From positions 75,539-139,538 of the forward strand of contig JAMWCX010000001.1 in assembly GCA_023818895.1 (NCBI GenBank): 64,000 nt of DNA, in the 5' to 3' direction. Both the position numbers and the translations under genes were made by a program. Source of the stretch: Candidatus Omnitrophota bacterium. GTDB taxonomy: Bacteria > Omnitrophota > Gorgyraeia > 2-01-FULL-45-10. The number at the start of each line of letters is the position of its first letter. The first letter of the stretch is position 1. The notes below the pieces were generated by a model, which did not search any database, was not told the origin of the DNA, and saw only the letters and a program-made list of their open reading frames with translations. Shown here one piece after another: positions 1-64,000 of this stretch.

Positions 1-662
1 AGCGTTTTAGCTGGTACATAAGGTTTGGCATTAGGAAAGAGAACTTACGTAAGCGTCAGCACGAAAAGCATGAACTAGCCCACTACGCCAAGGCCTGCAC
101 TGATATAGAATATAGATTCCCATTTGGATGGTCAGAGCTCGAGGGGATAGCCAACAGAACTGATTTCGATCTGAAACAACATAGCCGCTTAAGCGGAAAA
201 GAGATAGAATATTTCGATGACGAAACGAAAGAGCGTTATATACCATATGTTATCGAGCCTTCAGGCGGAATAGACCGTTCGATACTGGCGTTTTTATGTG
301 ACGCTTACAGAGAAGAGGAGGTAAGGGGCGAAAAAAGAGTGGTGTTGGGTCTCCATAAGAGCTTGGCGCCGCTTAAGGTGGCAGTGCTGCCGCTTTTAAG
401 AAACCGGCAGGAGATAGTGGAACTGGCCGGCAGGATCACCGATGATCTCAGGGTGCGTATGAGGGTCAAATACGACGATACAGCTTCGATTGGGAGGCTC
501 TACAGGAGGCAGGACGAGATAGGAACGCCATATTGCGTTACGGTGGATGTGGATAGTCTTGCCGACAGAAAGGTCACCGTGCGTGATAGGGATACGATGA
601 AACAAGACAGAATAGACGTGTCGCGGGTTAAGGAATACTTAACAGAAAGGTTGGAGTCATGA
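1..662 (+). CDS. glyQS: Glycyl-tRNA synthetase (alpha2-type), C-terminal part; 5' end lies upstream of the window
   Basis: Frame 3 is open from position 3. The translation (RFGIRKENLRKRQHEKHELAHYAKACTDIEYRFPFGWSELEGIANRTDFDL...YIPYVIEPSGGIDRSILAFL...) matches the catalytic-core end and anticodon-binding domain of class II GlyRS. The stop is at 662. Confidence 0.8.
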   Translation, partial: RFSWYIRFGIRKENLRKRQHEKHELAHYAKACTDIEYRFPFGWSELEGIANRTDFDLKQHSRLSGKEIEYFDDETKERYIPYVIEPSGGIDRSILAFLCDAYREEEVRGEKRVVLGLHKSLAPLKVAVLPLLRNRQEIVELAGRITDDLRVRMRVKYDDTASIGRLYRRQDEIGTPYCVTVDVDSLADRKVTVRDRDTMKQDRIDVSRVKEYLTERLES

Positions 663-3508
663 AGAGCGCGGGAAGTTGGGGTGGCTATTCGGCGGGCGCC
701 GTTTTGGCGCGGCCGAAAGTCGAAAAATTTTCCAAAGGAGCGAAAGGAGCAGGTGTTGCGATGGGCAGTAAGTCTAAAAAGATGGTTTATTTCTTCGGCG
801 GCGGGAGGGCCGACGGTAATGAGTCGATGAAGAACCTTCTGGGCGGCAAGGGCGCGAACCTTGCTGAGATGGCCGGTCATCCGAGTTTAAGGCTTCCGGT
901 CCCTCCCGGTTTTACAGTCACGACCGATGTTTGTATGGCGTATCTTAATAATAACAAGAAATATCCTAAAGAGCTGAGCGCCCAGGTCGAAAAGGCGATG
1001 GCGCAGGTTGAGAAGATAATGGGCAAGAAGTTTGGCGATCCGTCGAACCCCCTTCTTGTATCTGTCCGCTCAGGCGCGCGCAAGTCCATGCCCGGTATGA
1101 TGGAAACTGTCTTAAACGTCGGCCTTACCGAGAAGACCATACCAGGTCTTATTAAGCAAACCGGCAACGAGCGGTTTGTTTACGATGCATACCGAAGGCT
1201 GATTATGATGTATTCGGACGTGGTGATGGAAAAGGCCGCCGGTATAGAGCCGAAGGGCGGCAAGGGCATCAGGAAGATTCTTGATGAGAAACTTGACCAG
1301 CTGAAGCGCTCGAAGGGATACAAGTCGGACACAGATCTTACCGCCGCTGACCTTAAGGCGCTTGTAGTTGATTTTAAGAATACCGTGAAAGATGTGTTAG
1401 GCAAACCATTTCCAGATGATCCCAAAGAGCAGCTTTGGGGTGGTATTGGGGCGGTTTTTTCGAGCTGGAACGGCAAGCGCGCGGTTGAATACCGCAGGAT
1501 AGAGAAGATACCAGACGACTGGGGCACCGCGGTGAATGTGCAGGCAATGGTGTTTGGCAACATGGGCGATGACAGCGCCACAGGGGTGGCGTTCAGCCGC
1601 AATCCAGGTAACGGTGAGCCCAAGTTTTACGGTGAGTACCTTGTAAACGCCCAGGGCGAGGACGTTGTGGCTGGTATACGTACTCCGGCCCCCCTTAACG
1701 AGTATTCCAAGAACGAGCAGTCGAAGCATTTTAAGACCCTCGAAGAGCTCATGCCCTCTATCTACAAAGAGCTTGATACCATTCGGAAGAAACTGGAAAA
1801 GCATTACAAGGACATGCAAGATATCGAGTTTACGATAGAAAGGGGCAAGCTATTCATGCTGCAGTGCCGTGTTGGAAAACGTAATGGCGTTTCGGCGGTG
1901 CGCATGGCTATCGATATGTACAGAGAAAAGCTTATAGACGCCAAGACAGCGCTTATGCGCGTGGCGCCCAACCAACTGGTGGAACTGCTTCTGCCAATGC
2001 TTGACCCGAAGGCCGAAAAAGCCGCCGGCGCGATAGCCAAGGGTTTGCCCGCGGGTCCCGGAGGAGCTGTTGGCAGGGTCGTGTTCACCTCTCACGAAGC
2101 TGTAAAATGGGCGCAGCGCGGCGAGAAGGTTATACTGGTTAGGGAAGAGACTTCTCCGGAAGACGTGGATGGGATGCACAAGGCCCAAGGTATATTGACA
2201 TCCAAAGGCGGCATGACCTCACACGCGGCTTTAGTGGCGCGCGGTTGGGGAAAATGCTGTATAGTCGGCTGTGGTGACATCGAGATTGCCTCTGACAACA
2301 AATCTTTTAGCACCAAAAAGGGGCTGACCATAAAAGAAGGCGACTGGATAAGCCTTAACGGAACGACAGGGCTTGTCTATCAGGGCGAGATTCCGCTTGT
2401 GGATGTTGATATCGAGCATAATAAGTACTATATCGAGCTCATGAAACTTGTAGATAAATTTAAAGCTCTCAAGATTAGAACCAATGCCGACACTCCGAAA
2501 GACGCCGCTCAGGCGCTCAAATTCGGGGCTGAGGGCATAGGGCTTTTCCGCACAGAGCACATGTTCTACGGCGAGAACGCGGATAAGCCGCTTTTCATCC
2601 TTCGTAAGATGATAATGTCGAAGACGCTTGAAGAAAGAAAGAGGGCCCTAGCGGAGCTATTCCCATATGTTAAGAGCGATATCAAGGCGACACTGGAAGA
2701 GATGAAGGGCTACCCCGTTACAATTCGCCTACTTGACCCACCGCTTCACGAGTTCGTCCCGCACAGTGAGGATAAACTCGAAGCCCTCGCCAAGGACCTC
2801 GCCATAGATATGGAGGAACTGCGCAAGAGAGCCGAGTCGCTTAAGGAAAATAACCCGATGCTCGGCCATCGGGGCGTCAGGCTCGGCATAACATATCCGG
2901 AGATAACGGAGATGCAGGTCCGCGCTATTTTTGAGGCCGCGGCGGAGATTATCAAGGAAGGTAAGAAGGCTGTGGTTGAGATAATGGTGCCGGTGACATG
3001 CGCAAAAAACGAGCTTGATAATCAAAAAGTTATCGTGGAGAAGGTATATAACGAGGTCTGCGACAAATTCGGCCTTAAAAATATACCTTACATGTATGGC
3101 ACCATGATCGAAATACCGCGCGCGGCTATACAGGCAGGCAAGATGGCCCAGACGGCAGATTTTTTCTCCTTTGGGACGAATGACCTTACACAGATGACCT
3201 TTGGCTTCAGCCGCGATGATATTGGCAGCTTCTTGCCGGATTATCTTAGTTCGAAGATACTGCCAGCCGATCCGTTTCAGACTGTGGATCAGGACGGAGT
3301 GGGTGAGCTCATCAGTCTTGCCATTGAACGCGGTCGCGCGACGCGTAAAGACCTGAAGGTTGGAATATGCGGCGAACACGGCGGAGACCCAGAAAGCGTT
3401 AAGTTCTGCCACAAGGTGGGAATGAACTATGTCAGCTGCTCACCGTTCCGCGTTCCAATAGCAAGGCTTGCGGCGGCCCAAGCCGCGGTAGAGGAAAAGA
3501 AAAAATAG
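659..3508 (+). CDS. ppdK: Pyruvate phosphate dikinase. The likely true start is the ATG at 761 (MGSKSKKMVYFFGGG), which follows an AGGAG-like ribosome-binding site.
   Basis: 949-aa ORF with the hallmark PPDK motifs: GGKGANLAEM (ATP-grasp), the TSHAAL/GGMTSHAALVARGWGKCC phospho-His region, and a C-terminal PEP-utilising TIM barrel (GTNDLTQ...CGEHGGDP). Confidence 0.9.
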   Translation: MKSAGSWGGYSAGAVLARPKVEKFSKGAKGAGVAMGSKSKKMVYFFGGGRADGNESMKNLLGGKGANLAEMAGHPSLRLPVPPGFTVTTDVCMAYLNNNKKYPKELSAQVEKAMAQVEKIMGKKFGDPSNPLLVSVRSGARKSMPGMMETVLNVGLTEKTIPGLIKQTGNERFVYDAYRRLIMMYSDVVMEKAAGIEPKGGKGIRKILDEKLDQLKRSKGYKSDTDLTAADLKALVVDFKNTVKDVLGKPFPDDPKEQLWGGIGAVFSSWNGKRAVEYRRIEKIPDDWGTAVNVQAMVFGNMGDDSATGVAFSRNPGNGEPKFYGEYLVNAQGEDVVAGIRTPAPLNEYSKNEQSKHFKTLEELMPSIYKELDTIRKKLEKHYKDMQDIEFTIERGKLFMLQCRVGKRNGVSAVRMAIDMYREKLIDAKTALMRVAPNQLVELLLPMLDPKAEKAAGAIAKGLPAGPGGAVGRVVFTSHEAVKWAQRGEKVILVREETSPEDVDGMHKAQGILTSKGGMTSHAALVARGWGKCCIVGCGDIEIASDNKSFSTKKGLTIKEGDWISLNGTTGLVYQGEIPLVDVDIEHNKYYIELMKLVDKFKALKIRTNADTPKDAAQALKFGAEGIGLFRTEHMFYGENADKPLFILRKMIMSKTLEERKRALAELFPYVKSDIKATLEEMKGYPVTIRLLDPPLHEFVPHSEDKLEALAKDLAIDMEELRKRAESLKENNPMLGHRGVRLGITYPEITEMQVRAIFEAAAEIIKEGKKAVVEIMVPVTCAKNELDNQKVIVEKVYNEVCDKFGLKNIPYMYGTMIEIPRAAIQAGKMAQTADFFSFGTNDLTQMTFGFSRDDIGSFLPDYLSSKILPADPFQTVDQDGVGELISLAIERGRATRKDLKVGICGEHGGDPESVKFCHKVGMNYVSCSPFRVPIARLAAAQAAVEEKKK

Positions 3509-3587
3509 GAGAATAGCGTTAGCCGGAAGTGTGTAATCGGATAGTCAACCACTACACGCCGAAGGTAGTGCGCTATAGAAGCTTATA

Positions 3588-4415
3588 ATGGATGCCATAA
3601 GGCTGTATCTAAAAGACATAAAGAAACTTCCACTGCTTACGCCTGAGGAAGAGATAGCGCTTGCCAACAAGATCAGGCGAGGCGATAAACACGCGCGGGC
3701 CAAAATGATACAGTCTAATCTGCGGCTCGTCATAAATATCGCCAAGAAGTATTCCCATCTCGGTGTTTCCATGATGGATCTCATCGAGGAGGGGAACCTC
3801 GGCCTCATGAAGGCCGTTGAGAAATTCAACCCCAAGAAGGGATACCGCTTCTCCACATACGCCGCGTGGTGGATACGCCAGTATATCTCGCGCGCTATCG
3901 CCAACCAGGGCAAGACGGTGCGCATGCCCGTCTACGTAATCGAGCTTCTGATGCGTTTCAAGAAGACCACAGAGCACCTGACAAATTCTCTGAAACGCAA
4001 ACCCCGGCTCAGCGAAGTGGCTAAGCGTATGCGGCTTCCCATGAAGAGGGTGAAGCAGCTCAATAAGATGGTTGCGGGCATATCGAGCCTCAATGCGCCA
4101 GTCGGAGAAGAGGGGTCCACGGAATTTATGGATCTTATCGAGGATGAGAATATTACAACAGCGGCTGATGAGCTTTCGAGCTTCTTCACACAGGAGCGCA
4201 TAAGAAGCCTTCTTGAGAAGATGTCCAAAAGGGAGCAGAAGATACTAAGCCTGCGTTTTGGCCTTAAGGACGGCGTGCCGCATACGCTGAGGGACACGGC
4301 CAAGCATTTCGGCATAACAAGAGAAAGAGTCAGGCAGATAGAATCCGCCGCGATGAAGAAGATGCGAGAGTATATAATACAACAGGAAAAGGAAGCCCTT
4401 GCGAAACACAGGTAA
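3588..4415 (+). CDS. RNA polymerase sigma factor, sigma-70 family (compact, 275 aa; regions 1.2, 2, 3 and 4 are present)
   Basis: Region 2 ([11 protein letters not shown]...[41 protein letters not shown]) and a region-4 helix-turn-helix ([26 protein letters not shown]). Confidence 0.8.
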
Positions 4416-4432
4416 GGCCAAAAGAGGAATTT

Positions 4433-4957
4433 ATGAATGAGCTAAAAACTTTTATACGTGACATTCCCGATTTTCCAAAAAAGGGAATAATATTCAAAGA
4501 TATAACGACGCTATTGAAGGACGGCAAGAGATTCAAGCAGGCCGTTGATACCTTCGCGCGGGAGTATAAAGATAAAAAGATCGACCTCATAGTCAGCGTC
4601 GAAGCCAGAGGGTTTATATTCGGCGCGGCGCTTGCTTATAAGCTCGGCGCCGGTATAATACCAGTGCGAAAAAAAGGGAAGCTGCCTTTCAAGACATATG
4701 CCGTAAGCTACGACCTCGAATACGGCAAGGATACTCTCGAGATACATCAGGACGCGATAAGCAAGGGGGATAACGTCCTTATAGTTGACGATCTTCTGGC
4801 CACCGGCGGTACGAGCCGCGCCGTCATAGACCTCATCGAGAAGATAGGCGGAAAAGTCGTGGGGCTGGCGTTTCTCATCGAGCTTCTTCCATTAAAGGGC
4901 CGCGAGAAACTCAAGGACTACAATATAGTTTCGCTTATCAAGGACGAGTATTGCTGA
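4433..4957 (+). CDS. apt: Adenine phosphoribosyltransferase
   Basis: 174 aa. The N-terminus ([18 protein letters not shown]) and the PRPP-binding motif ([13 protein letters not shown]) are typical of Apt. Confidence 0.85.
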
Positions 4958-4966
4958 AATTATTCG

Positions 4967-5043
4967 GCCCCTGTAGCTCAGATGGATAGAGCACAGGTTT
5001 CCTAAACCTGGTGTCGCCCGTTCGACTCGGGCCAGGGGCGCCA
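4967..5043 (+). tRNA. tRNA-Arg (anticodon CCT), with an encoded 3' CCA
   Basis: Manual cloverleaf fold: acceptor stem GCCCCTG/CAGGGGC, D arm GCTC-AGATGGATA-GAGC, anticodon stem CAGGT/ACCTG around the loop TTCCTAA (anticodon CCT), T arm GCCCG-TTCGACT-CGGGC, discriminator G, then CCA. Confidence 0.8.
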
Positions 5044-5086
5044 TGAACCGTTCGCAAAAATTTTTGTTCAGGTTCATGGCATAGCC

Positions 5087-5788
5087 ATGACGGCAAATAT
5101 AATGTATAATAAAAATATGAAAAATTCCCAGCTCAAAATGATAGGATTCCACACCCACACGCTCTTCAGCGATGGCGAGCTTTTGCCGAGCGAGATGGTA
5201 AGAAGATCCGAGGCGAAGGGCTATAAAGCGATAGCCCTTACGGACCATGTCGACTCCTCCAATATCGATTTTGTTCTTCCCAGGATAGTAAAAGTCTGCA
5301 GGGTATTGAATAGGCACTGGAAGATCCGTGCCATTCCAGGGGTCGAGATAACCCATGCGCCAATTCAGGAAATTGCGCCTCTTGTCAGGTTCGCAAGAAA
5401 AAGCGGCGCCCGAATAGTTGTTGTCCATGGCGAAACCGTTTCTGAACCGGTCCTTGCCGGCACAAATAAGGCGGCCATCATGGCAGGCTGCGATGTGTTA
5501 GCTCATCCAGGGCTTATATCGGCAGAAGATGTGAAGCTGGCTAAAAAAATGGGGGTGTTTCTTGAGCTCACCACAAGGAAGAACCATTTAAGCCCCAACA
5601 GGCGTCTTGTGGGGCTGGCAAGGGCTACAGGAGCTAAGCTTGTGCTTAATACCGATGCCCATGACGAGGATGATATAGTGACCTACCATCAGGCGATACG
5701 TTTTCTGGCAGCCCTTGGCATGAGAAACGATGAGATCGCCGGCGTATTCAGGAATTCAGAGGAATTATTAAAAAGATTAAAAATTTAG
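5087..5788 (+). CDS. PHP-domain metal-dependent phosphoesterase (histidinol-phosphatase-like). The start codon is uncertain; alternative in-frame ATGs lie at about 5117 and 5138.
   Basis: The motifs IGFHTHTLFSDGELLP and ALTDHVD are typical of the PHP/TIM-barrel phosphoesterase family. Confidence 0.6.
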   Translation: MTANIMYNKNMKNSQLKMIGFHTHTLFSDGELLPSEMVRRSEAKGYKAIALTDHVDSSNIDFVLPRIVKVCRVLNRHWKIRAIPGVEITHAPIQEIAPLVRFARKSGARIVVVHGETVSEPVLAGTNKAAIMAGCDVLAHPGLISAEDVKLAKKMGVFLELTTRKNHLSPNRRLVGLARATGAKLVLNTDAHDEDDIVTYHQAIRFLAALGMRNDEIAGVFRNSEELLKRLKI

Positions 5789-5824
5789 GATGTTAAAAGT
5801 TAGAAATAAAAAAGCCATTTTTAC

Positions 5825-5852
5825 TTGACAATTTTATATCCTGTGATATACT
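5825..5852 (+). promoter_or_regulatory. Sigma-70-type promoter candidate: TTGACA, a 16-nt spacer, then TATACT
   Basis: A near-consensus -35 hexamer (5825-5830) and -10 hexamer (5847-5852) sit in the 296-bp intergenic region upstream of the outer-membrane-protein gene. Confidence 0.4.
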
Positions 5853-6084
5853 TTATACACTACCGCGAGGTAGAGCGCCTATAACACCATAGACGACTTG
5901 AATCTTGGCGAAAGAGGAGGTGGTGGAACAAAATAGCCTAGAGTTGTCACGACGTGGTGATATAGATAAAAAGTAAAACGAAATATATAGCGGGCTTGAA
6001 GGATCATGTTGGGCATCAGTGATTGAAAGCCCACGATTATAATATAGGATTTCAAAGTCGTTTATTCAATTTAAAGGAGGTAGC

Positions 6085-7623
6085 ATGAGGTTTTTAAAAG
6101 TCGCTTTTGTAATGGCGATTGCTCTCTGCCTCACCGCGAGCGTCTACGCCGAGACCCAGAGCGTTAAGGTCAGCGGAGACCTCACGATCAGAGGATTGAT
6201 GAGAGACAATTATGATCTGCGGTATGTGACGAACTCGACTGAAACAATCGGTGGAGTTGTCACAAGTTTTGCCCAGGATGGTGGCGGGCTGACCGGTGTC
6301 GGTACCTATCCTGGTGCTAACCAGGCATGGTGGATGAGCCAGACAGAGGTTCAGGTGGATGCTGAGCTTACTGACTGCGTATCCGCTTGTGTCAGGATAG
6401 CGAATGAAAGAGACTGGAACGTTCAGAATAAAGTAATCGTAAACCAAAACACCGCTTTATGGCCTAACGGATTCGGAGGATGGGCTACGCCAGATGGCGA
6501 TGCGGAAGAGTTTGAAATAGAGCTCGACCTTGCGTATGTGACGCTGAAGAATTTCATCTATCAGCCTCTCACAGTCACAATCGGCCGTCAGGATCTCTGG
6601 TTCGGTAAAGGATTCATCGTCGGCTCAAATCAGTTGTATAACAACTGGCTAAGAAGCAATCAGATGTTGAATGCGCCAGAATACACGCTGAATACGGCCT
6701 TCGATGCTTTCAAGGCGGTATTGGATTACGATCCATGGACTATCACGGGTGTCTATGCAGCGATACTTACCAACTCTATCGCATGGGATGACGGCGTGAG
6801 TCTTTGGGGTATAAACGTCGGCTATAAGTTTGACTGCTATAAGGCAGAAGCCGAGGCCTACTGGTTTGCCAAGATCGACAATTCGGTTGAGACATACCGT
6901 GGCGCAAGAGGCAGCCAGACCCACACCATTGGCGCCAGAGGCAGCATGGATCCAATAGAGAATCTGACTGTAAGCGGCGAATTGGCCCTGCAGTTCGGAA
7001 ATTACATCGGTTCCCGTTTTCAGCCAGATGAAAGAGATCGTAGCGCATGGGCTATGGATATTGGAGCCGAGTACAGGGGCTTCATGGATAAGTTGGCATG
7101 GAAGCCGAAAGTTGCTGCCGAGTACATCCTGTATTCCGGCAATACCAACAACGCAGATAATCAGGTTGCTGCCACCGATACCTTCGGCGGCTGGGACCCG
7201 ATGTTCCGCGGTAAGTTTGACTCAGCTATCCGCGAATTCGTCGGCATGTATTACGCGACCTATGATTATCCGGCCAACCCGCTTACAGTACAGTCGGTTC
7301 CGGATGCCTCATTTACCAACCAGCAGCAGGTAGTATTCTCCGGCAGCTTACAGCCGATGGATTGCCTGACGCTAAAGGGTAACTATAACCTGTTCTGGAC
7401 CTACACCGACTATACCAGAACATGGGCTGCGCCGAGCAATGACAAGCGCGGTGGCTATATCGGTTCAGAGTTGGATCTCCAGGCTATATGGGACTACACA
7501 GAAGACGTGAGCTTTGGTGTCCTTGCGGCTTGGTTCTATCCTGGCTTTGGCGGTGCATACGATCCGCAGAATGTCAACGCTACGGTTTCCGATATCGTTG
7601 GAACCGTGAAGATAAGCTTCTAA
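6085..7623 (+). CDS. Secreted protein, probable outer-membrane beta-barrel or porin-like protein
   Basis: It has an N-terminal signal peptide (MRFLKVAFVMAIALCLTASVYA|ET), is rich in aromatic and Gly residues in alternating stretches, and ends in VKISF with a terminal Phe, the usual outer-membrane-protein signature. LpxA in the same window argues for a diderm envelope. Confidence 0.5.
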   Translation: MRFLKVAFVMAIALCLTASVYAETQSVKVSGDLTIRGLMRDNYDLRYVTNSTETIGGVVTSFAQDGGGLTGVGTYPGANQAWWMSQTEVQVDAELTDCVSACVRIANERDWNVQNKVIVNQNTALWPNGFGGWATPDGDAEEFEIELDLAYVTLKNFIYQPLTVTIGRQDLWFGKGFIVGSNQLYNNWLRSNQMLNAPEYTLNTAFDAFKAVLDYDPWTITGVYAAILTNSIAWDDGVSLWGINVGYKFDCYKAEAEAYWFAKIDNSVETYRGARGSQTHTIGARGSMDPIENLTVSGELALQFGNYIGSRFQPDERDRSAWAMDIGAEYRGFMDKLAWKPKVAAEYILYSGNTNNADNQVAATDTFGGWDPMFRGKFDSAIREFVGMYYATYDYPANPLTVQSVPDASFTNQQQVVFSGSLQPMDCLTLKGNYNLFWTYTDYTRTWAAPSNDKRGGYIGSELDLQAIWDYTEDVSFGVLAAWFYPGFGGAYDPQNVNATVSDIVGTVKISF

Positions 7624-7644
7624 GTTAGCATAGTATCGCAAAAA

Positions 7645-7675
7645 ACCCCGTCCCAAAAGGGCGGGGTTTTTTGTT
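7645..7675 (+). terminator. Rho-independent terminator
   Basis: The sequence AAAAACCCCGTCCC-AAAA-GGGCGGGGTTTTTTG is a GC-rich hairpin followed by a T-tract, directly after the stop of the outer-membrane-protein gene. Confidence 0.6.
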
Positions 7676-7760
7676 TAGTACAGATAACGGCTTGAATAGT
7701 ATTGACTTTTAGCCCGGCCGTAAATATAATCTAACACATAAATAATGTAAGGAGGCGAAT

Positions 7761-8093
7761 GTGCCGGAAGATTACAAATATGACGAAAAAGAGGTCCTGG
7801 AAGGAAAACCCTACGCCATTCTCGCTTATCTGTGGATCCTGTGCCTTATACCTTTATTATTAAAAAAGGATAATAAGTTCGCTCTTTTTCACGCAAAGCA
7901 GGGGCTCGTTCTTTTTATTGGCGAGATAATTATTGGGATAGTGGGCATTATACCCTTCATAGGATGGCTGATAGCCTTTTTCGGAACGATACTTTTCAGC
8001 GTCTTGTCGCTTATCGGCATAGTGCAGGCCTTAAATGGTAAGTACTGGAAGATGCCAGTTGTCTTTGATATAGCTGAACCGATCAAGTTCTGA
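7761..8093 (+). CDS. Small membrane protein, DUF4870-like. It starts with GTG, preceded by an AGGAGG ribosome-binding site.
   Basis: The pattern AYLWILCLIPLLLKKDNKFALFHAKQG followed by two further hydrophobic helices is characteristic of DUF4870-type proteins. Confidence 0.45.
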   Translation: MPEDYKYDEKEVLEGKPYAILAYLWILCLIPLLLKKDNKFALFHAKQGLVLFIGEIIIGIVGIIPFIGWLIAFFGTILFSVLSLIGIVQALNGKYWKMPVVFDIAEPIKF

Positions 8094-8094
8094 G

Positions 8095-8871
8095 ATGAAG
8101 CGAAGGAAATTAGCCGGAGTGGCCGGCGTCTCGGCGGCGTTTGTGATAATGGCCCTTTTGGCAATGGCGATGTATTTCACCTCTGCGCGCAAAAAAGAGC
8201 CTGTTGCCACTATAGTCGAGAAAAAAGTTGAGGCTGAGATTGTTAAGAAGCCAGCTTTGCCTCTACATATTGTTAAGTGGTTCCCTTTCTCAGAAAAGGA
8301 TTCTCTCAAGGAGTGGGAGGAGAAGATATTCAAAGGCAGGGTCCTTTACAAGGTGGAGAAAAGCGGCGATCTTTCGTATGTGCGCGCCAGAAGCGACGCG
8401 GCGGCCTCGGCCTTGTATTACAGGATAAAACTCGATGCCAGGAATAATAAGCCGGCGCTGACATGGAAGTGGCGGGTCGATAAGTTTCCTGAAAAAAAAG
8501 CTCCCGAGAGTCTTGAGACAGAGAAAGAAGACGATTTTGCGGCAAGGGTTTATGTGATATTCCCTGCCGCATTCATAACGAATTATAAGGTGCTAGAATA
8601 CGTCTGGGCCGAAAAGCTGCCTGTCGGCACGACAGGCACAAGCCCTTATTCGAAAAATATAAAGCTCATGGTATTGAGGAGTGGGCTTGCTGCAGATGGT
8701 GTTTGGAGTCTTGAAGAGCGCGACATAGTTGCAGATTACAAGAGGATGTTTGGAACAAGCCCGGAGAAGGATATCGGAGCCGTCGCTTTTATGACCAATA
8801 CCGAGCATACGGGCACAAGCGCCGAGGCGACATACGATGAGATCAGGCTCGGTTATATAGATCGGAAGTGA
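8095..8871 (+). CDS. Hypothetical protein, possibly DUF3047 family, with an N-terminal membrane anchor
   Basis: 258 aa with one N-terminal transmembrane helix followed by a globular domain. The family assignment is made from memory of DUF3047 proteins and is weak. Confidence 0.35.
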   Translation: MKRRKLAGVAGVSAAFVIMALLAMAMYFTSARKKEPVATIVEKKVEAEIVKKPALPLHIVKWFPFSEKDSLKEWEEKIFKGRVLYKVEKSGDLSYVRARSDAAASALYYRIKLDARNNKPALTWKWRVDKFPEKKAPESLETEKEDDFAARVYVIFPAAFITNYKVLEYVWAEKLPVGTTGTSPYSKNIKLMVLRSGLAADGVWSLEERDIVADYKRMFGTSPEKDIGAVAFMTNTEHTGTSAEATYDEIRLGYIDRK

Positions 8872-8874
8872 TAA

Positions 8875-9315
8875 TTGATGCGAGCTAAGTTTTTCAGGAC
8901 AAAATATCTTACCGGAAGCCGTATCCAGATGCGCTATCTTGGGCTTCTCATGATATCCATGATAATCCCCATGATATTCCTCGGCGGATGTCTCTATTAC
9001 CTTATATTTACACTTTTGGCCGAACAGATAGGAATACCCGAATACATAGCCCATAACCTTTTTCCTGTTGTTAACAAGATCAATCTCATGCTTCTTGTCG
9101 GCGTGCCGCCTCTTATCGGCATCCTTGTCCTGTGGGGCATAGTGCTTTCCCACAGGTTTGCAGGCCCGCTTGAGCGGCTTGAGGATGAGCTTAAAAAGAT
9201 CACGGAAAAGGAGAATTATAAGCACAGGATACTATTGAGAAAGAGGGACGACGTCAGGCCGATAGCTGATGCGGTTAATAAGCTGCTTGATAAAATAGAG
9301 GAAAAAAGAAGATGA
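8875..9315 (+). CDS. Small two-transmembrane protein with a HAMP-like C-terminal amphipathic segment
   Basis: Two hydrophobic helices, then ...RFAGPLERLEDELKKI... It ends 1 nt before the lpxA start, which suggests co-transcription. Confidence 0.4.
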   Translation: MMRAKFFRTKYLTGSRIQMRYLGLLMISMIIPMIFLGGCLYYLIFTLLAEQIGIPEYIAHNLFPVVNKINLMLLVGVPPLIGILVLWGIVLSHRFAGPLERLEDELKKITEKENYKHRILLRKRDDVRPIADAVNKLLDKIEEKRR

Positions 9316-10109
9316 GCCAAATAAGCAACCAGGCGGTAGTAAGCAAGAAGGCAAGGATCGGCGAGAGGGTTGAGATCGGCCCATTTGCCATAATCGAGGA
9401 TGATGTTGAAATAGGCGCCGGCGTCAAGATCTGGCCGCATGCGTACATAGCGGGCGGCACATCCATAGGGGAGGGTTCCCAGATACATATGGGCGCTGTG
9501 GTGGGTCATCTTCCGCAAGACTTGGCGTTCAAAAATACGAAGACATTTTGCAAGATAGGAAAAAATACAGTTATACGTGAGTACGCCACTATTCACAGAG
9601 GAACCGAGGAGGGTTCTGAGACCACGGTGGGGGACAACTGTTATCTAATGGCCGTTTCTCACGTCGGACATAACTGCCATATAGGCAATAATGTCATACT
9701 CGCCAACTGTGCCCTTTTGGCCGGCCATGTTACTGTCGGCGACCACGTATTCATATCCGGCAATGTGGTTGTTCATCAGTTCTGCCGCATCGGTACCGCC
9801 GCTATCATAGGTGGATTTACCGGCATAAATAAAGATGTGCCGCCGTATATGCTTGTGAGGGGGCCTTCTGTTGTGCGCGGCGTGAACCTTGTAGGATTGA
9901 GGAGGCTTAAATTCTCGAGAGAGGCGATAAAGACGATAAACGAAGCTTACCGGCTTTTGTACAAGTCAGATATGAACACCGCCCAGGCGATAGAGGCGAT
10001 GAGGAAGCTGGGCCCGTCCAAAGAGATAGATAACCTGATCAATTTTATTCAGGGATCCAAGAGAGGCATCTGCAAGTATAAGTATAGTGATGATGAATAT
10101 TTCGAATAG
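9312..10109 (+). CDS. lpxA: UDP-N-acetylglucosamine O-acyltransferase (first step of lipid A synthesis)
   Basis: The protein consists of left-handed beta-helix hexapeptide repeats, with the LpxA-specific segments MAVSHVGHNCHIGNNVILAN and VRGVNLVGLRRLKFSREAIK. Confidence 0.85.
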   Translation: MSQISNQAVVSKKARIGERVEIGPFAIIEDDVEIGAGVKIWPHAYIAGGTSIGEGSQIHMGAVVGHLPQDLAFKNTKTFCKIGKNTVIREYATIHRGTEEGSETTVGDNCYLMAVSHVGHNCHIGNNVILANCALLAGHVTVGDHVFISGNVVVHQFCRIGTAAIIGGFTGINKDVPPYMLVRGPSVVRGVNLVGLRRLKFSREAIKTINEAYRLLYKSDMNTAQAIEAMRKLGPSKEIDNLINFIQGSKRGICKYKYSDDEYFE

Positions 10110-10111
10110 CG

Positions 10112-11212
10112 ATGCCGTCCGATAAGGCAAAATCCTACTGGCGACACAAGTACTCCGTCACCTTTGTTTCCCTGGCCGTCTCTTTTGTGTTTTTATCCGT
10201 TTTTCAACTCTCTGGCTCGTCCGCCGCTATTAGAGCGAGTGCCTCCAAATTTACTGAGAATTTTTACATCACCTGCTTGATATATATTTCCGTATTCAGC
10301 CTGACATACGGCGCGGTCATGTTTCCGCTTGATTTTTATGAGGGTTACGCTATTGAACGCCGTTTCGGGCTTTCTAATCAATCGCTCGCATCTTGGCTTA
10401 AGGACGAGGCGAAAAAGAGCGCCATTTCATTCGCGTTTTTCCTTTTTCTTATCGAGGCTTTTTACGCTATAGCCAGGTGTTTTCCGGCGACATGGACCCT
10501 GGCGGCCTCCCTATTTTGGATAACACTTTCAGTGGTACTTGCCAAGGTGTTCCCCCTGGCCATAATACCCATATTTTACCGATATAGCCCGTTGTCCAGC
10601 CAGGACCTTAAGAAAAAAGTCCTCCATCTTGCCGATAAGTTCGGCATAAAAGTGCTGGATGTTTTTGAGATAGATTTTAGCACCAAGACGAAGAAGTCAA
10701 ACGCCGCTGTAGTGGGTTGGGGAGGCTCCCGAAGAGTTATACTTGCCGATAATCTGGTTAATGAATTCTCGACCGAGGAGGCAGGGGTGGTAGTAGCGCA
10801 TGAGATGGCGCACCATAAGCGCGGGCACATGTGGAAACTTATTGCCTTTAACGCCATCTCCATTTTTTTGTTCTTCATTCTTCTCGATAAGTTGTTGCTG
10901 CCGCTTGCCAGCCGGCATAACCCGAACGCTTTTTTAGACCTATCATTTTTCCCGCTTGTATATATGTTCTTTATGGCATATGAATTCTTAATGATGCCAA
11001 TCTATAATTGGTTTTCCCGCCGCCTTGAGACGGAGGCCGATATTATGGCATTGCGGGCCACCGGCTCTCGAGATGCGTTTATTTCGATGATGCAGAAGTT
11101 AGCGAGCAAGAACCTGGCGGATACCAGTCCCAACCCCATAATAGAGTGGCTTTTGTACAGCCACCCCCCGATTTCCAAAAGGATAGAACTTGCCAAAAAC
11201 CTCCGCCTTTAA
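10112..11212 (+). CDS. M48-family zinc metalloprotease (Ste24/HtpX-like), integral membrane
   Basis: Contains the HEXXH motif in VVAHEMAHHKRGHMWK and multiple transmembrane helices. Confidence 0.75.
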   Translation: MPSDKAKSYWRHKYSVTFVSLAVSFVFLSVFQLSGSSAAIRASASKFTENFYITCLIYISVFSLTYGAVMFPLDFYEGYAIERRFGLSNQSLASWLKDEAKKSAISFAFFLFLIEAFYAIARCFPATWTLAASLFWITLSVVLAKVFPLAIIPIFYRYSPLSSQDLKKKVLHLADKFGIKVLDVFEIDFSTKTKKSNAAVVGWGGSRRVILADNLVNEFSTEEAGVVVAHEMAHHKRGHMWKLIAFNAISIFLFFILLDKLLLPLASRHNPNAFLDLSFFPLVYMFFMAYEFLMMPIYNWFSRRLETEADIMALRATGSRDAFISMMQKLASKNLADTSPNPIIEWLLYSHPPISKRIELAKNLRL

Positions 11213-11870
11213 GGATGCCGTGATGAGGAAGATAGGAAGATCCGATCTTAAAAATGTTTACGATAAGCTTCTGAGACATTTCGGTCCGCAGGGTTGGTGG
11301 CCCGGAGACACCCGCTTTGAAATAATAGTGGGGGCGATACTTACACAGAACACAGCATGGAAGAACGTTGAAAAGGCAATATCTAATCTTAAGGCCGCTG
11401 GCGCGCTTGATTCTCCATCGGCTATGATGAAATTGGGGCAGCGCCGCATAGCGCGCCTTATAAGACCCGCCGGTTACTATAATGTCAAGGCAAAAAGACT
11501 TTGTAACTTCCTTCGTTTTCTCAGATCCAGACACGATTTTAGCCTCGATAACCTTAGCCGTTTGAAAACACCTTTATTGAGACAGGAGCTTCTGTCGGTT
11601 AACGGCATCGGTCCGGAGACATGCGATTCAATATTGTTATACGCCTTCAGAAGGCCTATATTTGTCGTGGATGCCTATACCAAAAGAATATTCTCGCGCC
11701 ATGGATTGTTTGAAACAGGATCTTCTTACGATCATATACAGAAGATATTCATGGATAGCCTCCTGCCCGATCATATCTTATACAACGAGTACCATGCCCT
11801 TATAGTAAGGTTGGGTAAAGAACATTGCCGAAAGTGCCCAAATTGTGCGGAATGCCCTCTTAGCGGGTGA
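11190..11870 (+). CDS. Endonuclease III-related HhH-GPD DNA glycosylase-like protein
   Basis: Contains the HhH-GPD core (LTQNTAWKNVEKAI...GIGPETCDSILLYAF) and a C-terminal Cys cluster (CRKCPNCAEC). It overlaps the end of the M48 gene by 23 nt. Confidence 0.7.
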   Translation: MPKTSAFKDAVMRKIGRSDLKNVYDKLLRHFGPQGWWPGDTRFEIIVGAILTQNTAWKNVEKAISNLKAAGALDSPSAMMKLGQRRIARLIRPAGYYNVKAKRLCNFLRFLRSRHDFSLDNLSRLKTPLLRQELLSVNGIGPETCDSILLYAFRRPIFVVDAYTKRIFSRHGLFETGSSYDHIQKIFMDSLLPDHILYNEYHALIVRLGKEHCRKCPNCAECPLSG

Positions 11871-11928
11871 AATGTCTTGCAAATATATTTTTCTGATAAT
11901 ATAATATTGAAAAAATGCGAGGTGAATT

Positions 11929-12348
11929 ATGCCAGTAAAAAATAAAAAGAAAATAGCTAAGAAAGCGGCAAGGAAGAAAGTAAAAAAGACGGCAAAGCCG
12001 CCACGGCGCAAGGTTGCAAAAAGATCTAAAGCTAAAATAAAGATTTCCAGGGCAGTTACCGCTAAAAAAGCCATGAAAATATCGCAAGGGCCGGAGGCGT
12101 CGCTTGAGAAGATAGGCGAGGTGACGCACTATTTCCCGCATGTGAGAGCTGCCGCCGTAATGCTGCTTAAGGATGGTTTGAAGGTCGGAGATGAGATATA
12201 TCTGAAAGGCCACACTACCGACTTCAAGGAAAAAGTAGAGTCGATGCAGCTTGATCATGTGCCCATTCAGGAAGGTAAAAAGGGGCAGGAGATAGGCCTC
12301 CTTGTGAAAGAGCGGGTAAGAATTGGCGATAGTGTTTACAGGTTATAA
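11929..12348 (+). CDS. Hypothetical protein with a Lys-rich histone-H1-like N-terminus and a C-terminal small beta-barrel resembling EF-Tu domain 2
   Basis: The first ~50 residues are about 50% Lys/Arg/Ala (KKKIAKKAARKKVKKTAKPPRRKVAKRSKAK). The C-terminus reads GLKVGDEIYLKGHTTDF...GQEIGLLV..RVRIGDSVY. Confidence 0.4.
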   Translation: MPVKNKKKIAKKAARKKVKKTAKPPRRKVAKRSKAKIKISRAVTAKKAMKISQGPEASLEKIGEVTHYFPHVRAAAVMLLKDGLKVGDEIYLKGHTTDFKEKVESMQLDHVPIQEGKKGQEIGLLVKERVRIGDSVYRL

Positions 12349-12351
12349 GAT

Positions 12352-12609
12352 ATGAACATATTTCAGAGAAGTATCTTGCTTGGCCTCGGCCTTGATTGCA
12401 AAGACGGTCATGTGCGAGTTACCAAGGGAAAGAATTTTCGGCTTTTCGGCGGTTCGGAAGAGACGCACGAGATGATGCAGGAGAAAGCTATAAAATTCAA
12501 CGAGCAGCTGGATAAGCGCCACAAGACCCTTGACGACATAAACGAGCAGGAATTTCTTGAGATAGCCTCTTCCATAGGCCTTAAAGTGCCAAAGGAAAAG
12601 AAGCCCTGA
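12352..12609 (+). CDS. Hypothetical small protein
   Basis: 85-aa ORF filling the gap before efp. No family was recognised. Confidence 0.3.
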   Translation: MNIFQRSILLGLGLDCKDGHVRVTKGKNFRLFGGSEETHEMMQEKAIKFNEQLDKRHKTLDDINEQEFLEIASSIGLKVPKEKKP

Positions 12610-12628
12610 CCAAAAGGATGTCTTCGTC

Positions 12629-13189
12629 ATGATACAGGGAACCGACGTCCATGAGGGTATGCTCTTGCTTATAGACGGTAAAGTCTATAAGGTCATATCA
12701 GCGGCATTGAGAGGTTCGGCACAGGCCCATAAGATCATGCATCTGGGCCTGCGCTCCATTCCCGACGGACACTTTATCGAAAAGACCTATAATCCGGGCG
12801 AGAAGGTTGAGCAGATATTGCCCGATCGCTACCAGATGCAGTACCTTTATACAGACGGCAAGGACTATTATTTTATGAATACTGAAAGTTTTGAACAGTT
12901 TGCCGTCCCCGCCCAGATCGTCGGAAACATAGGCTTATATCTTAAGGAAAACGCCACCATACAGGTGGAATTTTACAAAGGCAATCCCATTAACATAGTA
13001 TTTCCCAAGACGGTAGAGCTTAAGGTGGTTTCCTGCCCGCCCGGTCTTCACGAGGGCACTGATACAACTTTCAAGGAAGCTGTGCTTGAGAATGGCATCA
13101 AAACCCTTGTGCCGCAGTTTATAAAAGAAGGCGATACCGTAAAGCTGGATGTGGAGAGCGGAAAATATCTGGACAGAATAAAGAAGTAG
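12629..13189 (+). CDS. efp: Elongation factor P-family protein
   Basis: 186 aa with three-domain EF-P similarity throughout (YLYTDGKDYYFMNTESFEQF..., VELKVVSCPPGLHEGTDTTFKEAVLENG...). The canonical KPGKG loop is replaced by LRGSAQ (see findings). Confidence 0.75.
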   Translation: MIQGTDVHEGMLLLIDGKVYKVISAALRGSAQAHKIMHLGLRSIPDGHFIEKTYNPGEKVEQILPDRYQMQYLYTDGKDYYFMNTESFEQFAVPAQIVGNIGLYLKENATIQVEFYKGNPINIVFPKTVELKVVSCPPGLHEGTDTTFKEAVLENGIKTLVPQFIKEGDTVKLDVESGKYLDRIKK

Positions 13190-13242
13190 CAGAGAATCTT
13201 AAGATTTGTTTGGAATTTTATATTTAAGGAGGTGATTACTAG

Positions 13243-13425
13243 ATGGCGAATATAAAGATAGATGAATCGACATGCACAGGGTGCGGCCTTTGCGCGGCCA
13301 ATTGTCCTGACGTATTCGAGGTGGGTGATGATGGCCTGGCGCATGTGATATCGGATAAATGCACCAGCTGTGATATCAAGGAGATAGCAGATCAGTGCCC
13401 AGTAAATGCTATAACGGTCCAGTGA
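13243..13425 (+). CDS. Small ferredoxin-like 4Fe-4S protein
   Basis: Contains CTGCGLCAANCP plus a second motif, CTSCD...CP. Confidence 0.6.
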   Translation: MANIKIDESTCTGCGLCAANCPDVFEVGDDGLAHVISDKCTSCDIKEIADQCPVNAITVQ

Positions 13426-13426
13426 C

Positions 13427-13999
13427 ATGAAAGTAATAGGGATAAGCGCCAGTCCGCGCCAGGACGGAAACAGTGATGAGCTTTTGAATCGCGCCCTAGA
13501 GGGCGCTGCCTCAGCAGGGGCAGAAGTAAAGAAGATAATCCTTAACGAGCTTAAATTTGGACCTTGCCAGGAATGCGGCGGGTGCGACAGGACTGGTTTT
13601 TGCGTGATCCACGACGGGCTGGAACCGGTGTATGCGCAGCTTGACGACGCCGACGCCATTGTGATAGCCTCGCCGGTCTTTTTCGCAAGCGTGAGCGCTC
13701 AGCTCAAGATGATGATCGACCGCTTTCAGTGCCGCTGGGTAGCCAAGTATATTCTCGGTAAAGGCGGCCGCTCCGGCAGGAGGCGGAAAGGGGCGCTTCT
13801 TCTGGCTTCCGGTTCTTACAAGAAGGAGTTTTTCGAGAATTCCAGGGCCGTGGTAAAGGCGTTCTTCGCGACGCTGGATGCCGAATATTCAGGAGAACTT
13901 TTCTGCGGCGGCCTGGAAAAGAAGGGCGACGCGGCAAAATACAAGGAATATCCCAACAGAGCGTATGAGATAGGCAGAGAGCTTGTCATAAATGGATAA
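13427..13999 (+). CDS. NADPH-dependent FMN reductase / iron-sulfur flavoprotein (Isf-like)
   Basis: Flavodoxin-like start (MKVIGISASPRQDGNS), a compact Cys cluster (CQECGGCDRTGFC), and the segment IVIASPVFFASVS. It overlaps the ferredoxin stop by 1 nt. Confidence 0.6.
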   Translation: MKVIGISASPRQDGNSDELLNRALEGAASAGAEVKKIILNELKFGPCQECGGCDRTGFCVIHDGLEPVYAQLDDADAIVIASPVFFASVSAQLKMMIDRFQCRWVAKYILGKGGRSGRRRKGALLLASGSYKKEFFENSRAVVKAFFATLDAEYSGELFCGGLEKKGDAAKYKEYPNRAYEIGRELVING

Positions 14000-14762
14000 T
14001 AGGTATAAAAATACAGCGATCGAGGCCGCTTTAAAAAGCGGCGTTTTTATTAATAATTCGGTCGGAAGGGTTGGGAAGGTTTCATACAAGGGCAGGGATA
14101 ATATTGTCACCGATATCGATAAGGCTTCCGAAAAGATGATTATCGGAATAATAAAATCCAAATTCCCCGATCATTCGATACTTGCCGAAGAAGGCTCGTC
14201 CGACGCTACGGAGTCGCCCTATAAATGGATAATAGACCCTCTTGACGGTACGACGAATTTTGCGCATGGCTTTCCGTTTTTCTGCGTGTCGATTGCGCTT
14301 GAAAAGTTCGGAAAAGTTGTGCTCGGTGTGGTATACGACCCTGTCAGGAGGGAGCTTTTTTGCGCCGAATCTGGTAAGGGTGCTTATCTTAATAACCGCA
14401 GGATAAGCGTCTCTATGACGCGGCGCCTCTCCCAAAGTTTTCTTGCCACAGGCTTTTCGTACGGTAAGGCCAGAAAAGATAAAAACGTTCGGAATTTTAA
14501 AAATCTTTTGATGCGATCACTCGCCATCCGCAGGGCTGGTTCAGCGGCGCTGGACTTATGCTATGTTGCTTGCGGAAGGTTTGACGGTTTTTGGGAGATG
14601 TATCTCCAGCCGTGGGATAGCGCGGCCGGCGCTATTATCGTTGAAGAAGCCGATGGAATGGCAACTAAGTTTGACGGTTCTAAATTCTTTCCATACCATA
14701 AAAATATTCTCGCCACTAATGGACTAATTCATCGTCAGATGTCTCGTCTTCTTAGATACTAA
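13992..14762 (+). CDS. suhB: Inositol monophosphatase family protein
   Basis: Contains the IMPase motifs WIIDPLDGTTNFAHGFPFF and WDSAAG. Confidence 0.8.
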   Translation: MDNRYKNTAIEAALKSGVFINNSVGRVGKVSYKGRDNIVTDIDKASEKMIIGIIKSKFPDHSILAEEGSSDATESPYKWIIDPLDGTTNFAHGFPFFCVSIALEKFGKVVLGVVYDPVRRELFCAESGKGAYLNNRRISVSMTRRLSQSFLATGFSYGKARKDKNVRNFKNLLMRSLAIRRAGSAALDLCYVACGRFDGFWEMYLQPWDSAAGAIIVEEADGMATKFDGSKFFPYHKNILATNGLIHRQMSRLLRY

Positions 14763-14819
14763 GGATATCAAATATATCATTATATTTTGTTAGGATATAA
14801 AATAGTTAAATATTTACTA

Positions 14820-14848
14820 TTGACACTCTTAACGATTTGATATATACT
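14820..14848 (+). promoter_or_regulatory. Sigma-70-type promoter candidate: TTGACA, a 17-nt spacer, then TATACT
   Basis: Same architecture as the promoters at 5825 and 23843. It lies in an AT-rich gap upstream of the ORF at 14879. Confidence 0.3.
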
Positions 14849-14878
14849 TTAACCTGTTGAAATTAGAAAAAGAAAGCT

Positions 14879-15232
14879 ATGAAATATAAAACTATTATTA
14901 AAATAACATCTGAGGCGCGAGATAAGAACGAGGCGATTGAGATCGTCGACGATTATCTTGCGGGAAACATACGGACTGGTGTTGATATGAAGTGTGCTAC
15001 CAAGCCTGAGTGTAATTCCGTTAAGATAACCTGTGCGATAGCGATTTGTCTTGTGATTTTATGGGCGATAGTCGTGCCTACCCAATTGAATACCACGCAA
15101 AGCCAAACTCAAAGTTCTCCGGCTTTCAGCGCAGTACAACCGCCGCTTAACACAGAGAGGGCGAACCCTGATTTCAAGAAGCGATGGGAAGAGCGCCGAA
15201 TCAGAGAGACTCCTCGTAATATCAGGGGATAG
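14879..15232 (+). CDS. Hypothetical single-pass membrane protein
   Basis: 117-aa ORF with one central hydrophobic helix. No family was recognised. Confidence 0.3.
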   Translation: MKYKTIIKITSEARDKNEAIEIVDDYLAGNIRTGVDMKCATKPECNSVKITCAIAICLVILWAIVVPTQLNTTQSQTQSSPAFSAVQPPLNTERANPDFKKRWEERRIRETPRNIRG

Positions 15233-15335
15233 AAAGCGCAATCCGAATAAATCATCCGCATCTTATTTGCCTTGCAAATTCCAGCCTTTGTTGTATACTT
15301 AGATTCGAAGATTAAGTTAAAAAGGAGAATGGCGT

Positions 15336-15806
15336 ATGAGGATATTTATTTACATTGTAAGTATGGTGTTGGCGCTGTCGTTTGGTCTGCAACCAGTATT
15401 CGCAGGATCTTATGACGATGATGATCAGGATAACGGTGCAGGATCGGTTTTGGGAGGTACTCTAATGGGCGGGCTTCTTGGAGGCGGCCTCGGCGCCGCG
15501 ATCGGAAGCGCCTCAGGCAATGCCGGCAAGGGAGCTCTTATAGGAGCCGGCATTGGAGCGGTAGGCGGCTCGCTTATGGGCGCCAGTCAGGCTGATCAGA
15601 AGAAGAGAGAAAAACAGTACCGCCAGCAAGAAGAGATGTATGAACAGCAGCAGTACGTGCAGCAACAGCAGTATGTGCGGCAAGCACCAGAGTCTTCTTA
15701 CGCGGTAGAACAGCTGCCGATAGAGAATGCAAAGATCAAAAAGCGAGTAATACGCCAGTACGATGAGCAGGGCAACGTTATATCGGAGAAAGAAGTAGCG
15801 CAGTAA
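15336..15806 (+). CDS. Secreted glycine-zipper protein with a Gln/Tyr-rich region (paralog of the ORF at 18748..19461)
   Basis: Signal peptide, a glycine-zipper segment (GGLLGGGLGAAIGSASGNAGKGALIGAGIGAVGGSLMGA), a QQYVQQQQYV region, and a C-terminal ...YDEQGNVISEKEV motif. Confidence 0.5.
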   Translation: MRIFIYIVSMVLALSFGLQPVFAGSYDDDDQDNGAGSVLGGTLMGGLLGGGLGAAIGSASGNAGKGALIGAGIGAVGGSLMGASQADQKKREKQYRQQEEMYEQQQYVQQQQYVRQAPESSYAVEQLPIENAKIKKRVIRQYDEQGNVISEKEVAQ

Positions 15807-15840
15807 TAATTCATTAAAGCTATATTCAAGTATATGCATA

Positions 15841-15889
15841 GGCGGCTTTTTAACAACGGCAGTTAAATGAGCCGCCTGTTTTATTTTTG
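15841..15889 (+). terminator. Rho-independent terminator
   Basis: The hairpin GGCGGCT...AGCCGCC is followed by TGTTTTATTTTTG. Confidence 0.5.
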
Positions 15890-15906
15890 TTTATGATGGG
15901 ACATAT

Positions 15907-17388
15907 ATGATCGTAAAGAAAGAAAACTCTTTTTTAATGGCCTATCTTGAAGATAGCTCAAATGTCAAAGGGGGATATGCCGATGAGGTTGTGATCCCTG
16001 AGAACATTGACGAGTTATGCGCTTTCTTGAAGGACGCGAACGCAAAAAAAATGCCTGTTACGATATCTGGAGGGGGGACTGGAACAACCGGATCGCGAAT
16101 ACCGTTCGGCGGGGCAGTGATATCGCTTGAAAGATTCAATAGGATACTTGCCATAGACTCTGACCGCAAGAGCGCATTAGTTCAGAGTGGCGTGATGGTA
16201 GACGACCTGAAGAAAGCCTGTGATGAAAAAAAATTATTCTATACTTCCCATCCCACTGAAAATACCGCGTCAGTCGGAGGGACGATCGCCACAAACGCTT
16301 CAGGGGCAAGGTCCTTTAAATATGGGGCAACTCGAAGGTATGTCAGGACCCTTAAGATGGTTCTCGCAAACGGAGAGATCCTGGAAATAAGAAGAAATCG
16401 GTCCGTTCTTTCGCGTAAAGATTCCCGGATAATCCTACCGGGCGAGAGTGCCATCACCGTGCCTATTCCTACTTACAGAATGCCGGAAATCAAGACCTCG
16501 GCGGGCTATTACGCGAAGGATGGCATGGATCCAATCGATCTTTTCATCGGCCAGGAGGGTACGCTCTCAGTCATAGTCGAGATGGAGATAGGTCTTGTCG
16601 ATAAGCCTTCTAAAATACTAAGCGCGTTTGTATTTTTTGAGACGGAGGAAGATGCCTGGCGCTTTGCCTGTGAGGCAAGAGACATTTCGCGAAGCGGCAG
16701 ATCGTTGATAGACGCTTTATCAATCGAATATTTTGACCATAATTCTCTTAGGCTCCTGCGGGCCCGAGACCGCGATGTCCCTGAAAAGTTCGCAAGCGCC
16801 ATATTCTTCGAACAGGAGGTGCGTGCCGGCAATAGAGAAGAAGAGGTTCTTGACGCATGGATCGAGCTTATCTTGAAGTACAGTCCATCATTGGACAATA
16901 CCTGGGTCGCTATGAATGAAAAGACTGCCGAAAAGTTCAGTAACTTGCGCCACGCCATCCCTGAATCCGTCAACGATATCATACGGTCAAGAGGTTTTCA
17001 GAAGATCAGCACGGATATCGCTGTCCCCGACGTTGCCAATATCGAGATGATGGGGTTTTATTCTAAGACGCTTAAGAATGGAGGCCTTGACTACCTAGTA
17101 TTTGGCCATATAGGAGAAAACCATGTCCACGTGAATATCCTGCCTAAAAATGAGAGGGAGAACTTAAGGGCGAAGGAGATGGCTTTGGAGCTCGTCAGAA
17201 AAGGAATTGCACTTGGCGGGACCGTATCAGCGGAGCATGGTATCGGAAAGATAAAACACAAGTATCTTGAGGAGATGTACGGTAAAAACGGCATAATTGA
17301 GATGGCGCGGATAAAGAAGGCGTTTGACCCTAATTGCATTCTTGGGCTTGACAACATATTCCCAAGGGAGGTCTTATACTTGGCATGA
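15907..17388 (+). CDS. FAD-linked oxidase (GlcD / D-lactate dehydrogenase-like D-2-hydroxyacid dehydrogenase)
   Basis: An FAD-binding PCMH domain (VTISGGGTGTTGSRIPFGGAVISLERFNRILAIDSD...LVQSGV) and a C-terminal FAD-oxidase domain. Confidence 0.75.
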   Translation: MIVKKENSFLMAYLEDSSNVKGGYADEVVIPENIDELCAFLKDANAKKMPVTISGGGTGTTGSRIPFGGAVISLERFNRILAIDSDRKSALVQSGVMVDDLKKACDEKKLFYTSHPTENTASVGGTIATNASGARSFKYGATRRYVRTLKMVLANGEILEIRRNRSVLSRKDSRIILPGESAITVPIPTYRMPEIKTSAGYYAKDGMDPIDLFIGQEGTLSVIVEMEIGLVDKPSKILSAFVFFETEEDAWRFACEARDISRSGRSLIDALSIEYFDHNSLRLLRARDRDVPEKFASAIFFEQEVRAGNREEEVLDAWIELILKYSPSLDNTWVAMNEKTAEKFSNLRHAIPESVNDIIRSRGFQKISTDIAVPDVANIEMMGFYSKTLKNGGLDYLVFGHIGENHVHVNILPKNERENLRAKEMALELVRKGIALGGTVSAEHGIGKIKHKYLEEMYGKNGIIEMARIKKAFDPNCILGLDNIFPREVLYLA

Positions 17389-18662
17389 ACATAGCCATAG
17401 CGTATGGTAGAGGTCGGATAAAATTTTCTTTGCCTAAGCGCAGGGTGCTCGGTGTCCTTAAGAATAAGGTCGCTAGAGGCGATAGTGTAAGAGATTTGAC
17501 AGTTACGGCGCTTCGCCGCCCTTTAAATGGCGTCTCTTTTGATGATCTTATGGTTGGCAAAAACAATATTTTGGTGGCAGTGCCTGATAATACCAGAAGC
17601 GCTCATTTGAAAGATATCCTGCCGGTATTATTGAGACGTATAGAATCAAAAGGTCGCGCGATTACTATTGTGGCGGCCACAGGTCTGCACAAGTCTCACG
17701 ACGGGCCAGAACTCCGTAGTCTTGTCGGCAAAGCCATATTCAAAAGTTACAGGGTAAAAAGCCACACTCAGGATGAGAGATCGCTTATTGATTTTGGCCG
17801 CACCTCGAAGGGCGTTCCGGTGGTATTGAATAGGATGGTCAGAGACTGCGATCTTATAATATCTGTTGGAGTGATTGAGCCTCATCTCTACGCCGGCTAC
17901 AGCGGCGGCGCCAAGACCGTGGCGATAGGGCTGGCCGGCAAGGTGACTATAGACCATACGCACGGAACCAGATTTCTGGACGATAGGAGCACTAGGATAG
18001 CCTCCATCGATGGCAATTTGTTTCAGGATACATTATGGGAGATTGCGGCTAAGACGCCTCTTGGCTTTTCTGTGAACGTCGTAAATGACCCCGATGGCAC
18101 GGCAGCGGCTGTATTTGCTGGAAGCCCCAGAGATGTTTTCGAAAAAGGGGTGAAACTCGCGAAAAAGATTTTTGAAGTGACAGTAGTAAAAGAGGGCGGC
18201 ATAGTTATATGCGGCATCGGATACCCAAAAGATATAAACCTTTATCAATCTTCCAGGGCTATAAATTACGTCGCTAATGTGGACAGGCCCGTTATCAGTA
18301 AGGGCGGCGTTATTGTAGTGGCGGCTGAACTTAGGGACGGTATAGGGTTAAGCCAAGCCGAGAAACTTTTCTACAAGAACTTGTGCGTAATGCGCTCGCC
18401 ACGGCAGCTTGTTGAAGAGGTCCGCAGGGAAGGATGTGTGGCAGGCAAGCACAGGGCTTATATGTTGGCCGCGCCGCTTATGGATTATAAAGTGATATTT
18501 GTAACCGCTTCTTCAAAGAAAGGGTTTATGAGGAACCTTCCATTCGAGACTTTTTCTAGCATACGAAAGGCGATTCTAAGAGCGGAGGATATAGTTGGGC
18601 GCGACGCTGGCGTATATGTTATACCTAAGGCGCTGGCGACTGTCGCTATAAGGAGAATTTAG
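17385..18662 (+). CDS. larA: LarA-family nickel-pincer-nucleotide-dependent alpha-hydroxyacid racemase/epimerase homolog (DUF2088)
   Basis: The sequence aligns by eye to Lactobacillus plantarum LarA across the N-terminal domain: VPDNTRS vs SDHTRP, IVAATGLHK vs ILVATGFHR, and ISVGVIEPHLYAGYSGGAKT vs ISEGFIESHFFAGFSGGRKS. The cofactor-binding Lys is conserved. There is an ATGA start/stop overlap with the upstream oxidase gene. Confidence 0.75.
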   Translation: MNIAIAYGRGRIKFSLPKRRVLGVLKNKVARGDSVRDLTVTALRRPLNGVSFDDLMVGKNNILVAVPDNTRSAHLKDILPVLLRRIESKGRAITIVAATGLHKSHDGPELRSLVGKAIFKSYRVKSHTQDERSLIDFGRTSKGVPVVLNRMVRDCDLIISVGVIEPHLYAGYSGGAKTVAIGLAGKVTIDHTHGTRFLDDRSTRIASIDGNLFQDTLWEIAAKTPLGFSVNVVNDPDGTAAAVFAGSPRDVFEKGVKLAKKIFEVTVVKEGGIVICGIGYPKDINLYQSSRAINYVANVDRPVISKGGVIVVAAELRDGIGLSQAEKLFYKNLCVMRSPRQLVEEVRREGCVAGKHRAYMLAAPLMDYKVIFVTASSKKGFMRNLPFETFSSIRKAILRAEDIVGRDAGVYVIPKALATVAIRRI

Positions 18663-18747
18663 ATAAGATGTGGTTTAATTCTTTCTTGAAATTTAAGGAA
18701 CTTTAATGTATATTTAAGTTGTCTAATATCCACGGGGAGGATAGATT

Positions 18748-19461
18748 ATGAAAGTAAAAATTATTTTATCGACTTTACTTATTTTTGTGTGCGCTGTCAG
18801 TATCTTCATTTTCCAGTTCGCTTATTGTCAAGACGATGATTCCACAAGAAATATACTCAAGCAGGGGCTTCTAGGCGCAGGTACAGGCGCCATAGCGGCC
18901 AGCGCTTCTGGCGGCAAGGCAGGGCAAGGAGCTCTAATAGGGGCTGGCACAAATGTCATTGGCGGCGCCTTACTCGATGCGATAACAGGCCCTTCAAGCT
19001 CTTCCAGAAGTAGCGCTCCCGCTTATCGTTATTATGACGATTCTGGCGGATATTACTATGAGGAAGAGCCGCCCCAAGAGTCCAGTACCTCAAAGATAAT
19101 AAAACAAGGACTGTTAGGCGCAGGTACCGGCGCTCTTGCCTCAGGCATGTCGGGAGGTGACGCCGGTAAGGGGGCTCTAATAGGGGCTGGCACAAATGTC
19201 ATTGGCGGCGCCTTGCTTGACGCTATTACTCAGCCTTCCCGACCCAAGAGGGTCTATTACAGGCCTCCTGCGCAGCAATATCAACCCCAATATCAACCTC
19301 AATATCAGCAGCCTTATCAGCAACAATATCAGCCGCAATATCAGCCGCAAAATGTCCAGATAAAGGAAGAGACTGTTGGCTCTGGCGATGGACGCAAGAA
19401 GATAATAAAGAAATACGATTCTAGCGGAAAACTTATTTCAGAGGAAGAGATATATTATTAG
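18748..19461 (+). CDS. Secreted glycine-zipper protein with two internal repeats and a QYQPQ tandem-repeat region (paralog of the ORF at 15336..15806)
   Basis: Signal peptide, two copies of ILKQGLLGAGTGA..GALIGAGTNVIGGALLDAIT, a QYQPQYQPQYQQPYQQQYQPQYQPQ stretch, and a C-terminal KKYDSSGKLISEEEIYY motif. Confidence 0.5.
   Translation: MKVKIILSTLLIFVCAVSIFIFQFAYCQDDDSTRNILKQGLLGAGTGAIAASASGGKAGQGALIGAGTNVIGGALLDAITGPSSSSRSSAPAYRYYDDSGGYYYEEEPPQESSTSKIIKQGLLGAGTGALASGMSGGDAGKGALIGAGTNVIGGALLDAITQPSRPKRVYYRPPAQQYQPQYQPQYQQPYQQQYQPQYQPQNVQIKEETVGSGDGRKKIIKKYDSSGKLISEEEIYY
18865..19230 (+). repeat. Intragenic direct repeat, with a 41-nt perfect copy at 18931..18971 and 19174..19214
   Basis: The string gctctaataggggctggcacaaatgtcattggcggcgcctt occurs twice, inside two roughly 130-nt diverged repeat units that encode the glycine-zipper module. 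Confidence 0.6.
19272..19350 (+). repeat. Imperfect tandem CAATATCAGCC(N) repeat encoding (QYQPQ)n
   Basis: Visible 15-nt periodicity: caatatcaacccc / aatatcaacctc / aatatcagcagcct / tatcagcaacaa / tatcagccgcaa / tatcagccgcaa. Confidence 0.5.
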
Positions 19462-19488
19462 GGCCGACATAGAAAAGAGTCGTTGACC

Positions 19489-19534
19489 AAAACCTCCGTT
19501 ATGATACTTCATATCAGAAGGAGGTTTTGTTTTG
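19489..19534 (+). terminator. Putative terminator hairpin (AAAACCTCC...GGAGGTTTT followed by GTTTTG)
   Basis: A 9-bp stem with a long loop and a T-rich tail lies between the Gln-rich gene and the nuclease gene. The 3' arm doubles as the ribosome-binding site of the nuclease gene. Confidence 0.35.
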
Positions 19535-19550
19535 TCGCAGGGATGGCGTG

Positions 19551-20093
19551 ATGAGACGTAAAAAGATTGGGTATATACAGGCAGTGGCGCTTATCGTAGT
19601 ATCCGCCTTATACATGGGCGTTAAGTATCTGCCTTTAGGTGGGTGCGCAGCCGCGAGGGAAGAGTTGCTATATGTCCTGAAGGCGGTGGACGGTGACACG
19701 CTGAAACTTTCCGATGGCAGGCGTGTTCGCCTTATCGGGGTGGATACGCCGGAAGTACATTACAGCGATAAGCTTGTAAGGGATGCCCGCAAGAGCCGTA
19801 AGGATATGAAGCAAATACAATTGCTCGGTCGGAAGGCCTCTGATTTTACCAGGAAGTTGTGCGAGAACCGGAAGGTCCGGCTCGAGTTTGACGTGACTAA
19901 GTACGATCGTTACGGTCGGTTGCTTGCCTACGTATATCTTGAAGATGGCACGTTCGTCAATGCTAAGATTATAGAGGAAGGTTATGGTCAAGTCATGACC
20001 GTACCGCCTAACGTCAAATATACTGATTATTTCCTTAGGCTTGAAAGACAAGCGCGTGAAAACCGTAAGGGGTTGTGGGCTGAAAATCCATGA
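19551..20093 (+). CDS. Staphylococcal (micrococcal) nuclease-like thermonuclease, probably a lipoprotein or secreted protein
   Basis: SNase fold motifs VDGDTLKLSDGRRVRLIGVDTPE and YDRYGRLLAYVYLEDGTFVNAKIIEEGYG. The N-terminus (MRRKKIGYIQAVALIVVSALYMG...LGGC) looks like a signal or lipobox sequence. The ORF-track start at 19527 is an upstream TTG; the ATG at 19551 is preferred. Confidence 0.7.
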   Translation: MRRKKIGYIQAVALIVVSALYMGVKYLPLGGCAAAREELLYVLKAVDGDTLKLSDGRRVRLIGVDTPEVHYSDKLVRDARKSRKDMKQIQLLGRKASDFTRKLCENRKVRLEFDVTKYDRYGRLLAYVYLEDGTFVNAKIIEEGYGQVMTVPPNVKYTDYFLRLERQARENRKGLWAENP

Positions 20094-20138
20094 AACCTTG
20101 CTTAGGCGCTCTGGTAGCCGAGATATGAGAATAGAGGC

Positions 20139-21059
20139 ATGGAAGATATAAAAATACTCAAGAACATAGAATTGGCGAATCCGGTTATGATAGCCGGATG
20201 GCCCGGCATGGGCACGGTGGCGCTCGGAGTCGTTGACTACCTGCGCAGAAAATTGGGCGCGACGAAATTTGCCGAAATAGAACTCGACCCTCTTGCCACT
20301 ATCGATTCTGTCCTTGTCGAAGACGGAGTGGCCACTATCCCGCCAATCCCAAAGAATATATTTTATTATGTGAGAAATCCAGATATTATAATACTTGAAG
20401 GGGAGGCCCAGCTTTCCGGTCAGGCAGGTTTGGCGCTTTTGGGCAAGGTGCTCGATGTCGCAGAAAGATTTAAGGTCAGAACCATATATACAGGAGCGGC
20501 ATTTCCAATGCCTATAAGCCATAGAGAGGACCCAGAAGTCTACGGAGCCGTCAATAGAAGAGACCTTCTAGATGTACTTCAGAAATTCGACATAAAGGCT
20601 ATGGAGGGTGGCCACATATCGGGAATGAATGGTCTGATTCTCGGTCTGGCCAGGCAGAGAAATATAGACGCCGTATGCCTTTTGGCCACAATGCCTCAAT
20701 ATGCCATAAGCCTGCCGAATCCCAAGGCGTCCGCTGCTATAATAGATGTTATGCAGAAGATGTTGAGTTTTGTCGTAAGTCTTGAGGAGTTGTACGAGTA
20801 CATAAAGGATATGGACGAGAAGATGGCGGTAATAGAGGAAAAGGTGAAGGACGTTCTTACCATAGAAAACGAAAAGGAAGCCCAGCCCCCTGCGGACAAG
20901 AAGGTTCCCGGCTACATAACCGATAAGATTGAAAGGCTTTTTAAGGAAGCCGAAAAGGATAAATCTAAAGCTATTATACTCAAAAGAGAGCTCGACAGGT
21001 GGGACCTCTATAAAATATACGAAGACCGTTTTCTGGATCTTTTCAAGGATAGCCAATAA
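20139..21059 (+). CDS. PAC2-family (COG1938-like) protein with a Lys/Glu-rich coiled-coil C-terminal extension
   Basis: The N-terminal segment ANPVMIAGWPGMGTVA resembles the GxPGxGxVG signature of PAC2 proteins. This assignment is from memory and is moderate to weak. Confidence 0.4.
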   Translation: MEDIKILKNIELANPVMIAGWPGMGTVALGVVDYLRRKLGATKFAEIELDPLATIDSVLVEDGVATIPPIPKNIFYYVRNPDIIILEGEAQLSGQAGLALLGKVLDVAERFKVRTIYTGAAFPMPISHREDPEVYGAVNRRDLLDVLQKFDIKAMEGGHISGMNGLILGLARQRNIDAVCLLATMPQYAISLPNPKASAAIIDVMQKMLSFVVSLEELYEYIKDMDEKMAVIEEKVKDVLTIENEKEAQPPADKKVPGYITDKIERLFKEAEKDKSKAIILKRELDRWDLYKIYEDRFLDLFKDSQ

Positions 21060-22318
21060 TGAGGAAAAATAACTTCCTTAAAAAATCGCTTTTTACTTTG
21101 GTTGTAATAATTGTAATAGTTGCAACCGCTGTTTTCGTATACAGGTATCAGATAATCCAGTACTCTACCGAGGCGGTAGTGCGCAAGCTTCTTCCTGACT
21201 ATATAAGCGTGGATAAGATTTCTTTTAATTTCAAGGATAGAAAGCTATCGCTAGGCGGTCTGTGCATAAAAAATCCGCCGGGTTTTCATGGTAAGTATCT
21301 ATTAGAGGTGGAGAACCTATCTTGCGGATACAATATGCGAGGCAGGCATATCCTTGATGGAATAGAGATAACCGAGCCCATCTTCAGAGGGGCAGTTCTC
21401 GATATAGAACGGCTGGCGGACGGAAGCATTAATTTACAAAAGATGCAACAGGTTGTTGAAGGCCCAGCCAAGAATAGCGGTGCTGTCAAGGCTCAAGCCG
21501 CGGTGGCAGATGAAAAGAAGGGGAGGGGAGGGGGTGCCGGCGCGGCGCCACTTGAGGCGACGGGGAAGAAGATTCAGGATGTTGTTAAATTGCCGGAAAA
21601 ATTCTTGGCCCGGAATTGCAAAGCGCTTTTTACAGACCATATGGTACGACCGGCTCCTTACAGGCTTACTTTTGAGAACATTGACGCAACCCTTACGCTT
21701 AATTTCAACAGTTACTATACAGGGCTTCTTCGTCTTTCATCAACAGGCAGCGGCGATCTTAACGGCAGGAAGAATGAGAATATTAAATGGAACATAGTCT
21801 GGGATCCTACTACTGCGAGACTCACTATGTCTAACAGGTTCGATGTATCCGGTGTGGATATAAAGGCCTTTGAGCCATATTATGAAAGGTATTCTCCTTT
21901 TGTATTCAACCAAGGGAAATTCTCCGGTGTCCTAATATTCGATTTCGATAATGGCAACATAGGCTCATCCAACGAGATTCGTTTGTCGCGATTATCTTTT
22001 TCAATAAAGAAGGGGCAGGAAAACAGTCAGTTTTTGGAGGTCACGGTTCCGGATTTGGTTAGATACTTTAGCTCTTCAACCGGTGAGGTCATATTTGATT
22101 TTAAGATCAAAGGGGACATGGCAGATCCTAAGTTTCACCTCGGCCCAATATCCAAACGGGCGATGACGGCCATGGCCGTCGATAAAGTATCGGCGGTCAT
22201 AGCCGAAGTCGCTAAGGCCCAGCAGCAAGGCTCTGCCGCGCCGGGGGGCGAAAGCGAATATGACAAGGCCAAAGCCATTGTCGACGCATTCAAAGGCCTT
22301 GTGGACAAGAAGAAATAA
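21059..22318 (+). CDS. Membrane-anchored hypothetical protein (AsmA/DUF748-like architecture)
   Basis: An N-terminal transmembrane helix followed by a 400-aa beta-rich periplasmic region. The family call is weak. Confidence 0.3.
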   Translation: MRKNNFLKKSLFTLVVIIVIVATAVFVYRYQIIQYSTEAVVRKLLPDYISVDKISFNFKDRKLSLGGLCIKNPPGFHGKYLLEVENLSCGYNMRGRHILDGIEITEPIFRGAVLDIERLADGSINLQKMQQVVEGPAKNSGAVKAQAAVADEKKGRGGGAGAAPLEATGKKIQDVVKLPEKFLARNCKALFTDHMVRPAPYRLTFENIDATLTLNFNSYYTGLLRLSSTGSGDLNGRKNENIKWNIVWDPTTARLTMSNRFDVSGVDIKAFEPYYERYSPFVFNQGKFSGVLIFDFDNGNIGSSNEIRLSRLSFSIKKGQENSQFLEVTVPDLVRYFSSSTGEVIFDFKIKGDMADPKFHLGPISKRAMTAMAVDKVSAVIAEVAKAQQQGSAAPGGESEYDKAKAIVDAFKGLVDKKK

Positions 22319-22320
22319 GC

Positions 22321-23547
22321 GTGGAAAGACTTACCAGGAATTTTGCGTGGCTTGCGGCTGCCAATATTATAGGCAGCCTTTTTACCGCCCTTCTTTTTAT
22401 ATACCTCGCAAGGACGCTCGGTGCCGAGGCGTTCGGCCATTTTTCATATGCCACCAGCCTTGTCTTATACATTTATAACTTCATGGACCTGGGGCTTTCG
22501 ACCTACGGTATCCGTGAAGTAGCCAAAAATCACGAAGCTGTTTCCGACTACGTATCAAACATAATCTCCTTTAAGATAGCCGTCGCATTCGTATTGTTCA
22601 TAGTGCTTGGCATAATAAATGTTTTTTGCAGCCACTCCTTACTGATGAAGCTGCTGCTGGCCGAGTCTAGCCTTATGCTTTTTGTTTCAGCGCTCGCAAC
22701 GGAGTGGGCTTTTCAGGGTCTCGAACGTATGTATATGGTCTTTATATCATTCTCGTTTACTCCGCTTATCCAGCTCTTGGCCAGCCTCGTACTTGTTAGA
22801 GGACCGCAGGATCTAATGAGAGCGCCTCTAATAATATTCTTCGGCACGCTTCCAGTAATATCCATATTTCTTAAGATTCTTAAGTTCCGGCTAAGATTCG
22901 GCATTATTCACATGAAGACCCTCAAAGGATATATGGCAAGCTCGTTAGTAATATGGGCCATCTCTATGTTCACGCAGGTCTATAACGGCTTGGACATTGT
23001 GATCATGGGGTTTTTTCGCAAGGCCGAGGAGGTCGGCTGTTTTACGGTGGCGCGTCGTATAGTAGGAGGATTTTCGCTTCTTCTGGTCTTTTTGGCGAAC
23101 GCCCTTCTTCCGCGTCTATCCGCGACATTCTCAAGCGATCCGGTGGAATTCAGGCGGGCCACTACCAGGTTTCTGAGATTCGCTGTGCTGGTTGTAACCT
23201 TCGTGTTCGTTCCAGTTATAATATTCGGCAGAGAAATAATTACCTTAACCGTAGGAAGTCAGTATTTGGCGGCAGGCACGTCTCTTAAATTGATGGTCAT
23301 GGCGCTTACCCTCGTTGTATTCAATATTCCATATTCCACGGCTCTCATAGCCAGTTCTTTTGAGCGCGAGGTCCTTAAGCAGGCCTTTGCGAGCGCCTGC
23401 CTTAATATAATTTTAAATTTCCTAATTGTCCCGAAATATGGTATGATAGGCGCTTCCATATCGTTTTGCGCAGCAGAAGGGTTGGCGCTTATCTGGGTCT
23501 TATGGGCGTATAATAATAAGATAGGGTTTTACCAGAAAGGTTGTTAA
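22321..23547 (+). CDS. Polysaccharide biosynthesis protein / oligosaccharide flippase (Wzx/MOP superfamily); GTG start
   Basis: 408 aa, highly hydrophobic with about 12 predicted transmembrane helices. The N-terminus (LTRNFAWLAAANIIGSLFTALLFIYLAR) is typical of MOP flippases. Confidence 0.6.
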   Translation: MERLTRNFAWLAAANIIGSLFTALLFIYLARTLGAEAFGHFSYATSLVLYIYNFMDLGLSTYGIREVAKNHEAVSDYVSNIISFKIAVAFVLFIVLGIINVFCSHSLLMKLLLAESSLMLFVSALATEWAFQGLERMYMVFISFSFTPLIQLLASLVLVRGPQDLMRAPLIIFFGTLPVISIFLKILKFRLRFGIIHMKTLKGYMASSLVIWAISMFTQVYNGLDIVIMGFFRKAEEVGCFTVARRIVGGFSLLLVFLANALLPRLSATFSSDPVEFRRATTRFLRFAVLVVTFVFVPVIIFGREIITLTVGSQYLAAGTSLKLMVMALTLVVFNIPYSTALIASSFEREVLKQAFASACLNIILNFLIVPKYGMIGASISFCAAEGLALIWVLWAYNNKIGFYQKGC

Positions 23548-23591
23548 AAGATTTTTGGTGCGCCAATAATTTTCACAAAAAGGAGGAGATA

Positions 23592-23759
23592 ATGGTAGAG
23601 AGGAGTGAGTATAAGGGCAAGCCTGTATTGATAATTAAAAGGAGCGAGGATGATAAGTATCCTTTCAGCTTTGGGTTGTCGAAAGCCAGGCTTATCCTTG
23701 AAAATATCGAGGAGATAAAGCGATTTGTGGAGGACAACTCCAAGGAAGAGGGTACGTAG
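23592..23759 (+). CDS. Hypothetical small protein (55 aa)
   Basis: The ATG is preceded by the strong ribosome-binding site AAAGGAGGAGATA. The ORF-track start at 23541 lacks a ribosome-binding site. Confidence 0.35.
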   Translation: MVERSEYKGKPVLIIKRSEDDKYPFSFGLSKARLILENIEEIKRFVEDNSKEEGT

Positions 23760-23801
23760 CGGAAGCCTTCCAAAGCATAAAGACCCCGCCTTTTGCTTAA
23801 T

Positions 23802-23840
23802 AAAACAGGCCTTTAATTTTTAAGGCCTGTTTTATTATTA
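23802..23840 (+). terminator. Rho-independent terminator (AAACAGGCCTT-TAATTTT-AAGGCCTGTTTTATTATT)
   Basis: A perfect 11-bp stem with a U-rich tail. An A-tract upstream makes it potentially bidirectional. Confidence 0.55.
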
Positions 23841-23842
23841 CC

Positions 23843-23871
23843 TTGTCAATTTGTTATTTGTCTAGTATACT
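23843..23871 (+). promoter_or_regulatory. Sigma-70-type promoter candidate: TTGTCA, a 17-nt spacer, then TATACT
   Basis: Located upstream of the DUF134 gene, with the same architecture as the promoters at 5825 and 14820. Confidence 0.35.
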
Positions 23872-23951
23872 TTTTGTATCTATGTTAATATTGAGTATAT
23901 ACTCATAAAATAACCTGTGGATAATTTTTATAAAATAGGTATTTAAAACTT

Positions 23952-24287
23952 ATGCCGAATGAGAGAAAAGACGAATTTACTGCCAAAAAAGGGCGCCCCG
24001 TTAAACCCAGAATAGTCCATAAAGAGCCTCAAACCACACAATTCAGTCCAAGGGGCAGAATCGGAAGGCCCGGCTATAAGGAGCTTAAGTTTGAGGAGCT
24101 TGAAGCTATAAGGTTGTCTGATTATATGGGGCTGAAGCAGAAAGAAGCGGCTAGCCGTATGGGGATTAGCCAGCAGACATTTTCGCGGGTATTAAGGAAT
24201 GGTCGAAAACATCTTGCAGAAGCCCTTATAAACGGCGAAATTATAAAGGTCCAGGGTGGAGTCTTTAGAATTGAAAAATCGGCTTAA
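23952..24287 (+). CDS. UPF0251/DUF134 predicted DNA-binding protein with a sigma-70 region-4-like helix-turn-helix
   Basis: The segment ELKFEELEAIRLSDYMGLKQKEAASRMGISQQTFSRVLRNGRKHLAEALINGEIIKVQGG matches the DUF134 consensus (LEELEALRL.D.EGLSQEEAA.RMGVSRPTF.R.L..AR.K.A.AL..G.AI.I.G). Confidence 0.65.
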   Translation: MPNERKDEFTAKKGRPVKPRIVHKEPQTTQFSPRGRIGRPGYKELKFEELEAIRLSDYMGLKQKEAASRMGISQQTFSRVLRNGRKHLAEALINGEIIKVQGGVFRIEKSA

Positions 24288-24766
24288 ATTGGCGATATTT
24301 TTAATATTTTCGGCGACTCTAGCATTGACCATGGCAGGTTGCGCATCTATACCGATTCCGAGCCGGATTCCAATACCAAATGAGATACCAATCATTGGCG
24401 TATTGATCTAATCTAGAAGTTCACCTAAAAAAGCGCCTAAAACAATCCATAAAAACCATAAATAGCGGAGTATGATATATATGATTAAATGTCCTATAAT
24501 ATATCTTATGTTAACTATCTAATATGGAAATATAAATTGTAATATCTTGCACCCCAATATGTTACATGCATAATCTAATTTCCTGTTGATAAGTATATTT
24601 CTTTACGATTTTGGTTTTGTATTAGCTTTTACAAAACCATGGATGAGCGGTAATATTTTGGGTTGGATTATAAATCCTTATAGATATAATTACTGGCTGG
24701 TGTGTGGTGGTCGGGTATTACACAAGATTTTGCTGTGGCGGGCTTATAATGACGAATTTAGGGCAT

Positions 24767-25156
24767 TTAGCGGCGTTTCTTAGACTTTGTTTTGGCCGGT
24801 TTTTTTAACTTCTTTTGACACTCTATGGAGTCTATTGCGAACTCTTTTTGGTATATGATATTCAGGGACGGACTATGGCATTCCGGGCATATAAACGTCG
24901 GCCTTTCCACCATAAACCCTTTTTTGCAGGCCTCGCATTTGATCCCTAACTTAAGCGGACTAACGTATAGTTTTACGGTCGAAAAAGGAGTGTTTTTTGC
25001 CATGGTCCTGAACGTTTCTTCAAGGGTTTTTGGAGTTACATGGCTTACAGGGCTCAATGCGACGCGCACCGATTTTATCTTGATTGCTTTTCCGGACTTT
25101 TTCGATTTTTCTGTAAGCGCTGCCAGTATCTCCTGGCAGAACTTAAAATCATGCAT
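24767..25156 (-). CDS. HypA/HybF-like zinc-finger nickel metallochaperone homolog
   Basis: The N-terminus MHDFKFCQEILAAL matches the HypA MHELSL.Q start. There are paired CxxC motifs (CEACKKG...CPEC), followed by a Lys-rich tail. Confidence 0.55.
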   Translation of the reverse strand: MHDFKFCQEILAALTEKSKKSGKAIKIKSVRVALSPVSHVTPKTLEETFRTMAKNTPFSTVKLYVSPLKLGIKCEACKKGFMVERPTFICPECHSPSLNIIYQKEFAIDSIECQKKLKKPAKTKSKKRR

Positions 25157-25166
25157 TGCAATCTCC

Positions 25167-25559
25167 TTAAATACCTATTTTTTCGCGTAGTTCCTGGGGT
25201 AGTTTTATGGGCTTCAGGTCACGGTTAACGCATGCGCAGATGACCCTCGCGAACACCAGTATATCCTCTCCCCTTTTTATTTCCTGGAAGAAATGTATGG
25301 AGGCGTTTCCCATCATCTCAGGCCTGGTAAATACCCTTATTCCATCCCCATATCTGGCAGGCTTCTTATAGTCTATCTCAAGTCTTACCACCGGAAATAT
25401 TATGCCGTTTTTGGCATATTCAGCGGTGTCCAAGCCCAGATTCCGGAAGTACTCTGACCTGCCCTCCTCAAGATGCTTTAGGTAAGATGCGTAGTATACA
25501 ACTCCGCCTGCATCCGTGTCGTGGTAATATATTTTCTTTTCAATGTAAAAATCGCTCAT
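25167..25559 (-). CDS. Acyl-CoA thioesterase, 4HBT / YbgC-like hot-dog fold
   Basis: The motif YYHDTDAGGVVYYASYLKHLEEGRSEYFRNLGLD is typical of YbgC/4HBT thioesterases. Confidence 0.7.
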   Translation of the reverse strand: MSDFYIEKKIYYHDTDAGGVVYYASYLKHLEEGRSEYFRNLGLDTAEYAKNGIIFPVVRLEIDYKKPARYGDGIRVFTRPEMMGNASIHFFQEIKRGEDILVFARVICACVNRDLKPIKLPQELREKIGI

Positions 25560-26182
25560 ATTCTCAGGATGGTTTTTATTATTGTGGTAATGACATTTTG
25601 TATAGTTATTATAACAGGATCTAGTAGTCCTGTAAACAATAACCCAAGAAGTATGAGCATGCCATATGGCTCCAGCCTCGCGAGCGCGATCTGCGCTCTT
25701 GGCGGCAGGATCCCCATAAGAACCCTTGAGCCGTCCAGGGGCGGTATTGGTATCAGGTTGAGGCTTCCGAGAAGTATGTTTATTCGTGCCAGGACCACCA
25801 GGATAACGGCAATGAGCGGATTAGAACGGATTTGCGTGAATTGCAGTAGGGATATAGACATCGTGGCGATGGCTATATTTACTATGCAGCCCGCTAATGA
25901 TACAGAGACAAGCCCTATCCTGAAACTCCTTAAGTTAGAATAAGTTATTGGGACCGGCCTTGCCCATCCGAACCCCACAAGAAAAAGCGCGAGGGTTCCG
26001 ATCGGGTCAAGATGCTTGAAAGGGTTGAGCGAAAGCCTTCCTGAACGTCTGGCGGTATCGTCGCCAAACATATATGCTACCCAGCCGTGGGCTATTTCAT
26101 GGGCTATGACTGAGTATAAAATAGGTACTGATATTACTAAGAATAGAGCAGGATTTTTAAAAAGCAGCGAAGCGAGGCCCAT
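25556..26182 (-). CDS. Site-2 protease family (M50) membrane metalloprotease
   Basis: The HExxH motif lies in a transmembrane helix (VIAHEIAHGW), and the downstream LNPFKHLDP is an LDG-like motif. It overlaps the thioesterase start by 4 nt. Confidence 0.7.
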   Translation of the reverse strand: MGLASLLFKNPALFLVISVPILYSVIAHEIAHGWVAYMFGDDTARRSGRLSLNPFKHLDPIGTLALFLVGFGWARPVPITYSNLRSFRIGLVSVSLAGCIVNIAIATMSISLLQFTQIRSNPLIAVILVVLARINILLGSLNLIPIPPLDGSRVLMGILPPRAQIALARLEPYGMLILLGLLFTGLLDPVIITIQNVITTIIKTILRI

Positions 26183-26190
26183 CCTCCCCT

Positions 26191-26886
26191 CTACTTTTTG
26201 AATGGGTATTTGTTAAGTACCTTGAGGACCGTCTCCGCCGATTTGGGCATCTTCGCGGCGTTCTGCAGCAGTATCTGTTTTGCGGAAAGGTCTTTTCCAT
26301 AAAGTTCTTTATCGCCTTCCCAGTGCTGCGCTATTACCGCACCTTCGATCTTGGCCCCGGCGAATAAGCCGCGGCTCCTTGAATAGGAGAGGATCCCGCC
26401 CTTAAGTTGTATGTCGGTAGAGGCCTCAGCCGCTCTTCCGACAGGGCCTGCGGCCACTGACGCGTCCGCTCCTAGCTTGAACTTTCCCTCAAGTATGCCG
26501 TCCACGCTTCGTCTATTCATGATAAGGAGGACAAAGTCTGTGGCCTGGCCGCCGATCTGCCAACCGATACTGCCCCCCGCTATTGTGAATATTGCCGGAG
26601 GCGACCATTTTCCGCTTTTTTCATCTCTTACCATTATTATTCCCTGTCCGTATTTTCCGCCTATTCCGAAACCGGCTGAGATAGTATTTGGAAAGATCGC
26701 AATTCCGTGGCAGCTACGGAGTAGGTCTTCCGGTATGGCCTGATCAGGCATCTGCTGGACATCCTGGAGCACTTTACCGGCCTCCTCTACCAGATTTTCC
26801 CATTTGTTCTCAGCGTAAAGATGGCTGGAAGGCAGAAAAGATAAGTATGCCATCGCTATGGCGATAATGATATTTTTGACCCTCAT
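26191..26886 (-). CDS. SYLF (Ysc84/DUF500) lipid-binding domain protein, secreted
   Basis: Signal peptide plus the SYLF core GIAIFPNTISAGFGIGGKYGQGIIMVR...GGSIGWQIGGQATDFVLLIMN. Confidence 0.65.
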   Translation of the reverse strand: MRVKNIIIAIAMAYLSFLPSSHLYAENKWENLVEEAGKVLQDVQQMPDQAIPEDLLRSCHGIAIFPNTISAGFGIGGKYGQGIIMVRDEKSGKWSPPAIFTIAGGSIGWQIGGQATDFVLLIMNRRSVDGILEGKFKLGADASVAAGPVGRAAEASTDIQLKGGILSYSRSRGLFAGAKIEGAVIAQHWEGDKELYGKDLSAKQILLQNAAKMPKSAETVLKVLNKYPFKK

Positions 26887-26909
26887 GCTTTAATGTTCTC
26901 CTTTATTTA

Positions 26910-27578
26910 TTATTTTGATTTGATTGCTAGGACCTTAACAAAATCGGCCGCGTCTTCTATCTTGTCCGTGACGCCCTCCATATATTCGGCCAGTTGGTAT
27001 GTCAGCAATAGAGTGGCCGGCTCCATCTTGGCGCGGATGATGGCTTCGATAAGAGTCTTCTTCTGATCGTCGGCGTCATGCTCAAGCCGATCTACCTCGC
27101 TGCAATCCGCTATAGCCTTTTTAAGGTCGTTCTTGGCAACAGCTTCTATCGCTTCTTTAAGCTTCGATATAGAGTTTACGATTATGTCGGTAGCCAGCGA
27201 TATATTAGTCAGGATGTTTTCAGGCAATTTTTCCTCTATGAACCCCAAAAGTCGGGCCGAACCGTTTGTCCAATCAGCTATCTTGTCCAGCGTGTTGGCG
27301 AAGTGCATCAGGTCTTCTCTATCGGGCGGTAGCAGAATCCCTTTGGAAAGCTCCTCCACCATCTTCGTCCTCAAGAGATCCGCCTTATGCTCGCTCTCCC
27401 TTACGTTTGATATAGCGGACATCTTGGCCTGCAGATCGCCTCTTATGAATGCCTTAATAGCATCGGCGAAAAAGGATACGGTCTTACAGGCTTCCTCCAC
27501 ATGCTTTTGGGCGTCTTTAAGTATCGATTGTTCTTCAGCCATACCAAGCCAGCCGAGTATGTTTCTTATCTCCTTCAT
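26910..27578 (-). CDS. DUF47 (TIGR00153) PhoU-like phosphate-transport accessory protein
   Basis: A helical PhoU-like protein located directly downstream of the PiT transporter gene on the same strand. Confidence 0.65.
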   Translation of the reverse strand: MKEIRNILGWLGMAEEQSILKDAQKHVEEACKTVSFFADAIKAFIRGDLQAKMSAISNVRESEHKADLLRTKMVEELSKGILLPPDREDLMHFANTLDKIADWTNGSARLLGFIEEKLPENILTNISLATDIIVNSISKLKEAIEAVAKNDLKKAIADCSEVDRLEHDADDQKKTLIEAIIRAKMEPATLLLTYQLAEYMEGVTDKIEDAADFVKVLAIKSK

Positions 27579-27600
27579 GATTAAAACCCCCTTTTTTATT

Positions 27601-28584
27601 TTACGGCGTTTTTATAAAAAAGATAATCCCTTTTAAAGTAACGAAACTTATTATTCCAGATATAAATGGTGTGGCCATCCAGCATAACACCATATCTTTC
27701 ATTATATTCAGATTTAGCACCTTGGAGCCTCGCACCAACCCTACGCCGACGATCGCGCCGACGATGGAATGGCTTGTGGAAACAGGTATCCCGAATAAGG
27801 TGTATACGTGCACGTTTACCGCGCTTGCAAGTTGCGCAGAAAATGCCATGATCGGAAGAAGGTTGGTTATCTCCGAGCCCACCGTTTCTATTACTTTATA
27901 CCCCCAGGTTATTATTCCTACTAGTATTGCCAGCCCGCCTAAGATGGTGCTTATACGAGGCGAAAGGATGCCCGCGCCGGCCATGACGCCAGTCGAGTTC
28001 GCGACATCATTAGCGCCCCATGAATAGGCGACGTAGCAGCCGCTCGCTATTATAAGGGCGGTAAGAACCTTTCGTATGTAGCGCGTCGGTATTATTAGCT
28101 GAAAGACATTCTGGAATATTATGCAAAAAATATAACCTAGAATGGCCGCGCCCAGGGGCGTGCATATCCAGCAGATGAATATGTCGCCGAGGATCTTCCA
28201 TTTTACCGGCGCGTGTACAGCCACTCCCGCCCCTGCCACCGCTCCAACTATTGAATGGCTTGTTGATACAGGCATTTTCCATCTTGTGGCGATGACTAAC
28301 CATGCGCAGGCCGCGAAACAGGCCACCACGGCGATATATGTCGCCAGCGCCTTGTCGAGACTGTTTATAGGAACTATACCCTTCCCTATCGTTTTTGTGA
28401 CATGAGATCCTTGCAGAGTAGCGCCGAGAAAACCGAATATAGATATGAGAAGAATGGCCCGTTTTAATGTAAGTACCCGCGAACCCACTGCGGCACCGAG
28501 GGAATTGGCGGCATCATTGGCCCCTATAGACCAGCCGACACCCATGCCCATCAAGATAGTGAGCGAGACGAGGAATAAATTCAT
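27601..28584 (-). CDS. pit: Inorganic phosphate transporter, PiT family
   Basis: Contains the PiT signature GANDAANSLGAAVGS near the N-terminus, repeated in the C-terminal half (GANDVANSTG). Confidence 0.8.
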   Translation of the reverse strand: MNLFLVSLTILMGMGVGWSIGANDAANSLGAAVGSRVLTLKRAILLISIFGFLGATLQGSHVTKTIGKGIVPINSLDKALATYIAVVACFAACAWLVIATRWKMPVSTSHSIVGAVAGAGVAVHAPVKWKILGDIFICWICTPLGAAILGYIFCIIFQNVFQLIIPTRYIRKVLTALIIASGCYVAYSWGANDVANSTGVMAGAGILSPRISTILGGLAILVGIITWGYKVIETVGSEITNLLPIMAFSAQLASAVNVHVYTLFGIPVSTSHSIVGAIVGVGLVRGSKVLNLNIMKDMVLCWMATPFISGIISFVTLKGIIFFIKTP

Positions 28585-28768
28585 TGGTTATAATTATATG
28601 GGTGGGTACCTCCCGTGTCAAGGACTATCGGGCCTGCTTTTTTAGCGCGATCTTGTTTTTTGTTTGTCCTGTGATATAATTAATTTACTAAAAAAACAAA
28701 AGGTACTTACACCTTTACACCAGTGTCTATAAACCGGTACGGGTTTTGCCAAAAAGAAAGGTAGGCAA

Positions 28769-30028
28769 GTGAAAAGGACATTAGCGCTTATACTCGGAGG
28801 TGGCCAAGGAAAAAGACTTTTTCCGCTTACGATGTACCGGTCTAAACCCGCGGTTCCGATAGGAGGAAAATACCGGCTTATAGATATACCGATCTCTAAC
28901 TGCCTGCATTCTGGGCTTAAAGACATATACGTTCTTACCCAATTCAACTCTGAATCTCTTAATAATCATATAAATAATACCTACCGATTCGATTATTTCT
29001 CGAGGGCTTTTGTCCGTATACTTGCTGCGGAACAGACATTGGATAACACTAACTGGTTTCAGGGGACGGCCGATGCGGTGAGAAAGAACATGATACACTT
29101 GGATCTCAAGGGAGACGAGGAGATATTGATACTTTCTGGCGACCATTTGTATAATATGGACTACCGTGAAATGGTATCATTCCATCGCAGGCATGAGGCG
29201 GATTTTACCGTTTCCGTTATCCCGATAAAGGTTCAAGAGGCCGCTGAGTTCGGAGTTCTTAGGATCAATGAAAGCTCAAGAATAACAGGTTTTAAGGAGA
29301 AACCCGCCACGCCTTCCGAGCTCAAAGGATTTACGATATCGGTAGACGATCTGGGAGTCGGCAGGCATCTCGGTAAAAACTGCTGCCTGGCGTCTATGGG
29401 GGTGTATCTTTTTAACGTCAAGGTGTTAATGAAGGCCCTTGAGGTGACAGGCGACGCAGATTTTGGCAAGGAAGTCATTCCCCACTCTATAAAGAAGTTC
29501 AAGGGGCTCGGTTTCCTTTATCACGGATACTGGAGAGATGTGGGAACGATAAGGTCTTATTACGATGTGAGTATGGATATAGCAAAGCACAAGCCGTATC
29601 TTTCATTTTTTCACGAAGGCTCTGTTTTTACAAGGCCGCGCTTTTTGCCGTCTCCCAGAATAGCCAAGTGCAGGATTGAGGATTCGATAATCGCCGAAGG
29701 CTCAGTGATCGAAGACGCCTATATCAAAGAGTCGATAATTGGGCTTAGGTCTATAATAGGACGTCGGTGTACGATTACCAGAAGTGTTATTATGGGGGCC
29801 GATTACTATGAAGATTTAGTTGCCCTTAAGGAAGATATGAGGGTTGGTATAGGTGACGATACTATTATTGAGAGGGCGATAATAGACAAAAATGCCAGGA
29901 TAGGAAGGAACGTTGTGATAAAGAATCTGAAGAGACTGAAAAACTTCGATGGCACCAATTACTACATAAGGGACGGCATCGTCATCATACCTAAGAACGC
30001 GGGAATAAAGAGCGGGACGAGGATATAG
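28769..30028 (+). CDS. glgC: Glucose-1-phosphate adenylyltransferase (ADP-glucose pyrophosphorylase); GTG start
   Basis: An N-terminal nucleotidyltransferase domain (LILGGGQGKRLFPLTMYRSKPAVPIGGKYRLIDIPISNC) and a C-terminal left-handed beta-helix. Confidence 0.85.
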   Translation: MKRTLALILGGGQGKRLFPLTMYRSKPAVPIGGKYRLIDIPISNCLHSGLKDIYVLTQFNSESLNNHINNTYRFDYFSRAFVRILAAEQTLDNTNWFQGTADAVRKNMIHLDLKGDEEILILSGDHLYNMDYREMVSFHRRHEADFTVSVIPIKVQEAAEFGVLRINESSRITGFKEKPATPSELKGFTISVDDLGVGRHLGKNCCLASMGVYLFNVKVLMKALEVTGDADFGKEVIPHSIKKFKGLGFLYHGYWRDVGTIRSYYDVSMDIAKHKPYLSFFHEGSVFTRPRFLPSPRIAKCRIEDSIIAEGSVIEDAYIKESIIGLRSIIGRRCTITRSVIMGADYYEDLVALKEDMRVGIGDDTIIERAIIDKNARIGRNVVIKNLKRLKNFDGTNYYIRDGIVIIPKNAGIKSGTRI

Positions 30029-30926
30029 CGCTTCCCTGGTGGCTTCCCCTTCTTGAAAATTCTTCCTCTATCTTCTTTATTGTGCCCATCTTGTCTAATG
30101 CCCAGAGAGGCGCTATGTGGTCAGACCTCTTCCCCTCTCCGGTTAAACGTTGGATGATTGTGGTTTCCGGTAGGTTTTCCAGAAAGTCGCAAACCAGTTT
30201 AACGTATTCGTCCTGCTCAAGTATCCTTACTCTGCCTTCTCTGTAAAGACTCTCAAGTCTGCTACCCTTTAATATGTGCAACAGATGTATCTTTACACCT
30301 TCTACTTTAAACTCTGATAACGTTCGCGCTGTTTGAATCATCTCCTCTCTTGTTTCCTGGGGCAACCCCAGAATAACGTGGGCGCAGACGGGAATGCCAT
30401 GCTCCCTGGTCATGCATAGAGCCTTTACGAAATCGTCTAATCGGTGGCATCTGTTTATTGCCTCAAGGGTGGCATCGTGTGCCGATTGTAACCCGTATTC
30501 GATCCAAAGATCGTAGCGCTCCTTGTAGGATAAAATCAGTTTTAGTTTTTCCTGGTCGATCGTATCAGGCCTTGTGCCTATTGTTATGCCAACTATCTCT
30601 TTGAACGGCAGTACGTTATCGTATATTTCCTTAAGTTTCTCGATAGGCGCGTAAGTATTGGTAAAGGCCTGGAAATATGCGATGAACTTTTTGATCCCTT
30701 TTGCCTTCTTGAGGTATTCAATCCGGGTGGTGAGCTGCTCTTTTATGGTTTGCGTGGGATCCGTATAAGAAGATCGCGAACCATTTGCATTGCAGAATGC
30801 GCAGCCGCCGTAACCCATTGTGCCATCTCGGGTTGGGCATGTGAAACCGGCATCCAGACCTATGCGGTAGACCTTGCATCCGAATTTGGCTTTCAGGTAA
30901 GAGCCGTAGTCATTATAATATTTCAT
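29991..30926 (-). CDS. Radical SAM protein, TIGR01212 family (YhcC-like). The likely start is MKYYNDYGSYL at 30926.
   Basis: The segment KFGCKVYRIGLDAGFTCPTRDGTMGYGGCAFCN matches the TIGR01212 family. Confidence 0.7.
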   Translation of the reverse strand: MKYYNDYGSYLKAKFGCKVYRIGLDAGFTCPTRDGTMGYGGCAFCNANGSRSSYTDPTQTIKEQLTTRIEYLKKAKGIKKFIAYFQAFTNTYAPIEKLKEIYDNVLPFKEIVGITIGTRPDTIDQEKLKLILSYKERYDLWIEYGLQSAHDATLEAINRCHRLDDFVKALCMTREHGIPVCAHVILGLPQETREEMIQTARTLSEFKVEGVKIHLLHILKGSRLESLYREGRVRILEQDEYVKLVCDFLENLPETTIIQRLTGEGKRSDHIAPLWALDKMGTIKKIEEEFSRRGSHQGSAISSSRSLFPRS

Positions 30927-31001
30927 ATTCGTTAAAATCCCAAATTCCAATATACAGCTACCAGCCAAATCAAAAAATATAAATTCGGATTTAGAGGTTT
31001 G

Positions 31002-32816
31002 TTAGAGTTTATGGCTCCCGGCTTCAGATTTTTTCCTTATCCCATCAAGATATACCATGAGTATCGATATCGCTGCGGGAGTAACGCCTGATATCCTTGC
31101 CGCCTGCCCAAGACTGACAGGTCTTATCGCAGCGAGTTTTTCCTTGATCTCGGAAGAAAGGCCGTGTATTTTGTTATAGTCTATATTTTCGGGTATCTTT
31201 ATCTTCTCTGTCTTTTCGAGTCGCGCGATCTCGTTGAGCTGTCTTTTGATAAAACCCTCGTATTTTATTTCTATCTCAACCTGCCGCGTTTCGATATCAG
31301 ACAAGTTTTGAGTTTTTTTGCCGGATACGGCATCAAGATAAGATATTCTCGGCTTTCTGAGGACCTTTTCAAGGCCGCTTTCTTTAAGTCGCTGTATCTC
31401 GGCTTCTATCCTGTCTTTTTTAGCAAGCATAGCCCTGTAGTCCTCGTCTTTAATCAATCCTATTTCATATCCTATCGGCATTAGCCGTTTATCTGCGTTG
31501 TCCTCCCTTAGCAGAAGTCGGTATTCCACGCGTGATGTAAACATGCGGTAAGGCTCGTTTGTGCCTTTGGTGACGAGGTCGTCTATAAGAACCCCGATAT
31601 AAGCCTGTGAGCGAGCAAGGACAATAGGTTTCTTCCCTTTCGATTTTAACGCCGCATTTATCCCTGCCATGAGTCCGAGGCTTGCGGCCTCTTCGTAACC
31701 GGTGGTGCCGTTTATCTGGCCAGCCAAATATAATCCATCAATTCTCTTGGTCTCGAGTGTTGGATAAAGCTCTCTCGGATCCACATAGTCGTATTCTATG
31801 CCATAGCCGGGCCGCACTATCTTGGCATGCTCAAGCCCTCTTATTGAGTTGACGATTCTTTCCTGTATGTCTACGGGCAGGCTTGTGGATATGCCGTTTG
31901 GATAATACCGTGTTGTGTTAAGGCCCTCGGGTTCAAGAAATATATGATGCCTGTCGCGTTCCGGAAAGCGGTGAATCTTATCCTCGATGGATGGGCAGTA
32001 GCGGACGCCGGTGCCTTTTATGATTCCCGTGAATAAAGGAGAGCGGTTTAGAGCTGATCGTATGATATCGTGGGTCCGGGGGTTTGTATAGGTTATGTAG
32101 CAAGGAAGTTGTTCCCTCCCAATTTTTTTTGTATGGAAAGAAAAAGGCATTATATCGGTGTCGCCGTGCTGGACCGCCAGGGCGGCGAAATCTATTGTCC
32201 TGCCGTCTAACCTTGGGCATGTGCCTGTCTTAAGACGGCCCACAGCGAAGCCAAGATTCTTTAGAACGTTTGATAGAGCCGTTGAGTTATTCTCCCCTAT
32301 TCGGCCACCCGGCCAGTGTTCAAGGCCGATATGTATTAAACCGTTAAGGAAGGTACCAGCCGTTATTACTACGCAGGAGGCATAAAAGGTTTCACCAACG
32401 TTTATTTTTACGCCCTCCACCACACCCTTTTTTATTAATATATCTTCCACAAGCCCTTCTTTTATATCGAGGTTTTCCTGGCCTTCTATTATGGATCTCA
32501 TGTAAGAACGGTATGCCTCGATATCTACCTGGGCTCTGGTCGATCTTACAGCCGGTCCTTTTCTGGTGTTTAATAGCCTGAACTGTATTGCGGTAGCGTC
32601 AGCCGCCCGCCCTATCTGTCCGCCTAAGGCGTCTATTTCTCTTACAAGTTGCCCCTTAGCAAGCCCGCCTATGGCAGGATTGCATGACATAAGGCCGATC
32701 GTATCCAGCCTCATAGTTACAAGAAGTGTCCTGCACCCCATACGGCTTGACGCCAGGCTTGCCTCGCACCCCGCATGACCTCCCCCTACAACTATCACGT
32801 CATACTTATCTTTCAT
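31002..32816 (-). CDS. mnmG: tRNA uridine 5-carboxymethylaminomethyl modification enzyme MnmG (GidA). The start is taken at [13 protein letters not shown]; the ORF-track N-terminal extension is rejected.
   Basis: FAD-binding N-terminus ([23 protein letters not shown]), the motif [21 protein letters not shown], and a conserved C-terminal domain. Confidence 0.9.
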
Positions 32817-33076
32817 ATAGTTAATAATTATACCATATATGTTAAAAATGACAAAAATCCACCTTTTAACTCTTGATTTTTTTAAAAAATATAGTATACT
32901 AATAAATGGATGACAACGGCTCAATGACCCGTTCTCGGGCCGATGGTACTATGTACCGCTAAGCGCTGTTGCCATCCTTTTTTTATATTGTAACACCGAT
33001 AGATACCGCAACGTCGCAATATCTGATTCATTTGCGTGGTTGCGGTATTCCGTTTTTTGAGGAGTGAGCTGCCCAG

Positions 33077-33454
33077 CTACGCTTTTCTTAGCGGCGCAAG
33101 CGAAAGCATTATTTGGATAGCTTTTAGCATCTCGTTGAGGTCTATAGGCTTGGTGATATAATAGTCAGCCTGAAGATCGTACCCTTTAAGGATACTTGCG
33201 GGCTCAGTTAATGCGGTTAGTATTATTACCGGTACCCATTTTCGAGAGTCTCTTAGTTCCTTGAGAAATTGAAAACCGTCTTTGACGGGCATCTTTATGT
33301 CGCAAATGACGATATTGGGGGCCTCAGAATCGAATTTTTTAAGTCCTTCCTCACCGTTGGCGGCGGATATGACATTGTATCCACGCGGCGAAAGAAAATC
33401 TGTCAACATATCGCTTATCTCTTTTTCGTCATCTATTACAAGAATCTTCTCCAT
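33077..33454 (-). CDS. Stand-alone response-regulator receiver domain (CheY-like)
   Basis: 125 aa with the start MEKILVIDDE, a phospho-acceptor Asp in VICDIKMP, and a conserved Thr/Lys. Confidence 0.75.
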   Translation of the reverse strand: MEKILVIDDEKEISDMLTDFLSPRGYNVISAANGEEGLKKFDSEAPNIVICDIKMPVKDGFQFLKELRDSRKWVPVIILTALTEPASILKGYDLQADYYITKPIDLNEMLKAIQIMLSLAPLRKA

Positions 33455-33465
33455 GCAACTCCTCG

Positions 33466-34116
33466 CTATTTTGTCTTTCTGTAAAAGTCATTTATGGCGG
33501 CTACGACTTCCTGCGGCGAATCCACTACCTTGAATATCAAAAGATCTGACTTGTCTATCATCTTATGCGAAAGCAGTGTTTTCTTGAGCCATTCCAAGAG
33601 GCCTGCCCAAAATTCGCTTCCGAAAAGTATCACCGGCAACGGATCTATTCTTTTGGTTTGTACAAGCGTTATAACTTCAAAGAATTCATCGAGCGTCCCA
33701 TAGCCGCCGGGAAAGGCCACAAGAGCCATCGAGTATTTGGCAAACATAACCTTTCTGCAAAAGAAGTATTTGAACTCAATAAGTTTTGTGACGAACTTGT
33801 TCGGTTTTTGTATGGTCGGTATCATTATGTTAAGGCCTATCGATTCGCCGCCCCCCTTTTTAGCGCCCTTGTTTGCGGCCTCCATTATGCCGGCCCCGGC
33901 GCCTGTTATTATAGAGTATCCGTTTCTGGCCAACCTGTATGCTGTTTCCTCGGCGGCTTTGTAAGATTTGTCGGACGGTCTTGATCTTGCCGAACCAAAT
34001 ATAGAGACGGCCTCTTTGACGCTGGAGAGTTCCTCGAATCCATCGACGAACTCGCTCATGATACGGAATATCCGCCACGGGTCTTCTTTAGTAAAGTCAC
34101 CTTTAAGTCTGGTCAT
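33466..34116 (-). CDS. LOG-family protein (TIGR00730; cytokinin riboside 5'-monophosphate phosphoribohydrolase-like)
   Basis: Contains the LOG family motifs GSARSRPSD...ITGAGAGIMEAANKGA and PGGYGTLDE. Confidence 0.75.
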   Translation of the reverse strand: MTRLKGDFTKEDPWRIFRIMSEFVDGFEELSSVKEAVSIFGSARSRPSDKSYKAAEETAYRLARNGYSIITGAGAGIMEAANKGAKKGGGESIGLNIMIPTIQKPNKFVTKLIEFKYFFCRKVMFAKYSMALVAFPGGYGTLDEFFEVITLVQTKRIDPLPVILFGSEFWAGLLEWLKKTLLSHKMIDKSDLLIFKVVDSPQEVVAAINDFYRKTK

Positions 34117-34119
34117 TTA

Positions 34120-34641
34120 TCAATCCTTTAGTGTAACCAATAACTCTTTTTTAAACCCCCTGATCATCCTGTAGATAACAAAGTAACCAAGTCTTCCTAT
34201 CGGGTTGGTGAACTGGTCAAATAATATGTGCTGCGTTAGACCTATGGCAGCCGCTTTCCAGTAATCGGAAAGAGACAGAGCGAATATCGCCAGCCAAAGG
34301 ATCAGGACGAGTTCGTATGAATGCAAAATGACATATAGCTTTTTTATGCGTATTTCCTCGCAAGCGTTGTATATATATTTTATGCGTATCGTGAAAGGAT
34401 GGCTGGTGTAATAATCGATGAAATGGTCGGCGTCTACAAGGACGCCTGCCGCCAAGGAGATGGCGGCACAGCCGATGGATTTGAAGTAAATCCCGACCGC
34501 AATGCTTATGATGCCCGATGCGGCGATATGTGCTAGAGGTTTCAAGAGGGTATTTTCCTTTATCCCTGGAGGTTTATTATGGAATCGAAAGTGCCGAACG
34601 AATTTTGCTCTCTTTCGGCGTTCTGAGAGTCGAGAACCCAT
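34120..34641 (-). CDS. YdjM/DUF457-like membrane-bound metal-dependent hydrolase. The start is uncertain: the 5' end overlaps the parA-like gene in another frame.
   Basis: A hydrophobic protein with LAHIAASGII...VLVDADHFIDYY, resembling the His/Asp motifs of DUF457. Confidence 0.35.
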   Translation of the reverse strand: MGSRLSERRKRAKFVRHFRFHNKPPGIKENTLLKPLAHIAASGIISIAVGIYFKSIGCAAISLAAGVLVDADHFIDYYTSHPFTIRIKYIYNACEEIRIKKLYVILHSYELVLILWLAIFALSLSDYWKAAAIGLTQHILFDQFTNPIGRLGYFVIYRMIRGFKKELLVTLKD

Positions 34642-35693
34642 TCGCCGTCAACAACGAATTTATATTTATACCTACCGGGCGCAAGAGTAAACCTTTTTTC
34701 CCATTTTCCGTTTTCGAGCCTCGAAAGGCGGCTTTCATCGTTTATCTTCCAGTGGTTAAACTCGCCTACCACAAATATATTCTTTGCGTTAGGCGCATCT
34801 ATATTGAAGGAGACCTCTCTTAAAATAGGGCTTGCCGGATCCATTGTCGAGCGAGGAGCATTGAGTGTTTGGGATACGGATTCTGTGCTTGATTGGGCTT
34901 GGCTTAAGGCCTGTTCGAACTCCAGCGCACCGTCCGCCCTCAATAATTCCCGCGCGAGGGCCAGATAGTCTTCGGCGCCTATCGAATCTTTATTGAAGCT
35001 GACAACACAGACGCCTTTTGCCGCTGCCTTCTTAAGATCTACGTTAAGTCTGATTATCGTGGAGAGCATCTGATTTCTGAAGAAAGTGCTTATTTCATCA
35101 TACATTGCCTGGGAGTATTTTGTCCTTTTATCGAACAACGTGGCAAGCGCGTTGACCTGAGGGGCGTGGTTTATTTTTATTTTGATTAGCTCAAGCATCC
35201 CCAGAAGCTTCCCAACGCCCATAAGCGAAAACGCGCTCATGTCTATGGGGACTAATATTTGATCGGCGGCTCTAAGGGCATTGAACGTCAGGAAGCCGAG
35301 GCTGGGAGGACAGTCGATAACTATATACTGGTAAGCCAGCTGGCTTGAGGCGAGCACCTGGTGGAGTTTCGATACGGCGTCCTCTTTGTCCTTGAGTTCC
35401 TGCTCGAGCGTGCTCAGCAGTATGTTTGAAGCAACGATGTCAAGATTATCGGATACCTTGACTATGCATTCGTTTATCGTTCTGGTCTTTTCAGGATTCT
35501 CAGTAAGGATATTGTAGGTGGAACGGTCCATGCTCTGGTTGGTTACTCCGAGGCCGAAGCTTGCATGGGCTTGGGGATCGAGGTCTATTATTAGAGTCTT
35601 TTTGCCTAAGCTGGCGAGAGCCCCTGCCAGGTTTATGGTTGTGGTGGTCTTGCCGCAACCACCCTTTTGATTAGCTACAGCTATTTTTTTCAT
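34560..35693 (-). CDS. ParA/MinD-family P-loop ATPase fused to a C-terminal CBM48/AMPK-beta-type glycogen-binding domain. The start is taken at MKKIAVANQKGG.
   Basis: A deviant Walker A (KGGCGKTT) with ParA-like sequence across the first ~250 aa. The C-terminus (FNIDAPNAKNIFVVGEFNHWKI...LAPGRYKYKFVVDGEWVLD) matches the AMPK-beta glycogen-binding / CBM48 consensus. Confidence 0.75.
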   Translation of the reverse strand: MKKIAVANQKGGCGKTTTTINLAGALASLGKKTLIIDLDPQAHASFGLGVTNQSMDRSTYNILTENPEKTRTINECIVKVSDNLDIVASNILLSTLEQELKDKEDAVSKLHQVLASSQLAYQYIVIDCPPSLGFLTFNALRAADQILVPIDMSAFSLMGVGKLLGMLELIKIKINHAPQVNALATLFDKRTKYSQAMYDEISTFFRNQMLSTIIRLNVDLKKAAAKGVCVVSFNKDSIGAEDYLALARELLRADGALEFEQALSQAQSSTESVSQTLNAPRSTMDPASPILREVSFNIDAPNAKNIFVVGEFNHWKINDESRLSRLENGKWEKRFTLAPGRYKYKFVVDGEWVLDSQNAEREQNSFGTFDSIINLQG

Positions 35694-35740
35694 GACCCCT
35701 CCTTTTCTCCAGTTAAAAATATATACCATCAAACACTATT

Positions 35741-36544
35741 TTACAAATTTTTTTTGGCGAATTCGACGCCGTTTCTGAATATATAAAATCCGTCGCCGGG
35801 GCCGTCTTTCATTTTTCTGGTCCAGCACGGATGCTGGTAGGGGCTTATATGCCTTTCGGGATGAGGCATAAGGCCGAATATGCGGCCTGAAGGATCGCAG
35901 ATGCCGGCTATATTCTCGACTGAGCCATTGGGGCAATAAGGATATCCCGCTCGCTTTCCTGCGACATCGACATATTCAAACACTATAAGCCCCTCGTCTT
36001 TTAGTTCCCTGAGTATATTTTCATCACGTGGGATGAACTTACCCTCGCCGTGAGCCACAGGAAGCTCTATCAAGCCATCAATGCCTTTAGCCCATACGCA
36101 TTTTGATTTTTGATTTTTGGATTCCGGTTTTTTAAGATATACCCACCTATCCTCGAATTTGTCCGAGTCATTCAACGTAAGCGTGGCTTCGATGTTTTGG
36201 AAATTTCCGGATAGATTTGGCAGGAGCCCTGATTTGACAAGTATCTGAAAGCCGTTGCATATGCCAATGATTAGCTTGCCATCATTTATGAACTTCTGCA
36301 AGTCCGACTCGACTTTGAATTTTAATTCGTTTGCTAGAATCTTCCCGCTTGCTATGTCGTCGCCGTAAGTGAAACCGCCCGGAATGGCCAGGATTTGATA
36401 GTCGTGGATGCTCCGCCTTTTTTTCGTTATCTCGTTTACGTGCACTAGCTCTGCGCGTCCTCCGGCACGCTCGAAGGCAAAAGCGGTCTCTTTGTCGCAG
36501 TTTGTGCCAGCGGTTCTTAATATCAGAACTTTGGGTTTAGGCAT
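35741..36544 (-). CDS. purQ: Phosphoribosylformylglycinamidine synthase, glutaminase subunit
   Basis: A class I glutamine amidotransferase with the start MPKPKVLILRTAGTNCDKETAFAFERAGG. Confidence 0.8.
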   Translation of the reverse strand: MPKPKVLILRTAGTNCDKETAFAFERAGGRAELVHVNEITKKRRSIHDYQILAIPGGFTYGDDIASGKILANELKFKVESDLQKFINDGKLIIGICNGFQILVKSGLLPNLSGNFQNIEATLTLNDSDKFEDRWVYLKKPESKNQKSKCVWAKGIDGLIELPVAHGEGKFIPRDENILRELKDEGLIVFEYVDVAGKRAGYPYCPNGSVENIAGICDPSGRIFGLMPHPERHISPYQHPCWTRKMKDGPGDGFYIFRNGVEFAKKNL

Positions 36545-39444
36545 TACATGTCCTTAAACGGTTTTTGCCAAGCAGATTTAAGTTTCTCTATGGTAGTATG
36601 TACTATATCTTTTCCGTCAAATCCCCGTATCCTGAATCTCTTATCTTTCGTTACCTGTCCCAGCTTCCATACAGGTATTGTTCCCATAGCCTTTTCGAAA
36701 GATTTGGCGTCAGATGTTTCGACTACAAAACGTGTATTCGACTCTGAAAAAAGCATCTCATATGGTCTCAAGGGGTACTGCCCTTTAGGCATCTGTCTCA
36801 TGTTTAATGCGATATCCATGCCGAGGCCGCCGGCAAATGCCATTTCCGACAGGCTTACGGCAAGGCCGCCTTCAGAGCAGTCATGGCAGGAAGATACCAG
36901 GCCTTTTCGCATCGCGCGAGTGAGTCTTATCATTAGCTTTTTGCCATAGGTCGGATCGACCTTTGGAACATTGTTTCCGGTAAAGCCTCGTATCTTATAA
37001 TATTGTGAACCGCCAAGCTCGTTACGGGTCAGTCCGACCAGATATACAAAGTTTCCGGCTCTCTTTGCGTCCATCGAAATAGATTTTGTTATATCATCAA
37101 TGACCGCTATAGCGGATATGAGAAGAGTCGGGGGAATTGATATAGTCTTTTTGCCGGTCGAATATTCATTATTCAGACTATCCTTGCCTGATATAAAAGG
37201 TACGCCATATGCCAACGCTATATCATAGCAGCCGTATGATGAACGGACCAGCTCGCCGAGTCGGTCAGGTTTATTGGTATTCCCCCAGCAGAAGTTATCG
37301 AGTATAGCGCATTTCGTTATATCGCCGCCGACTGAGACGATCTGCCTGAGCGCCTCATCTATGGCGCTGGCAGCCATCCAATACGGATCTATCTTTCCAT
37401 AATCGGGATTTATGCCACAACCCAGAATGATGCCTTTTTTTGAGCCCAGCACAGGTTGCGTGACGCAGGCATCGCCAGGCCCATGATTAGGCCCCTGCAG
37501 CGGCTTAAGGATGCTTCCGCCCTGGACCTCATGGTCATACTGGTGGATTATCCATTCCTTGCTTGCTATATTTGGGCTGGACATGAGCTTTAGCAGATCC
37601 TCTGTGAGGTCCCTGTTTTTTGGAGGAGGAGGTTCTTTAAAACGCGGCTTATTCCACACAGCCTTTCTCTTTATGATGGGGACTCCGTTATGGAGAAACT
37701 TCATGTCCATATCGCAGACGCAATTACCATTGTAAAAAAGCTTAAGTCGTTTTGTGCCCGTAAATTTTCCAATAACGGTGGCTTCTACATTCTCCGCTTC
37801 AAAGATCGCCTTTAGCTTATCGATATTCCTGGGGTCGACCGCCAATACCATGCGCTCCTGGGCCTCTGATATCCATATTTCCGTGTAGCTTAACCCTGTA
37901 TATTTTAGCGGCACTTTTTCGAGATGTATTTCGACCCCTAAGGTCTCTCCCATCTCCCCTACCGCGCTGGAAAGGCCGCCGGCGCCGCAGTCCGTTATCG
38001 CGGTGTAGAGGCCCAAGTCTCTTGCCTTAAGTATAGTGTCGACGAGTTTCTTTTCCTGGATGGGATTTCCTATCTGGACTGCGGAACCCGAAACGCTTTC
38101 AGATTCGTGGGTTAGCTCGCCAGATGAGAATGTTGCCCCATGGATGCCGTCGCGTCCCGTTCTGCCGCCGATCAGGACGACGAGGTCGCCTTTGCGTGCC
38201 GCCTTTTCGCATTTATCCTTGGGCATTATGCCGACATTACCGCAGAATACCAGCGGATTTCCAACAAAACGTTCATCGAACAGCACGGCTCCGTTGGATG
38301 TCGGTATGCCCATCCTGTTTCCGTAATCACGAACACCCGCTACGACACCCTTCATTATTCGCTTGGGGTGCAACGTCCCCTTCGGCAGCTTAGTGTAAGG
38401 GTAATCTGACGGCCCAAAGCAAAAAACATCGGTATTTATTATAGGCTTGGCGCCGAGACCTGTGCCGAGAGGATCGCGTATCACGCCGCCTATGCCTGTG
38501 CCAGCGCCGCCGTAAGGTTCCAGGGCTGACGGATGGTTGTGTGTCTCAACCTTGAAGCAGATATTGTGTTTTTCATCGAACCGGATTATTCCCGAGTTAT
38601 CCTTGAACACCGAAACGCACCAAGGCTTGTTTAGTTTATCGGTTACTTTCATCACGGTCTGTCTTAAAAGATTGTCTATAATTATTGTTTTGCGTTTCGG
38701 GCTTTTAGCTTTATGTTCTCCGAGCTCTCCTGTGTACTCTATGAGGCCGCGAAAGGTTTTGTGCTTGCAGTGCTCGGACCACGTCTGTGCCAGCGTTTCG
38801 AGTTCGCAGTCAGTGGGGTTTCTGCCTATCGCTTTGAAATGTCTTTTGATAGCCTTCATCTCATCAAGGCTTAGAAATAGCTGACCCTCCTTCGATATCT
38901 TATTAAGCTTCTCGTCGGAAGAGCTGAGGATGTCCACATGTCGAAGTTCGAATTTGTATGGGGGTGGCTCAGGCGCGATAGCGGCCGCGCCCTTTACAAT
39001 ATGTTGGATCACTTTGTTATAGAGCACCTTTTCAGCGATAGCATGTATTTCCGAGTAAGAGAGATCGCCTCTTATTAGGTATTTTCTGGCCGTCTTGAAG
39101 CTGCGAACGCCTTTTATGCCTAGATCGGCTATTGCCTTCTTCGCGCTTTCTTCGACAGGGTCCATAACGCCGGGATTGTACGCTACCTCGACGACTTTAT
39201 ATTTGCTTTCGTTCAGGATTTTTCCGCGGAAGCTATAATCCTGAGTTACCGGGTCTATCAGTAGGTTTTCGCATATGCTTGTGATGGCATCTACGCTGAT
39301 ATCCCCCTCTAGAAGATATACTTGAACGGTTTTGACCTCCTTGACCTTGCCCTGAAGCCCCAAATCGTGGATATCGTGTTTAACGCTGGCCCCAATAGCG
39401 TCGTAGAAACCCTTCTTTTCTGCTACTTCAACTCTCCAGATCAT
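36544..39444 (-). CDS. purL: Phosphoribosylformylglycinamidine synthase PurL with two N-terminally fused PurS-like repeats (PurS-PurS-PurL)
   Basis: 966 aa. The first ~170 aa contain two PurS-like units (WRVEVAEKKGFYDAIGASVKHDIHDLGLQG... and VVEVAYNPGVMDPVEESAKKAIADLGIKGV...). They are followed by the PurM-like FGAM synthetase domains. Confidence 0.85.
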   Translation of the reverse strand: MIWRVEVAEKKGFYDAIGASVKHDIHDLGLQGKVKEVKTVQVYLLEGDISVDAITSICENLLIDPVTQDYSFRGKILNESKYKVVEVAYNPGVMDPVEESAKKAIADLGIKGVRSFKTARKYLIRGDLSYSEIHAIAEKVLYNKVIQHIVKGAAAIAPEPPPYKFELRHVDILSSSDEKLNKISKEGQLFLSLDEMKAIKRHFKAIGRNPTDCELETLAQTWSEHCKHKTFRGLIEYTGELGEHKAKSPKRKTIIIDNLLRQTVMKVTDKLNKPWCVSVFKDNSGIIRFDEKHNICFKVETHNHPSALEPYGGAGTGIGGVIRDPLGTGLGAKPIINTDVFCFGPSDYPYTKLPKGTLHPKRIMKGVVAGVRDYGNRMGIPTSNGAVLFDERFVGNPLVFCGNVGIMPKDKCEKAARKGDLVVLIGGRTGRDGIHGATFSSGELTHESESVSGSAVQIGNPIQEKKLVDTILKARDLGLYTAITDCGAGGLSSAVGEMGETLGVEIHLEKVPLKYTGLSYTEIWISEAQERMVLAVDPRNIDKLKAIFEAENVEATVIGKFTGTKRLKLFYNGNCVCDMDMKFLHNGVPIIKRKAVWNKPRFKEPPPPKNRDLTEDLLKLMSSPNIASKEWIIHQYDHEVQGGSILKPLQGPNHGPGDACVTQPVLGSKKGIILGCGINPDYGKIDPYWMAASAIDEALRQIVSVGGDITKCAILDNFCWGNTNKPDRLGELVRSSYGCYDIALAYGVPFISGKDSLNNEYSTGKKTISIPPTLLISAIAVIDDITKSISMDAKRAGNFVYLVGLTRNELGGSQYYKIRGFTGNNVPKVDPTYGKKLMIRLTRAMRKGLVSSCHDCSEGGLAVSLSEMAFAGGLGMDIALNMRQMPKGQYPLRPYEMLFSESNTRFVVETSDAKSFEKAMGTIPVWKLGQVTKDKRFRIRGFDGKDIVHTTIEKLKSAWQKPFKDM

Positions 39445-40989
39445 CTATTCCCATTCTATTGTCGAAGGAGGTTTGGAACTTATGTCGTAAGCGACTCTGT
39501 TGACTCCTCGCACTTCGTTTATTATTCGGTTAGATATCTTCCCCAGCACGTTATATGGTATTTTCGCCCAGTCAGCGGTCATGCCATCTACAGATGTAAC
39601 AGCTCGTATCGCTACCACGTTTTCATAGGTACGCTCGTCCCCCATCACCCCCACCGATTTTATGGGAAGCAAGACGGCGAAGGCCTGCCAGATTTTGTCG
39701 TAGAGCCTCTCCTTCTTTAATATCGATATAAAGCGATCGTCCACTTCGCGCAGGATATCGCAGCGCTGTCTGGTAACATCTCCTATTATGCGGACCGCCA
39801 GGCCGGGTCCTGGGAAAGGGTGGCGACCGAGAATTTCTTTGGGTATCTGGAGCTCCCTGCCGACACATCTTACCTCATCCTTGAAAAGATACTTAAGCGG
39901 CTCTATCAGCTTGAGATTCATTCTCTTTGGAAGCCCACCGACGTTATGATGCGTTTTTATAGTAGCGCTGGGCCCACCAAAAGCCGAACGAGACTCGATG
40001 AGATCCGGATAAAGAGTGCCTTGTGCGAGAAATCGGACATTACCGAGTTTTTTGGCTTCTTGCTCGAACACCTTTATAAAGGTCCGGCCTATCACCTTGC
40101 GTTTCTTCTCGGGGTCGGTGATGCCCTTCAGGGCTTTTAGGAATTTGTCAGAAGCATCTACGCAATGCAGGTTTATTTTGAAGTGTTTCTGGAATATCTC
40201 CCGCACGAGCCGCGCCTCGTTTTTCCGCAAAAGCCCGTTATCGACGAATATGCAAGCGAGCCTGCGACCGATCGCTTTGTGAATAAGCACCGCTGCTACG
40301 GATGAATCGACGCCTCCGGAAAGACCGAGTATCACCTTGTCGCTTCGCCCCACTCTTTTTCTTATGTCGCGCACAGTCTCTTGGATGAAGGATCGCATTG
40401 ACCAGTCTCCCCTGCAACGGCAGATTTCTTTTACGAAATTTCTTAGTATAATCTTTCCGCAGATTGTATGGGCCACTTCGGGGTGGAATTGCACGCCGTA
40501 TAATTTACGGTTGAAATCGGCGAATGCTGCTATAGGTGTATTGCCCGAACGTCCTATGCGCACAAAGCCTTTTGGCATTCGTTTTACTTTGTCGCCGTGG
40601 CTCATCCATGAGATGGTCGTCTTGGGGACATCCTTGAAAAGAAGCCCGCGGTTTGTGACTGTAAAAGGTGCCCTGCCATATTCACGGTGACGGGCCTTTT
40701 CTACCTTTCCGCCAAGCATTTTAGCCATAAGCTGCATGCCATAGCATATCCCCAGCACCGGTATACCCATTGATAGTATCCTTGCATCGCAGTGCGGCGC
40801 CTTCGGGGCGTAGACGCTGGCCGGCCCGCCTGAAAATATGATACCCTTTATTTCAGACGGTTTTATTGTATCCGCGGAAATGTTCGGCGGTACTATCTCG
40901 CAAAACACATTAAGTTCCCTTATCTTACGGGCTATAAGCTGGTTATATTGTGAGCCGAAATCTATTATGAGTATCTTCTCTCTCGACAT
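39445..40989 (-). CDS. guaA: GMP synthase (glutamine-hydrolysing). The start is taken at [12 protein letters not shown].
   Basis: An N-terminal GATase domain, an ATP-pyrophosphatase SGGVDSSV motif, and the C-terminus ...PPSTIEWE. Confidence 0.9.
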
Positions 40990-40990
40990 A

Positions 40991-42397
40991 TCATGCCTTT
41001 TTAGCGGCTGGTATACGATTTTTCTCAAGAGACTTTTTTGACGGAGGCTTGTTTATCCTAGTGGGGTAATTGCCTGTGAAGCAAGCGGTGCAGAATTCAT
41101 CTCGAGACAGCAACATCGAGTTGAGCATTCCGTCTAGACTCAGGTAAGCCAGGCTATCGACGCCTATGAATTTTCGTATATCTTCTATTGTGTGATTTGC
41201 CGCGATTAGTTCCTTGCGCGTCGGAAAATCTATGCCGTAAAAACAAGGCCACATAAGCGGCGGACAGCTTACGCGCATGTGGATCTCCGCAGCGCCCGCT
41301 GCTCTCAGAGCTCTTACTCTGCCCCTTGACGTAGTTCCTCTTACGATAGAATCCTCAACTATCACTATGCGCTTTCCTTTCAGGACATCCCGAACAGGGT
41401 TTAATTTTACTTTTACCTTAAAATCTCTTATTAGCTGGCTCGGTTGTATGAATGTCCTTCCGATGTAGTGGTTTCTGACGAATGCCATTTCAAGAGGTAG
41501 TTTAGATTCTTCAGCATATCCCATCGCGGCGTAGGTGCCCGAATCAGGTATCGGCATGACAAAATCCGCCTGCGCTGGGTGTTCCTTTGCGAGTGTTCTG
41601 CCGAGGTTCTTGCGCGTCAAATATACGCTTTGGGTGTAGATATTAGAATCGGGGCGCGAGAAATATATATACTCGAATATGCAGAAGGCATGTTTTCTAT
41701 TTTGGGGCTGTTTCATAGAGCGTAGGCCCTGCCTGTCGATTATCACGACCTCGCCGGGCTCGATATCGCGTATGTACGTAGCCTGTATCATATCTAGGGC
41801 GCATGTTTCGCTGGCGACGATATATCCGCCGTCAATCTTCCCTATACATAAGGGGCGGAAGCCGTACGGGTCACGCAGGGCGTATATGGCGTCATTTATC
41901 ATCAGAACGAATGAATACGCTCCTTCAAGCCGGCTTGCTATGGAAAGTATCTTTCCAGAGTAGTTGTTCTGGTGATCCTTGACCAGATAGTGAAGGATGA
42001 GTTCTGAGTCCATTGTTGTCTGTAGGATCGAGCCGGCATCCTCGAGCTCATTTCTGAGGTCCACAGAGTTTGTGAGGTTGCCATTATGGGCGACTGCTAT
42101 AAAGCCCTTCTTGTGGTTTATCAGGAGTGGCTGGACATTTTTGGCGATGCTCGAGCCCGTGGTTGAATACCGCACATGGCCTATGGCCGTATGGCCTTTG
42201 AGTTTCTTGAGGTTGGTCTCGGTAAAGACTTCACCTACATGGCCCATTCCCTTTTGCTGGCTTACCTTTTTACCGTCGAAACTTACAATGCCGGCTGATT
42301 CTTCTCCGCGGTGCTGGAGGGCATACAACGCCAGATAAGTAAGCTGAGCCGCGTTTTTGTTGCCATAGATACCTACTACTCCGCAGTAATCTCTCAT
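40991..42397 (-). CDS. purF: Amidophosphoribosyltransferase
   Basis: A Ntn-GATase N-terminus ([12 protein letters not shown], the Cys nucleophile after a short propeptide) and a PRTase domain. Confidence 0.9.
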
Positions 42398-42403
42398 GAC
42401 CTT

Positions 42404-45400
42404 CTACTTTTTTAACTTATGGTACTCTTGCAGACTCTTTACCGATGTCTTCGGTTTCTTGATAAGGTTTTCTATGCCGTTTACAGAGGCCTGAGCGCCG
42501 GACAGAGTGGTGATAAGGGGGACGTTGTAGAGTATGGCGTGAGAGCGTATCTTAATCTCGTCCTCCTTTGTCGTTTTCCCAGCCGGTGTGTTTATTATAA
42601 GGTTTACCTTGTTGTCCTTGATCAGGTCTAGTATATTGGGTCTACCCTCGTGTAGTTTTGGCAGGACCTGTACGTCTATATCGTTGGATTTAAGCGCGTC
42701 TGCTGTGCCGGAAGTGGCCATTATTTTGAATCCCAGGTCGGCTAGCTTCTTGGCCACGAAAACTATGTTGCGTTTGTCCTGGTTCTTGACGCTTATGAAG
42801 ACGTTGCCCTTTGTCGGAAGTTTCTGCCCGGCCGCTATCTGGCTTTTAGCGTATGCCATGCCGAAGGTCGAATCTATCCCCATGACCTCGCCGGTTGATT
42901 TCATCTCGGGACCGAGGATTGCGTCTACTCCCGGAAACCGAATAAACGGGAATACCGATTCTTTTACGGTGACGTAAGAAGGAACCTTTTCCTTTGTGAA
43001 GCCAAGTTCTTTCAATGTCTTGCCAAGCATTATTTTAGTTGCGAGCTTGGCGAGCGGCACACCTATTGTTTTGGAGACGAACGGCACTGTCCTCGAAGCC
43101 CGGGGGTTGACCTCCAGTACATAGACGACGTTGTTTTTGACGGCGTACTGGACGTTCATGAGCCCCTTTACCTTGAGTTCCATTGCCATCGCATAGGTGT
43201 TTTTCTTGATCGTTTCGATGATGTCCTTGCCCAGAGTATGCGGGGGAAGGACCATGGCGCTATCGCCGGAGTGTATGCCAGCTTCTTCTATATGTTCAAG
43301 TATGCCTCCTATGACGCACGTTTGGCCGTCCGCGATAGCGTCGACATCCACTTCTATGGCGTCCTCCAGGAACTTATCGATAAGTATCGGTCTTTCCGGA
43401 GACGCTTCCACCGCCTTCTCCATATAATCGGCCAGGCTCTTTTCGTCATAGACTATCTCCATCGCTCTTCCGCCTAAGACAAACGAAGGCCGTACTACTA
43501 CAGGATAGCCTATCTTCTTTGCCACTTCCTTTGCCTCCTCGAACGATGTGGCAGTGCCGTTATCGGGCTGGACGAGCTTAAGCTTCTTGAGCATTTGCTG
43601 GAAGAGTTTCCTGTCCTCGGCTATATCGATCGACTCAGGGCTTGTACCGAGGATATTGAGTCCCAGCTTATGTAGGGTGCCAGATATATTAAGAGGGGTC
43701 TGGCCGCCGAATTGTACGATAGCGCCGATAGGTTTTTCGATATCGACTATGTTCATCACATCCTCTACGGTGAGCGGCTCGAAATATAGCTTATCGGAGG
43801 TGTCGTAATCGGTAGAGACAGTCTCGGGGTTGCAGTTTACCATTATCGATTCGTATCCTTCTTCACGGAGCGCGTAAGAGGCGTGACAGCAGCAGTAGTC
43901 AAACTCTATACCCTGCCCTATCCTGTTGGGACCTCCGCCGAGTATCATCACTTTCTTCTTGTTCGAGGATGGTTCGCTCTCGCACTTGGTTTCGTAGGTG
44001 GAGTAATAGTAAGGCCGTTCGGCCTTGAATTCGCCGCCGCAGGTATCCACCAACTTGTAGGCGGCCTTGATGTTCTTATTTTTTCTTTCTTCTCTCACAT
44101 CATTCTCCGTTGAGGTAACAAGGAAGGCGATCTGGGCGTCCGAAAATCCATATCTTTTTGCTTTTAAAAGCAGATTTTGCGGAATCCTGATACCGTCCTT
44201 CTGGTTTTCGTTCCTGTATTTTTTAAGCTCTTCCTCGGTTTCCACTATATTCCGTATATTGTCGATGAACCACCTATCGATCTTGCAAAGCTCATATATC
44301 TCTTCATTGGTCATACCGAGCTTTATCGCATACCGTATGTAGAAGAGGCGCTCATCGTTTGGAACGCGTATCTTCTCCTTTATCTCGTTTATAAGGTCAG
44401 CTGATGGATTTTTTAGCATGGAGTCGGTTATCTTATCGCGGCCGTCTGAACCGAGGCCGAAGCGCCTGGTCTCCGTTGAGCGTATACCCTTCTGAAGGGC
44501 TTCCATGAAGTTTCTGCCGATAGACATCGCCTCTCCCACCGCCTTCATAGAGGTATTAAGAACGCGTGGGGTGCCCGGAAACTTCTCAAAGGCGAAGCGG
44601 CATATCTTGAATACGCAGTAATCTACCGTTGGCTCGAAAAATGCCGTTGTCCTGCCGGTCACCTGGTTCAGTACCTCAGGCAATGTTAGGCCCACGGCAA
44701 GCTTCGTGGCAACACGGGCTATCGGGAAGCCGGTTGCCTTTGAAGCGAGGGCAGAACTTCTGGAGAGGCGTGGGTTAACCTCGATTATGACTATGTGGCC
44801 ATTGGCGGGGTTCTGGGCGAACTGGATATTGGCCCCTCCTCCGGTAACGCCGATCTTGCGTATTATCTTTTTTGATAGGTTGACGAATCTTGCGTATTCT
44901 TCAGCTGTCAGCGTCTGGGAGGGGGCGACTACTATTGAGTCGCCGGTATGTATGCCCATTGGATCCACGTTTTCCATAGAGGTTATCATGATTACGTTGT
45001 CAACGCAGTCCCTCATCACCTCGAACTCTATCTCCTTCCAGCCGAGCACGGACTGCTCGACCAATATCTGGTGAACCGGGCTTATTTCGAGGCCTTTCGC
45101 CAGGAATGCCTCGAGCTCCTCCTTATTATAAGCTATGGAACCGCCGGAACCGCCGAGAGTGTAGGCGGGTCGCAGAATCAGCGGAAAACCTATAGAAAGG
45201 CCTATCTTCATTCCTTCTTCGACCGAACGCGCTATTCCGCTCTTCGGGACGTCTATACCTATCTCGAGCATTGCCTTCTTGAAAAGCTCCCTGTCTTCGG
45301 CACGGGAAATTGCCTGGACGTTAGCGCCAATTGATTCGACGCCGTATTTTTTAAGGATACCCTCTTTCATGAGGAAATACGCCAGGTTTAATCCCGTTTG

Positions 45401-45676
45401 ACCGCCGAGAGTAGGTAGTATCGCGTCCGGTCTCTCTTTTTTTATTATCTCGGTGACAGCTTCAACGGTGAGCGGCTCTATGTAGGTTGCGTCCGCCATA
45501 TTAGGATCTGTCATAATGGTTGCGGGGTTTGAGTTTACCAGTATCGTGAAGTAGCCCTCTTCCTTCAGCGCCTTGCAGGCTTGCGAGCCGGAATAATCGA
45601 ATTCGCATGCCTGGCCTATTATTATCGGCCCCGATCCTATCATCAATATCCTGTGTATGTCCTTACGCTTTGGCAT
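42404..45676 (-). CDS. carB: Carbamoyl-phosphate synthase large subunit
   Basis: 1090 aa with duplicated ATP-grasp halves ([24 protein letters not shown]... and [24 protein letters not shown]...) and a C-terminal MGS-like domain. Confidence 0.9.
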
Positions 45677-46817
45677 ATGCCACCTCGCGATATGATTTGG
45701 AATTTTTCTTGATTTTTAGAATGCCACCCCCCTTTTTAGCCATGGAGAGAAATCGCGGAAAGACCTCATTTATCTCTTCAAAGCCAGGGCTTGCGGGGTT
45801 ATATTGAACCGACATGAACTTCAAAGTTTTTGATTCCATCGCTTCGATGGTATCGTCGTTAACGTTGCGCAGAGTTATCGCCACGCTCTTGTTATTTTTG
45901 AGAGAGTTTTCATCAATGACATAAGAATGATTCTGCGCCGTTATTTCGCCCTTGAAAGAAGCGGCCGGCCGCACCGGATAATTTACGCCATGGTGGCCTA
46001 TCTTGAGTTTTCTGAGCTTGCAACCCATGGCCATGCCGATTACCTGATGGCCTGTCGCGATGCCTAACATCGGTATTTTGCCAAGAACCGTTTTAACGGT
46101 ATCCGCTACTTTCGGAAGGCTTATGTCGTTTTCGGGACCGTTCGAGATTATCAGACCATCAACTCGCATGCTCAGGATATCGGAGGCGCTTGTATCATAA
46201 GGAAGCAATGTTACATTACAATTCAAAATTTTGAGTTGATGTATAAAACTATTGAGCATTCCCAGATCCAGGACCGCTATGGTTGGCCCAGATGATCCTG
46301 TCTTAAGAGGCGTCGGATGCTTTACGGATATGGCTTTGATAAAGTCTTTGCCGTTTGTCTTCTGTTGGCTCAATTTCTTCAGCAAGGATTCTTTCTTGAG
46401 GTCCGTTGTGGATATGGCGCCGAACATCTCGCCTTTATCGCGTATAGTAATAGCGAGCGTCCTGGTGTCGACCTCGCTTATAGCCGTAACTTTTTCTTCT
46501 TTGATAAAATCGCATAACGAGCCCTCTGCTTGCCAGTTTGAATATATTCTGGACTCTTCTTTTATGACAAGGCCCGCTATCCAACATCTCCTCGATTCAT
46601 TGAATTTTTTGGCAATACCATAATTGCCTATCAACGGATAAGTAAGGACTAGGATCTTACCCGCATTGCTTGGGTCAGTCATAATCTCCTGGTATCTCAC
46701 CACAGCGGTATTAAGCACAACCTCGCCGAACCTCTCTCCTGGCTCGCCGATAGATATACCTTCGAACGAGCTACCGTCTTCAAGCACTATCATTGATTTC
46801 ATATTTTCTCCCGTCAA
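45663..46817 (-). CDS. carA: Carbamoyl-phosphate synthase small subunit. An ATG at 46801 ([10 protein letters not shown]) is the more likely start.
   Basis: A CPSase small-chain N-domain followed by a class I GATase. It overlaps the carB start by 14 nt. Confidence 0.85.
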
Positions 46818-46828
46818 TCTTATTTATA

Positions 46829-46868
46829 AAACAAAAGGCCAGCAGGGACGACAATCCCTCTGGCCTTA
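46829..46868 (-). terminator. Rho-independent terminator for the giant gene (minus-strand read: GGCCAGAGGGA-TTGTCG-TCCCTGCTGGCC followed by TTTTGTTTT)
   Basis: A GC-rich hairpin with a U-tract on the minus strand, about 220 nt downstream of the giant ORF stop and about 15 nt upstream of carA. Confidence 0.55.
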
Positions 46869-47085
46869 AAAAAGGAGCCATTGTGGGTATTACTTGCTAT
46901 GTACCAGCTCCCTCCTGCCGACGACATCTATATTTATATCCGACATAATATTAATTTTGTAACCTCCACATTCCTCTCGGATGTGCGATTTCTTCATTGC
47001 GCAAATTCTAACACAGCTGGCTGCCGGTGTCAATAGTAATATCCCGCCAAATTTCTGCGTCTTGGGGAAATCGCGGCATATCTTA

Positions 47086-50000
47086 TTATGCGAATTCCTG
47101 TACCTTGTAGAGCCGCCTGAGGTTCTCGTAGACGGGGATCCTCTCTGCCTTGGGCAGGAAGATGAAGACGTTGCGGCAGTCCTTTAGGGCCTCGGCCCTC
47201 ACAGCTGGGTTGTCGAGAGCGTCTTCTGCAGCCAAAACGTCTTTTAGGCCTAGCTTCAATGCCATCGCGAGCATTTCCGTGAGGTACATATAGCAGCTCT
47301 CGTCCAGCCCGCTTGCGTCGACGCCGGCGAGAAATGCCTTTTCGTCATTGCGCAAGTATTCAAATTCCCGCGAGATGACGGTGTCGCGAGATGCGAGAAC
47401 GACTACCCGCGCCGCAGGGGTAATCTCTCTTGCCTTTGCTATTTCTGATAGTAGATCTTTGTCTTCGCGGTCAATGAATGTTATGCCGCGGTCATTACAG
47501 AAATTGCGGATCATGATTATGTGCTGATTAAGGTCGGCATATTGTGGTCCGTTTCCACGCATATAGCCTTTTATCCAGCTTGTGCCGAGAGCTAGTATTA
47601 CAGGCTCTTTCTGGTTCGCGGCGCGGATGAGCTTGACGATATCGGAGAACTTTACCGCTTCTATACGCGCAAGTTCCGCTCTCGGCTGTTCGTCTGGGCT
47701 GTAGCCTGACGTATCACTGGGTTGTAAAAAAGATCCTGTCTTGTTCTCATCTTCTGTCAGGATAGTTTTCGAATCACTAATTTTTGCGTTTACTTCAGAG
47801 GCCGCTTGCAGGTGCCAGAGCTTGGTTTTTCTTCCGTCGATTTCGGCATTAACCTTAACCCATATACCCCGGAACGGGTAAAGATAATTCTGCTTAAGAT
47901 TGCTGTTGGGAATTGGTGTTCGGAGCTTACCCGTATATCTATCTTCCAACTCCTCAACGGTAGATGCGTAAAAATATTCGAAACCCGCTTTTTGGGCCAA
48001 TCTGACAATATGCATTATAGCCCCTCTATTCCACTCGTAAAATCTTTGGCGTATTTCAAGAGGTTGGATGTTGCGGAATCCCAGGCTTGGCTGGACGTCA
48101 TATATGAGTAGGGCGGGTTTTTTGTTGTGTTCAGTTATCCGCAGGCGTATTACGCCGAAAAGGCCGCTGGAAGGCACATAGTCGTCAGATGCCATCATGT
48201 CGAGCGTGGCAAGTTCGGGATAGGCCTTTTTGGTATCTTCCGTAGGTTCGATCGCGAATTCCTGCGGGATTTCATCGTATTCGATATACGCGCCAACCTT
48301 TTGCCCTTTGACAGTCCATGTGAAGTAAGGATCCTTTTCCAGTAGTTCCAGTAGTCTGGCGAACTCCGCTGATTTCCGCAGAGAATTACCCGTCTTAGGC
48401 AATAGTAAATGTTGTGTGCCGGCATCGTAGTGGGGCGGCGCGAAAGAGCGAAATAAATTCTCAAGAGACTCATCATCGATGGATGTCAGTTTCTTGTTGA
48501 CAAGGCCGAAGAGCACCTGGGGCATTGTAACAATCTTTGAAAAATGCCTCTCCAAGGCATATAGCGCTCCGCCGAGACATCCTGAGTCCGGTTCGGGAGA
48601 TTTTAATATTTCACCGTTCGCAAGATAGCGCACCTCTTCTCCGCCGAAAGGCGCCAGCGACGTAACGCCGAGTTTTTTCATAGTGGCTATGACAGGTTGC
48701 CAGCGCCTCTGGTCATATATACTGTCTGGCAGCGCTGCCTCCGTTGCCGGAATACCCCACCGCGGAACACTTGGTATATCGACGATTATAGCGCTCGTCG
48801 ATATATTCTTTAAAACATTGTAATTGCCGCCCAGTATGAATACCACGCCTTTTTCGGCCGATATGGTTTTTCTTAAGTTTGACAGGTATATTTCCGCCTC
48901 TTTCTGATTTGCCATAACGATATCGTTTTTTTCACTGGCAGTAAAAATCTGCCCCGGATGCACCAAAAATGAAACCCGTCCACCTTGCTGCTTAATGGCC
49001 TTGCGTATAGCATCGGCGTGTTTGTCGATGTCCGCCCATTGGATAATGCGAGCCTCGGCCATCTGATACTTACTTACGATCTGATCGGCGCGCGCAAGAT
49101 AGCCGGTTGACCGTAGGTAATCCAGGCCGCGACTATGGTCCGACTCGGGTATCCTGTCGGTCCATTCATAGTCTTCCTCTTCACCATCATAGGGAACAAG
49201 ATCGATCTCTCCCCATTTGACTGTGTGGACCAGATAATGGAATGGGATATTTTCGTTTTTTCTGTACATACCAACAAGATATGCCTCATATCCAAGCTTA
49301 TTTAATATATATGTGAGCATGGCTGAGTTGGCTAGACATGATTTCAAATCCATCGACTTGACTGCGTTTTTGATCTCGTTTATGATGTCATTGCTGTTGT
49401 CTGTGTTAAGTCCATCTCTGGAACCTGAAGACGTATTTGATATTTCAGATACATATGTGGTCAGAGATAGGGTGGATATATTATCATCCCTATCCCTTGC
49501 TCCATCTTTTATAGCGCTGCTTATCTTCCCGCGGATTCTCACCTCATTGGAATCTTTGAGGATGGGCTCTAATTCGGAGATATCCTTTATGGCTATCCAA
49601 TTTTGGTGTTTATCATCGCCGGCTTTTTCATAGCTTATTTCTACGGATTCGAATATGCCGGCCCTGGCGCATCTAAGGAAAAATGCGGCATGTGTCTCAT
49701 CAGGTATGCCATAATATTCGATAAATCTATTTGGGCCGGCCTGCGATGCAAGCCATCTTACTACCTCGACACCCAATCCCCGCCGCGTATCTTTCTTGTC
49801 AAATATGCGCAGGTTCTTAAATAGCGTTGTCTCGCCATTCACGTAAAACGCGTATAATGTGCCAACAAGCTTTTCGTTCTCTTCGAGAAAATACCACGAT
49901 CTGTCAAAAGCTCGCAGCCTCAACCTCTTCTCCTCGGATATCTCTACATCTTCTTCTGGAAGCGTTGTCAGGGGAGCGCGATCAGTCTCTTCTGTCCATA

Positions 50001-53000
50001 TGCGGAAACATCTTTTCAATGCCTTTATTATTTCTCTAGCCCCTTCCCTCTCTCCTAGGTACTGTGTTAGGCGTGGAATGCCCGGTGTATTCATGGAGAG
50101 CCATTCGAGCTGCATTACTATTTCAGCTATAATTTGGTTATTCATTTGGTAAAGCGGGTCATCTTCGTGCTGGAGAGAGTCGAATATCCGGTTGGCTATC
50201 ACTTTGATAAGGCCGGGGTTTTGTTCACACGCCCTAACAAGGCCGTTTGTTATAAGCGCGTGATTGACGCAGCAAGGCATATAATGAGTATCATGAGCTA
50301 GGTTGACGATGACTTCAAGCGCGGTGCATATAGCTTCTTTTTGGCTTTCAGTGTTTAGTGAGGCGAGATACGCAGCCAATTCGCTATAACTGCGCTCGGC
50401 CATTTGTTTAATGTCGTTACGGGAAAGCGCGTCCCGCGTGCCTTCGGTATGGTCCATGCCTCCCAAAAGCGGGTGCTCATCGTCGCGCTTAAGTTTCTCT
50501 TCGTAAGAAAGCCAGGTAGTGGCAGAGGTTATTTCCTTGATTTTTTGCCCTTCCTGCCAGTGTTCGATTATCCCGTCCCGTCGCATAGTGGCGAATATGG
50601 GATTGGGTGCGCCGTGGATGTTCGCCGTCCTCCCTTTTTCGTACAATATTACGACATCCGCCTCTTTGCCGGAGGTTTGCTCTCTTACGCCGATCCTTCC
50701 CTCATCAAGATATGACACCAGATCTTGCGGTAGATCACAGGCCGTTATCTTGCCGTTCGAAACCTTTATCCTCCCAATATGTTTGCCATCCTGTGTAAAT
50801 GGATCAAAATCGGCCTTCATCACAGCATATTCGACAGAGTCCGAATTTTCCACCTCCGGCTTCTTATCGCCGGTTTGTTTTATGAGCTTTCTTGCGATAT
50901 GGACAAGTGCCGGATTAACGATGCCTGATATTCCGGAGTGGGACGCACCGTTCCTCCAGGCCGATTTGATGAGCCAGTTCAATACCGTCTCGCCTATTCC
51001 CTTGCCCCTGTCATTTACCCGGATCGTTGTTATGACATTCGTGCCCTTGTAATAATTGACCAGCCCAGCCTTCCTGCCGTCGGCTACAATCTCATATAAC
51101 TTGATAGGGCCTCCTCGATGAGATGGTATTTTGATTTTTATGTCCATAGCGCCTGTCTTTATATTCCGCAGTTTGATGACATTCCACAGGATACCGTAAT
51201 GATACTCTTCCCATATTGTTCCAAAAGCATCTGTTACGGTTCTTATTCGGCCATTTTTATCCTTTTCAATATACTCAAATGGCGCATGACCGTTATTTTG
51301 CCTCGCCACCCATTCAGGTGCTGCCATGTCATCTGGTATGCCTGGACCATCTCCTTCGCCTGACGGCGGATAATCATATGCCTGTATTTTTTTATCGGCT
51401 TTTAAGCCATCAAAATAAGCCAGTCTAGAGGCGATGGCTTTCTCTATTTTCTCTTTGTCCTCGGTCAGCTTGTATTCGAGGATCATTTGGAGTTCCTTAT
51501 CCATATCCATGTCACGAGGGGCTGTCTTTCTTATCTCATCGCGAAGATCCGCAAGCGTCTGGGCATCTTCGGGCCTTGCCAGGCCAATGTATTCTATAAG
51601 TAAATAGGTGTCTTTTTCGTGTATCGTCTCATCGAAGATCCTGACCGGTGTAAGATAGTTTTCTGTTAATACCGCAATTCGGCTTTTATAGGCATCAGAA
51701 GGAACTGTCGATATTTTCGACAGGCGTATCCATATTTTAGCAAGGGCTTCCATCGTGGCGAGCACATCCTCGCTTTTTTCTAATTTACCGATGTTAGATG
51801 TTATGACCTGCTCCATCTTGACAAGTTGTATCTCGGACGCCTTATCAATGTTTCGTATAAAGTTTGTAATCGAAAGCATGATATGTTGCTGTATTTCGGG
51901 TGAGAAGTTTTTGGCGCCATGGCCATCGTCAGCGGGCACGTCCCCTACAGAGAGGCTGTTGTGGTCCATGCCGCCAAGATACCAGTGCTCCTCATCCCGC
52001 TTTAGCATCTCATCACGGGTCAGATTTAAAAGACCGGTCTCTTCGGTCTTCCTGGCCAATATTATGTCAAGCTGCTGAGTCAGGTCAAACCTGCCTATAT
52101 ACTCTTTTGTCCTGTGTTCTATGCCGTAAAAGGCTCGAGTTCTCCTGATAGATGAGGTCACAAAGTCCGATTTTTCATCCGCTCTCATCTTCTTCCAGTT
52201 TTCCGTGGCCTCTTTGCTGTAATAGTCGGGATTAAAGGCTATATACAAAATCCCGCCTCTTTTCAGTGTCTTGGCCGCTGCTGAAATGAGCGCCTCCGGG
52301 TCTTTAACATAAGCCATGCCGGAGGTGATTATCACGGCGTCAAAATGGTTTTCCCACTCGGCGGGAAACTCCGGATTTGCGTTTAGGTCCTGCACGATGC
52401 GTTGGGTAAGTTTCGCGTTGACATTAAGCTCGTCCCTGTTGAGCCCTATTCCGATGATCTCCGACGCGTTTACGGATTGCGGCACATATGTAAAAGCGCC
52501 GCTCATGAGATCAAGGACCCTTGCCCCTCGTGGCAGGTAGTCTTTGAGATAGTCTTCTATGTATGTGGTGGCCGCATCTTCCAGATAGGGTATCGCGCTT
52601 TGCGTGTCAATTAAACTGAAAGATGATTTAACATAATGGAGGATAAGGCTGGTCCTCGTGCCTATTGCCGGCACATTTTCCATATGGAAATTTTCGGCCC
52701 CCAGACAGTGTTCTATAGTCTTGAGGCCGGCGCCCCCTCCCCATAGTCCCGCGTGAAATGCCTTCGTTCTAGATTCTGTGTTATCGTTTCTTGAGGCGGT
52801 ATCGTAGATGTCTACGGTGGTATTTTTTGCCAAAGAATCTATTTTTATGTCGAGGAAGATCGGCTTGCTGAAATCGGCTCTGTTGCCGTGTGAAAACGCG
52901 TTTTTGATGGCCTCCGCGATTGGTGTCATGCTTTTGCCATCGGTGAACGCGTCATCGAGTTTTCCGGAGAGCTTCATGATGGCATCATAAAGATCATCAT

Positions 53001-56000
53001 AAGCGGATTCTTTTTCGGCGAGATAAGCCAGATTCAAAGCCACTGCGTTACCGTTTTTAATGGCCTCGATAATTTTATCCACATTTCCTATGTTTATGTC
53101 AATGACGTTCTTGCCCGTAACACTTTTTACGGAAGCGGCGGTAAAACTGCCAGATATAGATGATGACGGCTCGGCATCTCTTATTCCTGACCAGCCAGTG
53201 GGCTTTGCTTCCTGGGGCCTTTCGAGATCGCGGGCTATGGCGGGATCGGTGGTCTGTTGGGCCGCTGAATCCTGCTTTGTTGCTGAAGGCCTGAGCTCAA
53301 GGTTGCCGTTTTTCCTTACGATGAGGAGCTTGTCCCGACCGGCGGCGCCTATAGCCGCAAGCATTCTTGTCGGTATCATCAAGCGATTGCCCTTCTGGAG
53401 GTTTGCTATAAATTCGCTGTTCGATCCTATGACCGTAAGCATTTCGTTATTTTTGGTATCTGTAATAGACTTGCCGAGCAATGGTTTTATTTTCTGTAAG
53501 AATTGACCGGCGGGATAGACAATGATGCATCTATCGTAACTTTTGCAGAAAAGATAAAAAGGTGCCTTGAATTGTGAGGCGAGGCGGGCGGGTATGGCAA
53601 CTCTGTTATTACTGTCGATAGTTACTTCTGCCAGAATTTCATCCTGGTTATCGTTAAGTTGCGCCTTATCGTTCTCAATGGAGTTTTTCTTGTCTTTATG
53701 TGATAAGTCGGTGTTTTGGTTTTTGGAAGAAGCATTATTTATTATCACCCCGAGTATCGAAACTAAAACCAGCCATTTTGTCGATACTGGCATCGTTCTT
53801 GATGCTGCGCTGGTGTGTCGGTAGGGTTTCTCTGGTTGTCTGAGCTCAGGCGGATCTTCTGCTTGGACAGGATAGAGTAGTTGGCCGTTATGGATCATGA
53901 GTCTGCTGCCATGGGAATTGTTTGCTTTTATGAGCATAACGTTTTCTATCATTCCAAGGTTTTGCAGAGCGCGGTAAATATTTTTTACGGTTCTTAGCCA
54001 ATGGGGACTGAAGATGCCGCTGTTATCCTCTAAGGCATAGCTCCCTTCAAGAATATATATCCTTAATCCCATTTTCTCGGTAAAGTTTGCAGCGATAGAA
54101 TCTTGTATTTCCTGTATAGTGCAAGCTGGCGTGAAATGGGCAAGATAGTGTTTTCCGTTTTGAGGATCGTCTATTGCTAAACCAGCGCATGTGCCGACGT
54201 TGTCGATGTATAAAGGGATATCGCGGGAGTTGATTTTGTAGCTCATCATCGGAACATATACCGCATTCGTGGTGACGTGGCATATCTCCATTGCTTCTGC
54301 TCTTCTCGAGAGGTCTTCCGATAAATTCCTGACCTCTATCGGCGTTATGGCGTAGTAGCGACAGTCCTTCATGGTATCGAGCAGGCCGAATGGTAGTAGT
54401 ATCGCTATGGCGAGTATGATGCCGCTCGCAAAGGCGGCTGGCAACTTCAGCCATTTCAGATGTTGTGCGCGCTTATCACGCTCTCCCCTCTTTTTCTCAT
54501 ACGGCGTGGTTTCATTTTCTCCCTGCACAAAGAAATGGATGAGTTCGTTTTTTGTTCTGTGATGCCTAAATCCCGATATCGGCTCCTTGAATAGCCTGAA
54601 GCCCTCATGCCCCTGAAGTATGAATATGCCGCCGGTTTTTATCTCTTTGAGTTTATCCACGAGTGCATATTCGACATCGTCCGGAGCACCGCCCATAAAG
54701 TAGTAGACAGCATCATACCTACCCAGATCTTCTTTGAGAAAATCCCCCTGCTTTATAGTGACGCTGCCCGGTTTGATGAGCCCTTCTTTTATAAGTTCAT
54801 CAAGCATCTCTTTGGCATATGAGACCTTAGACGGGTCCCACTCGACCATCGTGACCCTGAACCCGAAGACCGACGCCATGAAAAACCCGAAGCTTCCTAG
54901 GCCGCCCCCGAGATCTACTATATGTGCGCCTTCTTTGAGGCCCCATTCCCGCACCGTCGGTCCAACTATGTATTCACTCGAATCCATGAATATGCCGAAC
55001 GCGTTTTTCGGATCCCTGGAGACATACGGATGTTTCTGTCTGTAGTGTTCCTTGAAATCTATGAATGCCCTCATCCTCAAATATTGGGCGCGGCTCAGGT
55101 TCTCCTTTATGCTGTTTATATACTTTTCTCTGAATAGTTCTTCTCTTCTTATTCGGAGCTTTTCGTAGGGTATCGTGCCATCGAGTTCGGCTGAGATATT
55201 AAGGGCGTGATGAGCCCATGACGTGAGGGCAAAGAAAGCCACACTTTGAGGCATGCTCATGAATATCGGTGTGGCCATAACAACAGCATTTAGTAAAGCG
55301 ATAACCGTTATTTTATACCAGGGCGGCGCCTGCGGCATATGCTTGGCCCTGAAATAATGCGAGGCAACGAAAAGCGACCATGTTATGGCCGATGCCCAAA
55401 GACTTCCGGTGATTGGTGTCAAAATAATGGCTAATTCCCAGAATAACGCCTGCTCTATGAAAACCTGGGACCAGCTCTTTATCTTTTGTGGCATTGGGAA
55501 GGATTCGTCTATCTTGTCGATGAGCCAGGCCAATAGCGGTATCTGTCCCCATGCCTCTCCCTCACTAAAATAGTCGGTTTTTGCCTCATCTACATGTGAT
55601 ATAATATTGTCAATATCTTCGTGCAATCCTTTCAGATATGAGCATTTACCGAAATGCTTAACGAACCATTCTATTGTTTGAACAGGTTCGTAAATGGCAA
55701 GATGATTATCGAGAGTGATACCGTCTCGAAGGATTTTCCTGATAGCATCTGATGCTGCCTTAGACTGAGCCAGTTCTTCTAAAAGTTTTGAACGTGTCTC
55801 GCCCTTAAAGAGCTCTAAGATAACAGTTTCTGCCTGCCGGAATGTTGTTGGATTGAATCGTTGGACGAATGCTGTGAGCATTTGTTCCAGCCGAGCGCGG
55901 TTGAACTCATTTTTAGGTGGTGCCTTTTCATAGGCGTATATCTCTGATAAGAGAAACTCAAAATTGGCATTCATAACATCAGTTTGAAACCTGCTTGCAT

Positions 56001-57621
56001 CATCACGTAGTGCCTGGAGCATTCTTAGTAGTTCTACTATTATATTGTTTAGGGCAATATAACGCGAAGCGACAGCTGTCCCGGGAATACAATATTTTTT
56101 GAAATCCGATGCCAGTAGGGAATTTAGCCTTCTTAGAGTTGATTCCCGCGATAAGAGTACTTTCCAGAAGCTTTCCAAGTCCACCGCCCATCCGATTTTT
56201 TTGACCTCGTTAAGATATTTTCTTATATCGGCGTATGTATCCTCAAATATGCGTTCAAGGATTTTAATGGTAGGAATGGCGTGATGCGTCTCAGGGTCAT
56301 TTTCATCATTGAGGTAATCATCGACGTCATCATTGGCGTCATCATCGGGTGGCTGGGTAATATGTGGCGTCCCCGGCCCCCAGAGGAGGTTCTCGCGATC
56401 GTCTTTTTCGTATTCCTTCTCTTTTACATTTGCTGATGCGTTGATGTCGGACCTTTGAGCAGGAGGCTTTGTCTTAGAATGACCCAAAAACTTGTCATCG
56501 ACTTTAGATATGTTTTTGTCATCCTTATCGGCTAAGTTGTGGGTTTTACTCATCGCGGTGTCTTCGTTTGTTTGTATTAAGGGCATGACCTTTACATAGA
56601 CATTTGTGCCGTCACCGAGCGGTATCGTCATATCGGCATCTGTGTTTTTGTCCTCAAGATAATATTTGTAATAATAAGCCTTTACTCCGTTTCTATATAG
56701 TGGCAGATAATACGCCTTCTCTTCTTTGTTATAAAATAGTTCGTTTATCGCCAACCCTGCAAGGAGAGGATCGTTCTTGTTAGCGCGTTTTATATCTACT
56801 AAGGATATGTGGCGTTTTATTTCCGGGATAAGAGTATATTGAGATATACTATATTGTAGATATTTTCCTATCAGGATACTTATATCCCGAAAGACAGCTT
56901 TCTCGCGGAATTCTTTATCGTCAGCGTACGCTATGGCAATAAATTCATTCTCGGCGAATATCTCAGAGGAGTCGTTTTTTTTAGGGATGCGAAGTTGCGT
57001 CTTTGTACCGTCAGCAAAAGGTCGCCAGCTTATCGAGCCGCCTAATCTGCGCATTGTCAGAGATGCGTCAATAACTCCGGTACCATTGCCTCCAAAATGT
57101 TTCTTGAGGTGCTGGGACGACCTTTCCCTTTTTCTGTAAGCTGGAACACCTTCCTTTAGAAGCTCTATTGGCTTGCCATTATCGATTACATTTATTATCA
57201 GTTCGTCAGCGTCATAGTACGCCTCAATTGTGACTACACCTACAAATGATACAATCCCCTTATTGCGCATCTCTTCGAATTTATCAATTATAGAATCATA
57301 CGAGTTTTTCATTATTTCCATGAGCACATCTTCCATTAGGGGGTTTGTGGTAAGGCGCTGATATAGCGGGTTTTTCTCTACTTTTGTCTTAAAGTCCGTT
57401 TTTGAACGCAAAAATGACGATTCGATTTCCGGGTTGAAATTTATCCGAATCTCCGTCCTGGCACCATTTGCAACAGATAGTATAGGGCTAAATCTGCTGG
57501 GAGGGGCAAGGTGGTATGTTGCCTCATTGGTCGCAAAACTTAACTCGTTTAATATCAGGGCAAGAATCAGGAATACAGATATTATTTTTAAAGGCAGGCT
57601 TAGTTTGTAATAACTTAACAT
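47086..57621 (-). CDS. Giant multidomain exported/membrane protein (3,511 aa). Recognised modules in order: signal peptide, GHKL-like, transmembrane cluster, SAM methyltransferase, CheD-like, MraZ/AbrB-like, second SAM methyltransferase, a KRDEEH-LGGMDH repeat plus GNAT-like fold (twice), transglutaminase-like core, and a C-terminal region.
   Basis: A single uninterrupted 10,536-nt ORF with no internal stops and consistent codon usage. Motifs read directly from the translation include: INVIDNGKPI...HFGGNGTGV (HATPase_c-like); HIVDLGGGLGSFGFF...DAVYYF and RVLDLMSGAFTYV...GGILYIAF (class I methyltransferases); VGTCAGLAIDDPQNGKHYLAHF (CheD-like); NRVAIPARL.../GNRLMIPTRM... (MraZ double hairpin); GLVNYYKGTNVITTIRVNDRGKGIGETVLNWL and LVGTLYAFYVNGETTL...RRGLGVEVVRWL (GNAT-like); and C-x24-H-x17-D (KSCLANSAML...FHYLVHT...D). 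Confidence 0.7.
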   Translation of the reverse strand: MLSYYKLSLPLKIISVFLILALILNELSFATNEATYHLAPPSRFSPILSVANGARTEIRINFNPEIESSFLRSKTDFKTKVEKNPLYQRLTTNPLMEDVLMEIMKNSYDSIIDKFEEMRNKGIVSFVGVVTIEAYYDADELIINVIDNGKPIELLKEGVPAYRKRERSSQHLKKHFGGNGTGVIDASLTMRRLGGSISWRPFADGTKTQLRIPKKNDSSEIFAENEFIAIAYADDKEFREKAVFRDISILIGKYLQYSISQYTLIPEIKRHISLVDIKRANKNDPLLAGLAINELFYNKEEKAYYLPLYRNGVKAYYYKYYLEDKNTDADMTIPLGDGTNVYVKVMPLIQTNEDTAMSKTHNLADKDDKNISKVDDKFLGHSKTKPPAQRSDINASANVKEKEYEKDDRENLLWGPGTPHITQPPDDDANDDVDDYLNDENDPETHHAIPTIKILERIFEDTYADIRKYLNEVKKIGWAVDLESFWKVLLSRESTLRRLNSLLASDFKKYCIPGTAVASRYIALNNIIVELLRMLQALRDDASRFQTDVMNANFEFLLSEIYAYEKAPPKNEFNRARLEQMLTAFVQRFNPTTFRQAETVILELFKGETRSKLLEELAQSKAASDAIRKILRDGITLDNHLAIYEPVQTIEWFVKHFGKCSYLKGLHEDIDNIISHVDEAKTDYFSEGEAWGQIPLLAWLIDKIDESFPMPQKIKSWSQVFIEQALFWELAIILTPITGSLWASAITWSLFVASHYFRAKHMPQAPPWYKITVIALLNAVVMATPIFMSMPQSVAFFALTSWAHHALNISAELDGTIPYEKLRIRREELFREKYINSIKENLSRAQYLRMRAFIDFKEHYRQKHPYVSRDPKNAFGIFMDSSEYIVGPTVREWGLKEGAHIVDLGGGLGSFGFFMASVFGFRVTMVEWDPSKVSYAKEMLDELIKEGLIKPGSVTIKQGDFLKEDLGRYDAVYYFMGGAPDDVEYALVDKLKEIKTGGIFILQGHEGFRLFKEPISGFRHHRTKNELIHFFVQGENETTPYEKKRGERDKRAQHLKWLKLPAAFASGIILAIAILLPFGLLDTMKDCRYYAITPIEVRNLSEDLSRRAEAMEICHVTTNAVYVPMMSYKINSRDIPLYIDNVGTCAGLAIDDPQNGKHYLAHFTPACTIQEIQDSIAANFTEKMGLRIYILEGSYALEDNSGIFSPHWLRTVKNIYRALQNLGMIENVMLIKANNSHGSRLMIHNGQLLYPVQAEDPPELRQPEKPYRHTSAASRTMPVSTKWLVLVSILGVIINNASSKNQNTDLSHKDKKNSIENDKAQLNDNQDEILAEVTIDSNNRVAIPARLASQFKAPFYLFCKSYDRCIIVYPAGQFLQKIKPLLGKSITDTKNNEMLTVIGSNSEFIANLQKGNRLMIPTRMLAAIGAAGRDKLLIVRKNGNLELRPSATKQDSAAQQTTDPAIARDLERPQEAKPTGWSGIRDAEPSSSISGSFTAASVKSVTGKNVIDINIGNVDKIIEAIKNGNAVALNLAYLAEKESAYDDLYDAIMKLSGKLDDAFTDGKSMTPIAEAIKNAFSHGNRADFSKPIFLDIKIDSLAKNTTVDIYDTASRNDNTESRTKAFHAGLWGGGAGLKTIEHCLGAENFHMENVPAIGTRTSLILHYVKSSFSLIDTQSAIPYLEDAATTYIEDYLKDYLPRGARVLDLMSGAFTYVPQSVNASEIIGIGLNRDELNVNAKLTQRIVQDLNANPEFPAEWENHFDAVIITSGMAYVKDPEALISAAAKTLKRGGILYIAFNPDYYSKEATENWKKMRADEKSDFVTSSIRRTRAFYGIEHRTKEYIGRFDLTQQLDIILARKTEETGLLNLTRDEMLKRDEEHWYLGGMDHNSLSVGDVPADDGHGAKNFSPEIQQHIMLSITNFIRNIDKASEIQLVKMEQVITSNIGKLEKSEDVLATMEALAKIWIRLSKISTVPSDAYKSRIAVLTENYLTPVRIFDETIHEKDTYLLIEYIGLARPEDAQTLADLRDEIRKTAPRDMDMDKELQMILEYKLTEDKEKIEKAIASRLAYFDGLKADKKIQAYDYPPSGEGDGPGIPDDMAAPEWVARQNNGHAPFEYIEKDKNGRIRTVTDAFGTIWEEYHYGILWNVIKLRNIKTGAMDIKIKIPSHRGGPIKLYEIVADGRKAGLVNYYKGTNVITTIRVNDRGKGIGETVLNWLIKSAWRNGASHSGISGIVNPALVHIARKLIKQTGDKKPEVENSDSVEYAVMKADFDPFTQDGKHIGRIKVSNGKITACDLPQDLVSYLDEGRIGVREQTSGKEADVVILYEKGRTANIHGAPNPIFATMRRDGIIEHWQEGQKIKEITSATTWLSYEEKLKRDDEHPLLGGMDHTEGTRDALSRNDIKQMAERSYSELAAYLASLNTESQKEAICTALEVIVNLAHDTHYMPCCVNHALITNGLVRACEQNPGLIKVIANRIFDSLQHEDDPLYQMNNQIIAEIVMQLEWLSMNTPGIPRLTQYLGEREGAREIIKALKRCFRIWTEETDRAPLTTLPEEDVEISEEKRLRLRAFDRSWYFLEENEKLVGTLYAFYVNGETTLFKNLRIFDKKDTRRGLGVEVVRWLASQAGPNRFIEYYGIPDETHAAFFLRCARAGIFESVEISYEKAGDDKHQNWIAIKDISELEPILKDSNEVRIRGKISSAIKDGARDRDDNISTLSLTTYVSEISNTSSGSRDGLNTDNSNDIINEIKNAVKSMDLKSCLANSAMLTYILNKLGYEAYLVGMYRKNENIPFHYLVHTVKWGEIDLVPYDGEEEDYEWTDRIPESDHSRGLDYLRSTGYLARADQIVSKYQMAEARIIQWADIDKHADAIRKAIKQQGGRVSFLVHPGQIFTASEKNDIVMANQKEAEIYLSNLRKTISAEKGVVFILGGNYNVLKNISTSAIIVDIPSVPRWGIPATEAALPDSIYDQRRWQPVIATMKKLGVTSLAPFGGEEVRYLANGEILKSPEPDSGCLGGALYALERHFSKIVTMPQVLFGLVNKKLTSIDDESLENLFRSFAPPHYDAGTQHLLLPKTGNSLRKSAEFARLLELLEKDPYFTWTVKGQKVGAYIEYDEIPQEFAIEPTEDTKKAYPELATLDMMASDDYVPSSGLFGVIRLRITEHNKKPALLIYDVQPSLGFRNIQPLEIRQRFYEWNRGAIMHIVRLAQKAGFEYFYASTVEELEDRYTGKLRTPIPNSNLKQNYLYPFRGIWVKVNAEIDGRKTKLWHLQAASEVNAKISDSKTILTEDENKTGSFLQPSDTSGYSPDEQPRAELARIEAVKFSDIVKLIRAANQKEPVILALGTSWIKGYMRGNGPQYADLNQHIIMIRNFCNDRGITFIDREDKDLLSEIAKAREITPAARVVVLASRDTVISREFEYLRNDEKAFLAGVDASGLDESCYMYLTEMLAMALKLGLKDVLAAEDALDNPAVRAEALKDCRNVFIFLPKAERIPVYENLRRLYKVQEFA

Positions 57622-57632
57622 AGATTGAATAA

Positions 57633-57660
57633 ATTATATCACACAATCGTGTTAAGTCAA
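57633..57660 (-). promoter_or_regulatory. Near-consensus sigma-70 promoter for the giant gene (minus-strand read: TTGACT, a 16-nt spacer, then TATAAT)
   Basis: On the minus strand, revcomp(57655-57660) is TTGACT and revcomp(57633-57638) is TATAAT. The -10 hexamer lies only 11 nt upstream of the ATG at 57621, implying a very short or leaderless 5' UTR. Confidence 0.45.
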
Positions 57661-57813
57661 TAGAAAGATAGCTAACTTTTGTCAATCTAACACTTATCTA
57701 TAAAAACTATGCGTTTATAACATATATATTTGTATGGGATTGCCTTGATCAGGTATTTTTAGGATTTCGAGTTCACATTGGTTCGACATAAGGTGGCGTA
57801 GTAATGAGGTTGT

Positions 57814-59346
57814 TTATGTGATGAATAGATTGTGTGAAGAGAATTTGCCATCGGTGGTTAGGTTGACTCCCAGCATCTTTAGGCCTACATCATCGCCGGG
57901 CGTTGGTATATGGGTCATGTGCATCTCGCAGTCGCGTAATTCAATAAGCTTCTTCATGGCAAGCTCCGCGGTGTGGTTTGTTGTTGCGCTTATTGAAAGA
58001 GCAATCAGTGCCTCTTCCAGATCAAGGCTTTCAGGTTCGCATTTTAAAACTTCCTCTTTCAGGGAATTTATTTGATTTATTATATGGGGCGATATAAGCA
58101 GTATCTCATCGGGTATATTTGAGAGCGTCTTAACGGCGTTTAGTATGAGGCTTGAAGCGGCATGCAGCATTTTGGAATTTTTCCCTGTAACAATACGTCC
58201 GTCTTTCAGCTCAATAGCGGCGCCGCAGTATATGCCAGCATTGCCTTTTCCCTTTTTTTCAGCCTCTTCAGCCGCTTTTCTGGCGACCTCGACGACTTTC
58301 CTGTCAGTAACTTTTACCCCCATCTCTTCCATCAGCATCGCTACTCTATCTACAACCTCCCTTTTTTCTATGCCGAGGACATATTCTTGATTGTAGCGGA
58401 AGTAGCGGCGAATGAATTCCTGTTTGGCGGCTTCCCGAACGATCTCATCATCTACTATGCCGAAACCGGCGCGATTGACGCCCATGTCAGTCGGCGAATT
58501 ATAGACTGGCAGGTTTGCGGCCTTGCTGTTCAGTATCCGCGTAAGGATTAATTTAAGAATGGGGAAGCTCTCGACGTCGCGATTGTAATTTATGGCCGTC
58601 TCGTTGTACTTGGCCAGATGGAAAGGGTCTACAAGATTGAAGTCGGATATGTCTGCCGTCGCCGCCTCGTAAGCGACATTTACTGGATGCTTGAGTGGCA
58701 AGTTCCATATAGGAAACGTCTCAAACTTCGCATAACCGGCGTTTATGCCTCTTTTGTGCTCATGGTATAGCTGCGAAAGGCACACGGAAAGCTTTCCACT
58801 GTTGGGTCCCGGCGCCGTGACTACCACGATCGGTTTTTTTGTCTCTATGTAGTCGTTCTTGCCAAAACCCATTTCGCTTACGACATGGTCTACATTCGTT
58901 GGGTATCCTTCTATAGGGTAGTGGAGAGAAACCTTAACGCCGCGCCGTTCAAGCTTATTTTTGAATATGACCGCGGAAGGTTGGCCTGCGAAACGGGTGA
59001 TGACGACCGTCGAGATATCGAGTCCCCACTTTCTTAGATCGTCTATTAGCTTGAATGTTGCGGCATCGTAGGTTATGCCGAAGTCGCCGCGAACCCTCCC
59101 CTTTTCGATATCGCCGGCATATATAGCCAGGACTATCTCGATCTTGTCCTTCAGCTGTTGTAAGAGTCTTATCTTGACGTTAGGATCGTAGCCGGGCAGG
59201 ACTCTTGCGGCGTGATAGTCACAACAGAGCTTTCCGCCAAACTCGAGATATAGTTTTGAGTCAAACTTATTAGCGCGGTCTATTATCGCAGCGGTTTGTT
59301 CTTTGAGGTATTTTTCGTTGTCGAAACCTATTCTTGCCCTTGCCAT
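57814..59346 (-). CDS. DUF1846 / UPF0371-family protein
   Basis: 510 aa. The N-terminus (MARARIGFDNEKYLKEQTAAIIDRANKFDSKLYLEFGGKL..DYHAARVLPGYDPN) resembles UPF0371 proteins. This assignment is from memory. Confidence 0.5.
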   Translation of the reverse strand: MARARIGFDNEKYLKEQTAAIIDRANKFDSKLYLEFGGKLCCDYHAARVLPGYDPNVKIRLLQQLKDKIEIVLAIYAGDIEKGRVRGDFGITYDAATFKLIDDLRKWGLDISTVVITRFAGQPSAVIFKNKLERRGVKVSLHYPIEGYPTNVDHVVSEMGFGKNDYIETKKPIVVVTAPGPNSGKLSVCLSQLYHEHKRGINAGYAKFETFPIWNLPLKHPVNVAYEAATADISDFNLVDPFHLAKYNETAINYNRDVESFPILKLILTRILNSKAANLPVYNSPTDMGVNRAGFGIVDDEIVREAAKQEFIRRYFRYNQEYVLGIEKREVVDRVAMLMEEMGVKVTDRKVVEVARKAAEEAEKKGKGNAGIYCGAAIELKDGRIVTGKNSKMLHAASSLILNAVKTLSNIPDEILLISPHIINQINSLKEEVLKCEPESLDLEEALIALSISATTNHTAELAMKKLIELRDCEMHMTHIPTPGDDVGLKMLGVNLTTDGKFSSHNLFIT

Positions 59347-59406
59347 AGCTTTGCATAATTATTAGGCAAAATTATACTATTCCGCGACATAGGTGTAAAT
59401 AGAAAA

Positions 59407-59805
59407 CTATTTTATAATATTTATCGTTTGGCCGGAGGACTCCATCTCTTTACGAAACGCCTCGTTTGCTGCCTTGAAGATCGCCGGATTTGATTGCCAC
59501 CCCTTGTATTTCGGGCGAGAGTTTGCCCACTGCTCGAAAATGGCCCACCTGAATTGGGCAAGCGTAACTTCTTCGCCTGACATACCGATCTTGTTTGTAT
59601 TATGGTCGGTAACGGTCTTCTTTATTTCGCCGCCCCTGTAATTGATTATGGGCGTCACCTTTCCTGTGAGAGCATTATATTTCGACGGTATCTTTATCCC
59701 GCCGATCTCGTAATTTACCGTGCGTATGAATACAAGGCGATATAAGAAAAACGTGGCTACAAGCGCCACTGCGCTCAAGAGAGTCATCTTCAATGTCCTG
59801 TTCAT
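59407..59805 (-). CDS. Hypothetical protein with an N-terminal transmembrane anchor
   Basis: 132-aa ORF with one N-terminal hydrophobic helix. No family was recognised. Confidence 0.35.
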   Translation of the reverse strand: MNRTLKMTLLSAVALVATFFLYRLVFIRTVNYEIGGIKIPSKYNALTGKVTPIINYRGGEIKKTVTDHNTNKIGMSGEEVTLAQFRWAIFEQWANSRPKYKGWQSNPAIFKAANEAFRKEMESSGQTINIIK

Positions 59806-59819
59806 GCTCTTCCCCTTTC

Positions 59820-60248
59820 TTAATCCACTATTTTTCCCTCTACGTCTATGACATTTTCGTCCTTTTTATTGATATTCTTACGGCTATACGCGAAGAAAGT
59901 TATGTTAGCCTTGGGAATCATTATCAGGTTAAGGAGAAAGCTTATGAAACTGAAAAAAAGAGCCGCGAAGAACGCGCTCCAAAAGCTTTCTATGACGAAT
60001 CCCTTTACGGCCCTCGAAGCAAGATATAACATGAACGCGTTTATTAGGAGAGTAAACATACCGAGAGACATTATATTTATGGGCAGCGTTAATAGAAGCA
60101 GCGCAGGGCGCACGAAAGCATTAAGAAGACCGATTAAGACAGAAGCTACCACTAAAGATTCCCATCCTGACGCCCTTATGCCCGGCACAATATTGACAAC
60201 AAAAAAGAGTGCTATTATATTTATCGTTAATTTTATTATGAAACCCAT
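59820..60248 (-). CDS. DUF360 / phage-holin-4-like small membrane protein (YvlD-like)
   Basis: The pattern NIVPGIRASGWESLVVASVLIGLLNAFVRPALLLLTLPINIMSLGMFTLLINAFML matches the conserved PF04020 core. Confidence 0.5.
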   Translation of the reverse strand: MGFIIKLTINIIALFFVVNIVPGIRASGWESLVVASVLIGLLNAFVRPALLLLTLPINIMSLGMFTLLINAFMLYLASRAVKGFVIESFWSAFFAALFFSFISFLLNLIMIPKANITFFAYSRKNINKKDENVIDVEGKIVD

Positions 60249-60249
60249 C

Positions 60250-60666
60250 TTACTCCCCTATTATTTTTATAAGTACACGTTTCGGTCTTCTACCATCAAA
60301 TTCACCGTAAAAAATCTGCTCCCAGGGGCCAAAGTCTAGTTTCCCAGCGGTAATCGCAACGACTACCTCTCTACCCATGACTGTACGCTTCAAGTGGGCG
60401 TCAGCGTTATCTTCACCGGTCAAATTATGCCGATACTTGTCTTTGCTATAAGGGGCTAATCTTTCGAGCCAGGTATTAAAATCCTGACGCAGGCCATTTT
60501 CATCGTCATTTATAAAGCAGCTGGCGGTAATGTGCATTGCATTGACAAGGCAGAGGCCCTCTTTGATGGAACTCTTGCGGACAGCCTCTTCCACCTGAGG
60601 GGTGATGTTTATGAGTTCCTGTCGAGATTTTGTGTTGAATGTCAGATACTGTGTGTATGACTTCAC
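60250..60666 (-). CDS. YjbQ-family protein (UPF0047; secondary thiamine-phosphate synthase-like)
   Basis: 138 aa with YjbQ-like sequence throughout ([24 protein letters not shown]...[20 protein letters not shown]). Confidence 0.75.
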
Positions 60667-60700
60667 GGTGCGTTTTCTTCCTGATACCGAGCTATTTTCC

Positions 60701-61684
60701 TTAAGGCAGGGAGCCTTCGTTTATAGAGTCGATAAATTCTAACATCTTTTCGTAGCTTTTTACAACAGATATCTTTTCGCGAATTCGCTTCGCAAGAGGA
60801 AAGGACTTAAGATACCATATCGCCACCTTTCGCATGAGGCCCACTCTCACCTTTTCGGAGGCGTCACAATATGTTTCTAGGTATGAGAGGTGTTTTTTGA
60901 GGACGTTTTTCTTATCCTCCAGCGTTGGTGACGCAACTTCCTTTCCGTTTGATATATACTCGGCGATCGCCCTGAATATCCACGGGTTTCCCAGACCGCC
61001 GCGCGCGACCAGTATGCCATCGCATCCGGTGGCAGCAAGCATTTTGCCAGCATGTTGCGGCGATAATATATTTCCGCTGCCGAAAACAGGTATATCGACG
61101 GAATTTTTAACGGCCTTTATTGTGTCATAATCTATATCTCCGGAATATTGCTGAAGCCTCGTCCGGCCGTGAACGAACAAGGCGGATGCGCCCGCATCCT
61201 CGATCATCCTGGCGATATCGACCATATCCTGGCATGTCTCGTTTTTATAACCTATCCTTATCTTTACCGTAACTGGGATATCAAGTGCAGAGGAAAGTCT
61301 GTTTATTATAGCGCGCAGATTTTCGCGGTCCTGCAGAAGGTATGAGCCCGCCTTCTTGCGTATGACCTTTTTAGCCGGACAGGCTGCGTTTATATCGAGA
61401 AAGGATATCTTCAAGCGCGACAGGATGTCTTCCGCTGCCTTGAGCATGATATCAGGCTTCGAACCCAGAAGCTGAAGGGCAATCGGACGATCCTTATCGT
61501 GCGTTTTAAGAAGCGAGAGGGTCTTTTTTCTATGGTAAAAGACCGAATGGGAATCTACCATCTCGAAAAAAGCAAACGCCGCGTCGTGCTCCCTGGCTAT
61601 AAGCCTGAAAGCCAGATCGGTGCAGCCGGACATAGGCGCAAGAAGGATGTTTGTTGGAAGAATATATTTTCCTATCGCCAGCAT
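60701..61684 (-). CDS. dus: tRNA-dihydrouridine synthase
   Basis: A TIM-barrel FMN enzyme with [21 protein letters not shown] and a conserved Lys/His pattern. Confidence 0.8.
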
Positions 61685-61780
61685 AAAATTTTATCCCTTA
61701 AGGTAATAATAAACATTTTACGTCGAAGTTTTTTGTGTTGCAATTTGAATTTTTTTAAAAATATGATATAATTTACTTCA

Positions 61781-62275
61781 ATGAAAACTCATAATACCCT
61801 GCTGAAATATTTATTATGTGTTTTTGTGGTCGTGGCCTTGTCCTGCGTAAGCGCTTTTGGCCAAGAGCATATACGGAAACTTGATGCCGTGCGGGCCTCG
61901 ATGACAAAGGTGGGCAGCTCTCTTCCTGAGCTCATCCGAAAAGCACAGCCGAGGGATATAAGGACACTGGAAAGATTGTTTGAAATAAACAACTATGCCC
62001 TCGTAACCATCGAATCGTACCTGAAGATGATCAAGATAGCGCTTTCTTCAGGGACTGGTATCAACAAAGAGGTCTTGGAGGTTCTGAACGGTTGGCTTAA
62101 GTTTATATCTCACTACTGCGATTACGATATCAAATATATCGATGAGGCGATTGCTGAAACAAAGGACTCCGCTGTTGTAGAGGCGCTTAAGACCCAGAAG
62201 ACCAACATCTCGACGCTAAAGGAGACTTCCCAGGCCGGCATTAAAGAAAACACCGAACTCTCCAATAAATTATAA
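61781..62275 (+). CDS. Hypothetical secreted protein
   Basis: Has a signal peptide (MKTHNTLLKYLLCVFVVVALSCVSAFG). No family was recognised. An extended -10 element (TGATATAAT) lies at 61757-61765. Confidence 0.35.
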   Translation: MKTHNTLLKYLLCVFVVVALSCVSAFGQEHIRKLDAVRASMTKVGSSLPELIRKAQPRDIRTLERLFEINNYALVTIESYLKMIKIALSSGTGINKEVLEVLNGWLKFISHYCDYDIKYIDEAIAETKDSAVVEALKTQKTNISTLKETSQAGIKENTELSNKL

Positions 62276-62301
62276 CCTTTTTGGATATTTCCTAATATAG
62301 A

Positions 62302-62724
62302 TTATTGTCTGGTTGCCCGGAGGGATTTACTTTCTTTAATTCTCTTCGGCCCCGGCTCCGGCGAGAGACTGCTGGTTATAGGGGCGAACGCGAGATTTAT
62401 CTTTTCTGCTGGCGGCATTAGTTCGACAACTTCGACATTTTCAAATTCAAGATAGTCTGCCCTCTTCTCTTTAACCGCCATTATCTTATCGGCGTTTTCC
62501 TTAAGTTCGGCCTCCGTTTTTTGCGCGTCTTCCTTGATTGAGTTAAGCAAAATTTGTTTCTGCTCAAGGTCGCTTGTGTATTGGCCGGAGTAAGAGGTGA
62601 TAGTTTCAGCTGCGCAGGTGGACATAAGAAAAGACACGCCCGTAAGGAATATCCCCATCCATAAAATTCCTTTTTTATAGAAGACAGTTTTTAGTTTAAG
62701 GCGTAAGAGCTTCATTTTCAACAC
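62302..62724 (-). CDS. Hypothetical secreted or membrane-anchored protein
   Basis: An N-terminal hydrophobic segment followed by a coiled-coil-like charged region. Confidence 0.35.
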   Translation of the reverse strand: MLKMKLLRLKLKTVFYKKGILWMGIFLTGVSFLMSTCAAETITSYSGQYTSDLEQKQILLNSIKEDAQKTEAELKENADKIMAVKEKRADYLEFENVEVVELMPPAEKINLAFAPITSSLSPEPGPKRIKESKSLRATRQ

Positions 62725-62842
62725 CTCGACTTCCGCTTTCTAAAAGTTTTTATCATAGAATCAAAAAAAATTACATCCTCACATTACTAGTATACCATAA
62801 AATAAGACATAAACAAGCATGTTAAACTAACTTTTTTGTATT

Positions 62843-64000
62843 TTAATCGGGGAATGGGATTATTTTCTCGACGGAAAAATTGTGTTCGAAAGCAGTATTG
62901 GCTGCTAAATGAGGGGCCTTGAGCTGCGCCTCTTGGCCGCCTTCGGAAATTCTTCTGCGCCTGTAATCTTCCAGCGCCCCATCTCTAAGGACTTTCAGCA
63001 CAGGGCTTTTTAATAGCTGGGCGTTTCTTACATAGTCGTATTCCCTGTCCTGCCTTCTAAGTTCGCTTTCCATCGATACCAAAAAACGTTTTTTATCCTC
63101 TTCGGATAAGTCAGTATTCGCGAATTCCACAAGGAAAGCGTAGCGCGGGCCTTCCTCGGGGTGCGCAACCGCGCAAAAAAATTTAAGTGAGATATTCTCC
63201 ATTTTTACGACGTTGCTAAGTGCCGCATTGACATGTGATTCATAAAGTTTTTCACCTGCCAGGGATGAGGCGCCCTTGCCTTTTTGGACGAACTCTATCA
63301 TCGGCGTCTTATTGTAGAAGTCGTATACTTTTATTATGTCATCGATGTTATATCTGTAGAGTCCGCCCGCTGTGGTTACTACCAGAAAATATTCTTTGTC
63401 CTTCTCGAGTTCATTGCATAGTAAAACCCTTTTGCGAGCGCTGTTTTCGTCTTCGCGCGGTATGAATTCATAAAAATTGGTCTGTATGGCCAGCACTCCG
63501 CCGGCGTCGGTGTCATTGATCGGTATCGAGCTTCTGGCCTCGGTGGAAACACAACCCATATCCCTGGTGGGAACTTTGCCAAAATATGACTCCAATTCTT
63601 TCAGATATATCCCCATGACGCCGCCCTTCCAGCACTCGATTAGTTTAAGATTCGGCCAAATATATCTGGGCATAAGCATGCCGTGTTCTTTTATTATATT
63701 TCGAAGTTTGTCAGCTCTACGCTTGTCAGCTTTAAGTCCTTTTTCTATAATCCTGCGTATCCGCGAGGGGATATCAAAGTCACCACAGACAGTCCCTTTT
63801 TCTATATCCTCTATTATAAGATTTTTCCATTTGTCGATCTTGCGGCATAATATGGTTATTGCGTTAGGGTTTAGGGTAGCGATATCGGTTATATCGGCCT
63901 GTATGGCAAGGCGTAGTATCGTGTAGTGGCGGGCTTCATACGACTCGATTTCGAATACCTCATACGGAATAGCGTAAAGTTTTTTTACCGGCCCCGGCAG
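62843..64000 (-). CDS. GH3-family (acyl acid-amido synthetase-like adenylating enzyme) protein; its 5' end lies beyond the window
   Basis: The reading frame is open to the window edge. The C-terminal half (YNIDDIIKVYDFYNKTPMIEFVQKGK...) and the upstream part (LPGPVKKLYAIPYEVFEIESYEARHYTILRLAIQADITDIATLNPNAITIL) resemble PF03321 GH3 proteins. Confidence 0.55.
   Translation of the reverse strand: MPGPVKKLYAIPYEVFEIESYEARHYTILRLAIQADITDIATLNPNAITILCRKIDKWKNLIIEDIEKGTVCGDFDIPSRIRRIIEKGLKADKRRADKLRNIIKEHGMLMPRYIWPNLKLIECWKGGVMGIYLKELESYFGKVPTRDMGCVSTEARSSIPINDTDAGGVLAIQTNFYEFIPREDENSARKRVLLCNELEKDKEYFLVVTTAGGLYRYNIDDIIKVYDFYNKTPMIEFVQKGKGASSLAGEKLYESHVNAALSNVVKMENISLKFFCAVAHPEEGPRYAFLVEFANTDLSEEDKKRFLVSMESELRRQDREYDYVRNAQLLKSPVLKVLRDGALEDYRRRRISEGGQEAQLKAPHLAANTAFEHNFSVEKIIPFPD

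Follow-up and report, generated by a model that had tools for sequence, protein, structure and literature searches.

The question raised by this locus is what is marked by a short peptide that occurs twice inside a single long protein of a Candidatus Omnitrophota bacterium. A sequence-only reading of the window, i.e. the whole analysed stretch of 64,000 nucleotides, had taken the peptide (KRD[DE]EH..LGGMDH) as the sign of an ancient tandem duplication of a cassette of about 500 aa. The open reading frame (47086..57621, minus strand) is modular and encodes 3,511 aa. Its hydrophobic segments are confined to the first ~1,300 residues (4-32, 769-791, 1057-1086 and 1276-1295) and are followed by a soluble series of enzyme-like modules. 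The domain types are methyltransferases, HATPase-like, GNAT and MraZ-like domains; no match to a C39, S8, dockerin or glycosyl-hydrolase domain turned up in the protein. Its homologues are named Candidatus Omnitrophica, and its N-terminal anchor and C-terminal module of ~200 aa are common to four long Omnitrophota proteins (P0001-P0004). The locus is part of a cellular chromosome with housekeeping neighbours. P0001, with 5,638 aa and a different module set, is the positional counterpart: the proteins flanking the two are 74-88% identical, and the downstream gene order is the same at both loci (carB fragment, purF, guaA, purL, purQ, ParA-like), with no carA called beside the carB fragment.

Each of the two copies has 21 residues. 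Copy 1, LTRDEMLKRDEEHWYLGGMDH (aa 1867-1887; 51961..52023, minus strand), is found between the second SAM-methyltransferase module, its upstream neighbour (aa 1695-1821; 52159..52539, minus strand; Methyltransf_23 E = 2.4e-6, Methyltransf_11 E = 2.7e-5), and a module that we call X. Copy 2, LSYEEKLKRDDEHPLLGGMDH (aa 2371-2391; 50449..50511, minus strand), lies between modules Y and Z. The copies are in frame, spaced by exactly 504 aa (1,512 nt), and identical at 14 of 21 positions, with a BLASTP match of E = 1e-5 between the two cassettes, which bears out the recurrence reported earlier. Local alignment of one part of the protein with the other reaches at best a score of 75, a value matched by none of 300 shuffles (50.5 +/- 5.2, maximum 73); the repeat is above chance, if only moderately. 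The pair is the top DNA direct repeat of the gene and the sole clear 9-mer repeat in the protein (at least 7/9 identity), and the ORF has no other strong internal repeat.

A third copy, LSPEEKLRRDEENWELGGMER, was identified in P0013 (aa 6132-6151) with an HMM made from the two window copies (E = 2.1e-7 in 82,628 residues). It sits between a GNAT-like module, different from those described here, and a kinase module. Besides the peptide, P0013 and the 3,511-aa protein share only the HATPase-like module and Y; the Cys-His-Asp-like region of the latter (aa 2741-2900) has no match in P0013. No relatives of the peptide were found in species genomes or JGI metagenomes. Over its ~21-25 residues, the peptide runs from a charged helix through Leu-Gly-Gly-Met to an acidic residue. 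Both AlphaFold models show the first half of copy 2 as a helix of low confidence (pLDDT ~47-57) and LGGMDH as unstructured, with the whole copy outside the folded domains of pLDDT ~90. The low pLDDT at this position may come from missing alignment depth and not from disorder.

The modules that follow the two copies belong to separate families. Module X (aa 1894-2085; 51367..51942, minus strand) is helical, and its homologues, in P0001 (3642-3821) and P0015 (4134-4311), are each preceded by the boundary peptide of their own host protein. Module Y (aa 2106-2353; 50563..51306, minus strand) combines YD/RHS-like beta hairpins and a C-terminal beta subdomain with a partial GNAT-like core (aa ~2173-2246; 50884-51105, minus strand), whose loop reads RGKGIG; the Y family comprises 14 copies in 11 proteins. 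Module Z (aa 2399-2712; 49486..50427, minus strand) joins an all-helical subdomain (aa ~2401-2545; 49987-50421, minus strand), with an invariant Cys/His/Cys (PCxINH...AC), to a full GNAT fold (aa ~2559-2700; 49522-49947, minus strand). The Z family counts 18 copies spread over 17 proteins, six of which are stand-alone and 299-375 aa long. One further 9-mer pair with at least 7/9 identity, chance-like, lies inside module Z. The distributions of X, Y and Z are independent, each being found alone in other proteins and contexts, and the three appear to come from a common stock of modules, arranged in different orders in related proteins.

Other junctions in these proteins also carry recurrent peptides. 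Between X and Y the 3,511-aa protein has a second kind, AYDYPPSGEGDGPGIPDDMA (aa 2081-2100; 51322..51381, minus strand), which shares 76% identity with aa 3362-3382 of P0002, where the context differs. A third kind, WGPGTPHITQPPD (aa 414-426; 56344..56382, minus strand), is identical or nearly so to two copies in P0006 and two in P0009. The relatives have recurrent boundary peptides of their own: KPGSSDMEA in P0001 (eight copies), SSPAQ in P0012 (18), RSE[IM]R in P0015 (15), R[AS]E[TS]R in P0025 (16) and KPQPAD in P0020 (four). None of those of P0012 and P0001 is inside a Pfam domain. Directly before module X, the peptide is KRD..LGGMDH here, KPSSSDIET in P0001 and RSEIR in P0015. No recurrent peptide was seen in P0003, P0004, P0017, P0021 and P0027, and most junctions of the 3,511-aa protein are without the KRD[DE]EH..LGGMDH peptide, which it has in two copies only. 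In a crude test, 10 of the peptide sites were spanned by homology segments where 18.9 would be expected, which is only a modest depletion.

Together, these observations suggest that KRD[DE]EH..LGGMDH is probably a portable inter-module boundary peptide and no mark of a duplicated cassette. The peptides sit at module boundaries, in the linkers of a membrane-anchored Omnitrophota protein with many enzyme modules, each mobile by itself, and the modules after them (X and Y after copy 1, Z after copy 2) are different families, shuffled independently. Against this reading stand the junctions and relatives that have no such peptide, and the modest size of the depletion.

Among the alternatives, the one that survives best is a historical hitch-hiker, i.e. 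a functionless linker end moved along with recombining modules, so that its recurrence would reflect shared linker ancestry. Modules are clearly reshuffled among related proteins, even at the syntenic locus, and in the closest homologue, P0002, the GDGPG peptide is seemingly tied to the N-terminus of Y; both facts would suit such a history. We nevertheless consider it unlikely. Seven of the 14 identical residues share a codon between copies 1 and 2, against 6.0 expected from codon usage; hence no recent duplication or gene conversion has taken place, and what is conserved is the peptide. Synonymous sites between the copies are saturated, which shows selection at the level of the peptide; combined with the 14 of 21 residues kept and with linker residues that are not conserved around either copy, this indicates purifying selection. 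The three copies also have different neighbours (methyltransferase/X, Y/Z and GNAT-like/kinase), and the eight copies of KPGSSDMEA in P0001 use varied synonymous codons.

Tandem duplication of a unit made of the peptide, a helical region and a GNAT domain, with later divergence leaving only the peptide and the core recognisable, is in our view somewhat more improbable again. It accounts for several features: both halves are collinear (peptide, mostly helical stretch, GNAT-like core), the spacing of 504 aa is in frame, and the Y and Z cores share an unusual G-[IL]-G-x-x-V-x-x-W signature and match at the profile level. The GNAT cores that had been quoted (aa 2186-2222 and 2585-2627) do fall within GNAT-like folds, so that this part of the earlier description stands, but they begin 312 and 207 residues downstream of their respective peptides and not 250-300. 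The GNAT fold (mixed beta sheet with alpha3/alpha4, V-shaped acyl-CoA site) is recognisable, as is the Motif A pyrophosphate-binding loop (Q/R-x-x-G-x-G/A): in Y and Z alike, the pyrophosphate-binding position is taken by a Gly-x-Gly loop, RGKGIG in Y and RRGLGV in Z. Y holds the beta4-alpha3-beta5-alpha4 half of the GNAT superfamily (Pfam PF00583 and relatives), but departs from that superfamily in having no N-terminal alpha1-alpha2 arm and in its fusion to the beta-hairpin and beta subdomains. Foldseek matches Y to GNAT structures along some 90 columns, with a probability near 1.0 but E values of 0.009-0.08. Neither module reaches the Pfam GNAT threshold: Y has no GNAT match in the Pfam search, and the best for Z is Acetyltransf_1 with 13.8 bits (cut-off 20.7, E = 0.074), a family matched by four of the 18 Z members (best E = 0.0018). 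The best structural match of Z is the C-terminal domain of M. tuberculosis isocitrate lyase 2 / Rv1916, which binds acetyl-CoA without being catalytic, so that module Z may bind acyl-CoA instead of transferring acyl groups.

Direct comparison of the two cassettes speaks against the duplication. In BLASTP self-alignment, nothing beyond the peptide (21-34 aa) is significant; everything else has E >= 1, and the GNAT stretch E = 2-4. With hmmsearch, neither the Y nor the Z profile retrieves the other family. Local hhalign of the family profiles matches Y with Z at 87.9% probability (E = 3.3e-6), across the 73 columns of the GNAT core only; judged from these profiles, the two are related only at the level of this core, and the cores are distantly homologous. 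The beta hairpins and beta subdomain of Y are absent from Z. For the helical halves, hhalign gives X against Z a probability of 0.2%, with an X profile that is thin (three sequences), and X has zero cysteines, hence it is without the invariant Cys/His/Cys of Z. The two units do not have the same sub-domains or spacing, given the 312 and 207 residues from peptide to core, the beta parts of Y and the Cys/His subdomain of Z. They are also not each other's closest relatives, since Y and Z both have far closer ones elsewhere; Z exists as a stand-alone protein, Y is paired with Z in no other protein, and in P0013 the peptide adjoins neither X nor Z.

The suggestion that the acidic residues, His and GGMDH form a metal-binding or catalytic micro-motif of an enzyme domain draws on the Asp/Glu/His-rich composition of the peptide and on both His being kept in the two window copies; it is weakened to the point of being very improbable, because the P0013 copy has Asn for the first His and Arg for the last, and both models place the peptide beyond the confidently folded domains. 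It is likewise not within the X, Y or Z family profiles, the module flanks differ in other proteins, and Pfam, NCBIfam and PDB sequence searches gave no match over it. Chance likeness of two charged, low-complexity stretches is hardly tenable: the shuffle maximum does come near the observed score and charged helices like its first half are a common type, but no shuffle reaches that score, the BLASTP match is as given above, a shuffled protein has no 9-mer pair with at least 7/9 identity, and the independent third copy, with its non-charged LGGM part, largely refutes it.

Returning to the boundary peptide, its most likely role, we infer, is that of a sequence-specific recognition element in the linker. 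In the version that we tentatively favour, one of the options raised by the sequence-only reading, proteolytic processing at or after LGG would free or separate the modules; alternatively, the element would serve for docking or regulation. No cognate protease turned up in the 3,511-aa protein or among the annotated ORFs of the window.

Long and giant proteins of Omnitrophota are acknowledged to be puzzling. Very long multi-enzyme proteins are described as 'Archaeovorin'-type (West-Roberts et al. 2023, bioRxiv 10.1101/2023.11.21.568195) and as 'Pfam module 1' long proteins (bioRxiv 10.64898/2026.06.07.730766, with a cut-off of at least 10,000 aa). They are likewise single ORFs of unrelated enzyme domains, with an N-terminal membrane anchor and transmembrane segments, and both preprints list the same domain types as in the 3,511-aa protein, which is far under that cut-off and can be regarded as a smaller relative of the same kind. 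According to both, C39 domains are common in such proteins. Whether and where the proteins are cleaved is described in this literature as an open question; in a term search of the two preprints, neither recurrent boundary peptides nor syntenic module turnover came up. The narrower result of the window is three unrelated modules parted by a shared linker peptide, with no duplicated cassette. If short protein-specific peptides mark module boundaries, they would provide candidate cut or recognition sites searchable in metaproteomes, a principled way of splitting long proteins for structure prediction, and a handle on module gain and loss, here at a syntenic locus with flanking proteins of 74-88% identity.

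Double-glycine leader peptides, which are cut by C39 peptidase domains, offer one comparison. Their consensus is LSxxELxxIxGG, with GG at -2/-1 after a helix with hydrophobics at -4, -7, -12 and -15; they are N-terminal, and the cognate C39 peptidase is usually on an ABC exporter. The boundary peptide likewise has an amphipathic or charged helix followed by Gly-Gly, and its L[ST]x[DE]E start resembles LSxxEL. The GG and the Leu at -12 are present in all three copies and a hydrophobic residue at -4 in two of three, whereas positions -7 and -15 are acidic. Unlike these leaders, the peptide is internal (aa 1867 and 2371). Neither a C39 nor an S8 domain was found among the annotated ORFs of the window, and no ABC exporter either there or in the 3,511-aa protein. 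The likeness may serve as a lead, not as a test.

Viral polyproteins offer another. Unlike them, the 3,511-aa protein is encoded on a cellular chromosome among housekeeping genes and has only two sites of this kind, which are candidates by position and conservation. As in viral polyproteins, a long ORF contains unrelated units split by a short, lineage-specific recurrent peptide, and the LGG of the peptide resembles the LxGG sites of viral papain-like proteases. The boundary peptides (KRD..LGGMDH here and in P0013, KPGSSDMEA in P0001, SSPAQ in P0012, RSEMR in P0015/P0025) could be the cleavage sites of bacterial polyproteins, each translated as a single chain and then cut into separate enzymes by a lineage-specific protease whose specificity would co-evolve with the sites; the idea is doubtful as it stands, but if true it would answer whether and where the giant proteins of Omnitrophota are processed.

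The 3,511-aa ORF (10.5 kb; window 47086-57621, minus strand) holds both copies of the peptide and lies among ordinary chromosomal genes, with carA, carB, purF, guaA, purL, purQ and a ParA-like ATPase gene downstream and a DUF1846 gene upstream. Elsewhere in the window are genes for pyruvate phosphate dikinase, a sigma-70 factor, LpxA, EF-P and MnmG. The Pfam search of the protein returned two SAM-methyltransferase domains, an MraZ/AbrB-like domain, weak HATPase-like matches and a sub-threshold GNAT match, and strongly hydrophobic segments are confined to its first ~1,300 residues. Its nearest relatives have 2,453-5,638 aa, and some are named Candidatus Omnitrophica. The N-terminal anchor of this protein has an ILN[DE][LT]SFA motif in common with those of the related long proteins P0001-P0003. 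The membrane-embedded stretch at aa 684-813 (window ~55180-55570) has F-x-x-x-H (FVASH) and H-x-x-x-N (HHALN) motifs at a spacing that we take to be reminiscent of CPBP/CAAX-type intramembrane proteases; it has no Pfam match, and a clearer version of the motif set (EEIFYR ... FADAH ... HAALN) is present in P0025. The C-terminal residue is Ala in 21 of the 33 compared proteins (VQEFA, AMIRA, LTKA, KNAA, TSA and others; the C-terminus of the window's protein is at 47089-47130), a set that includes carriers of a conserved C-terminal module of ~200 aa and some short stand-alone proteins.

Copy 1 of the peptide, LTRDEMLKRDEEHWYLGGMDH, occupies aa 1867-1887 (window 51961-52023, minus strand) and copy 2, LSYEEKLKRDDEHPLLGGMDH, aa 2371-2391 (window 50449-50511, minus strand), at the positions that the sequence-only reading had given. 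The copies are identical at 14 of 21 residues and are spaced by exactly 504 aa. A whole-protein self-BLAST returned the identity match alone, and the protein was then split for comparison: BLASTP of one half of the proposed duplication against the other gave E = 1e-5 for the peptide, and local alignment of the two parts reached a top score of 75, which none of 300 shuffles attained (50.5 +/- 5.2). The pair is also the top direct repeat at the DNA level (53 nt, 74% identity), and among the 9-mers of the protein it is the sole clear repeat; one other pair, chance-like, lies inside module Z (described below). The repeat is significant, not overwhelmingly so. Separately, T[IT]PYEK followed by basic and acidic residues flanks methyltransferase module 1 (aa 822-1033) on both sides, at aa 816-821 (window 55159-55176) and aa 1038-1043 (window 54493-54510); its likeness to the first half of the KRD peptide ([SP]YE(E)K[LK][KR]) is loose and weak, and could be due to chance.

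The two copies had been interpreted as marks of a tandem duplication of ~500 aa, each half consisting of the peptide and a GNAT-like domain. This interpretation is mostly wrong. The quoted GNAT cores are present and begin 312 and 207 residues, not 250-300, beyond the peptides; when the halves are aligned pairwise, significance is restricted to the peptide, and the GNAT stretches give E = 2-4. Searched exhaustively with HMMER, aa 1860-2760 resolved into three separately distributed modules, X (residues 1894-2085), Y (2106-2353) and Z (2399-2712). Module X occurs elsewhere in P0001 and P0015, and module Y has 14 copies in 11 proteins, window included, one of them a stand-alone protein of 288 aa. 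In no other protein of the set do Y and Z, or X and Y, occur together. The Y and Z profiles do not match each other by hmmsearch, and profile-profile comparison aligned 73 columns of the GNAT core only (87.9% probability, E = 3.3e-6). Comparison of X with the helical half of Z gave 0.2% probability, the X profile being built from three sequences; X has no cysteines, while the helical half of Z has an invariant Cys/His/Cys set (PCxINH...AC). With X, Y and Z as single-sequence queries, Pfam and PDB gave no informative match, and a homologue search with aa 1860-2760 returned no candidate at E <= 1, though P0001 and P0002 match the region otherwise. The Y and Z domains are GNAT-like with distantly homologous cores, and they differ in architecture and history. 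The 504-aa spacing of the peptides is most plausibly coincidental.

Both GNAT-like domains are divergent members of the fold that fall below the Pfam threshold, one of them being a partial fold. The model of Y (mean pLDDT 80) has N-terminal beta hairpins, a beta-beta-beta-alpha-beta-alpha core and a C-terminal beta subdomain. The hairpins gave weak YD/RHS-like matches, with teneurin/Rhs among low-probability fold matches; Foldseek with Y retrieved GNATs at probability ~1.0 (E = 0.009-0.08, about 90 columns); and the family profile matched the beta subdomain (window 50563-50800, profile positions 157-214) to the putative anti-sigma factor PDB 4m0h/4m0n at E = 5e-5. Module Z is modelled as an all-helical subdomain (window 49987-50421) followed by a complete GNAT fold, both with pLDDT ~90. 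In fold searches its GNAT half comes closest to the C-terminal domain of M. tuberculosis ICL2/Rv1916, which binds acetyl-CoA and is described as acetyl-CoA-sensing. Across the 18 members of the Z family the Cys/His/Cys set is invariant, and this conservation suggests a metal or redox site. The family also includes stand-alone proteins, one of which, P0008, has a signal-peptide-like N-terminus.

Regarding the peptide itself, copy 1 lies between methyltransferase 2 and X, and copy 2 between Y and Z. Both models place copy 2 outside the folded domains and show it as a low-confidence helix that runs into coil; the alignments have no depth over this stretch, which itself lowers confidence. An HMM built from the two window copies alone detected a third copy, LSPEEKLRRDEENWELGGMER, in P0013 at E = 2.1e-7 (82,628 residues). 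In this 6,685-aa protein the peptide separates another GNAT-like module from a protein kinase module; two variants in P0009 are weaker and split. L, E, L, R, D, E and LGGM are unchanged in all three clear copies. The window copies share codons at 7 of the 14 identical residues, close to the 6.0 expected from the codon usage of the gene, so the copies are old and it is the peptide, not the DNA, that is conserved. Searched as an exact degenerate DNA pattern, R-D-[DE]-E-[HN]-x-x-L-G-G-M-[DE] occurred 0 times in the species genomes and 0 times in the JGI metagenomes. A protein homologue search that used the peptide alignment returned no candidate, and related-locus searches, run both with this alignment and with aa 1860-2720, gave pattern matches and zero confirmed relatives. 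The data show a conserved, portable element at module boundaries, and we consider its reading as a boundary peptide probable.

From the window alone, the evidence for a boundary marker is thin, being two copies. Related proteins have their own recurring short peptides, at spacings of 100-900 residues: KPGSSDMEA in P0001 (8 copies; protein at L001:103-17019), [AGS]SSPAQ in P0012 (18), (S)RSE[IMLV]R in P0015 (15), R[AS]E[TS]R in P0025 (16) and KP[QE]PAD in P0020 (4), as well as WGPGTPHITQPPD in P0006, P0009 and the window's protein (2, 2 and 1 copies). These sites bracket modules: Z in P0012 (207-520) lies between sites 202 and 516, Z in P0025 (4572-4881) between 4570 and 4873, X in P0015 (4134-4311) between 4129 and 4315, and an MraZ-like module in P0001 between 3268 and 3412. 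None of the recurrent sites of P0012 and P0001 falls inside a Pfam domain. The most telling case is the N-terminal boundary of X, where the peptide just before the module is KRD..LGGMDH in the window's protein, KPSSSDIET in P0001 and RSEIR in P0015. Homology segments spanned 10 sites against 18.9 expected, which is only mildly supportive, the test being crude and too noisy to decide the matter. The pattern is not universal, as several relatives have no recurrent peptide. The WGPGTPHITQPPD copy of the window's protein (aa 414-426, window 56344-56382) is identical or nearly identical to those of P0006 and P0009, and AYDYPPSGEGDGPGIPDDMA (aa 2081-2100, window 51322-51381) is 76% identical to aa 3362-3382 of P0002; both are junction peptides found in different contexts in other proteins.

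The P0001 locus (L001:103-26653) is syntenic with window 34560-57621, comprising a long ORF, carB, purF, guaA, purL, purQ and a ParA-like gene, with the difference that carB is a 523-aa fragment in L001 and carA is not called there. The flanking proteins are 74-88% identical, whereas P0001 has 5,638 aa against 3,511 aa in the window, ~50% identity in shared modules, and a different module set and boundary peptide. P0001 is the positional counterpart of the window's protein, and the conserved flanks around a divergent long protein indicate a modular gene that evolves fast while its position is conserved.

We infer that the peptide would serve for sequence-specific recognition within the linker. 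Within the boundary-peptide reading, we favour a processing site, with the cut at or after LGG, as a tentative candidate. The layout is polyprotein-like, with unrelated enzymes parted by a protein-specific recurrent peptide, and the helix followed by Gly-Gly presumably resembles double-glycine leaders and LxGG sites. In addition, C39 and S8 peptidase domains are reported as common in Omnitrophota giant proteins (West-Roberts et al. 2023, 10.1101/2023.11.21.568195; 2026 preprint, 10.64898/2026.06.07.730766), whose cleavage is explicitly stated as an open question (10.1101/2023.11.21.568195). Against processing, the window's protein has only two sites of the KRD..LGGMDH kind; no protease for the peptide was found in this protein or in the annotated window ORFs. 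The peptide might instead reasonably serve for docking or regulation, with its conserved L-[ST]-x-[DE]-E start as a candidate phospho-site. Directly after module Z, a region at aa ~2759-2810 (window 49192-49347) has a Cys that opens a helix (SCLANSAMLTYILNKLG), two strands with FHYLVH and a strand with Asp, a layout that recalls the Cys-His-Asp cores of transglutaminase-like or papain-like proteins (model confidence only 55-74). It has no sequence-family match, and single-sequence queries of Pfam and PDB with it were uninformative; a comparable pattern was found at aa 3068 of P0012 by regular-expression search, and P0017 and P0028 look similar by eye. Recognition of the peptide by this nearby domain is not supported, in view of that model confidence, of fold-search lists filled by GNATs, and of P0013, which has the peptide without such a domain. 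The metal or catalytic site proposed from sequence is argued against by the change of both His positions in P0013. The conserved Met was rejected as an internal translation start, the Gly-Gly codons standing only 0-1 nt from the ATG, too near for a ribosome-binding site, and a DNA-level recombination site was rejected on the codon evidence from the window copies and from the KPGSSDMEA copies of P0001, among which synonymous codons vary.

In the two Omnitrophota papers, a term search turned up nothing on recurrent boundary peptides and nothing on module turnover at a syntenic locus, and a search for literature on polyproteins in Omnitrophota found nothing relevant. Re-reading the peptide as a boundary marker makes the open question testable. 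Compared with the long multi-enzyme proteins of Omnitrophota, the window's protein is shorter than the 10,000-aa cut-off used for them (10.64898/2026.06.07.730766), and C39, S8 and dockerin domains were undetected in it; its domain types are alike, and it is a small relative of these proteins.

What the first reader, a model, noticed from the sequence alone, without database searches (positions are those of the whole stretch)
53270..53620. MraZ/AbrB-type double swapped-hairpin DNA-binding-like module embedded in an exported giant protein
Residues around 1335 to 1450 read ...DSNNRVAIPARLASQFKAPFYLFCKSYDRCIIVYPAGQFLQKI...GSNSEFIANLQKGNRLMIPTRMLAAIGAAGRDKLLIVRKNGNLELRP. The two consecutive '(G)N-R-x-x-IP-x-R(L/M)' half-domains have the spacing and flanking hydrophobics of MraZ, which is itself a tandem AbrB-fold. 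A transcription-factor fold inside a secreted or membrane protein is unexpected. It may have been repurposed as a protein-protein or antitoxin-like interaction module.
Basis: partly seen in the sequence, partly recalled or inferred. Interest (0 to 1): 0.5.

Follow-up and report, generated by a model that had tools for sequence, protein, structure and literature searches.

The report
MraZ-like domain inside Omnitrophota giant protein
A complete but divergent copy of the small bacterial cell-division regulator MraZ sits as one interchangeable block inside a 3,511-residue mosaic protein of an Omnitrophota-type bacterium, an arrangement found in only three proteins among 1.84 billion searched.

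Summary
Residues 1328-1445 of the 3,511-aa ORF (window 47086-57621, minus strand; module 53287-53640) form a full MraZ-type tandem swapped-hairpin domain. Pfam MraZ scores above its cutoff on the isolated segment. Sequence search of PDB hits only MraZ chains, and the top 16 Foldseek hits of the AlphaFold model are all MraZ (E 1e-8, TM about 0.7). The next-closest relatives in 1.84 billion proteins are ordinary stand-alone MraZ proteins.

It is not an orthologue of MraZ. It scores far below the NCBIfam equivalog cutoff, lacks the C-terminal oligomerisation helices, has lost the second Asp of DXXXR, and is not in a dcw cluster. Both DNA-contacting arginines are invariant and the module is strongly basic, so I favour retained nucleic-acid binding over a pure protein-protein role.

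The carrier is a rare giant gene related to Candidatus Omnitrophica/Omnitrophota MAG proteins, at a conserved locus (DUF1846 upstream, carAB/pur genes downstream) with shuffled interior cassettes. The MraZ cassette recurs in 3 of the 7 long members. "Exported" is only partly supported: no hydrophobic segment follows residue 1294, so the module shares a compartment with SAM- and acetyl-CoA-type domains, most simply the cytoplasm. Repeated junction peptides suggest polyprotein-like processing, which is untested.

The parts
47086..57621 (-). Giant mosaic ORF, 3,511 aa, that carries the module
   Evidence: Single open frame with no stops. Its homologues are 2,453-5,638-aa proteins, and the named ones come from Candidatus Omnitrophica MAGs. 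BLAST mapping shows shuffled cassettes between a conserved N-terminus and C-terminus.
53287..53640 (-). MraZ-like module, residues 1328-1445, a complete tandem swapped-hairpin cradle from beta1 to beta8
   Evidence: Pfam MraZ 29.5 bits. PDB MraZ hits span both halves. AF2 model pLDDT 81.3, pTM 0.75. Foldseek top 16 hits are all MraZ, TM 0.68-0.78. TIGR00242 gives E 2e-9 but scores below its cutoff.
53473..53640 (-). First half-domain (residues 1328-1383), with an intact DXXXR motif D1336-S-N-N-R1340 followed by P1344
   Evidence: This is the only part matched by the Pfam MraZ half-domain model. R and P are invariant and D is nearly invariant in the 28-sequence alignment with stand-alone MraZ. 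R1340 corresponds to M. genitalium Arg15. N1338 replaces the essential Lys13 (alignment; PMC12957436).
53287..53457 (-). Second half-domain (residues 1389-1445), with a degenerate motif Q1409-K-G-N-R1413 followed by P1417
   Evidence: It aligns to the MraZ second half in PDB searches and in alignment A2, where R1413 (Arg86 equivalent) is invariant. The Asp82 equivalent is Q, S or E in the three modules. The Pfam half-domain model does not detect this half.
53740..53796 (-). Hydrophobic segment (residues 1276-1294), the last one before the module and a putative membrane tether
   Evidence: Kyte-Doolittle peak of 1.78, with no further peak of 1.4 or more up to the C-terminus. It belongs to the preceding cassette (giant 1062-1300 matches P0001 778-1016).
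53641..53739 (-). K/N/D-rich linker (residues 1295-1327) between the hydrophobic segment and the module
   Evidence: Read directly from the translation. It has no homologue outside this protein in the BLAST map.
53152..53286 (-). S/T/Q/P-rich linker after the module, occupying the place of the MraZ C-terminal helices. It contains KPTGWSGIRDAE (residues 1473-1484, window 53170-53205), a possible degenerate junction peptide
   Evidence: Alignment A2 shows stand-alone MraZ continuing with a 20-30-residue tail where the three modules diverge into linker. The model shows only a very low-confidence (pLDDT below 50) 4-residue helix after beta8. The comparison with the KPGSSDME junctions of P0001 is by eye only.
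57532..57621 (-). Conserved Sec-signal-like N-terminus (residues 1-30, ...LILNELSFA/TNEA)
   Evidence: Hydropathy peak of 2.25. The motif LILND(L/T)SFA is conserved in P0001, P0002, P0003 and P0005. No signal-peptide predictor was available.
57633..57660 (-). Best promoter-like site of the region, TTGACT-16-TATAAT with TG, ending 11 nt before the ATG
   Evidence: 11 of 12 hexamer matches; sequence read. This is a consensus match only.
52159..52539 (-). SAM-dependent methyltransferase domain 2 (residues 1695-1821), on the same side of the membrane as the module
   Evidence: Pfam Methyltransf_23 at 27.8 bits and Methyltransf_11 at 25.1 bits, both above cutoff.
47089..47676 (-). Conserved C-terminal domain of the giant family (residues 3316-3511)

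Best explanation
The segment encodes a genuine, divergent member of the MraZ superfamily. It is one polypeptide carrying two SpoVT/AbrB-type half-domains that fold into the swapped-hairpin 'cradle'. This domain has been captured as a roughly 120-residue cassette in a rare, hypervariable giant gene of Omnitrophota-type bacteria.

Shown:
- The fold and the homology to MraZ.
- Recurrence of the same cassette, with different neighbours, in three giants.
- Conservation of the two base-contacting arginines and the cradle proline.
- Loss of the C-terminal oligomerisation helices.
- A strongly basic charge.
- Absence of any hydrophobic segment between the module and the C-terminus.

Inferred:
- The module lies on the cytoplasmic side, together with the SAM- and acetyl-CoA-type domains.
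- It still binds a polyanion, most likely DNA, through the cradle. It would act as a monomeric unit tethered to the membrane-anchored giant, or as a free protein of about 15 kDa if the giant is cut at its repeated junction peptides.
- It does not form the ring oligomer of stand-alone MraZ.
- Its target sequence probably differs from the dcw-promoter boxes, because Lys13 and Asp82 equivalents are changed.
For: Fold and homology:
- Pfam MraZ scores above its cutoff on the isolated segment.
- Sequence searches of PDB with the module and with a three-module profile hit only MraZ chains, across both halves.
- The AF2 model has pLDDT 81. Its top 16 Foldseek hits are all MraZ, at E 1e-8 to 2e-5, over 125-132 columns.
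- In 1.84e9 representatives, the hits after the three giants are about 50 stand-alone proteins of 133-191 aa. All 25 stand-alone hits placed in alignment A2 are Pfam MraZ (27 of its 28 members match), and JGI names them 'MraZ protein'.

Retained binding surface:
- R1340, P1344 and R1413 are invariant across the 28-sequence alignment.
- They correspond to Arg15, Pro19 and Arg86 of M. genitalium MraZ. Arg15 and Arg86 contact bases, and alanine substitution abolishes DNA binding (PMC12957436).
- Thr9, Asp11 and Asn14 equivalents are also kept.
- The module core has net charge +8, +9 and +6 in the three giants (pI about 10), against a median of +2 for canonical cores. It is the second most basic 120-residue region of a protein with net charge -49.
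- A non-oligomeric M. genitalium MraZ mutant still binds DNA (PMC12957436), so a monomeric cradle is plausible.

Compartment:
- There are no hydrophobic segments after residue 1294, and methyltransferase and GNAT-like domains lie downstream.

Selection:
- The cassette is kept at 40-48% identity in three giants whose other cassettes and order differ.
- Other DNA-binding-type cassettes occur in the family: HTH_3 and HTH_31 in P0001, Sigma70_r2 in P0005.
Against: - The Lys13 equivalent is Asn in the window copy. K13A alone abolishes binding in M. genitalium.
- The Asp that positions Arg86 is lost in all three modules.
- Pfam does not recognise the second half.
- The oligomerisation helices are missing, and interface aromatics Phe52 and Phe58 are not conserved. 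The cooperative multi-box binding that gives MraZ its affinity would therefore be lost.
- No MraZ-box-like array was found in the window.
- The topology rests on hydropathy and cofactor logic only. The published work on Omnitrophota giants reports most domains predicted extracellular, while calling those predictions unreliable.
- No binding experiment exists.
Confidence: 0.55

Rival explanations
1. The cradle has been repurposed as a protein-protein or antitoxin-like interaction module. It would no longer bind DNA but would dock another cassette of the giant or a partner protein.
For: One of the three residues essential for DNA binding is lost in the window copy (Lys13 becomes Asn), and the Asp82 equivalent is lost in all three. 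The second half is too divergent for the Pfam model. The ring-forming helices are absent. The module carries its own invariant signature, K-N-G-x-L-E at the beta7-beta8 hairpin, that stand-alone MraZ lacks. AbrB/MazE-fold proteins do act in toxin-antitoxin complexes (general knowledge; PF04014 MazE_antitoxin weakly hits 2 members of A2).
Against: Both base-contacting arginines and the cradle Pro and Asp are invariant. The module is much more basic than canonical cores. No toxin-like partner cassette travels with it, since its neighbours differ in all three giants. In MazE and AbrB proteins the swapped-hairpin part is itself the DNA-binding part (PMC12957436).
Confidence: 0.22
2. The giant is a polyprotein, and the MraZ-like cassette is released by cleavage at conserved junction peptides. 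It then acts as a free small regulator, in the producer or, if the products are delivered, in a host or prey cell.
For: In P0001 the cassette is bracketed exactly by two of nine K-P-G-S-S-D-M-E junctions (residues 3268 and 3412, against HSP 3283-3407). The codons of the nine copies vary synonymously, so the peptide is what is conserved. One junction is followed by what reads as a complete Sec signal peptide, which could only work at a free N-terminus. Other junction peptides recur across giants with unrelated flanks: WGPGTPHITQP(P/A)D four times in three proteins, and LKRD..LGGMDH twice in the window. The literature on Omnitrophota giants has already proposed cleavage (10.1101/2023.11.21.568195). 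There is a weak transglutaminase-like Cys-protease hint in one cassette.
Against: In the window protein the module is not bracketed by clear junctions. Upstream is a hydrophobic segment plus linker, and downstream only a degenerate KPTGWSGIRDAE. No protease is identified above threshold. There are no proteomic data. Delivery to another cell is pure speculation.
Confidence: 0.15
3. The module is a decaying relic or mere spacer with no specific function, or an artefact in which a separate mraZ gene was fused by an assembly or frameshift error.
For: The second half is degenerate. The family is tiny and evolves fast.
Against: Three independent genomes, plus a second assembly of the window sequence, carry it in frame within ORFs of 10-17 kb without stops. 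It holds 40-48% identity with 31 invariant positions, including the functional ones, while surrounding cassettes are replaced. No start codon or ribosome-binding site is placed to express it separately. The model folds confidently.
Confidence: 0.05

Closest known systems
MraZ (Pfam PF02381, NCBIfam TIGR00242; structures 1N0E/F/G from M. pneumoniae and 9QLG, 9QLR, 9R4J, 9SZ7 from M. genitalium)
   Same: The same single-chain tandem swapped-hairpin cradle with the same secondary-structure order from beta1 to beta8. The first DXXXR motif is intact, both base-contacting arginines and the cradle prolines are kept, and the core is about the same length, 118 residues.
   Different: It is embedded at residue 1328 of a 3,511-aa protein instead of being a stand-alone protein of about 150 aa. 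It is not in a dcw cluster; its gene neighbours are DUF1846 and carA. It lacks the C-terminal helices alpha5-alpha6 and the aromatic interface residues used for ring formation. Lys13 is replaced by Asn and Asp82 by Gln. It scores 37.5 bits against the 98.35 equivalog cutoff. Identity to canonical MraZ is 17-24%.
SpoVT/AbrB/MazE swapped-hairpin transcription factors and antitoxins (PF04014; TIGR01439)
   Same: The same half-domain fold and DXXXR-type DNA-binding loop (TIGR01439 E 1.7e-4 on residues 10-26 of the query; 2glw hit).
   Different: Those proteins build the cradle from two chains, whereas here both halves are in one chain, as in MraZ. Fold similarity to them is far weaker (E 0.035 against 1e-8).
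Omnitrophota giant proteins ('Archaeovorin-type', bioRxiv 10.1101/2023.11.21.568195; also 10.64898/2026.06.07.730766)
   Same: The named homologues are Candidatus Omnitrophica/Omnitrophota MAG proteins. Features shared with the paper's description: a mosaic of methyltransferase and HATPase_c-like domains, hydrophobic segments and a predicted N-terminal signal. Cleavage into smaller products has been proposed for them.
   Different: This protein is 3.5 kaa, against more than 30 kaa. No SecA-like, C39 or S8 domains were detected. Neither paper mentions an MraZ or AbrB domain in its main text. I did not test whether this family is homologous to Archaeovorins.
Membrane-tethered one-component DNA-binding regulators (ToxR/CadC type), as an analogy only, from general knowledge
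   Same: A DNA-binding domain held at the cytoplasmic face by an adjacent membrane segment, if the inferred topology is right.
   Different: A different fold (winged helix against swapped hairpin) and a different architecture. No evidence of sensing or of a regulated promoter exists here.

Membership tests
MraZ family (PF02381 / TIGR00242) | Two SpoVT/AbrB-type half-domains in one chain, forming the swapped-hairpin cradle | tested here: met
   The AF2 model shows beta1-beta4/alpha2 plus alpha3/beta5-beta8. Foldseek top 16 hits are all MraZ, TM 0.68-0.78, over 125-132 of 132 columns. The internal repeat scores 33 against 20.5 +/- 3.7 for shuffles.
MraZ family (PF02381 / TIGR00242) | Pfam PF02381 match above the gathering score, normally one match per half | tested here: inconclusive
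   The isolated segment scores 29.5-29.9 bits against a cutoff of 23, but only the first half is matched. In the whole giant the score is 20.3 bits, below cutoff.
MraZ family (PF02381 / TIGR00242) | NCBIfam equivalog score (TIGR00242 cutoff 98.35 bits) | tested here: not met
   The three modules score 37.5, 39.8 and 15.2 bits. They are homologues, not equivalogs.
MraZ family (PF02381 / TIGR00242) | DXXXR motif in both halves, with base-contacting Lys13, Arg15 and Arg86 (M. genitalium numbering) | tested here: inconclusive
   The first motif, DSNNR, is intact and both Arg are invariant. Lys13 is Asn in the window but Lys in P0001 and P0004. The second-half Asp is Q, S or E. Residue roles are taken from PMC12957436.
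MraZ family (PF02381 / TIGR00242) | C-terminal helices alpha5-alpha6 and aromatic interface residues that build the octamer-to-dodecamer ring | tested here: not met
   After beta8 the three modules diverge into S/T/P/Q linker, where stand-alone MraZ has a 20-30-residue tail. The model shows only a very low-confidence (pLDDT below 50) 4-residue helix there. Phe52 and Phe58 equivalents are Lys and Gly in the alignment.
MraZ family (PF02381 / TIGR00242) | Stand-alone gene of about 150 aa at the head of the dcw cluster, upstream of rsmH/mraW | tested here: not met
   It is embedded at residues 1328-1445 of a 3,511-aa ORF. Flanking genes are DUF1846 and carA/carB/purF/guaA/purL/purQ. No dcw gene is present in the 64-kb window.
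MraZ family (PF02381 / TIGR00242) | Binds direct repeats (GTG[G/T] or TGGGN boxes) in its own promoter and represses dcw transcription | not testable with these tools
   Only a pattern scan was possible. No GTGK-N6-GTGK-N6-GTGK array is present in the window, which says little because the module's specificity is unknown.
Omnitrophota 'Archaeovorin-type' giant proteins | More than 30,000 aa with glycosyl transferases and hydrolases, peptidases (C39/S8), NUDIX, SecA-like domains and many transmembrane helices | tested here: not met
   This protein has 3,511 aa. Pfam finds two methyltransferases, weak HATPase_c and weak GNAT, and no SecA, C39, S8 or NUDIX. Resemblance in style and phylum only.
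This giant family (conserved N-terminus and C-terminal domain, syntenic locus) | LILND(L)SFA N-terminus, C-terminal domain of about 200 aa ending ...YKVQEFA, and a gene placed after DUF1846 and before the carAB/pur genes | tested here: met
   N- and C-terminal HSPs to P0001-P0004 at 46-56% identity. Synteny is seen in L016, L017 and L018 and in the window.

The most novel reading that the evidence does not exclude
These Omnitrophota giant genes are 'operons in one reading frame'. They would be polyproteins whose cassettes, each a complete small protein, some with their own signal peptides, are released at conserved junction peptides (KPGSSD-ME, LGG-MDH, WGPGTPHITQPPD). The MraZ-like cassette would then be a freed, non-oligomeric DNA-binding regulator. 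In the boldest version it would be delivered into a host or prey cell to interfere with its division-gene control.
Probability: 0.07. Interest if true: 0.85.

Novelty: new variant of a known kind. Interest (0 to 1): 0.5.

Why it matters
MraZ is one of the most conserved bacterial regulators. In the searches run here it appeared otherwise only as a small stand-alone protein of 133-191 aa. A search of 1.84 billion representative proteins found this embedded form in only three giants, two of which come from MAGs labelled Candidatus Omnitrophica/Omnitrophota.

The module is a natural 'minimal cradle': an MraZ core without the ring-forming helices. It could show what the cradle does on its own, and it adds a DNA-binding-type cassette to the inventory of Omnitrophota giant proteins, whose function and location are open questions.

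The surrounding observations may matter more than the module itself. The gene sits at a fixed chromosomal locus, its interior cassettes are exchanged between genomes, and the cassettes are separated by conserved junction peptides. These give concrete, testable cleavage-site candidates for the long-suspected processing of such giants.

Tried and rejected
1. The search for homologous proteins with the isolated 132-aa module returned nothing, although P0001 and P0004 exist. This was a limit of the word index, not a true absence. The exhaustive representative search replaced it.
2. Two large hits in that search, P0008 (3,172 aa) and P0030 (4,003 aa), look like eukaryotic repeat proteins matched by many weak stretches. 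I rejected them as false positives after reading the sequences.
3. The genome and metagenome scans with the module profile found only P0004's contig and canonical-type relatives at 25-28% identity over most of the module (one short 35-residue match at 49%). No new embedded copies appeared.
4. I tested whether the junction peptides are translated ribosome-binding sites plus start codons. In the window the SD-like GAGGAG or GGGAGG lies about 16-21 nt or 1 nt from the ATG of GGMDH, which is the wrong spacing. In P0001 the sequence before the Met is CCCGGATCNTCGGAC, not SD-like, and two copies have Ile or Leu instead of Met. Internal initiation is therefore not supported, though not excluded.
6. 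A profile search with that domain found only six more fragments from short contigs.
7. PADLOC gave only a methyltransferase-type hit (mad2), so there is no evidence of a defence system.
8. Segment-wise Pfam scans of unannotated parts gave only sub-threshold HATPase_c (22.3 bits) and HATPase_c_2 hits. A Cys-His-Asp cassette gave a sub-threshold Transglut_core3 hit in P0002 only.
9. The antisense ORFs 53060-53506 and 53567-53824 (+) have no Pfam match and lie inside the long sense ORF, so I treated them as spurious.
10. No Rfam family overlaps the region.
11. The afdb50 fold library was unavailable.
Full report
**1. What is there**

The finding lies inside a single 3,511-codon ORF on the minus strand, window 47086..57621. 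The quoted peptide is exact:
- DSNNRVAIP begins at residue 1336 (window 53616..53590).
- KGNRLMIP begins at residue 1410 (53394..53371).
- NGNLELRP ends the unit at residue 1445 (53287).

The pattern NR[ILVM]x[ILVM]P occurs only at these two places in the protein. Only 1 of 20,000 residue shuffles gave two such sites 60-90 residues apart. The two halves align to each other better than 992 of 1,000 shuffles. The antisense ORFs over the region have no family match, and no RNA family overlaps it.

**2. It is an MraZ-type domain**

- Scanned alone, the segment passes the Pfam MraZ gathering score (29.5 bits against 23; E 7.5e-7). Only the first half is matched, and in the context of the whole giant the score drops to 20.3 bits.
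- phmmer against all PDB chains hits only MraZ below E 1e-3. The hits are M. genitalium 9QLR, 9QLG and 9SX6 and M. pneumoniae 1N0E. The alignment runs from query residue 10 to 100 against MraZ residues 8-96, so it covers both halves and both NR..IP motifs.
- A profile of the three related modules gives the same result.
- NCBIfam's MraZ equivalog model matches at E 2e-9, but at 37.5 bits, far below its cutoff of 98.35.
- An AlphaFold2 model built from the three-sequence alignment is confident (pLDDT 81.3, pTM 0.75). It has the MraZ order of elements: beta1-beta2-alpha1-beta3-beta4-alpha2 / alpha3-beta5-beta6-alpha4-beta7-beta8.
- Foldseek against PDB returns MraZ chains as the top 16 hits (E 1.2e-8 to 2.2e-5, TM 0.68-0.78, 125-132 of 132 columns). 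The next hit, the AbrB-like PhS018 (2glw), has E 0.035.

**3. How far it lies from ordinary MraZ**

An exhaustive HMMER search of 1.84 billion representative proteins found three close relatives:
- P0007, an identical 1,559-aa fragment of the window protein from assembly GCA_023818765.1.
- P0004.
- P0001.

After these came about 50 stand-alone proteins of 133-191 aa, at E 4.5e-7 to 1e-3. Two large extra hits look like eukaryotic repeat proteins and are false positives. All 25 stand-alone hits I aligned are Pfam MraZ (27 of the 28 members of alignment A2 match), and JGI names them 'MraZ protein'.

In the 28-sequence alignment the invariant columns are R1340, P1344 and R1413. D1336 and E1442 are nearly invariant.

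The 2026 cryo-EM study of M. genitalium MraZ on its promoter shows the following (PMC12957436):
- Lys13, Arg15 and Arg86 read the bases, and each is essential for binding.
- Asp11 and Asp82 position the arginines.
- The C-terminal helices alpha5-alpha6, together with Phe36, Phe52 and Phe58, build the ring.

Mapping through the alignment gives:

| M. genitalium residue | Window module | P0001 / P0004 |
|---|---|---|
| Thr9, Asp11, Asn14, Arg15, Pro19, Arg86 | kept | not mapped individually; D, N, R, P, R invariant in all three |
| Lys13 | Asn | Lys in both |
| Asp82 | Gln | Ser / Glu |
| Phe52 | Lys | not mapped |
| Phe58 | Gly | not mapped |

After beta8 all three modules run into S/T/P/Q-rich linker instead of the helical tail. 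The module is therefore a homologue with an intact core but without the oligomerisation apparatus, and with a partly degenerate second motif.

**4. The carrier protein**

The whole-protein search found only six relatives, of 2,453-5,638 aa. The two that carry names (P0004 and P0006) are from Candidatus Omnitrophica MAGs. The genome scan placed P0004 on a Candidatus Omnitrophota contig.

BLAST mapping shows a mosaic. About 130 N-terminal residues and about 200 C-terminal residues are shared by most members. The interior consists of cassettes that appear in different orders and combinations.

The MraZ-like cassette appears in three places, each time with different neighbours:
- Window residues 1328-1453.
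- P0001 residues 3283-3407, at 48% identity.
- P0004 residues 1110-1229, at 40% identity.

The gene sits at a conserved chromosomal position. A DUF1846 gene lies immediately upstream in the window, in P0002's contig and in P0003's contig. carA/carB and then purF-guaA-purL-purQ lie downstream in the window. P0001's contig has carB and purF-guaA-purL-purQ downstream, and P0002's has carA/carB after one intervening gene. The rest of the window is ordinary housekeeping DNA without any dcw gene.

A profile of the C-terminal domain retrieved only six further fragments, so the family is rare. The two papers on Omnitrophota giant proteins describe mosaics rich in methyltransferases and HATPase_c domains and propose proteolytic processing. 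Neither mentions MraZ or AbrB in its main text.

**5. Where the module sits**

The N-terminus reads as a Sec-type signal (h-region, then LSFA/T), and it is conserved across the family. Hydrophobic segments occur at residues 720-812 (a bundle), 1063-1081 and 1276-1294. None occurs from 1295 to the end.

The module therefore shares its compartment with these domains:
- The second SAM methyltransferase, residues 1695-1821.
- The weak (sub-threshold) GNAT match at residues 2555-2629; I read the unannotated cassette at about 2090-2369 as GNAT-like by eye.
- The C-terminal domain.

A self-consistent model places these regions as follows:
- Residues 31-719: outside.
- Methyltransferase 1: inside.
- Residues 1082-1275: outside.
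- Everything after residue 1294: inside.

This model is inference from hydropathy, the positive-inside rule and cofactor logic, not a prediction from a dedicated tool. The GHKL-like domain at residues 50-244 would then be outside, which is awkward. 'Exported' therefore holds at most for parts of the protein and is unlikely for the module.

**6. What it most likely does**

Four points argue that the cradle is still used as a polyanion-binding surface:
- The two base-contacting arginines and the cradle geometry are conserved under selection in three otherwise reshuffled giants.
- The core has a charge of +6 to +9 (pI about 10), against a median of +2 for canonical cores. It is the second most basic 120-residue region of a protein with net charge -49.
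- A non-oligomeric MraZ mutant still binds DNA, though more weakly.
- Other DNA-binding-type cassettes occur in the family: HTH_3 and HTH_31 in P0001, Sigma70_r2 in P0005.

Against this, the window copy has lost the Lys13 equivalent, all copies have lost the Asp82 equivalent, and without ring formation the cooperative recognition of box arrays is gone. No GTGK box array is present in the window.

I put retained nucleic-acid binding, tethered or released, at about 0.55, and a pure protein-protein role at about 0.2.

**7. Junction peptides and possible processing (a side finding)**

P0001 carries nine copies of K-P-G-S-S-D-M-E between unrelated cassettes. Two of them bracket the MraZ cassette exactly, at residues 3268 and 3412. 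Their codons differ synonymously, and two copies have Ile or Leu instead of Met. One copy is followed by what reads as a complete Sec signal peptide...KPGESNM-AVTKPISAQRSRTGSWLSSLILAVSLVLTPGLATLFVAANAYA/QEQ.

Other junction peptides are:
- WGPGTPHITQP(P/A)D, which recurs four times in three giants with unrelated flanks.
- LKRD(E/D)EH..LGGMDH, twice in the window protein.
- SGEGDGPG..DDMA, once in the window protein and also present in P0002.
- A degenerate KPTGWSGIRDAE, 28 residues after the module in the window protein.

SD-like sequences are not correctly spaced before the Met codons. Peptide-level conservation, for example protease sites, therefore fits better than internal initiation. No protease cassette was established; there was only a sub-threshold transglutaminase-like hit. 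This remains a lead, not a result.

**8. Verdict**

The fold interpretation is supported and sharpened: this is specifically MraZ, complete in its core and truncated in its oligomerisation tail. It is a homologue but not a member in the functional sense, because four defining features are not met: the equivalog score, the dcw context, the stand-alone architecture and the ring helices.

The 'exported' and 'repurposed' parts of the interpretation are not supported by what could be tested. I classify the module as a new variant of a known kind, of moderate interest. The more interesting open question is the polyprotein-like organisation of the carrier.

Noticed in passing
L016 (P0001) residues 1235, 2208, 2445, 2672, 3268, 3412, 3637, 4323, 4841; window 51961-52005 and 50449-50493 (LKRD..LGGMDH); window 56344-56382 (WGPGTPHITQPPD); window 51322-51363 (SGEGDGPGIPDDMA): Short conserved peptides recur at cassette boundaries of the giants. 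KPGSSDME occurs 9 times in P0001 with synonymous codon variation. WGPGTPHITQP(P/A)D occurs 4 times in three proteins with unrelated flanks. LKRD(E/D)EH..LGGMDH occurs twice in the window protein. They look like processing sites of a polyprotein. SD-like sequences are not properly spaced before the Met codons.
   Followed up: partly
window 45663-59346; L016, L017, L018: The giant gene is a positional orthologue across at least four genomes. A DUF1846 gene lies directly upstream, and carA/carB-purF-guaA-purL-purQ lie downstream. Only the N-terminal ~130 and C-terminal ~200 residues are conserved, and the interior cassettes are replaced or reordered. It is a hypervariable gene at a fixed housekeeping locus.
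   Followed up: partly
L016 (P0001) residues 2672-2725: Directly after one junction peptide comes what reads as a complete Sec signal peptide, with a basic n-region, a hydrophobic core and AYA/Q. A domain of about 550 residues follows, in which I saw no cofactor-type motif. This suggests the cassette is a whole secreted-protein precursor that needs a free N-terminus.
   Followed up: no
window 57633-57660 (minus strand): A near-consensus sigma-70 promoter, TTGACT-16-TATAAT with an extended -10 TG, ends 11 nt before the giant's ATG. There is no SD-like sequence in between, so the mRNA may be leaderless or have a very short leader.
   Followed up: partly
[not shown]
   Followed up: yes
window 56890-57474 (residues 50-244): A GHKL/HATPase_c-like domain (sub-threshold, 22.3 bits; 37% identical to a cassette at residues 3341-3529 of P0005) lies directly after the signal-peptide-like N-terminus. 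This is topologically odd for an ATP-dependent domain.
   Followed up: partly
window about 49177-49353 (residues about 2757-2815); P0002 about 3060-3110; P0004 about 3080-3130: A cassette has a Cys...His...Asp spacing reminiscent of papain/transglutaminase-like cysteine peptidases. Only the P0002 copy gives a weak Transglut_core3 hit (E 0.005, below cutoff). It is a possible processing protease.
   Followed up: partly
window 53797-54378 (residues 1082-1275), flanked by hydrophobic segments at 1063-1081 and 1276-1294: A conserved cassette of about 195 residues (52% identical to P0001 778-1016) is bracketed by two hydrophobic segments and has no family match. It probably faces the opposite side of the membrane from the MraZ-like module.
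   Followed up: no
window 4967-5043 (+): tRNA-Arg (anticodon CCT) is the only RNA gene detected in the window. The rest of the window holds ordinary housekeeping genes (PPDK, a sigma-70 factor, EF-P, MnmG, PitA-type phosphate transporter and others), with no dcw or mraZ gene.
   Followed up: yes
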